A stretch of DNA of 56,293 nucleotides from a virus (lineage: Duplodnaviria; Caudoviricetes), in IMG/VR virus record IMGVR_UViG_3300035670_000258, positions 1-56,293 of that record; one strand, given 5' to 3'. A model generated the notes under the pieces. That model searched no databases and had not been told where the DNA came from. It saw nothing but the letters and a program-made list of their open reading frames with translations. A program made the position numbers and the translations under genes. Shown here piece after piece: positions 1 through 56,293 of this stretch (positions within the stretch are counted from its first letter, which is position 1; the number at the start of each line of letters is the position of its first letter).

Positions 1-988
1 TAAGTAATGATTCGTAATCCATTGTAGCTTGAGCTTCAGGGGGTCCAATCAGACCACCGAATTTACCTCTGGTTCTACCTAAAGTTCTTTTAGCTTCAGC
101 GAAGAATAATTGGCGTATTAAGGTCTTAGTTGGAGCATTGAATTTGCTATAATCCAATTTTGCTAAAGGTACGTCATTAGGCATTATTATCACGTCAGGA
201 TTTTCTAATCTGCATTCTTCCAAGTTATCTGGCGTAGTTTCATAATAGTGATACCACACTTGACACCCAGTCATGTTGATACTGCTGCTGGTAGAACCAC
301 CGATACCACGACCAAAGGATAGTTTCGAACCTGGTGTTGACATCAAATGCAACAATCTCGTACCATCTGGACCTGCTGTAACTTTATACGTCAATTCACT
401 CCTTAATATTCTATTTTTAAGGTTGAAATCAGATGCTGTTAAGAGTATGTCGTAAGCAGGGGCGATATAATAACCACCTCGTCCAGCCGCATTGAAACCA
501 CCACCAGTTGATCCAAGTTGGGCATAACCACCACCGAAACCGTAATCGATACCTGCGTAATTGGCAAGCAGTGCCATATCGGTAGTAGGCGGTGTAATCC
601 ACAATACTTCATTAATTTCCCTATTTGCTGGTATTTGGTATACTTGTCTTCCAGACTCTAAGGTAATGTAGTCTTTTTTAAGCTCCCAAGGCCCTCTGGA
701 CTGTAATCCCACTTGTTTTGAATAGGCATACGTATATTGGGTAACAAAGTCCTGTGAGCGTACTGATAGCGCAAACGCCATGTCAATTGTATCGACATTT
801 GCACCCAATAATGATTGCCATTGATGTTCAATCAACCATTCAGAAACGTACATACTGTAATCCTCAATAGATATTTCTAACAAAGTGCATAAAGTTTCGT
901 CTAGGAGTTCTATTTCCCTTAAGGGAAACCCCATAATATGACGGAACTGTTGAAATAACTTTTGTTTTTCTTCTAAACTGGCTGGCAT
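1..988 (-). CDS. Neck/head-tail adaptor protein (T4 gp13-like), 3' end truncated by the window edge
   Basis: Not in the ORF track. Manual translation from the ATG at 988 gives MPASLEEKQKLFQQFRHIMGFPLREIELLDETL...KKDYITLESGRQVYQIP...AEAKRTLGRTRGKFGG..., open to position 1. The LGxPxxxIEL start and the final AKxxLGxxRGKF resemble gp13-type neck proteins. A TATTTA motif lies upstream. Confidence 0.7.
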   Translation of the reverse strand, partial: MPASLEEKQKLFQQFRHIMGFPLREIELLDETLCTLLEISIEDYSMYVSEWLIEHQWQSLLGANVDTIDMAFALSVRSQDFVTQYTYAYSKQVGLQSRGPWELKKDYITLESGRQVYQIPANREINEVLWITPPTTDMALLANYAGIDYGFGGGYAQLGSTGGGFNAAGRGGYYIAPAYDILLTASDFNLKNRILRSELTYKVTAGPDGTRLLHLMSTPGSKLSFGRGIGGSTSSSINMTGCQVWYHYYETTPDNLEECRLENPDVIIMPNDVPLAKLDYSKFNAPTKTLIRQLFFAEAKRTLGRTRGKFGGLIGPPEAQATMDYESLL

Positions 989-1027
989 ATCTATCTGTTT
1001 AATAGTAAATATGCCGAGATATCAAAT

Positions 1028-1297
1028 CTAAGATTCAGAAATCAATCTTTTAACAGTTTCAAAACCCTCTTCAATAGTAAAAAACGACCTTTCTGGTACC
1101 AATATCTTTTTACCTACTATAACAATAGGTACACTATCAGCATTACTTACCTCCATCAACTTGTTGAACTCTAATTTATTACTAGGTTCATCTATGTCGA
1201 TTTCCTTATAAGTTATACCTTCATTTGTCATAAGTTCTTTAAACTCGGAACAATAGCCACAACCTTTCATTGTGTAAATTCTAACTGCGTTACTCAT
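1028..1297 (-). CDS. Glutaredoxin / NrdH-like redoxin
   Basis: IYTMKGCGYC (CxxC) and SVPIVIVG (cis-Pro motif). The ATG at 1297 overlaps the helicase stop; the track start is 1309. Confidence 0.88.
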   Translation of the reverse strand: MSNAVRIYTMKGCGYCSEFKELMTNEGITYKEIDIDEPSNKLEFNKLMEVSNADSVPIVIVGKKILVPERSFFTIEEGFETVKRLISES

Positions 1298-3110
1298 CTG
1301 TACATTCAATAAATTCTGTTATAATTTCCTCTTCTTTATTTTTAACTCCCAATATCTTATCAATGACACTTTTCTTATATTTTAATGTATACCACATTCT
1401 GGTTGTAATTGTGTCTTGAAAAAGTTGATAATATACTGTCACGTTGTTTTTCTGCCCTATGCGGTAAGCGCGATCCTCCGCTTGTTCGTTATTCCCTGTC
1501 ACCCAATCAAATGAGTTGAATATTACCGTGTCAGCGGCAGTTAGTGTTATACCCACCCCAGCTGACATGATATTGCCAATAAAAACCTTAATATCGCTAT
1601 TGTTCTGAAAAACATCGACTGATTTCTGTTTATCTTTGTTGTTCATGGAGCCATGATGTGCCACACATCTTCTCCCAAAATGTTCTTGTAACGTCAATAG
1701 TTCTTCGGAGAAAGACGTGAATATTATGACTTTTCCACCATTCTCTATTATATCCTCCGCCATTTCAATGGTGTGTGGAACCGCTTTTAATGCTATGAAC
1801 TGTCTTAATAGGATTAGTTCAACCAAATCTCTGTCTGGTGTACCTTTTTTCTTTTCTTCAGCTCGTTTGATTATATATTCTTCCCATAAGCTCTCGTATT
1901 CAATATATTCGCTGGCGGATAGTTCGTGGTGTGTCGGTACGATTATCTTATCAGGCATATCAATTACCTCGTTTTTCATACGACGCATAAATACGTTCTT
2001 AATACGCACTGATAACTCATCCAAATTAGAACTACCATCCACCAACCATATTGTTTTGGTTTGACCAGATTTTAATTTACGCGTTATTTTTTTACCGTCA
2101 CAATAACGTTTAACATAAAACTGCCAATTATCCGCCAATGGGTGGTCAATAATCTTCAATAGGTTATATAAGTCTTTTGGCCTGTTGGCAACAGGTGTAC
2201 CTGTTAATAACCAAACATACTCCATTTTAAGTTTTTTAACCAAATCGGCAACGATTATACCTCGTATCGAATCATGGTTCTTAAGATAATGAGCCTCATC
2301 GACAATCATCAGATCGAATTGGCTGTCCACCATATCGGTTAAAACCACATCTGGTTTAACCCCTCTTTTAACCACCGTATGGAAGTTCTTTAGAATGTCA
2401 TAGTTTATTATGGTGAACTTGGCTGGATTCCATTTTCGACCTGATATTATTGACGTGCCATATTCTTGTAGCATATGTATCTCACGCTCCCAATTTATTT
2501 TGGTTGAGGACGGGCATATGATAAGTATTTTTTTCGCTCCACTCTCAAGAGCCGCTATAATAGACGTCACGCTTTTTCCCAGGCCCATGTCTAGTGCCAA
2601 TATACATTTTTTTCTACTTAATAGGAATTGAACACCTTCTTTTTGGTGTTGATAAGGGGTTCTACCTAAAATGTCTAAATCAATATATTTCTGAAAATCA
2701 ACATTAACATCAATCGGTTCAAAATATGGGTCATCAAGTACTTGCGTCTTAGGTAACCAATATAATTCATAAGACGGTTGTTTCTGCGTCAGTTTTCCGT
2801 ACACATGAAACGCTTTTTCATTCTCAGCCAATATGAAGCCGATATATATCCTTTCAGGTACGAATTTAAGGTTATACTTAGTTTGGAATTCCGTACCTAA
2901 ATAAGAACTTATTCCAACAACTCTATCAACCTTAAACGGTTCCTTATCATGGTTCTCCAATATATAGGCTTCTTGGTTGGGAGTTAGGGTCAATTTACCC
3001 TTATCGATGAATTTAGCCTTCAGTTCTGATAAATAAGGATTCTTCCCAGAATATGAACTGAGTTTATCTATCGCGCCAACGCCTTTAAGGTCAGATAAGT
3101 TAATTGCCAT
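1290..3110 (-). CDS. SNF2-family (SF2) helicase/annealing ATPase
   Basis: Motifs LDMGLGKS, IVDEAHYLK, LLTGTP, GVGITLTAA and QAEDRAYRIGQ. Start set at ATG 3110 because a promoter overlaps the track's TTG start at 3128. Confidence 0.93.
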   Translation of the reverse strand: MAINLSDLKGVGAIDKLSSYSGKNPYLSELKAKFIDKGKLTLTPNQEAYILENHDKEPFKVDRVVGISSYLGTEFQTKYNLKFVPERIYIGFILAENEKAFHVYGKLTQKQPSYELYWLPKTQVLDDPYFEPIDVNVDFQKYIDLDILGRTPYQHQKEGVQFLLSRKKCILALDMGLGKSVTSIIAALESGAKKILIICPSSTKINWEREIHMLQEYGTSIISGRKWNPAKFTIINYDILKNFHTVVKRGVKPDVVLTDMVDSQFDLMIVDEAHYLKNHDSIRGIIVADLVKKLKMEYVWLLTGTPVANRPKDLYNLLKIIDHPLADNWQFYVKRYCDGKKITRKLKSGQTKTIWLVDGSSNLDELSVRIKNVFMRRMKNEVIDMPDKIIVPTHHELSASEYIEYESLWEEYIIKRAEEKKKGTPDRDLVELILLRQFIALKAVPHTIEMAEDIIENGGKVIIFTSFSEELLTLQEHFGRRCVAHHGSMNNKDKQKSVDVFQNNSDIKVFIGNIMSAGVGITLTAADTVIFNSFDWVTGNNEQAEDRAYRIGQKNNVTVYYQLFQDTITTRMWYTLKYKKSVIDKILGVKNKEEEIITEFIECTDE

Positions 3111-3116
3111 ATAATA

Positions 3117-3145
3117 AATATATGTCAATAATACTAAATAGTCAA
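3117..3145 (-). promoter_or_regulatory. Sigma70-like promoter for the helicase
   Basis: Minus strand TTGACT-N17-TATATT, ending 6 nt before ATG 3110. Confidence 0.55.
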
Positions 3146-3166
3146 TAGAAACATAATAGACCTTGC

Positions 3167-3182
3167 GATATTTACTATAAAA
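3167..3182 (+). promoter_or_regulatory. Putative late promoter (TATTTA core)
   Basis: GATATTTACTATAAAA; the identical 16-mer occurs at 55156-55171. Both lie directly upstream of structural genes. Confidence 0.65.
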
Positions 3183-3191
3183 AGCAATATT

Positions 3192-3710
3192 ATGAGCAGA
3201 CCTAATATCGTACCAATCACAAGAACCAGCAAATTCTTTTCTGGTAGGGATTTTGACCTAGAAATAAGGATGTCAAGAGAGTTTGTTGAAGGTGATGGTC
3301 ATTTTAAAGTGGTTCTTTATCGCGTGGATAGAGATTTGACACCAAGCGACATATACAATGAGGCCAGAAAAGGTGAAGTTGTATATAAAACACCAGTTGA
3401 ACTTTCCGTCATGCCACTCATAGCGGAACCAGAGAATAAGACATTTAACGGAAATGGTAGTTTAAGGGATCTTCAGGACGGAACGCTTTCATTCAGCGTT
3501 TACAACGCTCATCTTCAAGAACTGGATGTCGAGATATCTTATGGTGATTATATCGGTTACCCTGTAACTGAGACCGAAGTAAGATTTTTCAGTGTGGTCA
3601 ATGACGGAATAAAGAATTATGACAACAAACACACTATTTACGGTTATAAGGGTGCATATAGAACCATAGTGTGTGCGCCTGTGGATTACAACGAATTTGA
3701 CTCCCAATAA
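3192..3710 (+). CDS. Neck/head-completion protein (T4 gp14-like)
   Basis: 172 aa with VVLYRVD..SDIYNEA..PVEL and HLQELDVEISYGDYI; positioned before the tail terminator and sheath. Confidence 0.6.
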   Translation: MSRPNIVPITRTSKFFSGRDFDLEIRMSREFVEGDGHFKVVLYRVDRDLTPSDIYNEARKGEVVYKTPVELSVMPLIAEPENKTFNGNGSLRDLQDGTLSFSVYNAHLQELDVEISYGDYIGYPVTETEVRFFSVVNDGIKNYDNKHTIYGYKGAYRTIVCAPVDYNEFDSQ

Positions 3711-3713
3711 TAG

Positions 3714-5186
3714 ATGGCTCTGCCCAAAGGCTTTCGTAACGATATTAAGCTGGTCAACCCAAAAGTTGGTCTTGAGCGCAGACAAGAGATGGTTGATTTC
3801 TTGTCAGAGAAAAATACGTTCCTACCTAAAGGGGTACATTATAAGGATATCGACACAACTTTTATAGATTTCATAAAACAAGACCTTAAGATTGAGGTCG
3901 ATGGTGAAGAAGTGCCTGTTATTTTCTTAACTATACAAAGATATTCTGAGTTCACGAAGACATGGAAATTCACAGATGAATATAAGAACATCAAACTACC
4001 GTTTATAACCATAGTCAGAAAACCTGACGTACAGGTCGGTACGAATTATGCTGGGTTGTATAACATACCAGGCAAACCACTATACACCTATTACAAAGTA
4101 CCAACGAACGATGGCGCCAGAACTGGCGTTGACCTATATAAAGTTCCACAACCGACATCCGTAGATATCACGTATGAGGTAAGATTATTTACCAATAAAA
4201 TGTCAGACCTGAATCTTTATAACGAGAAGATTCAAATCGCATTCAACGCCAGACAATATTACATATGGCCAAATGGTCACCCAATGCCCGTTACATTGGA
4301 AAGCGTTGGTGACGAGTCCAATATTGACGACTTTGAAAATCGTAGATTCTACGTGCAACCGTTTGAAATGCTATTGGCGGGTTATATTCTGGATGAGAAT
4401 GACTTTGAGGTCATACCAACAATAAATCGTGCTATGGTGATGTCCGAAATAAGTGCGGACCCCGCTAAGGCCAGAACCTCTGAGAAGAATGTCAATACCA
4501 GAGGTCCAATTGTCGCGGTTCAAGGTAACGTGAGAGTGGTGAATACGATAGGTAATTTTATATCTACCGTACCGTGTAACGAACAGTATGTTGTACAGAA
4601 TTCAACTATTTCAAATTCAGGTAATACTTATTCGGTATCGTTACCCGCCACAGTTAATTTATCATTACCTAACGTGACGCATTATGACGGATATGGTGAG
4701 CCAGTCATACTGCCAGCGATGGTCGGGTTCACCGCCAGAACGTGCGCCGATGCTAATTGGACGCTCGTGAATGACGGTGGTACTCAGCTGAATACTGGTT
4801 CTATACCTTCTGACGACTCTGATATAATCATAGCACCGAGTGCATCTCTGGTAGTAAATAGTGATATACTAGGTACCCCTATATATGCTGGCGTACCGTT
4901 CAATCTAACTGTAGAATTGGATGGTCAAGTCGCGTCATTTGGTTATGACGTGTCCACCAACACGATTCAGTTGACATCGGCCCCGTGCTTTTATTATGAT
5001 GTGTTATCAGATTGGGTCAGCGGTGCGACTGGTAGCAGCATAAGTTATATGGCTTATGCATTAGAAGGTACATTAACTAGTGAGAATTGGACTATTACAC
5101 GTATAACAATCACATTGGATGGTACTCAAATATCAGAAGAAGCTATTGGTCCGTGGGATGATAGATATATTTTAATATATACTTAA
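3714..5186 (+). CDS. Tail terminator/sheath stabiliser (gp15-like) with a long beta-rich C-terminal extension
   Basis: The N-terminal ~240 aa carry KLPFITIVR and PQPTSVDITYEVRLFT; located upstream of the sheath. Confidence 0.65.
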   Translation: MALPKGFRNDIKLVNPKVGLERRQEMVDFLSEKNTFLPKGVHYKDIDTTFIDFIKQDLKIEVDGEEVPVIFLTIQRYSEFTKTWKFTDEYKNIKLPFITIVRKPDVQVGTNYAGLYNIPGKPLYTYYKVPTNDGARTGVDLYKVPQPTSVDITYEVRLFTNKMSDLNLYNEKIQIAFNARQYYIWPNGHPMPVTLESVGDESNIDDFENRRFYVQPFEMLLAGYILDENDFEVIPTINRAMVMSEISADPAKARTSEKNVNTRGPIVAVQGNVRVVNTIGNFISTVPCNEQYVVQNSTISNSGNTYSVSLPATVNLSLPNVTHYDGYGEPVILPAMVGFTARTCADANWTLVNDGGTQLNTGSIPSDDSDIIIAPSASLVVNSDILGTPIYAGVPFNLTVELDGQVASFGYDVSTNTIQLTSAPCFYYDVLSDWVSGATGSSISYMAYALEGTLTSENWTITRITITLDGTQISEEAIGPWDDRYILIYT

Positions 5187-5209
5187 TATTTATAATTAAA
5201 TAATATAAA

Positions 5210-5413
5210 ATGGAAACATATACAATGACATATACATATGCTGAAATAGCTGATGGTAAATGGGGTCTAAACCTTCGCATTTATCAAAGTAGTGACGGTG
5301 CTGAAGTTGCTAAGAAGTTAGCAATCTATGATACTGAAACAGGGTTGTTGGTCTATGTCGATGGAATAAAACTTCAATTGGAGTCAAACCCTAATCAAAT
5401 ACCTACACTATAA
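5210..5413 (+). CDS. Small hypothetical protein (67 aa)
   Basis: A-rich leader, TATTTATA at 5187, TAATG coupling to the next gene. Confidence 0.7.
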   Translation: METYTMTYTYAEIADGKWGLNLRIYQSSDGAEVAKKLAIYDTETGLLVYVDGIKLQLESNPNQIPTL

Positions 5414-6561
5414 TGGCTTGGTACAGAGCAATATCAACAGGAGTAGCCTCAACACTTGCAAGATGGGAGGTTAGTACAAATAGCGGTTCAACTTGGACGG
5501 CTGCATCAGTTCTTCCTACCGTAGTAGATGAAGTTTACCCAAACGGTTTTACCGTCACTTTAGATTATGACATCGTTGCCGATAAACTCATCAACAGAAC
5601 CGCGTTAGGTGTAGCTGCTGGTGGCTCATTTCCTATCGGTGCAGCAAACACAATCACTGCCGACATTTACGGTGGAACTGTGTCTTGTGTGAGCTACAAT
5701 GGAACAGCATTCAAAACCATTGTGGGTGACTTATTCGGTTCAATAACCACTGCTCTTGCCGCTGCGGTTGACAATACGTCAACAGGAACAATTTACATTG
5801 TAGGTAATGCTACTGGAGGATCTACGAACGGTACACCTGCAATTTACAATAGAAGTACTGGTATCATTCAAGTGGTAGGTGATTGTATCGGTGGAGCAAG
5901 TTCTAATACACCTGGTCTGTGGAACGGAGTTAATGCTGGCGGTGGTGGTAATTGTATAGTTGCAAGGTCGATAGCATCTTCGTCACACGCAGGAGTATTA
6001 AGTCAGGGCGCAGTCATCACTGTTGTCACAGCTATATCACACGTTAGTGTGACAGCGTTAAGAAGCAATAGCAGTGCTTCTTTTTATTGGGTGACTAATG
6101 CAATCTGCACTGGTGGGCAAATGATATGCGATGTAATGAATAGGGTGTTAATTCAACCTAATGGGTATTTTCAATTCCCTGATACAGCATCGAATTTTAC
6201 CATCTATAATTCATTGACATCCCAAGGTCAAGCATCTGCATCTGATGTTCGTTCAGGTACTTCTTATGCCAACGGCACACTGACGGGTACCGCTGCAATA
6301 CCACCTGCTGCATCTGTAGCGTTGAATGTACCCGTGGATAACACTGTAGGTAGTTATGTGTTAACAGTTGATACTAATGCCATAGTAAGTGGTGTTACAA
6401 GCGGTTTAACAGTTAGTTTACCACCTGTATTATCACAGCCATTAGCTGAGGACTTATTGACAGAAATATCAACTTCTTCAAACCCTGTCGCCGAAAGACT
6501 TAGAAATGTATCCACCGTTCAAACTACTGGGTCACAGTTGACAGCATTAACAATTTCTTAA
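5413..6561 (+). CDS. Gly/Ala/Ser/Thr-rich putative virion appendage protein
   Basis: 382 aa with repeating IVGxxxGG units suggesting a beta-solenoid, and an SDVRSGTSYANGTLTGT motif; structural gene context. Confidence 0.55.
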   Translation: MAWYRAISTGVASTLARWEVSTNSGSTWTAASVLPTVVDEVYPNGFTVTLDYDIVADKLINRTALGVAAGGSFPIGAANTITADIYGGTVSCVSYNGTAFKTIVGDLFGSITTALAAAVDNTSTGTIYIVGNATGGSTNGTPAIYNRSTGIIQVVGDCIGGASSNTPGLWNGVNAGGGGNCIVARSIASSSHAGVLSQGAVITVVTAISHVSVTALRSNSSASFYWVTNAICTGGQMICDVMNRVLIQPNGYFQFPDTASNFTIYNSLTSQGQASASDVRSGTSYANGTLTGTAAIPPAASVALNVPVDNTVGSYVLTVDTNAIVSGVTSGLTVSLPPVLSQPLAEDLLTEISTSSNPVAERLRNVSTVQTTGSQLTALTIS

Positions 6562-6647
6562 GTTTTTTATTATTGAAAGGTTCTTTATGGCGGTTTCGCA
6601 TATTTATATAAAAAGCTAATAATATTAAAATAAAAACCGATATCTAA

Positions 6648-9560
6648 ATGCCAGCAAACAGTGTATTTGTAAGCCCAGGGGTGTTTACCTCAGAGACCGA
6701 CTTAACGTTCGTTACCCGACAGATTGGTGTAACCACATTAGGTTTAGCAGGTGAAACCGTTAAAGGTCCCGCTTTCCAACCCGTTTTTGTTACAAACTAT
6801 GACGAGTTCAAAGCGTTCTTTGGTGGTCAGAACCCCACTAAATTCAAAGCTACAGGTTATCCTCAATACGAATTACCGTATGTAGCCAAATCATACCTCA
6901 CCCAATCAAACCAATTGTTTGTTACTAGGGTATTAGGATTTTCAGGTTATGACGCAGGTCCAGCTTGGGGTATCACTTTGGATGCCGCATTGGACCCATC
7001 GACCGTTACAACTGCATCCACAACAAGCTATTCTGGTTTCAGTGGTAACTCGCTTATCACGTTCTTTGTAAGCTCTGCTGGTACTCTGACTTATCAAAGT
7101 GCCGACCCTGTTGTACAAGGTCTGATTAATGACGGTCTTCTGACAACCCAATTGTCATTCTTGGCTTCAGCCGATCCTGGCGATTCGGCAAATATTCCAG
7201 CTACCTACTTATTAACTCAAACCAATAACGTATTTTCTGGTGCATCATTTAATTTAGTTGTTACTAGTACCAATCCAACACCCATTCCGACTGGAGCTAC
7301 GGCTTATACTGGTTATACATCAGGTGTTACCATTAGTCTGACAGGTACTGGTTATACAGACGTTGAGAATAAAATTGTAGCATTACTACGTTCACGTGGT
7401 GAATACTTCGGAACACAACAAATTACATTTGAAGTGACTGGTAGCTCTAGCTCTAACGCTACATTTGTTGAATTCGCTTCAGCACCAACTACCGCTAACA
7501 ATGACCCATACGGTGATTTTGCTCTGTCTGGTAACGCATTCACTTTAGGTAACTTCAATTACAATTGTTCATTCGACCCTTCTAAACAGAATTACATTAC
7601 AAGAGTGTTGGGTAGGTCTGAGAAAGACGGTAGAACCGCTTTGTTCGTTGAAGAGATTTATCAGAATATGTTGGCCAACGATGTGACTGACGGTAAGGTC
7701 AGAGCGATAAACTTAGTTAGCTTAACCGATTATTCCAGCGTTGCAGGTAAACCTTTCGATGACTATCTGCAAGAGTTCTCTCCAGCTGTTACACCATATG
7801 TGGTGTCAGAACTCAGAGGTTCTAATCTTCTTAGACTGTTCAGACTTTGGACTATTTCTGATGGTAACAGTGCTAACGAAGACATTAAGATTTCAATCAC
7901 TAACATTAAACCTAGTGAGCGTGAATTCGATATCGAAATCCGTAGATTTAGCGATACTGACGCGAATAAATTCGTATTGGAGCGTTTCTCAAGACTTACT
8001 ATGGACCCTAGTGGAAATAACTATATCGCAAGACGTATAGGTACATTGGATGGTGAATACGCTTCTAATTCCACGTATGTTCTTGTTGAAATGGATGATA
8101 CATCTGACACCTCAACCGCTTTCCCAGCTGGTTTCGTAGGTTACCCACAAAGAGACTATAACCAAGTGTCTAATAACGTGGTATTCCCGAATATCACATA
8201 TAAGAAGACATACGGCCCGTTTGAAAATAAACGCAGAGCTTTCTTAGGTCTGTCTAATATAGTTGGAATCGACCAAGACTTCTTTGATTATAAAGGTGTC
8301 CCCGATGTTAGTGGCCTTGATATGTGGACTGGTCTTACAAAAGGTTTCCACATGGATGTCAACGTAACTGGCGCTACCATTGATGGTGTTGAAATAGTTA
8401 TTAACGCTTCAGGTGACACATATTCTCCAATATTCTTATTCGATACAGGTTGCTGCCCATTCCAAACAGAAGCTGGTATACAAGGTACGCCTTATGAAAA
8501 AATCTTCGCAAGAAAATTCACATTCGCACCTTATGGCGGTTTTGACGGATGGGATGTTTATAGAGATAGTAGAACCAATACCGACCCATACTTGATTAAT
8601 GGAACCGCTGGTCAAGCAGGTCTGGCTCCTTCAGTAGGGGGTTTATCAACATTCAAAAACCGAGTATTAAGCAATGGTGATGAAGGTATCAACTCAGATT
8701 ACTACGCTTACCTTGAGGCTATTTGGACGTTCAATAACCCTGAAGCTGTGAACATTAACGTGTTTGCCACGCCAGGCATTGATACCGATGCCAATACCAA
8801 CCTCGTAGAAGAGACAATCGAAATGGTTGAACAAGATAGAGCTGACTCTTGGTACATCGTAACCACACCTGACGTTAACGCCTCTGGTGAGATTCTGCCA
8901 GCAGATGAGATTGTTGATCGTTTGGATGGTCTTTATGATTCAAACTACACATCAACTTACTATCCTTGGATTCAAGTTAACGACACCGAAAACAATGTCT
9001 ATATTTGGTTACCACCTACTAGAGATGTTGTTAGGAACACCGCTCTTACCGATAATATCGCATTCCCATGGTTCGCAGTAGCTGGTATACAGAGAGGTAA
9101 CGTTGACGCAATCAAAGCACGTAAGAAACTTACCTTGGCTGAAAGAGATATCCTTTATGCTGGTAGAGTTAACCCAGTGACCACTTTCGCTTCAGAAGGT
9201 ATCAAAATCTGGGGTAATAAAACCATGCAAGTTAGAGAATCTGCACTCGATAGAGTTAACGTAAGACGTCTGCTGTTGCAAGCACGTAAACTTATCTCTG
9301 CGGTATCTATTAGGTTGCTGTTCGAACAGAATGATGATGTGGTTAGAAACCAGTTCTTAAGCTTGGTTAACCCAATACTCGATAACATCAGATCTGAAAG
9401 AGGTCTTACGGACTTCAGAGTGGTTCTGACCGATACACCTGAATCAATTGATAGAAATGAGCTTAATGGTAGAATATTTATTAAACCAACGCGCTCTCTC
9501 GAATTTATCAACATCGAATTCGTTGTAACACCGACTGGGGCTTCATTTGAGAATATCTAA
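6648..9560 (+). CDS. Contractile tail sheath protein (gp18-like)
   Basis: N-terminal FVSPGVFTSETD; C-terminal PWFAVAGIQRG, IWGNKT, RVNVRRLL, FEQND and IKPTRSLEFINIEF. Confidence 0.97.
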   Translation: MPANSVFVSPGVFTSETDLTFVTRQIGVTTLGLAGETVKGPAFQPVFVTNYDEFKAFFGGQNPTKFKATGYPQYELPYVAKSYLTQSNQLFVTRVLGFSGYDAGPAWGITLDAALDPSTVTTASTTSYSGFSGNSLITFFVSSAGTLTYQSADPVVQGLINDGLLTTQLSFLASADPGDSANIPATYLLTQTNNVFSGASFNLVVTSTNPTPIPTGATAYTGYTSGVTISLTGTGYTDVENKIVALLRSRGEYFGTQQITFEVTGSSSSNATFVEFASAPTTANNDPYGDFALSGNAFTLGNFNYNCSFDPSKQNYITRVLGRSEKDGRTALFVEEIYQNMLANDVTDGKVRAINLVSLTDYSSVAGKPFDDYLQEFSPAVTPYVVSELRGSNLLRLFRLWTISDGNSANEDIKISITNIKPSEREFDIEIRRFSDTDANKFVLERFSRLTMDPSGNNYIARRIGTLDGEYASNSTYVLVEMDDTSDTSTAFPAGFVGYPQRDYNQVSNNVVFPNITYKKTYGPFENKRRAFLGLSNIVGIDQDFFDYKGVPDVSGLDMWTGLTKGFHMDVNVTGATIDGVEIVINASGDTYSPIFLFDTGCCPFQTEAGIQGTPYEKIFARKFTFAPYGGFDGWDVYRDSRTNTDPYLINGTAGQAGLAPSVGGLSTFKNRVLSNGDEGINSDYYAYLEAIWTFNNPEAVNINVFATPGIDTDANTNLVEETIEMVEQDRADSWYIVTTPDVNASGEILPADEIVDRLDGLYDSNYTSTYYPWIQVNDTENNVYIWLPPTRDVVRNTALTDNIAFPWFAVAGIQRGNVDAIKARKKLTLAERDILYAGRVNPVTTFASEGIKIWGNKTMQVRESALDRVNVRRLLLQARKLISAVSIRLLFEQNDDVVRNQFLSLVNPILDNIRSERGLTDFRVVLTDTPESIDRNELNGRIFIKPTRSLEFINIEFVVTPTGASFENI

Positions 9561-9585
9561 AGAAACCCAAGTTCTTAAAAAGATT

Positions 9586-9612
9586 AAAGCCCAGATTATT
9601 CTGGGCTTTTTT
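9586..9612. terminator. Bidirectional intrinsic terminator between the sheath and the convergent endonuclease gene
   Basis: AAAGCCCAGA-TTAT-TCTGGGCTTTTTT. Confidence 0.8.
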
Positions 9613-11812
9613 CGTATGTTATAGTTCCGCAGTCGTATATTCGGTATATACCTCTGGATAACATTATTTCTCGTTCAGTTTTATCTGTAATGTCGAACCC
9701 TTCTTTTTTCAACATAGTTTTTCTATAGTTAAACCTATGTACTCGTTTATTATTAATAACGTACCAATAATTAGGCTTATTTACCCTTGTTTGTGTAAAA
9801 CCTAATGTATCATATATGGACCCTTCACTCCATCTTCTATCCGCATAGCTGACCAACTTGATTCGACCGTATGTATTATAGAAGAATTTCAATAGTTTAG
9901 AAGCGCCACCTACCACTGATATATCGATTTTATTACAGAATCGGCTTAATTCATAATGCTCACCTGATGAACCGACGCCCAATCTAGGTTTATTGAAATG
10001 CATCGATGATACTATTTCACCTTTATGTGTCAAGCATATGTTTATACTGGATTTAACTGACCCTTGTAGGTGATTTTCATTTAAGAATGTATCCCGTTCG
10101 ATGTTAGACATAACACGAAGTTCACAATTTCTTGCGTATATCTTATTATCGGTTAATCCCAATATGTTCTTTAACCGTGATTTAACCACATCTTTCTTAT
10201 ATTTCCACTCATCCTCGAATATATGGATAAGTCTGATATTTTTAGCTTCGCATAGATTGGTTTTGTTAATATGATAGTCATCGGGTTTATATAGTTCAGA
10301 ATGCCAATATATTCCATCGAATTCTATTGCTATATTTTTTGATGGAATATATAAATCTAGTTCTAATGGGCCTATAAGATTTTTATCGTTTTCATAAACA
10401 TCTAAGCCGATACTTTTTATATATTCTGTCACTTCAATTTGTGATAGATTGTATTTTTGACCACAGCTTGGGCAACCGTTACCTCTTATATGTGAATCAG
10501 GAACCTGCAAAAATGTGCCGTGTTCTGGACATATTATACTAACATGTTTTTTACAATTTATATATTCGACTTCAGAATAATCATATTTATCGCCATGTGT
10601 AATCTTAGACTCTTCAATAAATTGTGATATATCTTTGGTTTTTAATGAACTTAGTTTAACAAATTTACATTTTGGACATCCATGACCTATCAGATGGGCT
10701 GACGGAGATTGATTAAAATTTCCATGTATCGGGCATATTATAGTAACTTTATCAGCAGATTTAGCGTATTCTACTAATGAGTAATCATATTTCTTACCGT
10801 GAATATTTTTAAATTCTGATATTATAGCATCATTAGTTTTAAGCCTACCCACACATTTAGGACATCCATGACCTTTTAAGTGTGTGGTATAAGATTGGTT
10901 AAATTCACCGTGTTCAGGACATATTATGGTTAGTGGCGAATGATTATTGACGTATTCGATTTTTGAGTAATCGTATCTATTACCTTGGATTGACTTGAAC
11001 TGTTCAACCACTTCTTCCGATATTTTATTCTTGCCCACACATTTAGGACAACCGCCACCGTCCAAATGTACACTTGCCAGTTGTTTAAAATCACCGTGTT
11101 TTGGGCATGTGATAATTACATTGGTGTTTTTATTAGTATATTCAGCTTTATCATATGAATATCTATCACCGTGTATCATTTTCGACTTAACTATAAAGTC
11201 ATCGATAGTTAGTTTAAAATTTTTAGCACACTTAGGACAACCTTGTTTCCTATGGATGTGTTTTTCTAGTGACTGTTCAAACTCTCCGTGTTCCGAACAG
11301 ATTATTTTAACCTTTGATTTGGAGCTAACATAATTAACTTTAGAGTAATCGTACTTATCGCCATGGATTTCTTTAGCTTTAACTATGAACGTTTCAGTAT
11401 CATATGTTTTTTTAGATACCCTACTATCAATAGCGCATTTAGGACAACCTTGTCCGTTTGTGTGGTGTGATGCGAGTTGTTCAAACTCTCCGTGGTTTGG
11501 GCATAGTATTACAATCTTAGTACTAGCGTTATGATATTCTGATTTCGAATAGTCGTATTTATCACCGTGAACCTCCTTCGATTTGATTACGAACGTTTCT
11601 GTCGAGTCAATCCTTGGTGCTTGACATTTTGGACACCCATTCCACCCTCTTAGGTGGTTTGATGGGGTCTGTTTGAATGTTTGACCGTGTTCAGTACATA
11701 TTATGTCAACTTCACTTGTGCTATTCATATAATTAATAGCACTATAATCATATTTATCGAGATATTTTTTTTTAGCTTTTTCGATAAAAGTTTCAGTTTT
11801 ATTTTTTTTCAT
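9596..11812 (-). CDS. Free-standing (Hef-like homing) endonuclease: 7 Zn-binding repeats + PD-(D/E)XK/Vsr-like nuclease + Mom-like GNAT domain
   Basis: Seven units of HGDKYDYS..IICPxHGxFxQ..H..GxGCPKC; nuclease motif ELDLYIP..IAIEFDGIYWHS..LIHIFEDEW; C-terminal NHLQG..YELSRF..SYADRRWS. Confidence 0.8.
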   Translation of the reverse strand: MKKNKTETFIEKAKKKYLDKYDYSAINYMNSTSEVDIICTEHGQTFKQTPSNHLRGWNGCPKCQAPRIDSTETFVIKSKEVHGDKYDYSKSEYHNASTKIVILCPNHGEFEQLASHHTNGQGCPKCAIDSRVSKKTYDTETFIVKAKEIHGDKYDYSKVNYVSSKSKVKIICSEHGEFEQSLEKHIHRKQGCPKCAKNFKLTIDDFIVKSKMIHGDRYSYDKAEYTNKNTNVIITCPKHGDFKQLASVHLDGGGCPKCVGKNKISEEVVEQFKSIQGNRYDYSKIEYVNNHSPLTIICPEHGEFNQSYTTHLKGHGCPKCVGRLKTNDAIISEFKNIHGKKYDYSLVEYAKSADKVTIICPIHGNFNQSPSAHLIGHGCPKCKFVKLSSLKTKDISQFIEESKITHGDKYDYSEVEYINCKKHVSIICPEHGTFLQVPDSHIRGNGCPSCGQKYNLSQIEVTEYIKSIGLDVYENDKNLIGPLELDLYIPSKNIAIEFDGIYWHSELYKPDDYHINKTNLCEAKNIRLIHIFEDEWKYKKDVVKSRLKNILGLTDNKIYARNCELRVMSNIERDTFLNENHLQGSVKSSINICLTHKGEIVSSMHFNKPRLGVGSSGEHYELSRFCNKIDISVVGGASKLLKFFYNTYGRIKLVSYADRRWSEGSIYDTLGFTQTRVNKPNYWYVINNKRVHRFNYRKTMLKKEGFDITDKTEREIMLSRGIYRIYDCGTITYEKSPE

Positions 11813-11843
11813 GTTTTTTTTTCCGTTACCACATATTTACTAA

Positions 11844-11851
11844 CAAAGGTA
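11844..11851 (-). promoter_or_regulatory. Bacteroidota-type -7 promoter element for the endonuclease gene
   Basis: Minus strand TACCTTTG matches TAnnTTTG, about 30 nt upstream of ATG 11812. Confidence 0.5.
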
Positions 11852-11880
11852 ATAATAAATATCATAAACTAAATAAAAAA

Positions 11881-12369
11881 ATGAGCGACTTACTTATGAA
11901 AATGCCACTTCCTTACGAACCGAAAAGGAAAAATAGATTTTTGCTTAGATTCCCTTCTGAATTAGGTATACAAGAGTGGTGGTTGGCGTCAGCGGCAAGA
12001 CCTACAATTACACAATCTGACGTTGAGATACCTTTCTTAAACACCTCAACATTCGTATTAGGTAGATTTGTATGGGAAACGATAGATGTCACATTCCGAG
12101 ATGCTATCGCACCTTCAAGCGCGCAAGCTATCATGGAATGGGTCAGGTTAGGTTCTGAATCTGTAACAGGTAGACAAGGGTACGCTGTGGGTTATAAAAA
12201 AGATGTTGAGTTAGAGATGCTTGACCCTACTGGCGTGGTTATTGAGAAGTGGGTTTTGCAAGGAACTATGTTGACCACCGTTTCTTTTGGTGACCTGAGC
12301 ATGGATGATGATGGTATTGCTGAAATCAACGCAACTTTAAGGTTCGACAGAGCCATCCTTCTTTGGTAA
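11881..12369 (+). CDS. Tail tube protein (gp19-like)
   Basis: YEPKRKNRF, GRFVWETIDVTFRD, YKKDVELEMLDPTGVVIEKWVLQG, LRFDRA. Confidence 0.95.
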   Translation: MSDLLMKMPLPYEPKRKNRFLLRFPSELGIQEWWLASAARPTITQSDVEIPFLNTSTFVLGRFVWETIDVTFRDAIAPSSAQAIMEWVRLGSESVTGRQGYAVGYKKDVELEMLDPTGVVIEKWVLQGTMLTTVSFGDLSMDDDGIAEINATLRFDRAILLW

Positions 12370-12388
12370 TATTTAAATAATTTAATTT

Positions 12389-12430
12389 AAACGTAACATC
12401 ATTCATATTTGGGTGATGTTACGTTTTTTT
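12389..12430 (+). terminator. Intrinsic terminator after the tail tube gene
   Basis: AAACGTAACATCA...TGATGTTACGTTT stem running into a T tract. Confidence 0.8.
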
Positions 12431-12440
12431 GTTATATTTG
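12408..12440 (+). promoter_or_regulatory. Bacteroidota sigma-A type promoter for the second endonuclease
   Basis: TTTG (12408-12411), N21, TATATTTG (12433-12440), just before ATG 12446. Confidence 0.6.
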
Positions 12441-12445
12441 TGGTT

Positions 12446-14134
12446 ATGGACTACATAGAATTCTTCACTGAAAATAACGCCAATGGTCTTAAGACCAAGG
12501 AGAAGTATATATCTGAATCATTTCCAGATATATACGGTAAAATCGTTTCGCATTGTGATTCTGATTGGTTTAAAGTTTTATCTTTCAAGGAGAAGATATG
12601 GTATTTCATGAACGGGGTGACTGATAGGGCAACTTGTTATCATTGCGGAGCTGATGTTAAATTCAAGGGTACATTAAATAAGGGTTATGGTAAGTTCTGT
12701 TCTTTGAGTTGCGCCAATGACAGTGGTATGTTGATTAAGCTACAGAAGGATTCGATAGTTAACAAGTACGGTGTAGATAGCACCAACCAGCTGGAGTCGG
12801 TTAAAGATAAGAAAAGACTATCCTATATCAAGAATTATGGTGTGGATAATCCTATGAAGTCGGATGCAATTAAAAAGAAATTCGCTGACACTATGATTTC
12901 AACACATGGTGTTGATAATCCTATGAAATCTGAGGCCGTTAGGGATAAGTTTATTGAAACTAGTATTGCTCGTTACGGCCATGTCAATCCTTTTCAGTCT
13001 GAAGAAGTGAAGGATAAGATAAAATCGACCAATAACAAACATTTAGGCGTTAATTATCCAACTCAATCTGAGTCGGTCAAGTCTAAATTGAAGGATATTC
13101 GCGTCATTAATCTTAAAGCGCGACACCCGTATATTTTAGCTGTAGACGGGAACATGCTTAAATGTGAATGTGACCGTTGTGGTTCAACGTATGAGATAAG
13201 TAGGGTGTTACTCAATGAGAGATATCGTGAAGGTTATTTATTATGTACTGAATGTAATCCAATTGGCTCTAATTCAGTCAGTGATGCTGAAAAAAAGCTG
13301 GTTGATCATATTAGGGGTCTTGGGGTTGATGTGGTTGAGAATGATACTGAATTGTTGTCTGGTATGGAGCTTGATATATACATACCTAGTCATAATTTAG
13401 CGATAGAATACAATGGGTTATATTGGCATTCTGAGTTGTATAAGTCGAATGATTATCATTTGAATAAAACAAAACTATGTGAGGATAAGGGTGTTAGGCT
13501 AATACATATATTCGAAGACGAGTGGATGTTTAAACAAGATATCGTTAAATCCAGAATAAATAACATTTTGGGTGTGAATGATGTTAAGATATTCGCTAGA
13601 AAGTGTGAGATAAGAGAGGTTTCGGTGGCAGAAGCCAGATTATTTTTGGATACCAATCACATACAAGGGTTTGCAAAATCCAAGGTTAAATTGGGTCTGT
13701 ACTTTAATGATGAATTGGTGTCGTTGATGACATTCGGTCACGGTAGGGTGCTTATGGGTGGTAAGGTTGATGAATGGGAGCTTGTGAGGTTTGCTAATCG
13801 CTTAAATACAAGTGTTGTCGGTGGTGCTAGCAGACTTCTTAAACACTTTATCAATAAGCATCAACCTAAGAATATCATAAGTTATGCCGATAAAAGGTGG
13901 AGTCAAGGCGAATTATATAAAGTACTTGGATTTGACCATATTCACGATAGCAAACCTAATTATTGGTATGTCATAAATAATACTAGGGAGTATCGTTTCA
14001 AGTATAGAAAAAGTGAGCTGATTAAAAACGGCTGTAGTAGTGAGTTAAGTGAGCGACAAATCATGTCTGATAACAAGAGATACCGCATATATGATTGCGG
14101 TAATATGAGGTTTCAGATGGCTCTTTACAATTGA
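12446..14134 (+). CDS. Second Hef-like endonuclease: Zn ribbons + five 23-aa YGVDNP repeats + nuclease + Mom-like GNAT domain
   Basis: CYHC..FCSLSC; repeats KYGVDS, NYGVDNPMKS, THGVDNPMKS, RYGHVNP, HLGVNYP; ELDIYIP..AIEYNGLYWHS..IHIFEDEW. The C-terminal half is clearly homologous to 9596-11812. ATG 12446 preferred over GTG 12413. Confidence 0.8.
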   Translation: MDYIEFFTENNANGLKTKEKYISESFPDIYGKIVSHCDSDWFKVLSFKEKIWYFMNGVTDRATCYHCGADVKFKGTLNKGYGKFCSLSCANDSGMLIKLQKDSIVNKYGVDSTNQLESVKDKKRLSYIKNYGVDNPMKSDAIKKKFADTMISTHGVDNPMKSEAVRDKFIETSIARYGHVNPFQSEEVKDKIKSTNNKHLGVNYPTQSESVKSKLKDIRVINLKARHPYILAVDGNMLKCECDRCGSTYEISRVLLNERYREGYLLCTECNPIGSNSVSDAEKKLVDHIRGLGVDVVENDTELLSGMELDIYIPSHNLAIEYNGLYWHSELYKSNDYHLNKTKLCEDKGVRLIHIFEDEWMFKQDIVKSRINNILGVNDVKIFARKCEIREVSVAEARLFLDTNHIQGFAKSKVKLGLYFNDELVSLMTFGHGRVLMGGKVDEWELVRFANRLNTSVVGGASRLLKHFINKHQPKNIISYADKRWSQGELYKVLGFDHIHDSKPNYWYVINNTREYRFKYRKSELIKNGCSSELSERQIMSDNKRYRIYDCGNMRFQMALYN

Positions 14135-14197
14135 TGGTTTCCACATATCATTAAAAAAACCTTGTTTAAGGCTATTTAATGATATATACTATTGATT

Positions 14198-14485
14198 ATG
14201 AATGAATATCGCTATTTAACGAAAAAACAGATATATGAGAACTTTGATGTTGAATATATCAGAAGACTTATAGCTTATACCGAGGCTAAGCACCCTATCA
14301 GAGTAAAAAATGTCGAAACTAAAGCTCTATTTGAAGAGTTTGGTGGTGAGCAACCTACTAATGTTCTGGTTGATGATATAAAACTCGACAACAAGTATAA
14401 AATAAATGAAGAGGCTACCATTGAGATTCCCAAAGCTCTATTTGAGGAAATGGTTAAATTCATGAATAATAATAAATCAAAGTAA
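14198..14485 (+). CDS. Hypothetical protein (~95 aa)
   Basis: ORF with TATTTA at 14173; contains KALFEE twice. Confidence 0.7.
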   Translation: MNEYRYLTKKQIYENFDVEYIRRLIAYTEAKHPIRVKNVETKALFEEFGGEQPTNVLVDDIKLDNKYKINEEATIEIPKALFEEMVKFMNNNKSK

Positions 14486-14491
14486 AAAGAT

Positions 14492-15448
14492 ATGTCAGAT
14501 ATTAAACCAAATGTATTTCCAACTAAAGACGGTGCTGATAAGAAAGACCTTTATGTGACTCCAGCAACAACTGAGGCTGAGGCTAAGGCTGTTGAGGAGA
14601 TGCGCAAGCGTACTGAGGCCCAGTTGGCTCAGATGAATAAGACTAAGGTTGATGTTCCGACACCAGCTGTCAGTGTCGTTGAGGAACCTAAAGATGTTCT
14701 ATCGCCTTTGGCTGAACCTAAGTGGGGTGCGCCGTATGATTTGGTTCCTTTGCCATCTAAGGGTAAATTATATAAGGGTATCCGTGATGTTGTCAGGGTT
14801 TCTTATATGAGTGGTTCTGATGAGAATATTCTTACTTCACCTAATCTTCTTAAGAGTGGTAAATTCTTGGAGGTGTTAATCAGGAGAAATCTTTTGGAGG
14901 CCAATCTGGATTATCGTAAGTTGCATACTGGTGACAGGAATGCTCTTATGGTATGGTTGAGGTCCACGGCATTCGGTCACATGTATTCGATTTCCATTTA
15001 TAATAGTAAAGGTGAAGTTGAGGATATTGAATTTGATTTGTCGACTTTGAAAACAATTGAGTTAACAGTTGACCCAGATGCGAATGGTCATTTTGAACAT
15101 GTATGTCCAATTACAAAGGATGTAATTAAGTTCCAGTTCATTACAGTGGGTGATGAGGAGGATATTGAAGCCATGTTGGACGCTGATGTCGCTAACGGTG
15201 TTGAGGTCAACAATAGATCGACTTATACATTGCAGAGGCAAATTGTTTCGGTCAATGGTGTAAGCGACTATGAATATATTAAAACCTATGTTGATAATAT
15301 GAGGGTCGGCGCAATTAAAGCGTTCAGAACCTATGTGAATAACATTGAGTCGGGCATAGACTTGAACGTGCAAATTCGGACAAGTGGGGGTGAGTCCATT
15401 ACTACCTTTCTTCCCATTAACGTCAACTTTTTTTGGCCTGACATCTGA
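14492..15448 (+). CDS. Baseplate hub assembly / tail assembly chaperone (gp26-like)
   Basis: VPLPSKGKLY, DENILTSPNL, GDRNALMVWLRSTAFG and terminal PINVNFFWPD; lies between the tube and tape measure genes. Confidence 0.8.
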   Translation: MSDIKPNVFPTKDGADKKDLYVTPATTEAEAKAVEEMRKRTEAQLAQMNKTKVDVPTPAVSVVEEPKDVLSPLAEPKWGAPYDLVPLPSKGKLYKGIRDVVRVSYMSGSDENILTSPNLLKSGKFLEVLIRRNLLEANLDYRKLHTGDRNALMVWLRSTAFGHMYSISIYNSKGEVEDIEFDLSTLKTIELTVDPDANGHFEHVCPITKDVIKFQFITVGDEEDIEAMLDADVANGVEVNNRSTYTLQRQIVSVNGVSDYEYIKTYVDNMRVGAIKAFRTYVNNIESGIDLNVQIRTSGGESITTFLPINVNFFWPDI

Positions 15449-15701
15449 TTACAGGGCTTGGTGGGAGGAGGAGTTATTCGTCTGTAGAAAACATATTGGT
15501 TGGTCCTATGATGATTTGATGAGAATGCCGATTAATAGTAGGCGTTATCAGATACACTTGTTAAAGAACGAGAATAAGGCCAGAGATGAACATTATCAAG
15601 AGAAGCTTGATGAGGTCAGGTCCAAATCGACAGGTACCAGAACGAGAAGGGTTTCTGGGGATGAACTTAAAGCCAAGATAAAACGGGGCGAGGTTGATTA
15701 A
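15429..15701 (+). CDS. Downstream chaperone segment (gp51-like / 'T' part), probably translated by frameshift from the preceding gene
   Basis: Frame +1 relative to 14492-15448: FFGLTSDYRAWWEEELFVCRKHIGWSYDDLMRMPINSRR. No credible start of its own before the conserved-looking region; joined at a T7 run (15428-15434). Confidence 0.65.
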   Translation, partial: FFGLTSDYRAWWEEELFVCRKHIGWSYDDLMRMPINSRRYQIHLLKNENKARDEHYQEKLDEVRSKSTGTRTRRVSGDELKAKIKRGEVD

Positions 15702-15744
15702 ATATGTTAGAATGCATATTTATCTATAAACCAATTCTGTTGTC

Positions 15745-17136
15745 ATGAAGATTTTTATAACTGAATCCCAATTCAAACGAATTATTGAGGCTGTTGATCT
15801 TAATGGCTCATTCACGAAATTAAAGGTGGGTGATATATTGGTATTGAGTATTTCCAGTGATAAGGGTGATTTTGACTATAAGTTCAAAGTCGTAAAAGAT
15901 ATGGGTGATAGTTGGATGCTATCCAATTTCAATGTTGGCAGTGTTAATACTGGTTTTGATTTCTATGTTAAGAAAAACGAGAATATTAACGATGCTAAGG
16001 TGGTTATGGTCAAGGTCAGTAAGAAGGATAAATCACGTAAGGAGTTAAATGCAACGATAAAAAATATTAAGTCTGCAAAAATCGGTGATGATGTTTTGGA
16101 TTTGGCTAAAATTGAGAAATCATATGATGCTGCTCTTATTAAAATTGAAAAGGCTGAGCCGAATATAGATAACGAATCGGCTCATAATAAGGCCGTGGCC
16201 GTGATTAAGAATCAATTCGGTGACATACCAGAGGTTGAGATTATCGATAATGCTGGTTATGGTAGGGTTAATAGAGGTGGAAAAAGCGGTAATCTTAACC
16301 CTGAAGATACTGAATTTACAGATGTTCCTAAAGATTTTACCATAGATACTATAAAATCTAAATTCGTAGAGGGTTCAGGTGTAAAACTAACATTGAAAAA
16401 TGGCGATGAGTTGGATTTTAATGTAATTTCAGGTAGTGGTGATGCTTTTATGATTGAATTGATTAAAACTAAGAGTGAAGAATATAATGAATATGAGGAA
16501 GTTCAGTTTAATGTAAAATTAAATCCAGATAATATAGAACTAAGTCCAGACGGAGAATATTTCAATATGAATATATCTATTGCAACAACAACGGCCACTA
16601 CTAGACCTGTTGTAATAAAATATATTGTGAATATTGATAAAACAAAAAAATTCGATGACGATGTTGAGTTAAGTAAAAAGAATTTGTTAAGAATTATCAT
16701 GGGTGACCCCGTACTTAAAAATGCTTTTGCCAATACACCTACGTTAATGGGTTTAATTAATATTGGTGATGTAAGGGGTATATCAAAAGCATACGACATA
16801 CTAAATAGAACTGGGTTCAACGTTGACGATTCAGATGACGACGGGGGTAAAAATCAGAATTTTGCTGATAAATTCTCAAGCGGTTACAAGGTTGAAATAT
16901 ACTTAGAGAATCGTGTAAAGTTCACGCAAGGTAATGCTATAGATGGCGGTAAAAAGGTAGTTGGTGTAACAAAAAGCGGTAGAAAAGTAACATTGACTGA
17001 TGAAGACAATAATACTTATGGTTTAGTGGAGGAATTACCAAATGATAAGTATGTAGTAAATGTTAAACGACCAAAAAATAATAATCGAGAAAAAACGACA
17101 ATTAAAGTTTTGGACTATAAATATAAAAGAGGTTAA
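15745..17136 (+). CDS. Lys/Asp-rich hypothetical protein, possible internal head protein
   Basis: 463 aa beginning MKIFITESQFKRIIE; own TATTTA motif at 15717. Confidence 0.6.
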   Translation: MKIFITESQFKRIIEAVDLNGSFTKLKVGDILVLSISSDKGDFDYKFKVVKDMGDSWMLSNFNVGSVNTGFDFYVKKNENINDAKVVMVKVSKKDKSRKELNATIKNIKSAKIGDDVLDLAKIEKSYDAALIKIEKAEPNIDNESAHNKAVAVIKNQFGDIPEVEIIDNAGYGRVNRGGKSGNLNPEDTEFTDVPKDFTIDTIKSKFVEGSGVKLTLKNGDELDFNVISGSGDAFMIELIKTKSEEYNEYEEVQFNVKLNPDNIELSPDGEYFNMNISIATTTATTRPVVIKYIVNIDKTKKFDDDVELSKKNLLRIIMGDPVLKNAFANTPTLMGLINIGDVRGISKAYDILNRTGFNVDDSDDDGGKNQNFADKFSSGYKVEIYLENRVKFTQGNAIDGGKKVVGVTKSGRKVTLTDEDNNTYGLVEELPNDKYVVNVKRPKNNNREKTTIKVLDYKYKRG

Positions 17137-17148
17137 GTTTAGTGGATA

Positions 17149-19644
17149 ATGCCAATTAATCAAAACCAATTAGACGCTATAAATAAAAGTTTGCTAGAAA
17201 TGGCAAACTTAAAGAATAAGATTTCCTCAGATTTTAAATCTTATCTAGACAGCGTTAAGCAGTTAGCTGTACTACAAGAGAACATAAAATACCTTGAAGA
17301 TAATATAGGTAAATTAACTCAAAAAACAGCAGATGCTCTAGCTGAAAAAAACAGGTTACAAACTAATTTTAATAATGCGGTAGCATCTGGTATACAACAA
17401 GATATAGATGCAGCTAAAGCCGCATTAAAAGCAGGTAAGGAGGCACATAAAGCAGCTAAATTAACTGAAAAGGATAACATAAACAAATTAAACTCATTAA
17501 GAGAGGAAAAAGATTTATTAGCTGGTATAGTCAAAGAAGCTAATTTAGCTAATTTAGCGTATGTTGAAACGGGTAAGATTTGGAACAAATTACCTGGCTT
17601 AGCTAAAAGTTTTTATCGAGAAATTAGAGATTTAGCTGCGGTTCAGATGTCCAAGGACATTAAACAAGCTGAACTCAGTATGGGTATATTGGGTAAACAG
17701 TCCCAATACTTCTCCAAAGGTATCTCTAAAGCATCAGAAAGTACCATACAATTAGGTTTCGGTATCAGCGATATTGCTAAATCGCAAGCCGATTATTCTG
17801 AAGAGATAGGTAGGTCATCCATGATGACTGAGCTTGGTATGCAAGCTATGGCTGAAATGGCCAAAGGTACAACGTTGGGTGTCGAAGGAGCTGCCTCTAT
17901 GGCGGCTGATATGGAGAGATTCGGGGTCAGCGTTGAGGGGTCAAGGGATTTGGTTCAAGAGACCGTTGACATAGCCGCTAAGATGGGTGTCAACTCTACC
18001 AAAGCTATAAAGGAGCTTACCAAGAACCTTAAAGTAGCTCAGACCTTCCATTTTAAGGGTGGCATCAGGGGAATGGCTGAAATGGCCTCATATGCGGCCA
18101 AAATGAAGGTTGATTTGAATGGATTAACTGGTATGGCTGATAAGGTCTTCAGACCAGAAGGGGCTGTTGAGATGTCGGCCAGATTGCAGACTATGGGCGG
18201 GGCGTTTGCTCGACTTGGGAATCCGTTTGAATTGATGTTCAAAGCAAGGAACGACTTTGCCGCGTTCACAAAGGATGTGGCCAGTGCGACAGCCGAATTG
18301 GCCCAGTTCAACGAATCATCTGGTGAATTTGAGATAAGTGGATTGCAGTTGGATAGATTAAGAGAGATTGCCACCATAACGGGAATCGGTGCCGATCAAT
18401 TATCAGAGATGGCAAAAGCTGGAGCTAAGTTCAATCGTATAAAATCATTAATACCAGGTACGTTTAACGAAGAGGACCAAGAATTGATATCTTCGTTGGC
18501 TGAAATGAAAGATGGCCAATATAAGGTACGGATTGACGGTCAGGACTTGATGTTAAACGAAATAAGCCAATTACAATTAGAGACGTTCAAAAAACAAAAG
18601 GGTGATTTGGCCGAAAGGGCTAAACAAGCTCAAACATTCGATGATGCGTTCACCAATCTGGTAAACCAGTTCAAATCGGTGTTATTACCATTTGTCGAAG
18701 AGCTTAATAAATACTTTGTACCAGCATTGATTGATTTTACCAAGAAGTTAATTGATGAAGGTTGGATAGATAAAATGAAAAGTATTGCAGCCGATGTCGG
18801 TAAACTGGTTGTCGGCATCGGAAAATTTGCGACGACAATTATTGACACTTTTGGGGTTGGTGGTACCGTGTTAGCAGCTGCATTAACAACGGCTGTGCTT
18901 AATGGCGCAAAATGGTATGCTCAAGGTGTACAGCTAGGGTTAGGCTTTAATACCGTAGCCAGAGCTGGTGGTGGTAACTCTGGTCCACTCGGTACTAATA
19001 TCGGGCCAGGTGCGAAATCGATTAAGGGTATCGGAGGTAATATTATGAGGGCTGGTGCAACTAAGTCAGTGATTGGTGGTGGTATATTGAGTGGTATAAT
19101 TTCTGGCGGTATGGAATATAGCGAACAAAAGGAAAAGGGTAAAAGTGAATCAAGCGCGATTGGTCGTGGGGCGTTAAAAGCTGCTGGATCTGGTATCGGT
19201 GCTTGGGGTGGGGCGGCAACAGGCGCGGCGTTAGGTGCAATGGCTGGTCCGTTAGGTGTACCTATCGGTGCGCTAATAGGCGGTGGATTAGGTGCCATTG
19301 GTGGTGGCTATCTAACCGATCTCGACACTTACGGTGTTGATGACGCAGTTGTCAAGTTCAATCCACAGGATAAAATTGTATCAATGAGTGATGGAATGGT
19401 TGCATCTACCAACAAAGGAAAAATTGATGACCTTGTTGGCGGTGGTGGCGCTATGAAATCACAGAAAATTGAGTTTGGAAAGCTAGAGATATCAGGTACT
19501 ATAAAGTTAGAAATGCCTGGCAATCTTGTGTCTTCAATTGACTTGGCCAATGAACCAGAATTTGTCAGAAAACTATCAACTTTAATATCACAACAGACAA
19601 GAATTAACTTATCTGGAGGTAAATTGTCGCCAAATCCATATTAA
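17149..19644 (+). CDS. Tape measure protein
   Basis: 831 aa, helical Ala/Lys-rich with a Gly-rich hydrophobic C-terminal region (GAWGGAATGAALGAMAGPLG); downstream of the chaperones. Confidence 0.85.
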   Translation: MPINQNQLDAINKSLLEMANLKNKISSDFKSYLDSVKQLAVLQENIKYLEDNIGKLTQKTADALAEKNRLQTNFNNAVASGIQQDIDAAKAALKAGKEAHKAAKLTEKDNINKLNSLREEKDLLAGIVKEANLANLAYVETGKIWNKLPGLAKSFYREIRDLAAVQMSKDIKQAELSMGILGKQSQYFSKGISKASESTIQLGFGISDIAKSQADYSEEIGRSSMMTELGMQAMAEMAKGTTLGVEGAASMAADMERFGVSVEGSRDLVQETVDIAAKMGVNSTKAIKELTKNLKVAQTFHFKGGIRGMAEMASYAAKMKVDLNGLTGMADKVFRPEGAVEMSARLQTMGGAFARLGNPFELMFKARNDFAAFTKDVASATAELAQFNESSGEFEISGLQLDRLREIATITGIGADQLSEMAKAGAKFNRIKSLIPGTFNEEDQELISSLAEMKDGQYKVRIDGQDLMLNEISQLQLETFKKQKGDLAERAKQAQTFDDAFTNLVNQFKSVLLPFVEELNKYFVPALIDFTKKLIDEGWIDKMKSIAADVGKLVVGIGKFATTIIDTFGVGGTVLAAALTTAVLNGAKWYAQGVQLGLGFNTVARAGGGNSGPLGTNIGPGAKSIKGIGGNIMRAGATKSVIGGGILSGIISGGMEYSEQKEKGKSESSAIGRGALKAAGSGIGAWGGAATGAALGAMAGPLGVPIGALIGGGLGAIGGGYLTDLDTYGVDDAVVKFNPQDKIVSMSDGMVASTNKGKIDDLVGGGGAMKSQKIEFGKLEISGTIKLEMPGNLVSSIDLANEPEFVRKLSTLISQQTRINLSGGKLSPNPY

Positions 19645-19680
19645 CTTTTAGCTTGTTGAAAAAAAAATGAGTCATCACTG

Positions 19681-19710
19681 TTGACTTTCGGTTTTTTATC
19701 AGTAACTTTG
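19681..19710 (+). promoter_or_regulatory. Host-type promoter
   Basis: TTGACT-N16-TAACTTTG (TAnnTTTG). Confidence 0.55.
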
Positions 19711-19720
19711 TGTTGTCTCA

Positions 19721-19805
19721 AGGGGGGATAAGGGGGGTCAGAGTATATATATATATTATAAATAATTATAATTAAATATATAATTAATATATTAATTAAT
19801 TAATA
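19721..19805. other. G6-N4-G6 tract followed by a 62-nt A/T-only stretch (candidate origin / DNA-unwinding element)
   Basis: AGGGGGGATAAGGGGGG at 19721-19737; no G or C from 19744 to 19805. Confidence 0.45.
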
Positions 19806-19812
19806 CATAACT

Positions 19813-19962
19813 ATGGATAAAAATATTTTTAATGGGGGTTCTATGCCTTCTATCGAAGAAACGGTAATGTTATTGGATATTTTGAAACAGATGAAGAATC
19901 AATATCCAAATGACCAAGAGTTCGGAAAATTTGTTAGGTCATTTTTAAATAACTTAAAATAA
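19813..19962 (+). CDS. Small hypothetical protein (49 aa)
   Basis: Manual translation MDKNIFNGGSMPSIEETVMLLDILKQMKNQYPNDQEFGKFVRSFLNNLK; below the track cutoff. Confidence 0.6.
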   Translation: MDKNIFNGGSMPSIEETVMLLDILKQMKNQYPNDQEFGKFVRSFLNNLK

Positions 19963-20011
19963 CTAAAAAATTTCATTCTGATATTTACAGCTATAGGATG
20001 TTAATTATCAG

Positions 20012-23000
20012 ATGGGTTTATTAGATTCAGAATTAATAAAAGAAACTAGGGATAGGTTATTAAGACGTAACATAGTCTCAAAAACCGTTGAAAATAACGG
20101 TTTATCAAGTCTATTGTACAGTATAGGTAAACCTGCCGCTATAGATGGGATACCACCAAACATAATTGACAGTGAGGATTTAGAGGATATAGGTTCAACT
20201 GTACGTGATTTCCTTTTAGTTAAGAACAAATACATTGCAACACCAATAGAATATGAAAGAATTTCAATTGACACCACATCTACTGATATCACATCCCAAT
20301 ATCCAGACTATCTGGAGCGCATGGCAGGTTTGGTGGGAGGCAATCCTTCAAGTAACGCTAGCAGCGTCATCAATGGTGTTTTAGGTGGATTAGTACCAAA
20401 ATACTCAGTAGGGGGTGGAAACCCTTTATTTGACGTAACATCGATACTAGGTGGTCGTAACCCAAGTAATGAGACCCCATTGGGAGTTATAGGCGCAAAC
20501 CAATTAGGTTTTGCAATACAAGTAAATTCAGCATTCAATCTTTATGAAGAGACTATTGGTACGATAAACACCAATCCGATAAGTTTATTGATGGGAAACC
20601 CTATAGTATTCCCTAATTATAAAATCACGGTAGCTAAAGGTACTGGTGGGGTTATATTAGATTATGCTGAGAGGATATTAGGTTTCAACACTCCTGTTAG
20701 TCTGTTGGATAGTTCCTCATCCATATTCTATACTGAATCTGGTGATATAACCAACGTTATCAGGGCTAATAATATGTTAGCCAATACAGGTAAGGGTCAA
20801 GTCAGTGCTTTATTCTGGTTATTAAAAGAGAATAAAAAGTACAGGCCAGCATATAGAGATTCTAGAGACCCTAATGGTGGTGTTAACGGCGATTTATATG
20901 CGTTCCAATATGGCCAGAACGATAGTGACAAAGGATATATCATAGATATGTTAAATGGGCCTGATAATAACCCCATTTCCAAGAGTAACTATGACTTACA
21001 GAATATGGTCAGAGATTCTGGATTCAGAAGTATCAATGATATACCGAAAATAGATGATGCCACATACGGTGATGTTGACGGGCAGTTATATAGTGCCCAA
21101 TCTGATTTTACATGGGAACCATATACACCATTACCATCAAACTTCAGTGAAAAATCAATATTGAGTAAAACAAAGCGATTGTTTGAATCAGGTAAACTTA
21201 ATTGGAACACAATTGACCCAGCGATTATACAGTCAAAAACCGAAATTAATAGTGCTGTATACGATAAAAATGGTCAAGGGTACATGCCCAATGGTAGTGG
21301 TAGTATAAAATTCAACGGTATCACACCTGAATCCGACCCGCAGAAGATGTTTTTCAGGACGTTTAACAAGGTTAAACAGTATGATAGGGTAAAACGGTTA
21401 CAGAAACATTCTGGAGTCAACCTAGACGCTGGTGTTAGCGTAAAAAAAGATGCCACGTTTTCAGTTTTGGATAATAACGGGTTTGTTAAAATCGCACCAT
21501 ATTCTGAAAATATAGTTCAACAATCATCATCGCAACTACCCTCAAGTGATGTTAAGAAATATATGTTCTCTATTGAAAACTTAGCTTGGCATGGTTATAC
21601 CAGTAATCTGATACCAGAGGAGGTAGGTAATGGTGACCCGATAAGCGGTCGTAAAGGTAGAATAATGTGGTTCCCTCCTTATGATTTATCATTCACCGAT
21701 AATACTTCTGTAAATTGGGAAAAGACTGATTTCATCGGTAGAGGTGAACCTATATACACATACAATAACACCACTAGAACTGGTAATCTACAGTTTAAGA
21801 TAATAATTGACCACCCGTCTTACGTTAATAGTTTGAAGGGTGAGAGTGATGATTTGATAAATTCACTGTTCACAGGTGGATTTGAGGTTGATAAGCGCGT
21901 AATAAACCGATTGACGGCAGATGAACAAGCGGCCACAGATTTGGCGTTTAACCAAGCAATAGATAAAGTTAATAATACACCTCAATCTGAGCCAAGTTCG
22001 TTTAATATATATTTTCCTTTTGAAACGACCACACTACAAGGTATAAACTATGCTACTGGTGGTTACGAAAGCGGTTTATTACCACCACCGTTCTCACCAC
22101 AGGAAGTGCCAAATCCGTCAAATCCTAATGGTAGCGGGTCTACATTTTCTTGGACTACCGATGGTGGTATCACATACATTACTGAAACTAATTTTGGTTT
22201 AAATTCTAATCTACCTGTCGCATTGAATGAATTGAACCAAAATAATTGGTACGACACATGTCCAGCTTGTAAAATAATAGTAACAAGCTATGGGCATTAT
22301 TTAGAAGATATAGAAGAATTAGATAAAAGAAATAGTACTGTAAGAACTTGGTTTAACTTCTTTTATGGTTGGGATAATGATACGATAAACATAGATAAAC
22401 GATATAGTTTAAAAATAGGCGGATTAGACTCAAACGCCACTACTTATAACCCTAATACTAGATATTCTAAAGAAAAAAGTTATACCACAATAGAATTTAA
22501 ATGGAACGCTGAATTAGCTGAAGAATTAAATCCTAATACCACACCCAAGATAGCTGACCCATTAGGTGACACAAATGTGAGTAGAACCATAAATGAACGT
22601 ATTAAGAGTCGATTCTATACTGAAGAAGGTTACTTCAGAAAACTTGAGCAAGAAGATAAGTTTGTTTATGATTCTTTGAGCCAAAAGATAGGTTTCTTCC
22701 ACCCATCATTCCACTCAATAACTCCAGAGGGTTTCAACTCAAGGCTCACATTCTTACAACAATGTACAAGGCAAGGTCCAACGGTCTATCAGAAAGGCGA
22801 TGAGAATGGTCCAACATTTGATTTGAATCGAGAATCTGACAGTTTGAGTCCAGATAACTTAGCTTTTGGTCAACCACCTGTATGTATACTCAGGTTGGGT
22901 GATTTCTATTATACCAAAATTATCATAGATTCGGTCAACTTCAGTTTTGACCCCTTGGTTTGGGATTTGAATCCAGAAGGCATAGGTGTGCAACCTATGA

Positions 23001-23701
23001 TATGTACGGTAGACTTGAACTTTGCATTTATAGGAGGCTCCAGTCTACAAGGACCATTAAGCAAATTACAGAATGCTGTGACTTATAACTTCTTTGCCAA
23101 TACTCAGACATATAGTCCACAATCTAATTATCCTTTTGATTATACAACCATAGTAGGTGGAGGTGATAGTTCGGTTAGTGTTAGTAACACTGGAATCGGT
23201 GGTGGCATATACCCAACAACAATTGTTACAGACACGACCCAGTCTTCCGATAAAGAGGGTATTGATGTGAATAACACTAATCAGTCCGAAACGGATCAAG
23301 CGAAACAAGCTGAGGTTGTTAATGGGCCAACAACACCACCCGTTAGTGAATCGACCACATTAAGCGATTTCGACCGTCTAACTATAACTAATGCGTTTTG
23401 GGAGGATGATGTGCTTAGATTTAACATCGGTAGACGAGACGGTACTGATAATTCAGCTTTGAGCAGGGGATACTCTTTAAAAATAAGTGTAAATAACTCC
23501 GTTGATTTAATAGGTTCCCCCACAATAAATTATAAGACTCAGGTTTTAAGCGCAACTGATTTGAATCAACAGTATTCGTTAGGAATACTCGATATGGTCG
23601 ATACCACTATAATATCAAAAGATTATCCAGTTGGGTCAACTGACTTAACTGTACAATTTATTGATACTGATTATAAACTGACCTCAAAGATTCAACAATA
23701 G
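20012..23701 (+). CDS. Large baseplate / tail-tube initiator protein
   Basis: SFTDNTSVNWEKTDFIGRGEPIYTYNNTTRTGNLQF and PPVCILRLGDFYYTKIIIDSVNFSFD..P.ICTVDLNFAFIGG look like two halves of a tube-initiator fold; follows the tape measure. Confidence 0.7.
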   Translation: MGLLDSELIKETRDRLLRRNIVSKTVENNGLSSLLYSIGKPAAIDGIPPNIIDSEDLEDIGSTVRDFLLVKNKYIATPIEYERISIDTTSTDITSQYPDYLERMAGLVGGNPSSNASSVINGVLGGLVPKYSVGGGNPLFDVTSILGGRNPSNETPLGVIGANQLGFAIQVNSAFNLYEETIGTINTNPISLLMGNPIVFPNYKITVAKGTGGVILDYAERILGFNTPVSLLDSSSSIFYTESGDITNVIRANNMLANTGKGQVSALFWLLKENKKYRPAYRDSRDPNGGVNGDLYAFQYGQNDSDKGYIIDMLNGPDNNPISKSNYDLQNMVRDSGFRSINDIPKIDDATYGDVDGQLYSAQSDFTWEPYTPLPSNFSEKSILSKTKRLFESGKLNWNTIDPAIIQSKTEINSAVYDKNGQGYMPNGSGSIKFNGITPESDPQKMFFRTFNKVKQYDRVKRLQKHSGVNLDAGVSVKKDATFSVLDNNGFVKIAPYSENIVQQSSSQLPSSDVKKYMFSIENLAWHGYTSNLIPEEVGNGDPISGRKGRIMWFPPYDLSFTDNTSVNWEKTDFIGRGEPIYTYNNTTRTGNLQFKIIIDHPSYVNSLKGESDDLINSLFTGGFEVDKRVINRLTADEQAATDLAFNQAIDKVNNTPQSEPSSFNIYFPFETTTLQGINYATGGYESGLLPPPFSPQEVPNPSNPNGSGSTFSWTTDGGITYITETNFGLNSNLPVALNELNQNNWYDTCPACKIIVTSYGHYLEDIEELDKRNSTVRTWFNFFYGWDNDTINIDKRYSLKIGGLDSNATTYNPNTRYSKEKSYTTIEFKWNAELAEELNPNTTPKIADPLGDTNVSRTINERIKSRFYTEEGYFRKLEQEDKFVYDSLSQKIGFFHPSFHSITPEGFNSRLTFLQQCTRQGPTVYQKGDENGPTFDLNRESDSLSPDNLAFGQPPVCILRLGDFYYTKIIIDSVNFSFDPLVWDLNPEGIGVQPMICTVDLNFAFIGGSSLQGPLSKLQNAVTYNFFANTQTYSPQSNYPFDYTTIVGGGDSSVSVSNTGIGGGIYPTTIVTDTTQSSDKEGIDVNNTNQSETDQAKQAEVVNGPTTPPVSESTTLSDFDRLTITNAFWEDDVLRFNIGRRDGTDNSALSRGYSLKISVNNSVDLIGSPTINYKTQVLSATDLNQQYSLGILDMVDTTIISKDYPVGSTDLTVQFIDTDYKLTSKIQQ

Positions 23702-23716
23702 TAAATAATTAAAACC

Positions 23717-24031
23717 ATGGCATATTTCGACAGATACGAGCAGTTCAGAGAAAACGGTACGGTTAAACCCGTGCCAGGTATTCAAATACCTATAATACCC
23801 ACAGATAAAGCAATTGTTTATAAAACTGGCCAGACAAGACTTGATAAATTGAGTCAGAAGTATTATAATAATCCATATCATGGATTTTTGATAATGGCAG
23901 CGAACCCACAGTTTGGTGGTCTAGAGTTCAATATACCTGATAGGGCTGTTATACGAGTGCCTTTTCCGTTTGACAGTGCGATTGAAAGATATATAGGTGA
24001 AGTAGATAAATATAAGAATTTATACGGTTAA
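23717..24031 (+). CDS. Baseplate LysM-like wedge protein (gp53/gpX-like)
   Basis: TRLDKLSQKYYNNPYHGFLIMAANP...IRVP. Confidence 0.8.
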   Translation: MAYFDRYEQFRENGTVKPVPGIQIPIIPTDKAIVYKTGQTRLDKLSQKYYNNPYHGFLIMAANPQFGGLEFNIPDRAVIRVPFPFDSAIERYIGEVDKYKNLYG

Positions 24032-24034
24032 TTT

Positions 24035-27000
24035 ATGGCAAATAATGATGAGAATCAAGTTATATTGGTCAACCCAAACAACGCATTGGGCAAGAAAGGG
24101 TTACCTCTTGACTTCAAAACGTCTCAACCAGATGACTTGACGATTTATGTTGAACTTACGACTCAAAAAAGAAGTAGGAGTAAAATTGTCGATGAAGGTA
24201 ATCGCGGATTCAACGAAAACATTGACGGGAGTAAAGGTAAAATAAATTTCATATCTGGAAGTGACTTCGATGGTAAAAACAAATCTTTAACCACTAGTTA
24301 TACCGATATATCTTCAGCATCATTAAAATCTAATGGTGAAGACTTAGAAGGTTTCGGAATTGAGTCAATTGATATTACTTTTGATACCGCGTATACGCCT
24401 TTGATAAAAATCAAATTTGTCGATGTAAGAGGCGGTATGTTTCAGAGGGGTAATGACTCAAAATACTCCGTATTTTTCGAACTACCCTATCCATTATTCA
24501 ATCTTAAGGTTAAAGGTTACTACGGTAGGACGGTCTCATATTGTTTACATTTAGTAAAGTGGAATGCGTTATTTAATTCTAACACAGGTAATTTTGAAAT
24601 TGACGCAGAATTCATTGGATATACCTTCGCAATACTCACAGATTTACTTATAGGTTATTTAAGAGCCATTCCGTATGTTAGAGGTGACGGTGACAATGCT
24701 TTCAAAAGTGTGAAAGATAGGTATGAAGCTGATTTAATTTCATCGGGTGATTTAGCTGGTAATCAAGTTATAACGATTGACGATATGTTCAGAATCATAT
24801 CTGATTTTCAGTCAAACCTGAATGCTATTAACAAGAACTCTGATGCTTTTAGAAAGTTGGTTAACGTTAAAAAATCCGTAGACGCTATCAATAATATAAA
24901 AAAACGAAACAGTGAATTTCTTTTTGAGTTACAAAAAGAAAACAACAACATACCCGCTAACTCTGTTGGTGGTAGTACTATAAGTTCGATTCTTTTTGTT
25001 AAAAATTCTAGCGATGATTATAACAATTATGTTAATGATATGTCAACACTAATCGGTGAACTAGAAAATTTTGTTTCTGGCATAAGCCAAGTTCAGAAAA
25101 ACTTGTTAAAAGATGCAATTGTTACTGATAAAATACTAATATCAGATTTATTTGATGCTGGTAGTACGCCAGATAACGTAATTCTAGTTAACAACCCTTC
25201 TGAAGTTATAGTAAATAAAGTGATTACGTCTAACACCAAGTATGATGTTAATGATTCAAGTGATGCCAATAGATTAAGAAATATCATTAAAAGTATAGAA
25301 GAGGGTATATATAAAAACCCTAGTAACCTAAAGTTATCAGAAACAGGATTCTACGTTTATGATTTTTATAAGTTTGATAAAACGATAAACAATGTAATCG
25401 ACATTAATAGTAAGGTGCAGTCGAATCTGATTGTACAATACCAAGAAGAACTTAGAGGTAAATTAAAAACCGTTTATGATTTTAATCCTTCAGTACAGAA
25501 TATAATCAGAATATTGATGGCTTCGGCTGAAACATTTTTAATTGCGGTTCAGAAAGTTGCAGAAAGGGCGAGTAAAAATGATTTAAGAAGAGAAACCTTA
25601 AAAAATATATTAACTGTTAATAGAAACGATGGATTATCGGATATACCTTTATCTGATGACACCATATACCCTTTTCCGTTATATGTGGAGAAAGTAACTG
25701 AAGGTAGCAAATCACAATTAGAGGAGGCTTGGATTGGTGGTAATCAAAAAATTGATACGGCTGTAGTGGATGAGATAGAATTTACTGAAAAGTTATTAGT
25801 CCAATTAGTGGAAAGAAAGGTCGCTGATATTAATAGAGAAGTCGATTTCGATAACTCTTCGTCTTGGTTTAGTGTGAACCCGTTAGATTCGAATATTTTT
25901 TTAAGCAGCCAGAACCCCTATTTCAAACTAAATAGAACTGCTAATAGCCCTGATGAATACATGAGGTTATTGATGTATAGAACTTTCACATATTTGGGCT
26001 TAACAAACCCGTATGATAAGCTTTTAGATGAAAACTCGCTAAAGTATATGGCATATGTTGAAGCTAACAATTTGTTTTACGGGTTCCCTAAAGCTGATTA
26101 CAATACAGCAACGGTAAAAACTAAAACTAGTTTATATGATAACTATAAAGATGCAGATTCTATAATAAATCATTGGTTAACTGGTTCTGATAAGATAAAA
26201 AACATATACGGTAGGTCTGAAAAAATACCATATATCAACAAAAATACGGATGGATATGTATATGACTATGTTAGACAAGTTGTCGGAACCTCTGGTGATA
26301 GTGTATCATATATACCGATTTCTGGTGAGTATTCAGGCCAAGTGTTCTTTGATGGAGCTAAAATTAAGACGCCAGCAGAATTAAGGTCGATTGATAATAT
26401 CGATTTCTTAGGTAATTATATAAATTGTTCTGGTTCAACTGGCGTTAAAACGAATGATAATGCTAAATATCTGGAAATTATACCGTATGCGAGGTATACG
26501 ACTTTAGGCTCAAGCTTTGAGTTACCTACTAGCCGATTAGGTGATTTGGTGGCTGAAGATAGTGATTACAATAAGAACATAAAAGGTAAGAAAATTGAGC
26601 AATCGAGCTTAAATACTGATAACGCGACTACTACATTCGATACGCTTTCATATGAGTTTTACAGTAATCAGTTTTTTAACATTAAATCCGATGAGCAACG
26701 ATTACAAGAGATTGAAAGCGTTAATGAGTCTGATTTGTCTGCTGCATTCATACTTAATACCAATAAAGGTACTAGGTTAGGTTTGGCGAATAAAGATGAT
26801 GGCCAAAATGTCAAATACTATAATGGTATTATTAATCAGTCGAATGTTGATATCATATTAAAAACGGTATCGTTCGTATCTAATAATGATTACAATGATG
26901 GTGTACCACCAGAAATAAGTTTATTCGGTAGCCCTTTATATTATGCTCAGAATGCTATACAAGATGAAGAAGTAAGAAATTATGCTAAGGCTTATCTTTT

Positions 27001-29989
27001 TTTGAATACACTACCGTTAACTGGTTTATATGGCGATAGAGACAAAATAAAAACTGGTAGCAACCTATTTTTTGGTACAACTATAGAGGAAGATTTAAAA
27101 AATTTCACATTATTCAACGATTTTGATAATACCCCAACTAAACTATTAAAAAGTATTTTCACTAAGAACGCAGGGTTCATTAAATCCCCATCACTTTGGT
27201 TGGCGTGGTTAGGTTCAATAATTTGGCGGTATGAAGAAGCTATTGGTAATGCGGACCCGATTAAGAAAAAAGGTGTAGTAGATGGCCAACCAACCAGTTT
27301 AGTGCTAGCGAGGAAAAAAGAAAATAAAAGACACCCTATAATGCCCGACCACACTGAATTATTTCACACTAGTAAACCATATTTGTCAAATAGTGCGTCC
27401 ATGGTGTTTAACCTAGACTCAAGTGCTAAAGATACCGATGGTAATTTAAATGATTGGGGATATGTAAAAATAGATAAAGCTATATTAGGTCTACCTGAAC
27501 AAGCTAAGGATATATTAATTAGCTTTTTCGAAGTTTGGGCGGAAAAGGAGTTTGAATCAGTTAAACAAGAATATCAACTATTCAACGATAGCTTTATTAA
27601 CTTTACTCTAACGACCGCAGGTAGTGTTGAAATGCGACCATGGCTAGATTATCTTGAAGGGCTTATAGCACAAAATACAACCACAGGGACTACAACGAAT
27701 TTTGATAGTACTAACATAATTTCATCAGGTAACCTAGTAATACCAGGTTCTGTAAATAGTTCAGCTGCAAAAAATACTTCTGATGACCTTACTACGGGTA
27801 TAGTACAAGGCGGTTTCGATTATAACGAGGATACATTTTTCTTACCGTATATAAACATAAAATTAGATGGGGATGCGACCAATGGAGGTAACCAGTTAAT
27901 CAGACGCTTATTCAGCGATATTTCTGTGATAGTTAATTTTACACCAAGAACATTCAAATATGTGAAAGATGCTCAATATAAACGAGATGACATATCGGTA
28001 ACCGAAGCGAGCCTTAAAAAATATTTAGACTACTTAATTCAGCAGTATCGGAAGTTATACGAGGCTGAACAAGTCGCTGAAGTAGACACATCAGCGAGAG
28101 ACGCCATATTCGGTTCGTCAAATCTTACATTCATCAAACTAAATATATACAGGCACTTAAAGGCTATCCACGATAAATGGATTACCAACTATGATGAAGC
28201 CTCACTACTATCACCGTGTGGCGATGGTGGTTCGAATAACCTAATTGACAGATTCTTATTTATCGATAAGAATTGGGAGGAAATAGGTAACGAATTTATA
28301 GTAAACCCTTTTGACGTAGAAGAATTGTTGAGAAATAAATTGAATCAGACTATGTATGATGTATTAAGTAACATCTTCTCAAGAAACAACTTTAATTTTA
28401 TACCGCTACCCAACTATGTTGAATATAATGACCCTGAATCGATGGAACAAAACATATTCAAACCGTACCCCTATATAGACATGGTTAAAAGCGATGGCGC
28501 CAACGGAACAGTCGGTCCTAAATTCATATGTATGTATATCGGACAGCGCTCCACTCATTTAGATATAAAAAATTCACAATTCAAGAACGATGGGTTCGAT
28601 TTGAATAACGTTCAAGATTTAATAAAAAAAGGTGGAAGTAAACCTATACCTGCATTTGAAGTCAACTATGGTAGTCAGAATCAGAATTATTTCAAAGACC
28701 TAAAATTAGACCAAAGAGAATTCGTTGAAACTGAGGAGTCGTTGAACATTATTGACCGTATAAGTGACACTGGTGATAAGAATAAATCAACATTTGCTAG
28801 TCAGAATCTGTTTAATGTATATCAGACTAGATCATATAGTGCGGAAGTGACCGCATTGGGTATGCCATTGATTCAACCGATGATGTATTTCCAATTGAAT
28901 AACATACCTATGTTCAGAGGTGCATATGTCATAATAAACACATCACACACCATAAAACCCAATCATATGACAACTTCATTCAAAGGGGTTAGGGTTAAAA
29001 GAGAAAATACACCGATAAATAAACAAGTTATCGCCATTAAAGACTTGAATATTGAGTCTAGTAATATCGCTGGGTTGAAATATGAATTAAACGATAAAAT
29101 ATATACCGATGGTCCGATAGTTGAGACCAACCGAGGCGGCACTTATGATACTACGCCATCAGTAGACATTGAGGCAACTAAGAACTTCTACCTGTCTGGA
29201 TTTAAAGCTAGAATCGAGCAATTGGATAGAAACCCAAGAGTGTACGACTTTAGTAGGCCGTCCAACACTAAGAAAAACGGTATAAACATGTCATTTAATG
29301 AGATTTTCGAGGAAGTGTCTAAAAATACGGGTTTTGATGTTGACGTGATAAAAGTGATTGCTATAATGGAGTCCAACGGCGGATTGAACAAGGGTAAAAT
29401 TTCTAACGGTATGAATTCCTCTGGATTCGTAGGATTAATGCAGTTTGGTCGACCAGCGACAGTTGACGTAACGGATCGAATAAATGCTTATTTGAGGACT
29501 AAAATCAACCTTAATGAATACGTTTTTTTTGGTAACCTGAGTGATGATGGTGCTATAATTTACCCACCTAGCACCAATGGTAGCACATCTGGGCCTTGGC
29601 CTAAAACACAATCAAACGACAGGACTGTAAACTCGATGTTTGATGATTATATTAGTACGTTGGCGGGTGTTTATTATGCTATCAAATACATCAACGGCCC
29701 CTTAGACAACCCCATTAAAATTTACCTTACGCACCAACAAGGTTCTGGCGGTCTAAGTTACATTTTAAGAAACCCTGATAGTGATATCAATATTGATTCT
29801 GGCGATACAAATATCGATAGAATTAAAGAAGGACAGAAAGGTAACCTACCGCCAGGCGCAAAAACCGCAAGACAAAACCAAGAGTGGTACGGTGGTTGGG
29901 CTGGTAATGTTGAAGCTGCCGCCTATAAAGTAAATCCGAATTATGTTAGTAAGTATAGTTCAAGCGAATTTAATAATGCCAAGGTTTAA
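24035..29989 (+). CDS. Baseplate hub protein with C-terminal lytic transglycosylase domain
   Basis: 1984 aa. Hub-like SYSAEVTALGMPLIQPMMYFQL..GAYVIINTSHTI..TTSFKG; SLT motif IKVIAIMESNGG...GFVGLMQFG...IYLTHQQG. Confidence 0.8.
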   Translation: MANNDENQVILVNPNNALGKKGLPLDFKTSQPDDLTIYVELTTQKRSRSKIVDEGNRGFNENIDGSKGKINFISGSDFDGKNKSLTTSYTDISSASLKSNGEDLEGFGIESIDITFDTAYTPLIKIKFVDVRGGMFQRGNDSKYSVFFELPYPLFNLKVKGYYGRTVSYCLHLVKWNALFNSNTGNFEIDAEFIGYTFAILTDLLIGYLRAIPYVRGDGDNAFKSVKDRYEADLISSGDLAGNQVITIDDMFRIISDFQSNLNAINKNSDAFRKLVNVKKSVDAINNIKKRNSEFLFELQKENNNIPANSVGGSTISSILFVKNSSDDYNNYVNDMSTLIGELENFVSGISQVQKNLLKDAIVTDKILISDLFDAGSTPDNVILVNNPSEVIVNKVITSNTKYDVNDSSDANRLRNIIKSIEEGIYKNPSNLKLSETGFYVYDFYKFDKTINNVIDINSKVQSNLIVQYQEELRGKLKTVYDFNPSVQNIIRILMASAETFLIAVQKVAERASKNDLRRETLKNILTVNRNDGLSDIPLSDDTIYPFPLYVEKVTEGSKSQLEEAWIGGNQKIDTAVVDEIEFTEKLLVQLVERKVADINREVDFDNSSSWFSVNPLDSNIFLSSQNPYFKLNRTANSPDEYMRLLMYRTFTYLGLTNPYDKLLDENSLKYMAYVEANNLFYGFPKADYNTATVKTKTSLYDNYKDADSIINHWLTGSDKIKNIYGRSEKIPYINKNTDGYVYDYVRQVVGTSGDSVSYIPISGEYSGQVFFDGAKIKTPAELRSIDNIDFLGNYINCSGSTGVKTNDNAKYLEIIPYARYTTLGSSFELPTSRLGDLVAEDSDYNKNIKGKKIEQSSLNTDNATTTFDTLSYEFYSNQFFNIKSDEQRLQEIESVNESDLSAAFILNTNKGTRLGLANKDDGQNVKYYNGIINQSNVDIILKTVSFVSNNDYNDGVPPEISLFGSPLYYAQNAIQDEEVRNYAKAYLFLNTLPLTGLYGDRDKIKTGSNLFFGTTIEEDLKNFTLFNDFDNTPTKLLKSIFTKNAGFIKSPSLWLAWLGSIIWRYEEAIGNADPIKKKGVVDGQPTSLVLARKKENKRHPIMPDHTELFHTSKPYLSNSASMVFNLDSSAKDTDGNLNDWGYVKIDKAILGLPEQAKDILISFFEVWAEKEFESVKQEYQLFNDSFINFTLTTAGSVEMRPWLDYLEGLIAQNTTTGTTTNFDSTNIISSGNLVIPGSVNSSAAKNTSDDLTTGIVQGGFDYNEDTFFLPYINIKLDGDATNGGNQLIRRLFSDISVIVNFTPRTFKYVKDAQYKRDDISVTEASLKKYLDYLIQQYRKLYEAEQVAEVDTSARDAIFGSSNLTFIKLNIYRHLKAIHDKWITNYDEASLLSPCGDGGSNNLIDRFLFIDKNWEEIGNEFIVNPFDVEELLRNKLNQTMYDVLSNIFSRNNFNFIPLPNYVEYNDPESMEQNIFKPYPYIDMVKSDGANGTVGPKFICMYIGQRSTHLDIKNSQFKNDGFDLNNVQDLIKKGGSKPIPAFEVNYGSQNQNYFKDLKLDQREFVETEESLNIIDRISDTGDKNKSTFASQNLFNVYQTRSYSAEVTALGMPLIQPMMYFQLNNIPMFRGAYVIINTSHTIKPNHMTTSFKGVRVKRENTPINKQVIAIKDLNIESSNIAGLKYELNDKIYTDGPIVETNRGGTYDTTPSVDIEATKNFYLSGFKARIEQLDRNPRVYDFSRPSNTKKNGINMSFNEIFEEVSKNTGFDVDVIKVIAIMESNGGLNKGKISNGMNSSGFVGLMQFGRPATVDVTDRINAYLRTKINLNEYVFFGNLSDDGAIIYPPSTNGSTSGPWPKTQSNDRTVNSMFDDYISTLAGVYYAIKYINGPLDNPIKIYLTHQQGSGGLSYILRNPDSDINIDSGDTNIDRIKEGQKGNLPPGAKTARQNQEWYGGWAGNVEAAAYKVNPNYVSKYSSSEFNNAKV

Positions 29990-30021
29990 TGACTATTATA
30001 TAAAAACAGTATCTTTGCAAC

Positions 30022-30624
30022 ATGACTATAGGTTACATAATATCTGATGACCCTAGACCAATCGGTCAATGGTTCGAAGTCGTACCCTATACTGACTACA
30101 ATGAATCCAAACACAAACCTTGCTTATTCATTGGGATTGAGCGATTGTCAGAATTCTTGAACCAAAAAGTCGATGTCGTCAACAGAAGGTTAAGTGATGA
30201 TAGGTTGTATACGTTCACTAAATACGAATACAGAAAATATTACGAGGATGACCTATACGAATTCAAGAAACGATGCTATGAATCGTTGGTGAATGACATC
30301 TCATATTATTTTGTTGACCCACTATTACTATCTGAGGAAAAATACGCTGTCATGATGAAGAGATGTCTGGATAGAAAAACTAATATGACCATAATGACGT
30401 ATGGTGATATGTACTACGCATCGGTTGATAAGACAATATTAGGCTTCAATAAAAACTTTCAAGGATTCGTACCGACAATCGATTCTGATTTGGACACTTT
30501 AATCGCGGAAGCTAAACGAATATTCAGTGGTGAAGACTTAATACTACAATATTCAGAACATTTAGATATGTTAGGCGGTGAAATAAAATTTCTTCCGTAT
30601 ATTTGTTCTCTGAACGAAAATTGA
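30022..30624 (+). CDS. Hypothetical protein (200 aa)
   Basis: Clean ORF preceded by TATCTTTG (30010-30017). Confidence 0.7.
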   Translation: MTIGYIISDDPRPIGQWFEVVPYTDYNESKHKPCLFIGIERLSEFLNQKVDVVNRRLSDDRLYTFTKYEYRKYYEDDLYEFKKRCYESLVNDISYYFVDPLLLSEEKYAVMMKRCLDRKTNMTIMTYGDMYYASVDKTILGFNKNFQGFVPTIDSDLDTLIAEAKRIFSGEDLILQYSEHLDMLGGEIKFLPYICSLNEN

Positions 30625-30667
30625 TACTTTTTCCGAGTACGCCATATTTATATTAAAACAGTATATT

Positions 30668-30847
30668 ATGACTAATAAGAAAAATATTGTAACGACATTG
30701 GATGAATTTCTGTTTCAGGAAGAACAAACTAATTTAAACAAATTAGAATGCAAAGACGATGTCTGTATCATAAAGAACGATAAAGACCTTGTAGAAGTGG
30801 TCGGAAAACGTATAATTACACAGGACGGCAGACAACTACTCACTTAA
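30668..30847 (+). CDS. Small hypothetical protein (59 aa)
   Basis: Manual translation MTNKKNIVTTLDEFLFQEEQTNLNKLECKDDVCIIKNDKDLVEVVGKRIITQDGRQLLT; TATTTATA at 30645; ends 1 nt before the next ATG. Confidence 0.7.
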   Translation: MTNKKNIVTTLDEFLFQEEQTNLNKLECKDDVCIIKNDKDLVEVVGKRIITQDGRQLLT

Positions 30848-30848
30848 G

Positions 30849-31565
30849 ATGAAGAAGAGCGTTAAACAGATATTGGCTGAAGAAGCTAAAAGATTCAGAC
30901 AGTTGTCAGAATATTCGTTTATTGGCATAAACGAAGCTGACGATGAGGTTGAAGACGCTGAAGGAGGTGACCTAGAGGCAGAATTGGATACGTTGGGTGC
31001 TGAGCTTCAAGACAAAGCACCCGAATCTGGAGATGATTCTGAATTTGGTAGTGCCATCCCAGATGCCGAAGATGAACCTGAAACCGAAGCTCCTGAAGCT
31101 GCTGATGACATGGCTGCCGACCCGATGATGGACTCTGGAGATGAGGTCGAAGTGGATGTTACCGATTTGGTTAACACCTCTAATGAACTTAAAACCTCTT
31201 CTATTGAGACAAATCAAAAGATGGCCGACCTGATAGATAAATTCAATTCATTATCAGACCAGATAACCAAAATGTCAAAATTGGGTCAGAACATAGAAGT
31301 ATTAGATAAAAAAATAAAGGACGTTGAGACTGAAATCGTTAGACGAAACCCAACTCCAACAGAAAAAATTGAAATGCGTTCATTGGACTCATTCCCATAT
31401 AACATAAAACTTTCTGACTTCTGGTCAGATAACGTTGATAAATTATCAGTTGAACCAGAACAAGATAAACCAAAAGAATACGTTTTGACCAAAGCTGATG
31501 TTGATGATTATTCAGATTCAGACATTAGAAAAAGTTTTAACGAATTCGAAGAAGAAGATATTTGA
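30849..31565 (+). CDS. Acidic coiled-coil protein (scaffold/internal-protein-like)
   Basis: ILAEEAKRFRQL N-terminus, Asp/Glu-rich tract, EVEVDVTDLV, then a coiled coil. Confidence 0.55.
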   Translation: MKKSVKQILAEEAKRFRQLSEYSFIGINEADDEVEDAEGGDLEAELDTLGAELQDKAPESGDDSEFGSAIPDAEDEPETEAPEAADDMAADPMMDSGDEVEVDVTDLVNTSNELKTSSIETNQKMADLIDKFNSLSDQITKMSKLGQNIEVLDKKIKDVETEIVRRNPTPTEKIEMRSLDSFPYNIKLSDFWSDNVDKLSVEPEQDKPKEYVLTKADVDDYSDSDIRKSFNEFEEEDI

Positions 31566-31588
31566 ACATTATTTTTTTAAACATCCAG

Positions 31589-31619
31589 TTGACAAGTTCT
31601 AATTTTTAAGGTACCTTTG
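31589..31619 (+). promoter_or_regulatory. Early/middle promoter of the replication block
   Basis: TTGACA-N17-TACCTTTG, fitting both sigma70 -35/-10 spacing and the Bacteroidota -7 consensus. Confidence 0.7.
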
Positions 31620-31648
31620 AGAACTGTTAACTGACTACATAAATCAAT

Positions 31649-31672
31649 TAACATAATAACATAATAACATAA
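31649..31672 (+). repeat. Tandem repeat (TAACATAA)x3 in the SSB leader
   Basis: Three exact 8-mers ending 18 nt before the SSB ATG. Confidence 0.85.
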
Positions 31673-31690
31673 TCTAAAAAAAACATCAAA

Positions 31691-32581
31691 ATGAGCGTTT
31701 TAGACAAAATCATTAAACAGTATTCGGAGTCTAGCTCGAATGCGACCTTTACGGAAAAAAGCTATGACATTAAAAATTATTTCACCACTTACTTGGCCGA
31801 TGGCGTAAAGGAGGGAACACGACAAATTCGTATTTTACCTCCAGTAGAAGGTGACGACACCCCGTTTCAAGAAATGTGGGGGCATAAATTCAAAGTAGGA
31901 AAGGATTGGAAAACATTCCCATGTCTGAAAAAAGAAGAAAATTCGCCTTGTCCTTTCTGTGAAGCTAGGGAAATCTTACGTGCCGAAGGAACTGAACAAG
32001 CAAAAGAATCTGCAAAGAAATATAATGCACGTAGATTCTACGTAATCAGGGTTATCGACCGTGAGAAAGAAGGCGAAGGGGTTAAATTCTGGAGGATTCA
32101 AGAATCTTATGATAAGACAGGTACCTTCGATAAAATCGTATCGGCTTTCAAAGTTATGAAGCGAGATTTGTCAGACCCGAAGACTGGTATGGATTTGGTT
32201 CTGACTATTGCCAGAAACTCCAAAGGGTTCCCAATCGTACAGAATATCACACCAGTTGGTGAATCGGTTCTTAGTGAGAACGCTGAACTGATGAACACTT
32301 GGTTATCTGATACCCGTACTTGGAAGGACGTTTATGCAACCAAGCCTTATGAGTATTTGGAAATCGTGGTTAAAGGCGGTGAACCAGCTTATGACAAAAA
32401 ATTGAACCGTTGGGTTGACAAAGTGGAACTGAGTGATGATAATTCAGGAGGCAACACTAGCGCTGACTCAGACGAACTAGGTTCGGAATTGACAATGGCT
32501 TCGGCTAAATCAGAAATGATGGTAAAGACCACCGTTAATGGTGTCGATGCCTCAGACGATGATGACGACCTGCCGTTCTAA
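31691..32581 (+). CDS. Single-stranded DNA-binding protein (T4 gp32-like)
   Basis: IRILPP, H...C...CPFCE Zn motif, VIDREKEGEGVKFW, acidic tail DDDDDLPF. Confidence 0.9.
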   Translation: MSVLDKIIKQYSESSSNATFTEKSYDIKNYFTTYLADGVKEGTRQIRILPPVEGDDTPFQEMWGHKFKVGKDWKTFPCLKKEENSPCPFCEAREILRAEGTEQAKESAKKYNARRFYVIRVIDREKEGEGVKFWRIQESYDKTGTFDKIVSAFKVMKRDLSDPKTGMDLVLTIARNSKGFPIVQNITPVGESVLSENAELMNTWLSDTRTWKDVYATKPYEYLEIVVKGGEPAYDKKLNRWVDKVELSDDNSGGNTSADSDELGSELTMASAKSEMMVKTTVNGVDASDDDDDLPF

Positions 32582-32595
32582 TTCATGAATCTTAT

Positions 32596-32635
32596 ATGGG
32601 GTGGTGAGGTCGATGTATCTCGCTACCCCATTTTT
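32596..32635 (+). terminator. Intrinsic terminator after SSB
   Basis: ATGGGGTGGTGAG...CTCGCTACCCCAT stem followed by a T run. Confidence 0.7.
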
Positions 32636-32662
32636 ATAACAAAAAAATAAAAAAATACAATA

Positions 32663-33772
32663 ATGGCAAAAAGAGTTAAACCTAGCACAGGTGCTGGGGA
32701 GGGTAAACCGTTCGATTTAGCATCGTTCAAAAAACAGAACAACTTAGATGTTGTAGTAAAAGATAAGGAATTAAGCTGGATTCCGTTGTCACCAGCTTTT
32801 CATGAGGCGGTAAAATTGCCAGGTGTTCCTCGCGGATATCTGGTATCGTTCAGAGGATATAGTAACACAGGTAAATCAACTGCAATCTATGAAACTGTAG
32901 CTGGCGCACAAAAGATAGGTGACCTACCAGTAATCATTGAAACTGAAGGTAACTGGAACTGGGAACACGCTAGAAACATCGGTGTACAATTTACTGAGGT
33001 GATTGATGAAGAAACGGGTGAAATTATCGACTACGAAGGCGACTTCATCTTTGTAAGCGGTGAAGACTTACTGAATAAGTACCGAAATTTCGACCACAGT
33101 TCAGGTAAAGAAGTTAATAAGGCTATGCGGTTTGAACCTGTAATCGAGGATATTTCTCTATTTATGACCGAACTTATGGACGCACAAGAAAACGGGCAAC
33201 TACCAAGATCACTTGTGTTCTGCTGGGACTCTATCGGGTCGATTAACAGTTTTAGATCCGCAACATCCAAATCGAGTAATAATCAGTGGAACGCTGGCGC
33301 GATGGAGAGTGCGTTCAAGAGTATTAACAACCATAGAATACCATCATCACGTAAAGAGGGTAAGAAGTATACTAACACGTTCGTTGTGGTACAGAAGATT
33401 TGGTTGGATAACGAGAATAAAGTCGTTAAACACAAAGGAGGTGAAGCGTTCTTCTACTCACCACGACTGATTTTCCATTTTGGCGGAATCCTCACCCACT
33501 CAACAGCTAAACTTAAGGCCACGTCTGGAGGTGAAACATATCAGTTCGGTATCGAGACTAAAATAAAATGTGAGAAAAACCAAGTGAACGGAATTGAAGA
33601 ACAAGGCGTAATCGCATCCACACCTCACGGATATTGGAACCCTGATAAGATTGAGGAATACAAAAAAATTCACCGACAGTTCATTCTAAGTAAACTAAAC
33701 ACATCGTATGATGATTTTGTTATCGAAAAGGAAGCTGTGAACGACTTGGACGGTGAGGATATGTCAGCTTGA
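32663..33772 (+). CDS. uvsX: RecA/UvsX-like recombinase
   Basis: Walker A GYSNTGKS, IETEG, Walker B FCWDSIGS, KGGEAFFY, KNQVNG. Confidence 0.88.
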   Translation: MAKRVKPSTGAGEGKPFDLASFKKQNNLDVVVKDKELSWIPLSPAFHEAVKLPGVPRGYLVSFRGYSNTGKSTAIYETVAGAQKIGDLPVIIETEGNWNWEHARNIGVQFTEVIDEETGEIIDYEGDFIFVSGEDLLNKYRNFDHSSGKEVNKAMRFEPVIEDISLFMTELMDAQENGQLPRSLVFCWDSIGSINSFRSATSKSSNNQWNAGAMESAFKSINNHRIPSSRKEGKKYTNTFVVVQKIWLDNENKVVKHKGGEAFFYSPRLIFHFGGILTHSTAKLKATSGGETYQFGIETKIKCEKNQVNGIEEQGVIASTPHGYWNPDKIEEYKKIHRQFILSKLNTSYDDFVIEKEAVNDLDGEDMSA

Positions 33773-33807
33773 AAATTAAATAATAACCTAATAACTAATA
33801 AATTAAC

Positions 33808-36102
33808 ATGAAAACACGTAACATTAAAATCACAGACAACTTTAACATCATTGAGCATAACATCGCTTACCAAGAAAAAGTGGAGAAATCGGTATCTGTA
33901 CCGACCAACTTCATGGTTGTAATTGACACTAGCGGTAGCATGAGTAATGAACTACCTATGATTCGTAAGCAGCTTAAAAATAAGCTACCTAACCTATTAA
34001 AAGAGGGTGATACCATCACCATCATTTGGTTCTCAGGTAGAAATGAGGCTGGTATTCTAAAAGAAGAGGTTGAAATTAAAAACCTAACCAGCTTACAAGC
34101 GTTAAATGATTCGATTGATAAGTGGTTGAAACCCGTTGGATTGACAGCTTTTGCTAAACCGCTTAAATTGGTTAAGGAATCGGTAGACCGAATTCGGGCT
34201 AACCGTCCAAATACAGTGTTCGCATTACTATTCATGTCCGATGGTTACAACAACGACTGTTCTTGGTCTGATGTTAAAACTAATCTGATGACACTTCAAG
34301 ATGATATTGTATCATCAACATTCATCGAGTACGGTCACTATGCTGATAGTGAGAAACTATCAGAAATGGCTGAACTTATGGGCGGTGAGAAGATATCGAC
34401 CGCATCGTTCGATGAATACGACGTGTTATTTGATGGTAAAATAACTCAAACCTATAGTTCGGCTAAGAAAATCTCAGTACAATCACCTGTTAATGTTAAC
34501 GACTTGGTATTTGACTTCGCGTTTACCGTTAACGATGCTAACGAGATTATCGCTTTCACTATCAATAATGGCGAAGTGTTGTGTTGGGACAATGTTGAAA
34601 AATTATACTTCTTTAGTAAATCTCAATTAGGTTCTTCCATGTCATTTGATGGGACTGATCAGAACGAGTTGTCTAGAGTATTGTATTCTGCAATATATCT
34701 GCTCACTGACAGAACACAAAATACTGAAGTCGAATTAATATATTCAGTTCTAGGCGACAAATACACGTTCGACATCTTTGTCAATTCTTTCGGTAAACAG
34801 AAACTGAATAATTATAAGAATCTGATTAAAGAGTGCGTTGTCGACGAGAAGAAAAGGTTCCTTTCAGGTCGAGTCGGTAACTTAGTTCTCGATGAACACG
34901 CATATTGCATGCTTGATTTGATCAATGACCTCACTGAGTTTGATGATAACGTCTTCTATCCATCACACGAGGATTTCAACTACAAGCGAATTGGTCAGAA
35001 GAAAGTGGCTAAACAAGTTGAAGTTATAACTGACGAAATTAAAGCTAAATTAGCCAATGCTACCACGGTAGAAGAATTGAGTTCGGTTGTTAAGGAACTC
35101 GAAAATAGTTCAATTGAAGGTGGCCCGTTAAAATTTGTTTATTCTGACCCAACAAAAGGTTGTTCTTTAACGAACTTAGTATGGAATGGTAGTAGGGCTA
35201 ACCTATCAGTTACAGTGCGAAATGATGGATATGTGGTATTACCTAAGAACAAGTTCAACATTGAGAAAGTAGACACTTTCCAATACCGAAACTATACTCT
35301 GATTAAGGATGGTATACTTAACGTTAGTAAATTACCCGTAAAACTGAATCCTGTTACGTTATCTAAATTAAACGGTAAGGTGACAATTGAAAATGTGGAT
35401 GAAAACGGTATAATGACTATTAATTTTAGTAATATCCCTGTAATTAATCGATCAATGGTCAAGGATATCTCAGCGAAACGCTTGGGTGAGTTGGAGTATG
35501 AATTGATAAGACTGCAAGCCAATAAAAAGGTTTACGATTATTACGATAAACTCTTATTTCCAAGACAATCCGAAGGATTGATTACCAAATACGGTAAAGA
35601 CGGTGAAGAATTCTTAAAAGGTCTTGGGATTACAGACTATAACGGGTTTTCACCTAAGACAGAGTTGGTGGAGTCAACAGACTTTTACTATGCCGTGACA
35701 TTGGATACTAAAATCAGCGGTTATTCTTCGCTACCTAAAGTGTCTGACGTGGAGGTTAAATTATTGAAGGATGATAACGCAGTACTGAAACCTACTGAAC
35801 TTCTTTTAGCTGGTGCGATTAAAGACTATTTGAATCAGATTAATTCTGACATGTATAAGAGTCAAGACGATACTACCAAGGATAAGATGATATCTAATTG
35901 GTTGAAAGCCAGTCGTGATAAGTTCAATACGAAGCGTAAGGAAGTTATGCAAGAAATCGCTAAAATCAAATTCTCATTAATCTTGAGTAAGAAGTGGTTC
36001 AAAGAGTTCAAAAACTTTGATGACAACGCTCTCGATATTGATCTTGACGGAAAGAGTATCAACGTTAAATTTGTAATGGAAGAAGAAATGGTCAAAATCT
36101 GA
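33808..36102 (+). CDS. von Willebrand factor A domain protein
   Basis: MIDAS motif VVIDTSGSM, GLTAF, LFMSDGYNN; about 550-aa unknown C-terminal region. Confidence 0.85.
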   Translation: MKTRNIKITDNFNIIEHNIAYQEKVEKSVSVPTNFMVVIDTSGSMSNELPMIRKQLKNKLPNLLKEGDTITIIWFSGRNEAGILKEEVEIKNLTSLQALNDSIDKWLKPVGLTAFAKPLKLVKESVDRIRANRPNTVFALLFMSDGYNNDCSWSDVKTNLMTLQDDIVSSTFIEYGHYADSEKLSEMAELMGGEKISTASFDEYDVLFDGKITQTYSSAKKISVQSPVNVNDLVFDFAFTVNDANEIIAFTINNGEVLCWDNVEKLYFFSKSQLGSSMSFDGTDQNELSRVLYSAIYLLTDRTQNTEVELIYSVLGDKYTFDIFVNSFGKQKLNNYKNLIKECVVDEKKRFLSGRVGNLVLDEHAYCMLDLINDLTEFDDNVFYPSHEDFNYKRIGQKKVAKQVEVITDEIKAKLANATTVEELSSVVKELENSSIEGGPLKFVYSDPTKGCSLTNLVWNGSRANLSVTVRNDGYVVLPKNKFNIEKVDTFQYRNYTLIKDGILNVSKLPVKLNPVTLSKLNGKVTIENVDENGIMTINFSNIPVINRSMVKDISAKRLGELEYELIRLQANKKVYDYYDKLLFPRQSEGLITKYGKDGEEFLKGLGITDYNGFSPKTELVESTDFYYAVTLDTKISGYSSLPKVSDVEVKLLKDDNAVLKPTELLLAGAIKDYLNQINSDMYKSQDDTTKDKMISNWLKASRDKFNTKRKEVMQEIAKIKFSLILSKKWFKEFKNFDDNALDIDLDGKSINVKFVMEEEMVKI

Positions 36103-36112
36103 CCATTTCTTC
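36082..36112. terminator. Perfect 13-bp hairpin over the vWA gene stop codon
   Basis: GAAGAAATGGTCA-AAATC-TGACCATTTCTTC; no immediate U tract. Confidence 0.5.
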
Positions 36113-36140
36113 ACCCATTTAACCTCACTAAATCAATACC

Positions 36141-37178
36141 ATGCCTAAATTACCGCCTAAGAATGGTTCTAGAATTGAAAGAAAAAATACCTTACTTATC
36201 GATGGAAATGCGCTATTCAAGCGAGGTTACTTAGGTAGCCACGATGCTTACACTAGAGACGGTGAACACATCGGTGGATTATACCAGTTCATAACCGTAA
36301 CCAAGAAACTGATATCTGAGAACGTATACCATAACGTATATGTCTTCTGGGATGGCAGATTAAGCGGTAAACTTAGGTACGACATCTATAAAGATTATAA
36401 GTCGTCCAGAGGCAAGGATTACGTTAATGGGACTGAACCAGAGGACATGTCTGAGAAGCTGCAACAGTATATGGTTAAAGGTTATCTTTACCATTTATCA
36501 ATAAAGCAACTTGAAGATGATGTGGTAGAGGCTGACGACTTCATAGCCTACTACTGTTTGACGAAATCTGACCACGAGGATATCACTATATGTACCAGTG
36601 ACCGAGATTTATGTCAACTGATATCAAATGATATCCGTGTATATCTATGTGATAAGAAAATGTATGTGGGTGTGGATAACTATAACACTGTGTTTGAACA
36701 CCATTACACTAACGTTGCGTTACTGAAAACTATAATCGGCGATAACTCTGACGACATTAAAGGTGTTAAAGGTGTAAAGGAGAAAACCCTACTAAAACAC
36801 TTTCCCATTTTAAAAGAAAAAGGGGTATCTTTACATGAGATTATAGCTGAAGCTCAAAAATTGTCGGATAATAGGGTTGCGGAAGGAAAAAAACCTTTAA
36901 GCGCGCTCACCAACATATTAAATAGTGTTACCGATGGGGTTCAGGGTAAAAAGTTATATGAGATAAATGATGAATTAGTGAATTTACGTAAACCTAAACT
37001 GACAGAAGATGCAAAAGAGAGATTTTTAGCTATGAAAACCGAACCTGCGCCACAGGATGCGGACTTTAAAGAAGTCTACCAAATGGTAAAAAGAGATGGT
37101 CTGGATGAATTAATCAGAGAATATTATATGTCCGACTATTTCTTACAATTCAAAAAACTTAAAGATAGAAACAATTAA
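36141..37178 (+). CDS. 5'-3' exonuclease / flap endonuclease (T4 RNase H-like)
   Basis: LLIDGN, VFWDG, YKSSR, EADDFIA, TSDRDL, GDNSDDIKGVKGV. Confidence 0.93.
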   Translation: MPKLPPKNGSRIERKNTLLIDGNALFKRGYLGSHDAYTRDGEHIGGLYQFITVTKKLISENVYHNVYVFWDGRLSGKLRYDIYKDYKSSRGKDYVNGTEPEDMSEKLQQYMVKGYLYHLSIKQLEDDVVEADDFIAYYCLTKSDHEDITICTSDRDLCQLISNDIRVYLCDKKMYVGVDNYNTVFEHHYTNVALLKTIIGDNSDDIKGVKGVKEKTLLKHFPILKEKGVSLHEIIAEAQKLSDNRVAEGKKPLSALTNILNSVTDGVQGKKLYEINDELVNLRKPKLTEDAKERFLAMKTEPAPQDADFKEVYQMVKRDGLDELIREYYMSDYFLQFKKLKDRNN

Positions 37179-37194
37179 TTTAAACAATAACACA

Positions 37195-37710
37195 ATGGCA
37201 AATAACACAACAAAAACTTATTTCGAAGAATCGGATTTCGAATTTCTACTAACAATTAATGGTAACATCATCTGTAAACGTTATTTTGATGTGCATCAGT
37301 ATGACCGAGATTTCTTAGCATTTCTCACGTCTACTAAGACATTCACAAATGAGGAACAGGCGGTATACTTAGACCATACTAAGTACATGATTGACGCCCT
37401 AACAGGGGTTAATGTTGGTCCGATGGGTAGTATGGGGATAATCCCTAGGTTCTTGAAGCGTAAGACCGAAGAGCATTTGTGGTCAACGTATAATCCGTAC
37501 TTTGAGCAGACTCCAGCTGATTTTGACCGTAGGAACATTTATGATAATGAGGATTTCATCGGGTTTAAACTCAGATATAAGAACCGTGATATAGTGGAAA
37601 GTCAATTCAGTGGAAACTATTTTCCTACCAAAGTCAGGTACGAAATTAACATCAAAGATATTATCCCAACAATCGTAAAATCTATCCGAAAAAATCTTGC
37701 ACTTAAATAA
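37195..37710 (+). CDS. Hypothetical protein (171 aa) in the replication block
   Basis: Clean ORF between the nuclease and helicase genes. Confidence 0.7.
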   Translation: MANNTTKTYFEESDFEFLLTINGNIICKRYFDVHQYDRDFLAFLTSTKTFTNEEQAVYLDHTKYMIDALTGVNVGPMGSMGIIPRFLKRKTEEHLWSTYNPYFEQTPADFDRRNIYDNEDFIGFKLRYKNRDIVESQFSGNYFPTKVRYEINIKDIIPTIVKSIRKNLALK

Positions 37711-37751
37711 TTTTAGGTATATTTACACTTACCCAACCATAGTTATATAAG

Positions 37752-39161
37752 ATGAAAGTAGAGACAGGAAAAGATTTTGGATATTTAGATAGTGAATTTC
37801 AATACCGATTATTAAAGCAGATATTAGTTGACCGTAAATTTGCGGAGACCATCATAAGTATACTCAACCCAAGCTACTTTACGGTCGAGAATCTAAGGTT
37901 TATCGCGGCTGAAATACGTAACTCGTATGAGACTTTGGGGTCCATCCCCGATATCGGTAGTCTTAAGATAAGAATCCACGAGAAGTTCAAGGGTGAAACC
38001 AACAAGTTCGCTCTGGAAATAAAATTGGACACCTTAAATAAGGTCAGTGAATCCGATGCTAACGATCCTGATTACATAAAAGACCTATCCTTAAAATTCT
38101 GTAAGCAACAGGAACTATCTAGAGCAATATCTGAAATCCAAACGATTTTAGATAGAGGATATGTCGATGATTACGATAAAGCCTCTGACATCATACGTCA
38201 AGCTTTGGAGGTTGGCCAGAGTACCGAGGATGATACTTCAGTATTCGATGATATTGAATCGGTATTGGCGAAGGACTTCAGAGAACCGATTCCAACAGGT
38301 ATACATCTGTTAGATCAGTACATGAACGGTGGCTTGGCCAAAGGTGAGTTAGGTATAATTCTGGCCGCTTTCGGTGTCGGCAAAACAACTGCGGTTACTA
38401 AAATAGCTAATACAGCTTTTAACGAAGGTAAGACCGTGATTCAAATCTTCTTTGAAGACCAACCCAACGTGATTAAACGTAAACATATATCCTGTTGGAC
38501 TGGTATTGAACTGAATGAACTTGAGAATCATATTGATGAGGTTAAAGAAGTTGTTAAACAGAGAGAAGCCAGTGGGGGTACCTTGATACTTAAGAAGTTT
38601 CAGAGTGATACTACCACCATACCTAAAATCAAGAAGTATCTACAGAAGAAGATTTCTCAAGGAATCAAGCCTGATATCATACTACTGGATTATATCGATT
38701 GTGTCCAACCTTCAAAACGCTTCGATGATAATAACGTAGCTGAGGGTAACATTATGCGAGAATTCGAATCTATGTTATACGAGCTTGATATCGCTGGATG
38801 GACCTGCGTACAAGGTAATCGTAGCAGTATAAAATCTGAGATTGTTGAGTCTGACCAAATTGGTGGGTCTATTAAGAAAGGTCAAATCGGTCACTTCATA
38901 ATGTCCATAGCCAAATCACTAGAACAGAAGGAGAACGGCAGAGCGAACGTGGCGATTCTGAAGTCCAGATTCGGAAAAGACGGTATAACATTCATGGACG
39001 TATTGTTTGATAATAAGACAATACAGATTGATATTTCAGATACCGCTTCGGCTCTTACTTTCACTCAGAAAAAACAAGTGGATGTTAAGAATGAACAAGA
39101 CTACGTTAACCAAGTTCTAAGTAGAGCAAGACAACGCATTAATGATATTGATGAAATTTAA
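37752..39161 (+). CDS. Replicative DnaB/gp41-like helicase
   Basis: IPTGIHLLD..GGLAKGELG, Walker A AAFGVGKT, LLDYID, QGNRS, KSRFG. Confidence 0.93.
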   Translation: MKVETGKDFGYLDSEFQYRLLKQILVDRKFAETIISILNPSYFTVENLRFIAAEIRNSYETLGSIPDIGSLKIRIHEKFKGETNKFALEIKLDTLNKVSESDANDPDYIKDLSLKFCKQQELSRAISEIQTILDRGYVDDYDKASDIIRQALEVGQSTEDDTSVFDDIESVLAKDFREPIPTGIHLLDQYMNGGLAKGELGIILAAFGVGKTTAVTKIANTAFNEGKTVIQIFFEDQPNVIKRKHISCWTGIELNELENHIDEVKEVVKQREASGGTLILKKFQSDTTTIPKIKKYLQKKISQGIKPDIILLDYIDCVQPSKRFDDNNVAEGNIMREFESMLYELDIAGWTCVQGNRSSIKSEIVESDQIGGSIKKGQIGHFIMSIAKSLEQKENGRANVAILKSRFGKDGITFMDVLFDNKTIQIDISDTASALTFTQKKQVDVKNEQDYVNQVLSRARQRINDIDEI

Positions 39162-39185
39162 TAATTAACTTAAACAAAAACTAAA

Positions 39186-40139
39186 ATGTATTTAAATAGT
39201 AACGATTTAAAAAAACGGTATTCAATATTCCCAGTTACACACGGTGACCTGTGGGAAAAATATAAGAACGCGGAATCACAGACTTGGGTGGCCGAGGAAG
39301 TTGATTTGAGTAAGGATAAGTTCGATGAATTGAAAGATAATGAAAAGACTTATCTTAAAAACATCTTAGCTTTCTTTGCGATTTCTGACGGGTTGGTCAT
39401 AGATAATCTAGCAACAAACTTCCTAAATGAAGTTGAAATCCTTGAAGCGCAATATTTCTACGGACATCAGACTTTTATCGAACAAGTCCACGCTAACGGT
39501 TATTCATTGTTGATTGAAACCTATATCAAAGACCTTGAAGAACGCGAGGCCCTGTTCAACTCAATGGAAACCAACCCAGCAGTAAATAAGAAAGCCTCTT
39601 GGGCTGAAAATTGGATTAGCCATCCGTCATTCGCCCATAGATTGGTCGCATTCGCCTGTGTTGAGGGAATATCTTTCGCTAGTGTGTTCGCAGGTGTATT
39701 CTGGTATCGTAGTCGGAATAAAATGACGGGTTTGGCTGCGATGAATGAATTGATTTTAAGAGATGAGACGACACATTATGAGTTTGCTTTGAATCTCTAT
39801 AAGAACTACTTGAAGAATGATTACAAACTTTCCTTAGATGAATTGCGGAATATTATTCTGACTTGTTATGACGTAGAAAAAACATTTGTTGAAAGCAGCA
39901 TGCCAGAAGGTCTCCAAGGTATGACCAAAGATGACATGGTAAAATACGTGCAATATGTTACAGATATAGTACTGACTGATTTTGGGTGTAAAGCAGAATT
40001 CAATGTAGGTAACCCTCTTGAATTCATGGCCAGAATCGGATTGTCAGCTAAGAATAATTTCTTTGAACAGCGAGTCGGTGAATACTCTAGAGTTGAAATA
40101 CCTTCTACAATGGAAGGTGTATTTGATGACGAATTTTAA
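39186..40139 (+). CDS. nrdB: Ribonucleotide reductase class Ia beta subunit
   Basis: FFAISDG, EQVHANGY (radical Tyr), VEGISF, RDETTH, NFFEQRVGEY. Confidence 0.97.
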   Translation: MYLNSNDLKKRYSIFPVTHGDLWEKYKNAESQTWVAEEVDLSKDKFDELKDNEKTYLKNILAFFAISDGLVIDNLATNFLNEVEILEAQYFYGHQTFIEQVHANGYSLLIETYIKDLEEREALFNSMETNPAVNKKASWAENWISHPSFAHRLVAFACVEGISFASVFAGVFWYRSRNKMTGLAAMNELILRDETTHYEFALNLYKNYLKNDYKLSLDELRNIILTCYDVEKTFVESSMPEGLQGMTKDDMVKYVQYVTDIVLTDFGCKAEFNVGNPLEFMARIGLSAKNNFFEQRVGEYSRVEIPSTMEGVFDDEF

Positions 40140-40157
40140 TTTTATAAAAAGATACAG

Positions 40158-42311
40158 ATGAAAATAGTTAAACGAGACAAGACAACGCAAGCGTTCGCCC
40201 CCAATAAAATTCTATCTAGGATTAAAACTCAATCTAAAGGGCTTAGCGTCAATCCAGACCTTCTTTTTCAAGAAGTTATACCTTTGATAAGTGATAATAT
40301 CACTACAACTGAAATCGATGAGATTATCGCATTCAAAGCTGCGGATAAAGTAATTAAACACCCAGACTATTCATTGCTTGGTGGTCGAATATTACTTAGC
40401 AGACAATCAAAATTAATAGGTAAACCGCTACAACCAGTGGATTTAACCTACGACTTCTTTGCTGCTACTACATTCTTGACAAAATATTCTAAAAGAGACA
40501 TTAAAAACGCTCCGTTGGAATTACCGTCATGCATGTACGAGCGGGTAGCTAATTTCTTAAGTGATAATGAGTCGGATAAAAAGGAACTATTAGAAGAACT
40601 CTTAAGTAAGAGGGTTAATTTTGCCACACCTACGTATACTAACGCAGGTGTTGATAAAAGGGGTGGTATGATTAGTTGTAACTTGGTACACTTGGAATCT
40701 GACACGATTGAAGGTATCGAAGAAACTTTAACTAAAATCGCATACGCTTCAAAAGAAGGTGCAGGTATCGGACTGCTAATCGACCCATTGAGAAGTAAGG
40801 AGAGTTTTGTCGGTTCCTTTAATGGTAACGCTGGAGGTGTGGTCAGGTTCGCTGATATGGTTCAAGGTAAAATGCGGTTCTATAAGCAAGGTTCCAGATC
40901 AGGTAGCTGTGCGTTATATTTGTCAGTATGGCATAGAGATATTATCGACTTCCTTGAATTAACATCACCTGTAGGTGACGAGCAGCTGAGAACTAGAGAC
41001 CTGTTCACCGCAGTGGTGATAAACGACCTTTTTATGCGTAAATTGGAAGCTAACGAAGATTGGCACACATTCTGCCCCAATGACATAATTAAAGCTGGTC
41101 TAAGGCCCTTATATGAACTCTACGGGGATGAATTTGAAGCTGAATACGCTAAGGCGGTTGAGCTTGGTTTGGGTAAACCCATTTCAGCCAAGAGAATTTT
41201 CGACTCTATCATCAAATCACAGGTTGAAAGTGGAAAACCTTATGTGATGTATAAAGATAATGCAAATAAACGAAATATGCAAGATAACATCGGTGTTATC
41301 AAAATGAGTAATTTGTGTATAGAGGTGTATCAAGCTAACCGACCTAAGTATTCAGCCCAATGTACATTGGCGTCAATTAATCTCAGTGAGCATGACAACT
41401 TGGATAGTATTGCGAAAAGTACCAAAGTATTGGTGAAAGCCCTCAATCAAGTGATTGATAAGAATAAGTGGTCTGACGATTGGAGCGAAGCGGCTGGGTT
41501 GGACCAGAGAGCTATAGCGATTGGCGTGGCAGGTATGGCAGACTTCTTCGCTAAGAAGAAAATCTCATATGAAAGTGATTCGGCTAAAGCGTGGAATGCC
41601 GACATTTTCGAAACCATGTATAAATCAGCTTTAACAGAATCTATGTCAATCGCTGAGGCTAAAGGTAAAACGTATCCAGCTTGGGAAGGTAGTAGGTACG
41701 CTAAAGGTGAAACATACATTGAAGGGTGGTCGCCCAAGCCAAATGGTGAACCGATACCGATGTATAATAGCTTGCTCCTGGCATCAATGCCGACTGCCAG
41801 CTCTGCTATATTACTTGGGTCGTTCGAATCATTTGAACCTGTAACAGCCAATCTGTTCACCAGACGTGTCGGTCAAGGTGAGTTCTTGATTGTGAATAAA
41901 TATCTTGTCAATGAACTGTTGGAGTTGGATATGTGGAATGACAATATGATAAATAAGATTATCGGGAATAAAGGTAGTGTTCAGAATATTGTTGAAATAC
42001 CCGAAGATATCAGGTATCGGTACAAAGACGTTTGGGAAATTTCTCAAAAGACATTACTTGACCTCTCAATAATCAGAAATAAGTACGTAGACCAATCACA
42101 ATCGCTTAACGTGTATCATGCAGACGCTAAATATTCAAAGATTGCTAGCGCCCTCATGTACGCTTGGAAGGGTGGACTTAAGACTGGTGTTTATTACACT
42201 AGAACGAAAAGTAAGTTGGATGCTAACAGTAAGTTGGCCTCAATGAATACTGAGGTGTTGCCAGAGAAACCGAAAGATAGTCCATTTGAATGTTTCGGGT
42301 GTAGCGCATGA
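40158..42311 (+). CDS. nrdA: Ribonucleotide reductase class Ia alpha subunit
   Basis: ATP-cone-like start KIVKRD, ATPTYTNAG, SCNL, SNLCIE, MPTASS, DQSQS, KTGVYY, C-terminal CFGCSA. Confidence 0.97.
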   Translation: MKIVKRDKTTQAFAPNKILSRIKTQSKGLSVNPDLLFQEVIPLISDNITTTEIDEIIAFKAADKVIKHPDYSLLGGRILLSRQSKLIGKPLQPVDLTYDFFAATTFLTKYSKRDIKNAPLELPSCMYERVANFLSDNESDKKELLEELLSKRVNFATPTYTNAGVDKRGGMISCNLVHLESDTIEGIEETLTKIAYASKEGAGIGLLIDPLRSKESFVGSFNGNAGGVVRFADMVQGKMRFYKQGSRSGSCALYLSVWHRDIIDFLELTSPVGDEQLRTRDLFTAVVINDLFMRKLEANEDWHTFCPNDIIKAGLRPLYELYGDEFEAEYAKAVELGLGKPISAKRIFDSIIKSQVESGKPYVMYKDNANKRNMQDNIGVIKMSNLCIEVYQANRPKYSAQCTLASINLSEHDNLDSIAKSTKVLVKALNQVIDKNKWSDDWSEAAGLDQRAIAIGVAGMADFFAKKKISYESDSAKAWNADIFETMYKSALTESMSIAEAKGKTYPAWEGSRYAKGETYIEGWSPKPNGEPIPMYNSLLLASMPTASSAILLGSFESFEPVTANLFTRRVGQGEFLIVNKYLVNELLELDMWNDNMINKIIGNKGSVQNIVEIPEDIRYRYKDVWEISQKTLLDLSIIRNKYVDQSQSLNVYHADAKYSKIASALMYAWKGGLKTGVYYTRTKSKLDANSKLASMNTEVLPEKPKDSPFECFGCSA

Positions 42312-42344
42312 CAATTATGATATAAATAAAAAAAAACTTAAATT

Positions 42345-42551
42345 ATGGAAACTAAAACTAATTTTATTGAAAGTATTAACGATTTACCCTTAGCAGAATA
42401 TCGTCGAAATGTATTGTCTTTCATGAAAGGAGAGTATGATACGTTATCAACCCCTAATAAAATACAATCTATTGGTACTCAGACGATAATCGTTACTCGT
42501 GAGACCAAAGAAGCAATAAAGGGATATTTTTTAAGACCATTTAGAAACTGA
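42345..42551 (+). CDS. Small hypothetical protein (68 aa), accessory
   Basis: A-rich leader; the stop codon is immediately followed by TTATAAC, the start of the attC-like hairpin. Confidence 0.65.
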   Translation: METKTNFIESINDLPLAEYRRNVLSFMKGEYDTLSTPNKIQSIGTQTIIVTRETKEAIKGYFLRPFRN

Positions 42552-42552
42552 T

Positions 42553-42646
42553 TATAACGGTTGAGTGTATGAGTAGTGTGGCTTTACACATACTTTCAAC
42601 TTACAGATAAACTTTATTAGCCACATTACTTATACACTTTGTTATA
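42553..42646. repeat. attC-like imperfect palindrome
   Basis: TATAAC...GTTATA ends. Inner arms AGTGTATGAGTAGTGTGGCT (42564-42583) and AGCCACATTACTTATACACT (42619-42638) pair 18/20 with two G.T wobbles. Confidence 0.7.
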
Positions 42647-42851
42647 GGTATGTAAAATTTACGATTATGAAAAAATTATGGAGCAAATTCTACAATAGTA
42701 GAGTAGGACAATATGTGATTTACGGTATAACTTATTTAGTATGGTGGAAACTTGCTGGATTTGAATTTGCGGTGATAATATGCTTAACAACAATTCTTGG
42801 AGAGATACATTTTCAAGACATGAAACGTAAGTAAATTTTATTACCTATAAC
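42641..42851 (+). mobile_element. Putative single-gene cassette bounded by inverted repeats
   Basis: GTTATAGGTA-TG-TAAAATTTAC (42641-42662) is the reverse complement, bar the central 1-2 nt, of GTAAATTTTA-T-TACCTATAAC (42831-42851). Confidence 0.6.
42667..42834 (+). CDS. Small membrane protein (55 aa) inside the cassette
   Basis: Manual translation MKKLWSKFYNSRVGQYVIYGITYLVWWKLAGFEFAVIICLTTILGEIHFQDMKRK; two hydrophobic segments; exactly fills the space between the repeats. Confidence 0.7.
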   Translation: MKKLWSKFYNSRVGQYVIYGITYLVWWKLAGFEFAVIICLTTILGEIHFQDMKRK

Positions 42852-42970
42852 AAGTATATGTACGCATCGCTCTGAAAGCCCAGTAAAATCAAGACTTTCA
42901 GAATATAACCTGTACAACTAGCATTTCTTCATGTACAGAGAGATGATAACATAATCAGATACCTTTAATT

Positions 42971-43531
42971 ATGAATTTTTTTAACTATACCTTAACTGAA
43001 GCCGATAAAGCTTATTGTATTAAGCATGCTCAAGGCATGGCTGACGGCTTCAGTACGTATAGTTTTAAGAACGATACCAAACAGTCGTTGGATGTATATT
43101 ATATAGGAAAGGTAGGTGAGTTTGCGGTGTACAAGTATTTAAGGTCATTGGAAAAAGATGGTTTGCTTAAAATAGTACATGTACCATTCAGAGAAAAGTA
43201 CGATAAGTTGAATTTCAATGACGACTTCATCATTGAATGTAACGGAATAAGGCAGCAGATTGAAGTCAGGACCAAAGGTAGAAATGTTGAACCTAAACTT
43301 GAATACGAATGTTGTAGCGATTGTATTAAACCGCATTTTCTTTATATCTTTGTATCGTTTAATCGTCAGACCGATACCGCAAGCGTGTTAGGGGTGGCCA
43401 ATTGGGAAAACTTCAGCAAACACGCAGTTGTCACTAAGAAAGGTTCTGATAACGATAATTTCACAAATAAGGTTAATGAATTCAATATCAAAATACAATA
43501 TTTAACACCGCTTAATGAATATTTCGCATAA
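42971..43531 (+). CDS. Putative PD-(D/E)XK restriction-endonuclease-like protein
   Basis: GKVGEFAVYKYL...NDDFII...QIEVRTK fits E...D...ExK/R spacing. Confidence 0.55.
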   Translation: MNFFNYTLTEADKAYCIKHAQGMADGFSTYSFKNDTKQSLDVYYIGKVGEFAVYKYLRSLEKDGLLKIVHVPFREKYDKLNFNDDFIIECNGIRQQIEVRTKGRNVEPKLEYECCSDCIKPHFLYIFVSFNRQTDTASVLGVANWENFSKHAVVTKKGSDNDNFTNKVNEFNIKIQYLTPLNEYFA

Positions 43532-43539
43532 GGGCCAAC

Positions 43540-43590
43540 TTGACATACTCCAACGGCTAAAGCACGTTGGCTTTCTTGGTCGTCACTCGT
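43540..43590 (-). mobile_element. Orphan IS200/IS605-family right-end remnant
   Basis: Minus strand ...CCAAGAAAGCCAACGTGCTTTAGCCGTTGGAGTATGTCAA: subterminal hairpin followed by a terminal TCAA. No tnpA or tnpB nearby. Confidence 0.55.
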
Positions 43591-43702
43591 AAATCTTTTT
43601 ATTAAAAAATAGACAAAGTAAGATTTATTTCTTAATATTGGTTGTTATAAGTATGTATTATTTAGTAGAATGCCGATATGAAGATATAAAAAAAAAGAAA
43701 AA

Positions 43703-44398
43703 ATGCGAAGCAAGGGAAATTTAATACTTAATTGTGGTGAGATAGCACAATCAATCATTTCATTCATTCGGGATACAAGAAACAAATACAATATACCGAA
43801 AAATAAACTTGTGTTGTATATTGATATGTGGGGCAAGGAGGTTGAGATAATGGATATTCAACTAATGAGATGGGAAGGGATAATATCAAAATACAATATG
43901 GGTAATTTGGAAAAAGTGGAATATTCATTGTATGAATTATTTGAAAATGATATTTATTTTGAGTCGACCAGTATAGATGGATATAACATTTATTTGGCGT
44001 TACCGACAATACAAAAGGAAGGACAAATTAATGACTTTGCCAATGAAATAATTAGATTGGAAGACCAAAAAATAAAATATCAAAATAAATTATCAGATGA
44101 AAATTTTACATTAAAAGCCCCAAAAGACATTGTGGCTGCGGAACGAAAGAAATTAACTGATGCAGAACGCAGAAGTCAAAACTTAAAAGCAAATATGCTG
44201 ATGTTTACTTGCGGGAAAGAATATTACGATTTACTGATAAAACTTGGCGATAATAAAAAGATTAATTGGAACATACAATACCAAAGAGAGTTGAATTCGC
44301 AGAATGAACAATACGAACAGAAATGGTTTAACGAAGTTTATAACCGACAAATAGAAACTTATGAAATTAAGGCGTTACATTCTAAAATTTGTGCGTAG
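43703..44398 (+). CDS. Protein containing only the C-terminal (partial anticodon-binding + coiled-coil arm) region of valyl-tRNA synthetase
   Basis: IISFIRDTRNKYNIP and NEIIRLEDQKIKYQNKLSDENFTLKAPKDIVAAERKKLTDAE match the ValRS arm pattern (E..RL...KLsNenF..kAP..VV..Er.KL). No HIGH or KMSKS motif. Confidence 0.75.
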   Translation: MRSKGNLILNCGEIAQSIISFIRDTRNKYNIPKNKLVLYIDMWGKEVEIMDIQLMRWEGIISKYNMGNLEKVEYSLYELFENDIYFESTSIDGYNIYLALPTIQKEGQINDFANEIIRLEDQKIKYQNKLSDENFTLKAPKDIVAAERKKLTDAERRSQNLKANMLMFTCGKEYYDLLIKLGDNKKINWNIQYQRELNSQNEQYEQKWFNEVYNRQIETYEIKALHSKICA

Positions 44399-44488
44399 GG
44401 AAAAATAAAACAAAAAGATTATCAATGAGTTATAACATAGAACCCCAGAAAAATATAAAGATTTAGTTTTGAAACTAAATACTACTAT

Positions 44489-44513
44489 AAAACCCGTTAA
44501 TTCGGGTTTTTTT
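44489..44513 (+). terminator. Intrinsic terminator closing the accessory island
   Basis: AAAACCCG-TTAATT-CGGGTTTTTTT; preceded by the palindrome ATTTAGTTT-TG-AAACTAAAT (44461-44480). Confidence 0.8.
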
Positions 44514-44564
44514 GTTTAATGCGGTTTCTATACAAAAAAAAATCTTGACTTATATTTATGAGAA

Positions 44565-44951
44565 ATGGCACAAGGTAGATACATAAACATAAGGTACCCG
44601 TTTAGGGACAGTGTGAAGGGATTTCTATTCGAGTTGAATGAAACTGATTCATCTGCGATTAGAAGTGATTTGTTGCACCTTATATTAACCACAAGAGGTC
44701 AACGGTTCTATTTACCTGATTTCGGAACTGACCTGATGAAGTATATTTTCGAACCTAATGACAGTAAAACGCTATCTGATATAAAGATAGATATAAATGA
44801 GACCGTTAAGAAATACATACCCAATCTGATAATAAACGATGTCATTGTAGAACGGGATGAAGAGTTTGAGCATAAAGCAACAATAAAAATAGATTACACC
44901 GTAACCGAGGATGTGTTCGAGGAAAGGGATGTTATTATAATCAATATCTAA
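44565..44951 (+). CDS. Baseplate wedge protein gp25-like
   Basis: DLLHLILTTRGQRFYLPDFGTDLMKYIFEP. Confidence 0.93.
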   Translation: MAQGRYINIRYPFRDSVKGFLFELNETDSSAIRSDLLHLILTTRGQRFYLPDFGTDLMKYIFEPNDSKTLSDIKIDINETVKKYIPNLIINDVIVERDEEFEHKATIKIDYTVTEDVFEERDVIIINI

Positions 44952-44955
44952 GAAA

Positions 44956-46776
44956 ATGCCACAGAAAATACCATATTTTGCCAGAAACTTCGCTGACCTA
45001 AGAATTGAGCTTATCAATTATATACGTCAATATTATCCTTCTATTCTACAAGACTTTAACGATGCATCGGTGGGTGCGATGCTCATAGACCTGAATGCTG
45101 GTGTGGGTGACGTACTATCATTTCATACCGACAGGATGTTCCAAGAGACGCAGATTAATTTCGCCCAAGAAAGGTCCAGTGTATTAAGTATGGCTAGGAC
45201 ATTCGGTTTAAAGATACCTGGCAAAAGACCCAGCGTCACCATAGCCGACTTCAGCGTGATTGTACCAGTATTCGGTGATACCTTCGACATATCATATGCA
45301 CCTCTCATTAGACGAGGTGCGCAAGTATCTGGCGCAGGTAAGGTATTTGAAACGGTCAATGATATCGACTTCTCATCACCATTCAGTATTAACGGAATAC
45401 CAAACAGACTTATAATTCCAAATCTGGATTCATCTGGAAACTTAGTCAATTATACATTGACAAAAAGAGAACTGATTATAAATGGTATTACCAAGATATT
45501 CAAAAGGTCGGTCACAGCAGGTGATGTAAGACCATTCTTTGAAGTTATATTACCAGATGATGATGTTCTATCAATAAATTCTATTATAACGTTAGAGGGT
45601 CTTAATTACACTCAGACGCCCAGCATTGATCAATTCTTGAACCCAGCTAACAGATGGTATGAGATGGACGCTTTGGCCGATGATTTGGTCTTTGTAGAAG
45701 ATCAGTTGGCACCTAGCACTCAATCAGGTATAAAGACAGGTAAATGGGTGAGGGTAGACCAGAGATTCATAAGAGAATATACTGACTTAGGTTTCACTAA
45801 AATCATATTTGGTGGCGGTTCACAAGATGTGGGTTCATTATGCGATTTCGGGGTAGATAAGACCTTGGTTAATCGAATAGGTGATTTCATCAATAACTTG
45901 AGCCTAGGTAAAACTCTGACACCTAATACCACTATGTTCATTAGTTATCGGGTAGGTGGTGGAGCAGCTGCTAATATTGGTCCGAACGTACTGAATACCG
46001 TTAACACCGTGAACATGACCGTGAACGGTAATAACCAGAATATAAACAATAGTGTCAGAAACTCATTGACTGTTAATAATCCGCTACCAGCAATAGGCGG
46101 TCGTGATGAACCATCGGTTGAGGAGGTTAGGAATATGGTGAGATATAATTTCTCATCTCAGAATAGGGCTGTTACGATAAAGGATTATCAAGTCAGAATT
46201 GGAATGATGCCAGGTGAGTTTGGTGTACCGTTCCGAGTAGGCGTACTTGAAAACCAGAATAAAATCAGCGCTTACATCCTGTCTCTCGACTCATCAGGAA
46301 AACTATTGAACCAATCGACATCAACATTAAAAGAGAATATTGCGACCTATTTATCGAATTATCGGATGATAAACGATTACGTTGAGGTTCGTGACGGTAA
46401 AGTGATAAATATCGCAGTTGAATGCGGCATATTCATAGATAAACAATACCCTCAATCACAGATCATATCACAGGTTATTCAGAATATTCAGAGCTACATG
46501 GATATCAACAACTTTGAAATGGGTGAAACGATATACCTAAGTCAGTTGATTGAGAATATAAACAATGTAGGTGGTGTGCTGAACGTTATTGATTTGAAAT
46601 TATTCAATAAGGTCGGAGGTAATTATTCGTTGAATGAAATATCACAACCGCTCATTGACGCTGAGACCAGAGAGATAAATGTATCTCAAAACTATGCACT
46701 CATAGGCGATCCCGTGAGCATGTTCGAAATCAAATTTGGGTCTATAGACGTTAAAGTTAGAGTTAGGAACAATTAA
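44956..46776 (+). CDS. Baseplate wedge protein gp6/J-like
   Basis: YFARNFADLRIELINY, AQERSSVLSMARTFG, YRVGGG, GGRDEPSVEEVR, SQNRAVTIKDY. Confidence 0.92.
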   Translation: MPQKIPYFARNFADLRIELINYIRQYYPSILQDFNDASVGAMLIDLNAGVGDVLSFHTDRMFQETQINFAQERSSVLSMARTFGLKIPGKRPSVTIADFSVIVPVFGDTFDISYAPLIRRGAQVSGAGKVFETVNDIDFSSPFSINGIPNRLIIPNLDSSGNLVNYTLTKRELIINGITKIFKRSVTAGDVRPFFEVILPDDDVLSINSIITLEGLNYTQTPSIDQFLNPANRWYEMDALADDLVFVEDQLAPSTQSGIKTGKWVRVDQRFIREYTDLGFTKIIFGGGSQDVGSLCDFGVDKTLVNRIGDFINNLSLGKTLTPNTTMFISYRVGGGAAANIGPNVLNTVNTVNMTVNGNNQNINNSVRNSLTVNNPLPAIGGRDEPSVEEVRNMVRYNFSSQNRAVTIKDYQVRIGMMPGEFGVPFRVGVLENQNKISAYILSLDSSGKLLNQSTSTLKENIATYLSNYRMINDYVEVRDGKVINIAVECGIFIDKQYPQSQIISQVIQNIQSYMDINNFEMGETIYLSQLIENINNVGGVLNVIDLKLFNKVGGNYSLNEISQPLIDAETREINVSQNYALIGDPVSMFEIKFGSIDVKVRVRNN

Positions 46777-46841
46777 TTTTAAATGCAATCCAATTCACAT
46801 TTACTGACGTATCCGTTATATTATTATGAAAAAAACAAGAT

Positions 46842-47147
46842 ATGAGCTGTTGCAAAATTAAAACACAAGAAAATCCATATATAAAAAATGGTGAACTAAG
46901 GGAATCAGGTAATGGTTTAATAACTAACAAAATAGCTAAATGGGTAGTATTCTCTATTTTATTTATTTTATCCCCGTTATTATTACCTATATTATTATAT
47001 ATCTTATTTAAAAGTATTGTGATGAATGATAATTTAAATGCGTCAGCATTTTTTTTATATTTTGGTAAGTTAATTAAAACGCACATGCTTATAAACGCTA
47101 AACCAGAGATTGACTTAGGTACGTTAGAAATATATGAAAATCAATAA
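46842..47147 (+). CDS. Small membrane protein (101 aa)
   Basis: Hydrophobic WVVFSILFILSPLLLPILLYILF; starts MSCC; TAATG-coupled to the next gene. Confidence 0.7.
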   Translation: MSCCKIKTQENPYIKNGELRESGNGLITNKIAKWVVFSILFILSPLLLPILLYILFKSIVMNDNLNASAFFLYFGKLIKTHMLINAKPEIDLGTLEIYENQ

Positions 47148-50100
47148 TGTCTAAAACAATAAGAATACGGACAGTACCGAATGGTGGTGATAACTTCATA
47201 AAAATTAATATGGAGCAAGACTTTGATTTTGTCGAAGTTTTATCGTTAAAGATTTCTCAAAAAGATTTGTATCAGACATTCTGCGCTGATTATGGAGCAG
47301 TGGTAGGTCGTGTTATAGTTAACAACGGTTTCGGAGTTCCGAATGCTAAGGTAAGTATTTTTATACCGATATCAGATTTGGATCGTGATAACGATGAAAT
47401 ATTTTCGTTATATCCATTTGAAACAATAACTGATGTGAGACCTAATGGACAAAGATATAATCTGTTACCAAACAGTAATGAAAATATTGATGAGTGCTTC
47501 ACACCCATTGGCGACTTCCCAAAAAAACGTACTTTTTTGGATGATGATAGGATGTTGGAAATATATTGTAAGTATTATAAATTTACCACAACTACAAATC
47601 AGTCTGGGGATTATATGATATTTGGCGTACCAGCAGGTTCGCACACAATGTATGTTGAGGCTGATATTTCAGATATTGGTATAATAAGTCAAAAACCATA
47701 TGATTTAATACGTAAAGGTATCCCTATTGAGACTTTTGATTCAACAACTAAATTTAAAAAACAGTCAGATAATTTAAATGATAATATACATATATTAGGT
47801 GGTAACCCATATGGTGTTAATATACAACCCTATTGGGGTTCTCAGGACACGTGTAATGTGACGATAAGTAGACAGGATATAAATCTTAATACCACTGTTC
47901 AACCACACGCCATATTTATGGGTTCAATATTCGGTGATAATGAGGAAGGGATAATAAACGCTAAATGTCGACCTAAAGCCACTTTAGGCGTATTAAGTAA
48001 ACAGACAACAGGTTCTGGCACTATTGAAATGATTAGAGAGACCTTAGATGGTACGATTGAAAGATTTGATATAGCTGGCGGTAAACTTATTGACAGTGAT
48101 GGTACATGGGCTTATCAGATACCCATGAATTTAGATTATCGAGTCACCGATGAATTTGGAAACTTAGTTCCGACAGATGACCCGAATAAAGGGATACCTA
48201 CAAGGGCTAGAGTAAGATTTAGAATTGGCATGGATGATAATGTCGGTGGTGTTTCTAGAAGGGCGAAATATCTGGTACCGCATAACCCAAGAAGACATAC
48301 TAATGGTGGTGTTCAACCACAATTTATCGTAGGTACTGACGAATTCCCATATGGTGAACCAACGATAGATTTTGAATTCGGACCTAACACTAGTAAAGCT
48401 AGTTTGGCTGATTTGAGTTGGAACACCGTTTACAGTGTTAAAAACTATATACGTCGTTATCAGAAAACAATATTTCCGTCATCGCCTAAAATTCGTTCAT
48501 TTGTAGGGATTAAAGATGTTGACAGTGCCAGTTCTGATATAACTCCATTCCCTTACAATTCTTTGAATGTGGTATCAGACCCGTTATTTTCTTTTTTATG
48601 TGGGCTTATAATAATTTTAACCTCTATTATTTTAGGTGTAAATACATTCATAATATCACCTATAAATTTTATCATTGGATTATTTAATAGTCTTTTAGAT
48701 TGGATTCTACCCAGTATACCATACATAGCGTGTTTAACACTAGAATGTAATTCGGACGATGAACCTAAATATTTTGCACCTGGTTGTGACTATCAATCCG
48801 AAGGCTGTAGTGCAGCCGCACAAGATTTAGGCGCAATCACATGTGTTGGTAGTGATACAGAAAGCGATAGACCAGATGCTGGTTATATTTCATGTGCAAT
48901 TGTAAGCCTTTTGAAATCCTTGGATTTATTGGAGTTTGATTTTTTTAATGATTGGGTTAATGGTACATTATATTCACCGCCATTCAGACTTAAAAATAAA
49001 AGAGGTCGGAAAGAACTATTAACATTCTGTGAATGGTCATGCGGTGGATTTAGCGGCTATACCGCAGAAGGTGTAACGACTAGTTCTTCAGAACCGTTCG
49101 ATAATGCATGTCCTAAAAATACTTATTTAATACAAAATTGTGGATTGGGTTCTTTTCCTTTTTTTAATGACCCGAATTTTACTGCGCCAGAATATCTGAC
49201 TGGTTGCAATGGGCCTTATGATTGCGGTGATTTTGAAGAGGATAGGAGACCCTTTCCTAATACAGAAGGTATTAATTTTGTGGGTTCTAGCCTTATCGAT
49301 TATGGTTTAATAGTTAATAAAAAGGTTGAACCTTCATTTAGTTCTACTATATTAACAGATGATGGTGTATATTATTATGCACCATATGGTAGAAATACCA
49401 ATGACTACATACTGGCCACTGATATTATCACATTAGGTTCATCGGTAGACTGTCATTGGTTAGGGTTGCCATCAGTAATCAGATTTATATTAGATACCAC
49501 ATATAAATTACCTCCATATTCTTCAGATAAAGAATTCAATCCCATTACTAATACTAACGATATTGTAACCTCTGGTATGAATGGTCTACCATTGGCCTCC
49601 CAATCACCGACATCAACAAATCCTAACTTATTTTTTACAATATACGATTGTACAATAGTTTTAACAGGTCCATTACAATGTTCAAATATACGTAGACAAT
49701 GTGAATTAGGTATAGGTTTTGATGAATTATATTACGATGCCACACAAACACCGCCCCAGTTTGTTGCCCCAAATAGAGTTATTCAGAACGAGGATATTGA
49801 TATTAACTTATCAAGAAACCTTTTCGCGTGGATGAATAACTATCATTTATATACAACATCTGACCCAAATTCGGTTGACACATCTTTTGTAAACACTTTT
49901 GTTGGCGGGGCGTGTGGGAACACGAACGGTAAACCTGATTACAACACTTTTAGATACAATTGGAAAAATGTTAATGACACAGGTACATTATGTAGCGTAA
50001 AACCAAAAACGTATAACTCATTTTATTTCTATTTTGGTTTGAAAAGACAGAAGACCGCTTTAAGTAAAATGCTTGAAAAATACTTCTCGCCTTGCCCAGT

Positions 50101-51319
50101 TCAAGATAAGCCACCTTTCACTATAATATCTGATACTAAAGATGTGACCACGATAGGAGGTGTTGATGGTGAGATAACTATAACCATAATAGGTGGTACG
50201 GGTCCGTACACCGCAACAATCACTTACCCAGACGGTACTAGTGAAGACTTCCCTGTTATTGGTGATACGATTACTTTTAATGATTTAGTAGAAGGGAGTT
50301 ATACGATAACCGTTATAGATAGTAGTGGTTTAATTAGTACCACAACGGTAATAGTCGGTGGTCCTGTTCCTCTTAACTGTTTTGTAGAAAGCGTTAACGT
50401 AAGCGGCTTTAATTCGCTGGGTCAATCTAATAACGATGGGATAATAAATATTGAGATATCATACGGTGCAGAACCGTACACGGTAACAGTTGCTCCATTT
50501 TTATTTATAAATCCAATAACAGGTATGTCAGTATATGGTACACCAGTATTCGATGGCCCTATATTAGGTGGTAGTTTCACGCTACCAGCTTTATCCGCTG
50601 GAATTTACGCAGTTGAGGTACAAGACAGTGACACTATATCACCATCGAGCTGTAGTAGTGTGATTATAATATCGCAACCTACAGGTACCACAGTTACTTT
50701 CGATGTCTTTGGTGTGCAATGTGAAGGCGCATGTAACGGCTATGTCGTAATTACATTGGATGGTGAACCTCCGTATGATATAACTTTGACAAGAGTTGAT
50801 GGTGCTGTCATATTTAATGATCAAGATAATAATACCACAGAAAATAGTCCTAGCGTTACGATTACAGGTCACATCAGTAACACTTTGAGCATTGTTAATC
50901 TATGTGAAGGGGATTATGAACTTAATGTTATCGATAGCAGCAATACGCCGACACCCCAAATCGATATTACTGTACTACCTGCGCAATATACTAATAGTCA
51001 GTTGGATTTAGATAACAATGACGCGATTGTAACTATTGACCCCACTAATAATAACGACTTTAATAACGGTACGGGAGTGTTAGTAATATGTCCTCCGATA
51101 AACCCGCCATCTGGTGAAGAATATGTGTATCAATTGTACCGAGATGAGACATCACCACCAATACAGACTGTAACAAGTTCAAACCCGTGCGCTCAGTTCG
51201 TCAATTTAGATTGTAATAGTGGAAACAACTATTGGATTTCATATAGAAACCACTTAGGTTGTAGATTCCCTTCTAATCTAAATCAAAGGTATGAAGTCAT
51301 AGTGAATACTGGTTGTTAA
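47147..51319 (+). CDS. Large Cys-rich virion (baseplate/fibre) protein with a hydrophobic segment and SprB-like repeats
   Basis: 1390 aa. N-terminal VVGRVIVNNGFGVPNAKVSIF (prealbumin-like); TM-like LFSFLCGLIIILTSIILGVNTFII; three DG.I.I.I.GG..PY....L..G.Y.V.V.DS repeats. Confidence 0.65.
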   Translation: MSKTIRIRTVPNGGDNFIKINMEQDFDFVEVLSLKISQKDLYQTFCADYGAVVGRVIVNNGFGVPNAKVSIFIPISDLDRDNDEIFSLYPFETITDVRPNGQRYNLLPNSNENIDECFTPIGDFPKKRTFLDDDRMLEIYCKYYKFTTTTNQSGDYMIFGVPAGSHTMYVEADISDIGIISQKPYDLIRKGIPIETFDSTTKFKKQSDNLNDNIHILGGNPYGVNIQPYWGSQDTCNVTISRQDINLNTTVQPHAIFMGSIFGDNEEGIINAKCRPKATLGVLSKQTTGSGTIEMIRETLDGTIERFDIAGGKLIDSDGTWAYQIPMNLDYRVTDEFGNLVPTDDPNKGIPTRARVRFRIGMDDNVGGVSRRAKYLVPHNPRRHTNGGVQPQFIVGTDEFPYGEPTIDFEFGPNTSKASLADLSWNTVYSVKNYIRRYQKTIFPSSPKIRSFVGIKDVDSASSDITPFPYNSLNVVSDPLFSFLCGLIIILTSIILGVNTFIISPINFIIGLFNSLLDWILPSIPYIACLTLECNSDDEPKYFAPGCDYQSEGCSAAAQDLGAITCVGSDTESDRPDAGYISCAIVSLLKSLDLLEFDFFNDWVNGTLYSPPFRLKNKRGRKELLTFCEWSCGGFSGYTAEGVTTSSSEPFDNACPKNTYLIQNCGLGSFPFFNDPNFTAPEYLTGCNGPYDCGDFEEDRRPFPNTEGINFVGSSLIDYGLIVNKKVEPSFSSTILTDDGVYYYAPYGRNTNDYILATDIITLGSSVDCHWLGLPSVIRFILDTTYKLPPYSSDKEFNPITNTNDIVTSGMNGLPLASQSPTSTNPNLFFTIYDCTIVLTGPLQCSNIRRQCELGIGFDELYYDATQTPPQFVAPNRVIQNEDIDINLSRNLFAWMNNYHLYTTSDPNSVDTSFVNTFVGGACGNTNGKPDYNTFRYNWKNVNDTGTLCSVKPKTYNSFYFYFGLKRQKTALSKMLEKYFSPCPVQDKPPFTIISDTKDVTTIGGVDGEITITIIGGTGPYTATITYPDGTSEDFPVIGDTITFNDLVEGSYTITVIDSSGLISTTTVIVGGPVPLNCFVESVNVSGFNSLGQSNNDGIINIEISYGAEPYTVTVAPFLFINPITGMSVYGTPVFDGPILGGSFTLPALSAGIYAVEVQDSDTISPSSCSSVIIISQPTGTTVTFDVFGVQCEGACNGYVVITLDGEPPYDITLTRVDGAVIFNDQDNNTTENSPSVTITGHISNTLSIVNLCEGDYELNVIDSSNTPTPQIDITVLPAQYTNSQLDLDNNDAIVTIDPTNNNDFNNGTGVLVICPPINPPSGEEYVYQLYRDETSPPIQTVTSSNPCAQFVNLDCNSGNNYWISYRNHLGCRFPSNLNQRYEVIVNTGC

Positions 51320-51347
51320 AAAACATAAAACTTCTATTTATTAATAG

Positions 51348-53168
51348 ATGCAAGACGATAGGTTGAAATATAGGTTAAGAAGCACAGATTCCCAAACATC
51401 TGTCGATACCGACACGTTCATTAAACTGAACTTGGAAGGTGATACCAGACTGTTACCGACAAACGACATAAGCACGGCTGTAAGCTCTGCTGAAGTGTTT
51501 AACAACGAACGACAGTCAACGACAGTATATCGTGTATTAGGAACGATTAAACCGATTGTTAGTAACGTACTATTCAATTTGACAGGAGATGGTAGTTGGG
51601 AAATATTTAACGATAATAAATTTAAAGAAAATTACTTGAACCAAATAAACAATAGCCCGAATGGGGACATATTTGGTATACAAGAGTTACCATCATTAAA
51701 TTTTGAACAGTCTTACAATACACATCTAAAAGAAAAAGACGGTTGGTTTGGTTATTACGAACCAAATCGGTTAACGACCGATCAATGTAAGTATAACTAC
51801 ATGGAACCAGTTAAAGAAAGATTTTCGTTTAAAGATAGCATTAAAAGGAGGTGGGATATGACCATAACATACCCTTTTTCAGCCGATACTACACATGACA
51901 TGGTTAAAGACGGTTTAAAAGTGGTATCGGTAATTAGAACCAATATAGGCGGTCGAGATAGAGTCGGACTGTCAACACCTGTAAGACATAATTTAACGCA
52001 ACAATCTTTAGTGTATCTATCAAGCGGCTTCACGAATATAAATGAGGGTTATTATAGGGTTATCAGACTAGGTGAGGATAATGGAAATAATAAAGAATAT
52101 GTATTCAGCATTGCTGTGGATTATAATATATCACAAGGAGTATCCCCAACTTCTAGAATGCAAAGAGTATTAGGCGGGGTTCAGAGTGGGTTTAAGTCTA
52201 AATACTACTTCAGACTATTCAAAAAAATAACCACGGTCAACGATAATATAAATAATGGTATAATTGAAGATGACGATTATGAGATATATCAAGCAGCATT
52301 TTCTCAAACAGTTTTCAATGACGAAATATGTCAATTCGTATTTAATGAAGATATTGACGTAGGTAAAGTGGTGGATAATTTAGGTAGACCTCTTAGTGAA
52401 ATATATTTAACGATAATAAAAAATAGGGACTATTTAATAGGATTCCCTTTTTTTACATCGATACAAGCTGGCGTAGAATGTGGCTTCGTGGACGGTATTT
52501 TAAATGATGATAATATACCTGACATCAGAAGAATGAGAGATGGGCAACAAGGTGCGATAGGAACATTATCAGCCACCCAATACAGATCTTCACCGATACC
52601 ATTAACTTCAGGCATCACCATAGGTGATAGCTATTTTTATGGTGATGTTGTCGAGTTCAATGAGTTTGAACAGATTGAACATGTATTAGGCGTTGTAGCA
52701 CATAGATTCAATACTGTAAATAGAATCGGTAACGGTAGGACCATTAAACCTTTTATAAAAGGACCTAGACATGAAGGTTACATGTATTATCCTCATCACA
52801 AGATGCAGATACGTCAATTCTCTAACTATGTTGAATCTGGCGATGCAAATACGATAGGCATACCAGATTATGCCACCAATTTAGGGTCGACTGACGGTAG
52901 ATGGTTATGGCGCGATATTCTGGATATTGGAGTTAATAATGGGCAAGAAACAACGCTGGATTACCCCTTTTTAAACGGTGCGCATTACATATATCAGAAC
53001 TATTGTTTTCCTGTTAGAAGACAAGACCCATATGGGCGATATGATTTATTGTATTTTGGTTCAGAAAGGGATAATAATAACCAGCCAACACAACGTGAAC
53101 CATATGATATTGTTGGTTCAGGCGTACCTAATAATTTTGACGTTAACGAATCAGACAATGCTTGTTGA
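51348..53168 (+). CDS. Putative virion structural protein (606 aa)
   Basis: FNNERQSTTVYR, DNLGRPLSEIYLTI, WLWRDILDIG..YPFLNGAHY; TATTTA directly upstream. Confidence 0.6.
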   Translation: MQDDRLKYRLRSTDSQTSVDTDTFIKLNLEGDTRLLPTNDISTAVSSAEVFNNERQSTTVYRVLGTIKPIVSNVLFNLTGDGSWEIFNDNKFKENYLNQINNSPNGDIFGIQELPSLNFEQSYNTHLKEKDGWFGYYEPNRLTTDQCKYNYMEPVKERFSFKDSIKRRWDMTITYPFSADTTHDMVKDGLKVVSVIRTNIGGRDRVGLSTPVRHNLTQQSLVYLSSGFTNINEGYYRVIRLGEDNGNNKEYVFSIAVDYNISQGVSPTSRMQRVLGGVQSGFKSKYYFRLFKKITTVNDNINNGIIEDDDYEIYQAAFSQTVFNDEICQFVFNEDIDVGKVVDNLGRPLSEIYLTIIKNRDYLIGFPFFTSIQAGVECGFVDGILNDDNIPDIRRMRDGQQGAIGTLSATQYRSSPIPLTSGITIGDSYFYGDVVEFNEFEQIEHVLGVVAHRFNTVNRIGNGRTIKPFIKGPRHEGYMYYPHHKMQIRQFSNYVESGDANTIGIPDYATNLGSTDGRWLWRDILDIGVNNGQETTLDYPFLNGAHYIYQNYCFPVRRQDPYGRYDLLYFGSERDNNNQPTQREPYDIVGSGVPNNFDVNESDNAC

Positions 53169-54027
53169 TAGATATAGGATAAGACTGCCAGAAGGTAATT
53201 CAACTGGAACAACGATAAACATTCCAGTTGATATGACATTTCAGATTGTCGACCAATCTGAGATAATAGAGCGCGATTTTGTCAAAAATGAGGTCGAAGC
53301 TGCGATAAATCCAATATTAGACTATGAAAAAGTTAGATTTTCGCCAGCGACCAGCGTTACCGCCACATTCCATACCCCCATTCAACGGGTTATATATGAT
53401 TTGAATTTTCTTTCTGGTTCAACAGGTTATTATCAGAATAACAACACTACTCAAACCAGTTTTCAAGATATCGGATTTGTTAACGATGATATTAAATTTA
53501 GGAAGAATGGGCTTGTGAAGTCCATGTTAAGGTTAGATTTTTATGATAGTGACATATTGACAAATCAACGGCTTCTATTCTTCATAATCATCAGACCAAA
53601 AGTCACACAGGCTGACGTAACACCGCCGAATAATAATGCGCCATACGTACAAAATTATAGCGCTAATCTAAAAATGACGCGCTTTAATTTAAATAATACG
53701 ATAACACAGAATACTGGTAATAGCGAAGGTATATTCATATATGATTATAAGGACGAAGTTGGTATAAACGCACCAAAAGAGGTTTATATGAGAGCGACGT
53801 TTAATAACGCTAAGACAGGTCTCAGAACTAGGTTTATGACAGACTACGACCCAACTAACATAGCTTGGCCGATAGATACTTTTGTTGAAAAGATTTTTAC
53901 TAAATATGTTTTACATAGAACAATAAATGGTAATTTCTATCAAATAGATACGACATATAGCAATAACGTAAGTATAGTACTTAATAACACGTATAACATA
54001 AAATTATACGAAGTCGCAGTCACATAA
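53158..54027 (+). CDS. Putative virion structural protein (289 aa)
   Basis: The start is likely ATG 53158 (MLVDRYRI), overlapping the prior stop, rather than the track start at 52978; AINPILDYEKVRF, YMRATFNNAKTG. Confidence 0.6.
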   Translation: MLVDRYRIRLPEGNSTGTTINIPVDMTFQIVDQSEIIERDFVKNEVEAAINPILDYEKVRFSPATSVTATFHTPIQRVIYDLNFLSGSTGYYQNNNTTQTSFQDIGFVNDDIKFRKNGLVKSMLRLDFYDSDILTNQRLLFFIIIRPKVTQADVTPPNNNAPYVQNYSANLKMTRFNLNNTITQNTGNSEGIFIYDYKDEVGINAPKEVYMRATFNNAKTGLRTRFMTDYDPTNIAWPIDTFVEKIFTKYVLHRTINGNFYQIDTTYSNNVSIVLNNTYNIKLYEVAVT

Positions 54028-55157
54028 TGGAAATACTAAGAAGAACCATATTATTAGATGATTTGAAGACTCAACAAGAAGGTCTCAGCTATGGCGTATT
54101 CACCGCAACATCGATATATATGAAAATTAATCTGATTCAGACCATTGATGATATGGGAATTGTGACAAACCTACCCTTTAAAAGATTTGGTGATGCATGC
54201 GGTGATTTCAAAGGTGGTATAATAGCGAAGCATGTGACTTGTTATGACGGAGTTGGTACACCACCCAGTACTGGTGAACTTACTGTAGATCTACAAGGAA
54301 CAGGTGTTGAACCTTATACCTATCTATGGACAACTGGTGAAGACCAAGCTACGATAAGTAATCTTGGACCAGGTATCTATGACGTAACTGTCACGGATGC
54401 TGAAGGTTGTCAGATTACTCTAAGAGGTACTGTGCTGCTAAAAGAGAATGCTGATCCAGAACTAATGGGGTTATTTACCAATGACCAATATTATAGGATA
54501 TTAAGTACAAATGGTGGTTTTCAGAACTTAGGGCCATCTGGGTATATCACGGCTAATCAGGATTTGAATTTGAACAATCTTACAGTGCCGTATAACACGG
54601 ATACTATTATATTATGCGAAGACCAGAAGGTCACATTGTCTACCGCGATACCATACCAGACATATCTGTGGAGCAATGGCAGCACGTCACCAACCATAAC
54701 TATAGACAGCGCTGGTACATACAGTGTCACGGTTACGGACGCTGACGGATGCGAAGGGACATCTAGCATCACATTTGAATATATAACCATACCAAATCCG
54801 ATAATACAACCGAATAAAACTCCCATAGGAGGTGGTAGTGGTACGTTGGAAGACCCATATGTATTCTGTAATAACCAATTTCCAGTATTATTGACGTTAA
54901 CTAATAGTCAATATTTTGATGATTGGGTCTGGAATACGGGTTCAGGTAATAGTTCACCTTCGATACAACCCAACGCCACAACTGCCGCAGCGGGTTACGG
55001 ATTTAACGACTTGGGTTACGTAAGCTCAATCTGCTGTCCTGTGGGCACACCTCAAGGCTGTCAACCACTACAGACGCCATTGGTTTATATAAGGTTTACC
55101 AATTTACCGCAATTCGGTTGCGGTGTTGTCACAGGTGGGACACAAGTAAGCGGATGA
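54027..55157 (+). CDS. Virion protein with SprB-like and PKD/Ig-like repeats
   Basis: PYTYLWTTGEDQATISNLGPGIYDVTVTDAEGC and YLWSNGSTSPTITIDSAGTYSVTVTDADGC. Confidence 0.7.
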   Translation: MEILRRTILLDDLKTQQEGLSYGVFTATSIYMKINLIQTIDDMGIVTNLPFKRFGDACGDFKGGIIAKHVTCYDGVGTPPSTGELTVDLQGTGVEPYTYLWTTGEDQATISNLGPGIYDVTVTDAEGCQITLRGTVLLKENADPELMGLFTNDQYYRILSTNGGFQNLGPSGYITANQDLNLNNLTVPYNTDTIILCEDQKVTLSTAIPYQTYLWSNGSTSPTITIDSAGTYSVTVTDADGCEGTSSITFEYITIPNPIIQPNKTPIGGGSGTLEDPYVFCNNQFPVLLTLTNSQYFDDWVWNTGSGNSSPSIQPNATTAAAGYGFNDLGYVSSICCPVGTPQGCQPLQTPLVYIRFTNLPQFGCGVVTGGTQVSG

Positions 55158-55173
55158 TATTTACTATAAAACG

Positions 55174-55896
55174 ATGGCCGTAATACCCTATAATATAAAC
55201 AATCTGATAGCTGACCTCACGGCCAGTGGGTATACCTTTCCTTTCATGTTCGGTATAACTCCGACCATGTTGGTGGCCTCACCTGTAAACATTTCTGCTT
55301 ATCCATATACTAGATTTTCTGGCGCCACAATAAGCCAATGGTGGCAATCAGCTGGGTTTGTAACAGGCTTCACCAATGATAAGTTGGATGAGGTCAGAAC
55401 ATATGACCAGAACAACCCATATATAGTTGGATTTGATGTAGAAAGTGAGAACTACATAAACTATTTCGGTCAGCCCATATCAGGTGTGACCAGAGTCACC
55501 CAGAACACAAACCCAATCATATATGCCATTGATGCCGAGAGTCAACCGCCATTCGACCTATTGATAGGTACCGACGGACAGACCACAGGTATAAGATATA
55601 GAACATATGATGATGAATCATATGAACTGGTTGACTTGGACGGTAATGTAAGATACTTACCAAAAACTGAAATGAGGTATGTCGGTGAAGGGTGGAACGA
55701 CACTAATACCGAACTGTATGCTTATATCAGAAGAGAATACTTATTAGGTATCGTTAGCGAACCAGAAATTCAAAGCGATGTATTTATAGATAGAGGTCAA
55801 GTAACTGTATTTGAAAATCATCTCAGACTATCTGAAATAAGGAGTTTAGATGCTTTACTTGAACACGGGAACGGTTATTATAAATTTAGTATTTAA
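55174..55896 (+). CDS. Putative virion structural protein (240 aa)
   Basis: Own late motif at 55156-55171; ends EYLLGIVSEPEIQSDVFIDRG...GNGYYKF. Confidence 0.6.
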   Translation: MAVIPYNINNLIADLTASGYTFPFMFGITPTMLVASPVNISAYPYTRFSGATISQWWQSAGFVTGFTNDKLDEVRTYDQNNPYIVGFDVESENYINYFGQPISGVTRVTQNTNPIIYAIDAESQPPFDLLIGTDGQTTGIRYRTYDDESYELVDLDGNVRYLPKTEMRYVGEGWNDTNTELYAYIRREYLLGIVSEPEIQSDVFIDRGQVTVFENHLRLSEIRSLDALLEHGNGYYKFSI

Positions 55897-55905
55897 AAGA
55901 AAAAA

Positions 55906-56293
55906 ATGGCGACTGGAGTTTACGGAATCAACAGACCATCGGATGTTAGACCAGAGGACTGCGAAGTATGGGTTCACTATACTCCGAGTAGAGATAGCAT
56001 TGGTAACACTACGGTCAGCCAATTAAACCCCACACAAGTTTTGTTGCAATTGGATAACCCCAATAAAACACAATCTAACGTAACAACGGGATTCGAAGTG
56101 TTCGGTGGTATGTATACATTAAGGTTGCCAGTTTCTCAATTCAATCAGAAAGGTATATACACTGTGATGATTAAACCTGTTGAAATCAGGACAAGAATTG
56201 TTGACTGTGGTGTGTTATCAGCTTTCCCAGATATCAAAGGAATATTGGTTGATTTGGCCGATATACCACAACAACATGTGAATAAATTTGAGA
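55906..56293 (+). CDS. Putative structural protein, truncated by the window end
   Basis: Not in the track. MATGVYGINRPSDVRPEDCEVWVHYTPSRD...FGGMYTLRLPVSQFNQKGIYTVMIKP..., open to the edge. Confidence 0.75.
   Translation, partial: MATGVYGINRPSDVRPEDCEVWVHYTPSRDSIGNTTVSQLNPTQVLLQLDNPNKTQSNVTTGFEVFGGMYTLRLPVSQFNQKGIYTVMIKPVEIRTRIVDCGVLSAFPDIKGILVDLADIPQQHVNKFE

Follow-up and report, generated by a model that had tools for sequence, protein, structure and literature searches.

A cassette-like unit behind nrdA in a phage genome belongs to a family of TAAC-bounded hairpin units

Integrons are known as bacterial devices, and the turnover of accessory genes in phages is usually credited to homologous or illegitimate recombination. 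In the sedentary chromosomal integrons of the Vibrio type, many unrelated ORFs each carry an attC of near-identical type. Chromosome dimers are resolved by Xer proteins, which act at a single dif site. For the T4-type phages, PeSLs (promoter-early stem-loops) were reportedly described by Comeau et al. in 2014 as mobile regulatory cassettes.

Integrase-less clusters of attC sites (CALINs), each with at least two predicted attC sites and with DNA methyltransferases among the cargo, have been reported in virulent phages (Qi, Rajabal, Ghaly, Tetu, Gillings 2023, PMC9892861), and the PeSLs of T4-type phages are proposed to shuffle modules and to form mini-circles (Arbiol et al. 2010, PMC2839356). 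A dedicated recombinase platform of the phages' own is not described in the literature searched, and the available sections of PMC9892861 mention none beside the virulent-phage arrays.

The DNA examined here (the window) comprises the 56,293 nt of IMG/VR record IMGVR_UViG_3300035670_000258, with a CheckV completeness of 16%. Its initial annotation described an integron-like cassette architecture behind nrdA, with no integrase in view, and read it as a cassette-capture system in a lytic Bacteroidota phage; the labels 'lytic' and 'Bacteroidota' are plausible for this phage. The region is probably a stray piece of an integron-like cassette platform, consisting of one complete cassette and a terminal junction site.

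Parts of the window locus

The elements first described at the locus, namely a 94-nt palindrome with its spacers and the ORFs of 68 and 55 aa, are all present where they had been placed. The gene o68 (42345–42551, plus strand) encodes a 68-aa protein of no family and is itself preceded by no hairpin. It lies 5' of the attC-like hairpin (42553–42646, plus strand), an imperfect palindrome between o68 and o55 with the outer ends TATAAC (42553–42558) and GTTATA (42641–42646). Its cores, TAAC (42555–42558) and GTTA (42641–42644), enclose a 3-nt bulge, a 21-bp stem with two G-T (G-U) pairs, and a 35-nt loop. The 20-nt inner arms (42564–42583 and 42619–42638) are 90% complementary, and the spacers on the two sides differ in length, GGTTG having 5 nt and TT 2 nt.

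The ORF unit opens with the D module TAGGTATGTAAAATTTAC (42645–42662, plus strand), which occurs once in the window. It is followed by the cassette ORF o55 (42667–42834, plus strand), encoding a 55-aa protein of no family with a hydrophobic stretch in the middle. The 3' end of the cassette (42831–42851, plus strand) is formed by the U module GTAAATTTTATTACCTA, to which the D module is complementary, and then by a second TAAC core (42848–42851). This core begins an attI-like junction motif, TAAC-NNN-TATAT-R-T (here TAACAAGTATATGTA; 42848–42862, plus strand), the sole match to the pattern in the window, with no recombinase gene after it. The complementary ends that had been claimed for the o55 unit were confirmed: they extend over 21 nt (42639–42659 and 42833–42853) and are 81% complementary without gaps, and better with one indel. 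Taken by itself this complementarity is unremarkable, the window having 14 comparable inverted pairs in all, and it is significant solely at the level of the family described below.

The proteins of o68, o55 and o231 had no tblastn match in any fetched locus (up to L299), and no tRNAs were found in a scan of the window. No GenBank phage proved closely related over the 4.2-kb region, the one matching record covering 2%, and none has a copy of the window's hairpin type.

A family of attC-like hairpins in phages and bacteria

A degenerate 18-nt pattern of the hairpin arm matched 49 IMG/VR stretches, of which L085, L089, L091, L093, L115, L118 and L127 were judged to be unrelated matches. There were 31 distinct full, near-identical copies of the hairpin, including that of the window, so that 30 other contexts (IMG/VR contigs) carry it. 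The copies are conserved from TAAC to GTTAT and their flanks are unrelated; this hairpin type is scattered over unrelated phage genomes and is not confined to one host chromosome. Truncated half-copies were found in L094, L096, L099, L113 and L123.

More diverged copies, with the order TAAC, bulge, variable stem-loop and GTTA, make up co-oriented arrays of small ORFs, with up to about 30 hairpin sites in a 35-kb stretch of phage genome. The integron-like architecture proposed for the window is part of a large family in which such units stand between small ORFs. Model R1, on which the window hairpin scores 124.7 bits, gave 16, 19, 7, 2 and 2 matches in five whole records, and 59 matches on 69 kb of array DNA, all of them in gene orientation apart from reverse-strand echoes. 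A structural detector requiring TAAC and GTTA and, at fixed offsets, 15 or more of 16 pairs, which also finds the window hairpin, identified 201 elements in 1.34 Mb and none in shuffled sequence. Its strand-symmetric version yielded 342 distinct elements, whose stems begin with 232 different 12-mers. A compensatory core variant, TGAC/GTCA, occurs in L003. The family thus has the imperfect inverted repeat, the AAC/GTT cores and the conserved structure with variable sequence that define attC sites. The hairpins have a 3-nt bulge on their 5' side but no clearly recognisable extrahelical bases.

Behind the near-identical hairpins the ORF starts 21–24 nt after GTTA, and the same D module follows 19 of the 31, yet behind this one hairpin type there are D modules of 10 kinds, and the ORFs belong to 22 unrelated clusters. 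One hairpin frame on 22 unrelated ORF clusters offers a handle on the long-open question of cassette origin. When 145 of the 186 distinct cassette-first ORFs, taken at random, were scanned against Pfam, most had no family; the remainder included six N6/N4 DNA methylases, one C5 methylase, one Dam-type methylase and one ORF with an Acb2/Tad1-type domain.

A hairpin body separable from both flanks, nearly unchanged in 31 contexts and in front of 10 downstream modules, with truncated half-copies besides, is what a selfish palindromic element (MITE, PATE or REP-like) would leave if it were placed at TAAC-like targets, for example by an IS200/IS605-type Y1 or RAYT enzyme. Such an origin is very improbable. 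The Y1/HUH transposase expected in the genome with an IS200/IS605 PATE or a REP-RAYT system was not found, there being no PF01797 match in the window record (G000), G001–G003 or G006, and no serine recombinase was found either. Moreover, a selfish element predicts neither the complementarity of the 3' side of one hairpin with the 5' side of the next nor the joint movement of hairpin and ORF, both of which are described below.

The stems are asymmetric between the strands. Across the 342 elements the stem pairs comprise 4674 Watson-Crick, 563 G-T and 129 A-C pairs, and 513 of the 563 G-T pairs have G on the 5' arm. This excess of G-T over A-C, with G on the 5' arm, means that a single strand folds well, and the strand carrying the wobbles would fold as single-stranded DNA into an attC-like hairpin. 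In phage arrays it is always the coding strand on which the hairpins fold. The bacterial locus L228 differs: its 13 consecutive ORFs share one strand, and the folding strand of its hairpins is the opposite one. Both the asymmetry of the stems and the folding of bacterial arrays on the non-coding strand bear on single-strand recombination.

The window hairpin shows the same asymmetry. Folded as RNA, its plus strand reaches −37.9 kcal/mol (z −6.1; none of 200 shuffles was equally good), and it falls in the top 40 when some 3,700 sliding windows of 110 nt are compared across the record, whereas the minus strand reaches −24.9 kcal/mol (z −2.9), the weaker fold being due to the two G-U pairs of the stem. 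In the minimum-free-energy fold of 42540–42975, D pairs with U. A scan for promoter-like sigma-70 sites, from which Bacteroidota-type promoters are excluded, gave 10 against 13.9 expected. No terminator-like site with a U-tract was found at the hairpin, the sole such site lying at 44489–44510, so that a sigma-70-like early promoter joined to a terminator stem-loop, the hallmark of PeSLs, is absent at the window hairpin. A search of 42000–43300 against Rfam 15 listed twelve weak matches and no family at its gathering score, the best being MIR844 with 28.5 against 70 bits.

These folds invite a purely RNA-level reading, in which the hairpin processes, stabilises or terminates mRNA and D and U form a panhandle around each cistron, for instance for cleavage of the RNase III type. 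The stability of the plus-strand RNA over that of the minus strand, the pairing of D with U, and the orientation of all phage-array hairpins along the coding strand accord with it. It is nevertheless quite improbable as the whole explanation, since the L228 hairpins fold opposite to the 13 ORFs, and since it leaves unexplained both the identical units that stand between unrelated flanks and break at TAAC and the conserved junction beside a recombinase gene. Neither a U-tract terminator nor an Rfam family at threshold is present, and a search of five records for a phage RNase III found none. An additional or alternative role of the hairpins in RNA is possible in phages because there the folding strand is also the mRNA strand.

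Unit ends, movement and the recombinase-linked junction

The complementarity of the unit ends was assessed over the family by comparing the 14 nt after GTTA of each hairpin with the 14 nt before TAAC of the next. Consecutive pairs were complementary at a mean of 8.16 of 14 positions, with 42% reaching at least 10 (n=123), against 4.79 and 1% for the two sides of the same hairpin (n=199) and 4.70 and 1.2% for random pairs (n=4828).

The evidence for movement comes from breakpoints. Among HSPs of at least 250 nt and at least 80% identity, TAAC −2 to 0 is the position of 23 of the 90 internal left ends, and TAAC +4 that of 8 of the 87 internal right ends. L133 and L191 share a 315-nt unit that is 100% identical, and L132 and L208 a 331-nt unit that is 92% identical, with flanks unrelated up to TAAC in both cases. 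Discrete units running from TAAC to TAAC, with 90–100% identity and unrelated flanks, thus appear to be mobile and bounded within the core. Breakpoints at the cores, which the initial annotation had proposed as cassette boundaries, therefore occur in other genomes and contigs; the best-resolved ones are at TAAC on the 5' side of the hairpin, so the moving unit is the hairpin together with the ORF and not the ORF alone, as had been supposed. Some breakpoints are at GTTA, and homology between hairpin loci often stops about 25 nt past GTTA (14 right ends), approximately where the ORF starts. A single crossover point at TAAC does not account for the 10 D modules, the 22 ORF clusters and the breakpoints at GTTA.

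In assembled contigs of sequencing runs, the window unit was found in the contig graphs of four runs, which branch at 42640 and at 42851/42852; past the latter point their contigs pass into three different continuations. Contig joints from 42663/42673 to 42830, with short sides of 23–30 nt, were discarded as probably belonging to other cassettes with modules of the D/U type. All of the evidence for movement is comparative, and recombination itself was seen nowhere directly.

Genes of the PF00589 family lie just past the arrays in G001, G002 and G003. An independent start from the recombinase led to 80 loci, at which 177 hairpins lie upstream on the same strand, two downstream and none on the other strand. 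At least one hairpin is located within 3 kb upstream in 48 of the 65 recombinase loci with at least 1 kb of upstream sequence, and none in the other 17. In 47 of 74 loci the strict junction motif precedes the recombinase match by 55–101 nt, and many of the 27 loci where it is missing have near-variants; elsewhere in 1.1 Mb it occurs four times on the plus and four times on the minus strand. There is thus a conserved junction between recombinase and array, as attI is in integrons, and it may act as a recombination site. The recombinase and the arrays also occur directly together in Bacteroidota genomes.

The recombinase, of 289 or 271 aa in two examples, consists of core-binding and catalytic domains only (PF13495 and PF00589). 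Its best NCBIfam matches are the XerA 'recombinase/integron integrase' model and an integron integrase model, and the array recombinases score under both integron-integrase cut-offs; on TIGR02249 they reach 151–171 bits (cut-off 265), the match being in two parts and leaving out the profile positions from about 178 to 238. The best solved relatives are archaeal XerA (4a8e, 5hxy) and then IntI4 (2a3v), which has 68 residues where the recombinase has 25. The array recombinases therefore have no IntI-specific additional domain. Smyshlyaev et al. 2021 (PMC8138268) describe this insert as essential to the working of integrons and as not fully conserved within their integron-like subgroup. Because the recombinase is without it, the system is not a canonical integron. 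The annotated integrases of the cultured flavobacterial phages Freya, Ingeline and Leef are about 35% identical to the recombinase; of hairpins with the canonical geometry, the structural detector reported none for Freya and Ingeline and a single short one for Leef, and Freya has one weak R1 match (30.3 bits).

The recombinases form one family. Grouped by single linkage, they fall into 14 clusters at 70% identity, 7 of which have a hairpin within 3 kb upstream, and into 3 clusters at 50% identity, of which 2 do; since all are kin, synteny by descent could inflate the association of hairpin and recombinase. Such inherited adjacency would also suit a PeSL-like regulatory cassette, in which conserved intergenic modules let ORFs be shuffled by homologous or microhomology recombination during co-infection and the recombinase is no more than syntenic. 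The near-identical frames of hairpin, D and U around unrelated ORFs would fit this, as would the homology ending about 25 nt after GTTA, which module recombination would yield, the use of an 8-nt direct repeat rather than the cores for gain or loss in the window (see below), and the shuffling and mini-circles reported for T4-type PeSLs (PMC2839356). We consider this explanation unlikely. Most hairpins, with 232 different stem starts among 342, are too diverged for homologous recombination and have kept their cores and pairing. The ends of a unit complement each other and do not resemble their neighbours. Neither an enrichment of sigma-70-like promoters nor a terminator accompanies the hairpin, and the arrays stop exactly at the conserved TAAC junction before the recombinase, with the hairpins distributed 177 : 2 : 0 around it.

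An integron-like exchange platform would account for these features as follows. Its carriers are large metagenomic phages and some Bacteroidota genomes, with small, apparently promoterless genes in co-oriented arrays, and each unit comprises TAAC, an imperfect hairpin, GTTA, D of about 20 nt, the ORF, U of about 15–20 nt complementary to D, and TAAC. A tyrosine recombinase related to Xer and IntI, presumably that encoded just past the attI-like junction at the array end, would cut and exchange strands at the TAAC core of the folded single-stranded hairpin. Units may leave as circles, with U and D closing into an outer stem, and then re-insert.

Orphan status of the window cassette and comparison with known systems

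The initial annotation had located the cassette at a hotspot behind nrdA, and the distance between nrdA and gp25 agrees: it is at most 250 nt in 64 of 70 related loci having both genes, six related loci carry inserts of 0.85–1.8 kb, and the window has 2.25 kb. In L001 and L003–L006 the ATG of o186 follows 2 nt past the nrdA stop. The relative L003 has three hairpins in the hotspot, would qualify as a CALIN, and has the junction motif at 4098.

A 657-nt block (42309–42965) containing o68, the hairpin, o55 and the junction motif is absent from the closest relatives. The breakpoints at G|TT predicted for this interval were not found; the edges of the indel are instead the nrdA stop and the o186 start, not GTTA or TAAC. 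They are flanked by the 8-nt direct repeat AATTATGA at 42313–42320 and at 42967–42974 (both plus strand), the right copy overlapping the start codon of o186 (42971); in alignment with the relatives the repeat appears as the ambiguity of the junction. In contigs of runs X2 and X3 the 657 nt are missing, position 42308 being followed directly by 42966, and one contig of run X7 retains o68 but lacks 42537–42964.

Model R1 finds one hairpin only in the window, and no PF00589 or PF00239 match exists in the 56,293 nt of this record, which CheckV rates as 16% complete, in agreement with the original remark about the integrase. In the large relatives G006–G009 no recombinase was found at the threshold used, and no hairpins by R1, which is biased to the window's type (E 0.001). 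Thus similar units, sought beyond the locus, are many in other phage contigs, none in these relatives and single in the window; likewise, the recombinase that had been supposed to be encoded elsewhere is found beside arrays in other phages and in Bacteroidota genomes but not in the window or G006–G009. Given one cassette with a motif and no recombinase, relatives with neither, and indel edges outside the cores, the window element is an acquired orphan and not an active capture system. Of the capture reading, the membership in an integron-like family stands, and no sign of capture exists at the nrdA-gp25 locus itself.

The unit 42555–42851 (hairpin and o55) and the junction motif at 42848 would have arrived within the 657-bp block, the recipient being the nrdA-gp25 hotspot of a recombinase-less jumbo phage, and the breakpoints of the block may point to microhomology-mediated rather than site-specific recombination. 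The cassette genes are probably expressed through read-through from nrdAB, and renewed movement of the cassette would require that a co-infecting phage or the host provide a recombinase in trans.

With less confidence than for the window region itself, we favour the broader reading that large phages of Bacteroidota-type hosts, and some hosts too, run an integron-like exchange platform of their own, with an insert-less Xer-type recombinase, a TAAC-TATATRT junction and long, wobble-marked attC-like hairpins. If so, many 'integrase-less' attC clusters in virulent phages would be parts of a separate system and not orphans of bacterial integrons. The platform would trade methyltransferases and other anti-defence genes between unrelated phages and seed cassettes into recombinase-less phages, as in the window, whose own message is the smaller one of an acquired orphan. 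With a recombinase-linked cassette platform encoded by phages, unrelated phages would have a third route by which to exchange small genes, and an Xer-like enzyme without the IntI insert might then handle hairpin sites, which would bear on the evolution of integron integrases.

Among the known systems, the family resembles PeSLs in that stem-loop modules recur on either side of small ORFan genes, which for PeSLs lie within the hyperplastic regions of large lytic phages. However, a PeSL (PMC2839356) unites a strong sigma-70-like promoter with an effective terminator and spreads by homology with no dedicated recombinase, whereas here there are diverse stems, conserved 4-nt cores, complementary ends and a recombinase at the array end. 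With Xer and XerA the system shares a recombinase reduced to core-binding and catalytic domains; unlike an Xer gene, the gene here ends arrays of up to about 30 hairpin sites. The 31 near-identical hairpins on 22 unrelated ORF clusters recall the Vibrio-type integrons, but the hairpin type crosses unrelated phage genomes instead of residing on one host chromosome.

The likeness to integrons and CALINs extends to several details: imperfect hairpin sites with AAC/GTT cores, structure kept while sequence varies, and co-oriented arrays of mostly single small ORFs with mutually complementary unit ends. As in the CALINs of PMC9892861, DNA methyltransferases are among the cargo, and in Polaribacter phage P12002L, a CALIN phage of that paper, hairpins of the family type adjoin methyltransferase genes. 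The window, with one hairpin against the at least two attC sites of a CALIN, falls outside that class. Unlike integrons, the system has a recombinase without the IntI-specific insert and under the integron-integrase cut-offs, phage cassette ORFs on the folding strand that point to the recombinase, and outer complementary ends of 14–20 nt, much longer than the R box; in place of evident extrahelical bases the hairpins have the 3-nt bulge and position-biased G-T wobbles. As in integrons, a junction site lies beside a tyrosine recombinase gene, and along the folding strand the order is that of a classical integron, namely array, junction and recombinase in sense.

The nrdA–gp25 locus and its cassette

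The window covers the whole phage record, a single contig of 56,293 nt with a completeness of 16% (CheckV). Around the locus, with gene names taken from Pfam and PHROGs, a dnaB-like helicase gene (37752-39161), nrdB (39186-40139) and nrdA (40158-42311) are followed by the small ORF o68 (42345-42551), a hairpin (42553-42646), o55 (42667-42834), o186 (42971-43531), o231 (43703-44398), a gp25-like gene (44565-44951) and a baseplate J-like gene (44956-46776). All features that the initial annotation had described between nrdA and gp25 were found where it placed them. The hairpin folds on the + strand with -37.9 kcal/mol (z -6.1), far better than shuffled sequences, and clearly more weakly on the - strand (-24.9 kcal/mol), because two stem pairs are G-U. 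A scan of the window revealed neither a promoter nor a terminator signature in it, and no Rfam family matches it. The window contains one match to R1, the covariance model built from near-identical hairpins, and a single occurrence of the D module, the approximately 20 nt following the GTTA core. Positions 42555-42851 form one complete cassette with the common hairpin type. Its complementary 3' end (U module) and the next TAAC continue directly into an attI-like junction motif, TAAC-NNN-TATATRT, at 42848, the sole copy in the window; no recombinase gene follows it there, and o186 begins 123 nt downstream instead. The complementarity of the ends of the o55 unit is by itself unexceptional: the window contains 14 comparable inverted pairs, this one included.

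In the closest relatives (NrdA 91-98% identical) o186 begins 2 nt after the nrdA stop codon, and contigs of two metagenome runs, belonging to the study that is the likely origin of the record, also carry this short form, lacking 657 nt. The ends of the 657-nt block coincide with none of the cores and bear a direct repeat of 8 nt (42313-42320 and 42967-42974), and a contig of another run retains o68 and lacks 42537-42964. The arrival of the cassette in the window looks illegitimate rather than site-specific. The same hotspot of a further relative (L003) contains three hairpins and the junction motif, but 3' of o186, and two other loci (L017 and L054) have two hairpins each. Neither a PF00589 gene nor an R1 match turned up at E 0.001 in four large relatives of the phage, whose records are 36-86% complete and whose NrdA is about 80% identical. 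NrdA has no match in two of the array-rich viral records (G001 and G002) and a match of only 40% identity in the third (G003). The window cassette is therefore a horizontally acquired orphan, and the lineage of the phage probably lacks a recombinase of its own.

Other features of the locus concern its variable part. The o186 product matches no Pfam or PHROG family; by eye, a D...E-x-K-like pattern in it recalls PD-(D/E)XK nucleases, and its gene lies directly 3' of nrdA in the closest relatives but 3' of the junction motif in the window. A lone GTTA with a D-like module, TAAGTATGTATTATTT, occurs without a preceding hairpin at 43644-43663, 40 nt 5' of o231, and may be what is left of a further cassette junction. 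A direct repeat of 18 nt, AATATCAAAATACAATAT, is present in three copies, two of them exact (43484-43501, 43882-43899 and 44076-44093), spanning the end of o186 and the interior of o231. A canonical intrinsic terminator just 5' of gp25 (44489-44510), also kept in L003, forms the boundary of the variable region. Further insertion hotspots are nrdB-nrdA, with about 1.7 kb in L012/L013 (4306 to 6001), and the interval from gp25 to the baseplate J-like gene (gp6), with 0.8-1.8 kb in L044, L023 and L067. The dnaB-like helicase gene, unbroken in the window, is split at residue 212 of the match by about 1.09 kb in eight relatives (L001, L002, L013, L043, L044, L055, L061 and L065), which may represent an intein, an intron or an inserted homing-endonuclease gene. 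Elsewhere, a - strand ORF of 738 aa (9596-11812) contains at 10463-11780 a unit of 186-204 nt repeated in tandem, in 5-7 copies with 60-72% identity; as all of them lie inside one ORF, the protein consists of repeated domains.

A family of hairpins and the apparent movement of their units

A search of IMG/VR with a degenerate 18-nt stem pattern yielded 49 stretches, most with both arms at equal spacing. Seven of these (L085, L089, L091, L093, L115, L118 and L127) appeared to be unrelated matches and were set aside. Counting the window, there are 31 distinct full copies, in which likeness begins exactly at TAAC and stops at GTTAT, with unrelated flanks. Five whole viral records contain 16, 19, 7, 2 and 2 clustered R1 matches, the 19 copies of G002 lying on one strand at 82-113 kb. 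In the fetched arrays the hairpins are located between small co-oriented ORFs (35-290 aa), always in gene orientation. Diverged copies retain nTAACG(G/T)TTG on the 5' side and (C/T)TGTTA(T/G) on the 3' side, while the stem sequence is free and pairing is kept. A further search used a detector blind to stem sequence, for which a TAAC and a GTTA had to enclose a stem with 15 or all 16 of its fixed-offset positions paired. It returned 201 elements from the 1.34 Mb of fetched loci, against zero from shuffled sequence; its strand-symmetric version identified 342 distinct elements with 232 different stem-start 12-mers. The TAAC-hairpin-GTTA units between small ORFs, which the initial annotation had proposed to seek elsewhere, thus proved to be a large family in IMG/VR, in whole records and by the detector. 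The stems of the 342 elements comprise 4674 Watson-Crick, 563 G-T and 129 A-C pairs, and among the G-T pairs 513 place their G on the 5' arm. By this bias, only one of the two strands is built to fold. In the near-identical hairpins, as read by eye from their alignment, 5' GGT(T/C)GA and loop TC(A/G)AC vary together. The 5' arm can also use its first 13 nt to pair with loop CATACTTTCAAC. This suggests that an alternative, mutually exclusive hairpin may form.

The complementary unit ends were assessed by comparing the 14 nt after the GTTA of one hairpin with the 14 nt before the TAAC of the next. Consecutive hairpins have on average 8.16 of 14 complementary positions (at least 10 in 42%; n=123), versus 4.70 for random pairs (1.2%; n=4828) and 4.79 for the two flanks of the same hairpin (1%; n=199). 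Owing to this excess, the unit with complementary ends, noted initially for o55, can be regarded as a general property of the family; the complementarity includes a recurrent G-T pair (..AGT.. versus ..ATT..).

Bounded homologies between different contigs were collected by all-against-all blastn of 97 hairpin-bearing loci. Internal left homology ends fall at TAAC (-2..0) in 23 of 90 cases and right ends at TAAC +4 in 8 of 87, the remaining ends lying mostly far from hairpins, within ordinary syntenic DNA. A 315-nt unit is common to L133 and L191 (100% identity) and a 331-nt unit to L132 and L208 (92%), with flanks unrelated right up to TAAC and straight after the next TAACG; the latter unit has the window-type hairpin, D and U around a different ORF. 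Contigs of four metagenome runs branch near the window unit at 42640, just 5' of GTTA, and at its TAAC end (42851/42852), continuing into differing sequences. The breakpoints at the cores expected in the initial annotation were observed at TAAC in other loci and run contigs, but the 657-nt indel of the window itself lies off the cores. Copies of one hairpin type, which by eye are about 85-95% identical, stand in front of 22 unrelated ORF clusters and are followed by 10 different D modules. A few breakpoints are at GTTA; homology often ends about 25 nt past it, roughly where the downstream ORFs begin (21-24 nt past GTTA). Since a single crossover at TAAC keeps the hairpin and D linked, an additional process must operate, for which exchange at both arms, homologous recombination between frames and recurrent cassette genesis are candidates.

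A tyrosine recombinase at the array end

The recombinase presumed in the initial annotation to be encoded elsewhere was found beside related arrays in other records, with none in the window. A PF00589 gene is located just past the array in G001 (77653-78120), G002 (115994-116461) and G003, where it lies at 131292-131720 on the same strand as the array. The array-end recombinases are of 268-289 aa and contain PF13495 and PF00589. In NCBIfam they best match the XerA model, named 'tyrosine recombinase/integron integrase', with 176-206 bits against a cut-off of 220, and the integron-integrase model, with 151-171 bits (cut-off 265) in two stretches that skip the IntI-specific region. The nearest solved structures are XerA (4a8e, 5hxy), followed by IntI4, and 25 residues align in place of the 68 of IntI4.

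An independent start from the recombinase provided 80 loci, around which the sequence-blind detector placed 177 hairpins upstream on the same strand, two downstream and none on the opposite strand. A hairpin lies within 3 kb upstream in 48 of the 65 loci having at least 1 kb of upstream sequence. In 47 of 74 loci the U-TAAC of the last unit is followed by the conserved TAAC-NNN-TATAT-R-T, which precedes the recombinase match by 55-101 nt; elsewhere in 1.1 Mb the strict motif occurs only four times on each strand. Because the recombinases constitute one family, part of this association may be inherited synteny; of the 14 single-linkage clusters formed at 70% identity, seven have a hairpin within 3 kb upstream, as do two of the three formed at 50%. 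Recombinase relatives also occur in Bacteroidota genomes, and close ones are frequent in DPANN archaea of the Woesearchaeota, Nanoarchaeota and Pacearchaeota (L229, L253, L259-L261, L265, L272-L277 and others; GTDB); the detector found no TAAC..GTTA hairpins of the family geometry at the DPANN loci. A related 'integrase' gene starts at 65 to 4162 in Polaribacter phages Freya_1 to Freya_10 (MT732463-MT732472), whose genomes rise from 43,978 to 48,920 nt; given that the records are circular, these positions carry no weight by themselves. The stretch 5' of the gene contains small ORFs and a GTTAGCAAC...GTTGCTAAC pair, and the isolates may differ in the accessory genes adjoining the recombinase.

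The folding strand in the phages is the mRNA strand as well, so that the hairpins could also act there as RNA. Two chromosomal arrays bear on this possibility, in Flaviramulus sp. (L228, 11259-20072) and Flavobacterium difficile (L238, 11441-20513), where hairpins of 125-145 nt with the family geometry lie beside a related recombinase gene, which is upstream of the ORFs and in their direction, and the ORFs are opposite to the folding strand. In L228, 13 consecutive ORFs share a strand, the intervening hairpins fold on the opposite one, and a TAAC junction adjoins the recombinase gene. This split argues that the folding strand is tied to recombination geometry, not to transcription. The sampled array cargo comprises DNA methylases, an Acb2/Tad1-type domain and mostly small proteins of unknown function. 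A phage terminase is present in G001, and the nearest cultured relatives make Flavobacteriia-like Bacteroidota plausible hosts.

Comparison with known systems

Along the bottom strand of a classical integron the cassette array is followed by the junction site and the integrase in sense. The same order of hairpin array, junction and recombinase in sense is found along the folding strand here; however, the phage cassette ORFs are on the folding strand. The literature searched offered no account of phages that carry a Xer-type recombinase gene of their own where an array of hairpin cassettes ends. In phages, some of them virulent, 17 CALINs are reported by Qi et al. (2023; PMC9892861), who note DNA methyltransferase cassettes and showed recombination of five of six tested phage attC sites with attI1 under IntI1; complete integrons appear there to be confined to temperate phages. 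Their CALIN phages include the cultured, virulent Polaribacter phage P12002L, in which we found family hairpins on the - strand (38035-38090, 38874-38948, 39117-39257 and 30003-30068) beside DNA methyltransferase and Mom-like genes. The closest phage-specific analogue is the PeSLs, described as promoter-terminator modules with homology-driven recombination (PMC2839356). Smyshlyaev et al. (2021; PMC8138268) place integron integrases within an 'integron-like' subgroup of simple recombinases and note that not all of its members conserve the IntI insertion. The absence of the IntI insert excludes the system from the canonical integrons and the cassette stands alone in the window, so that the reading of the initial annotation is supported in part: judged by its architecture, the hairpin with the o55 unit would work like the cassette of an integron, as part of an integron-like system.
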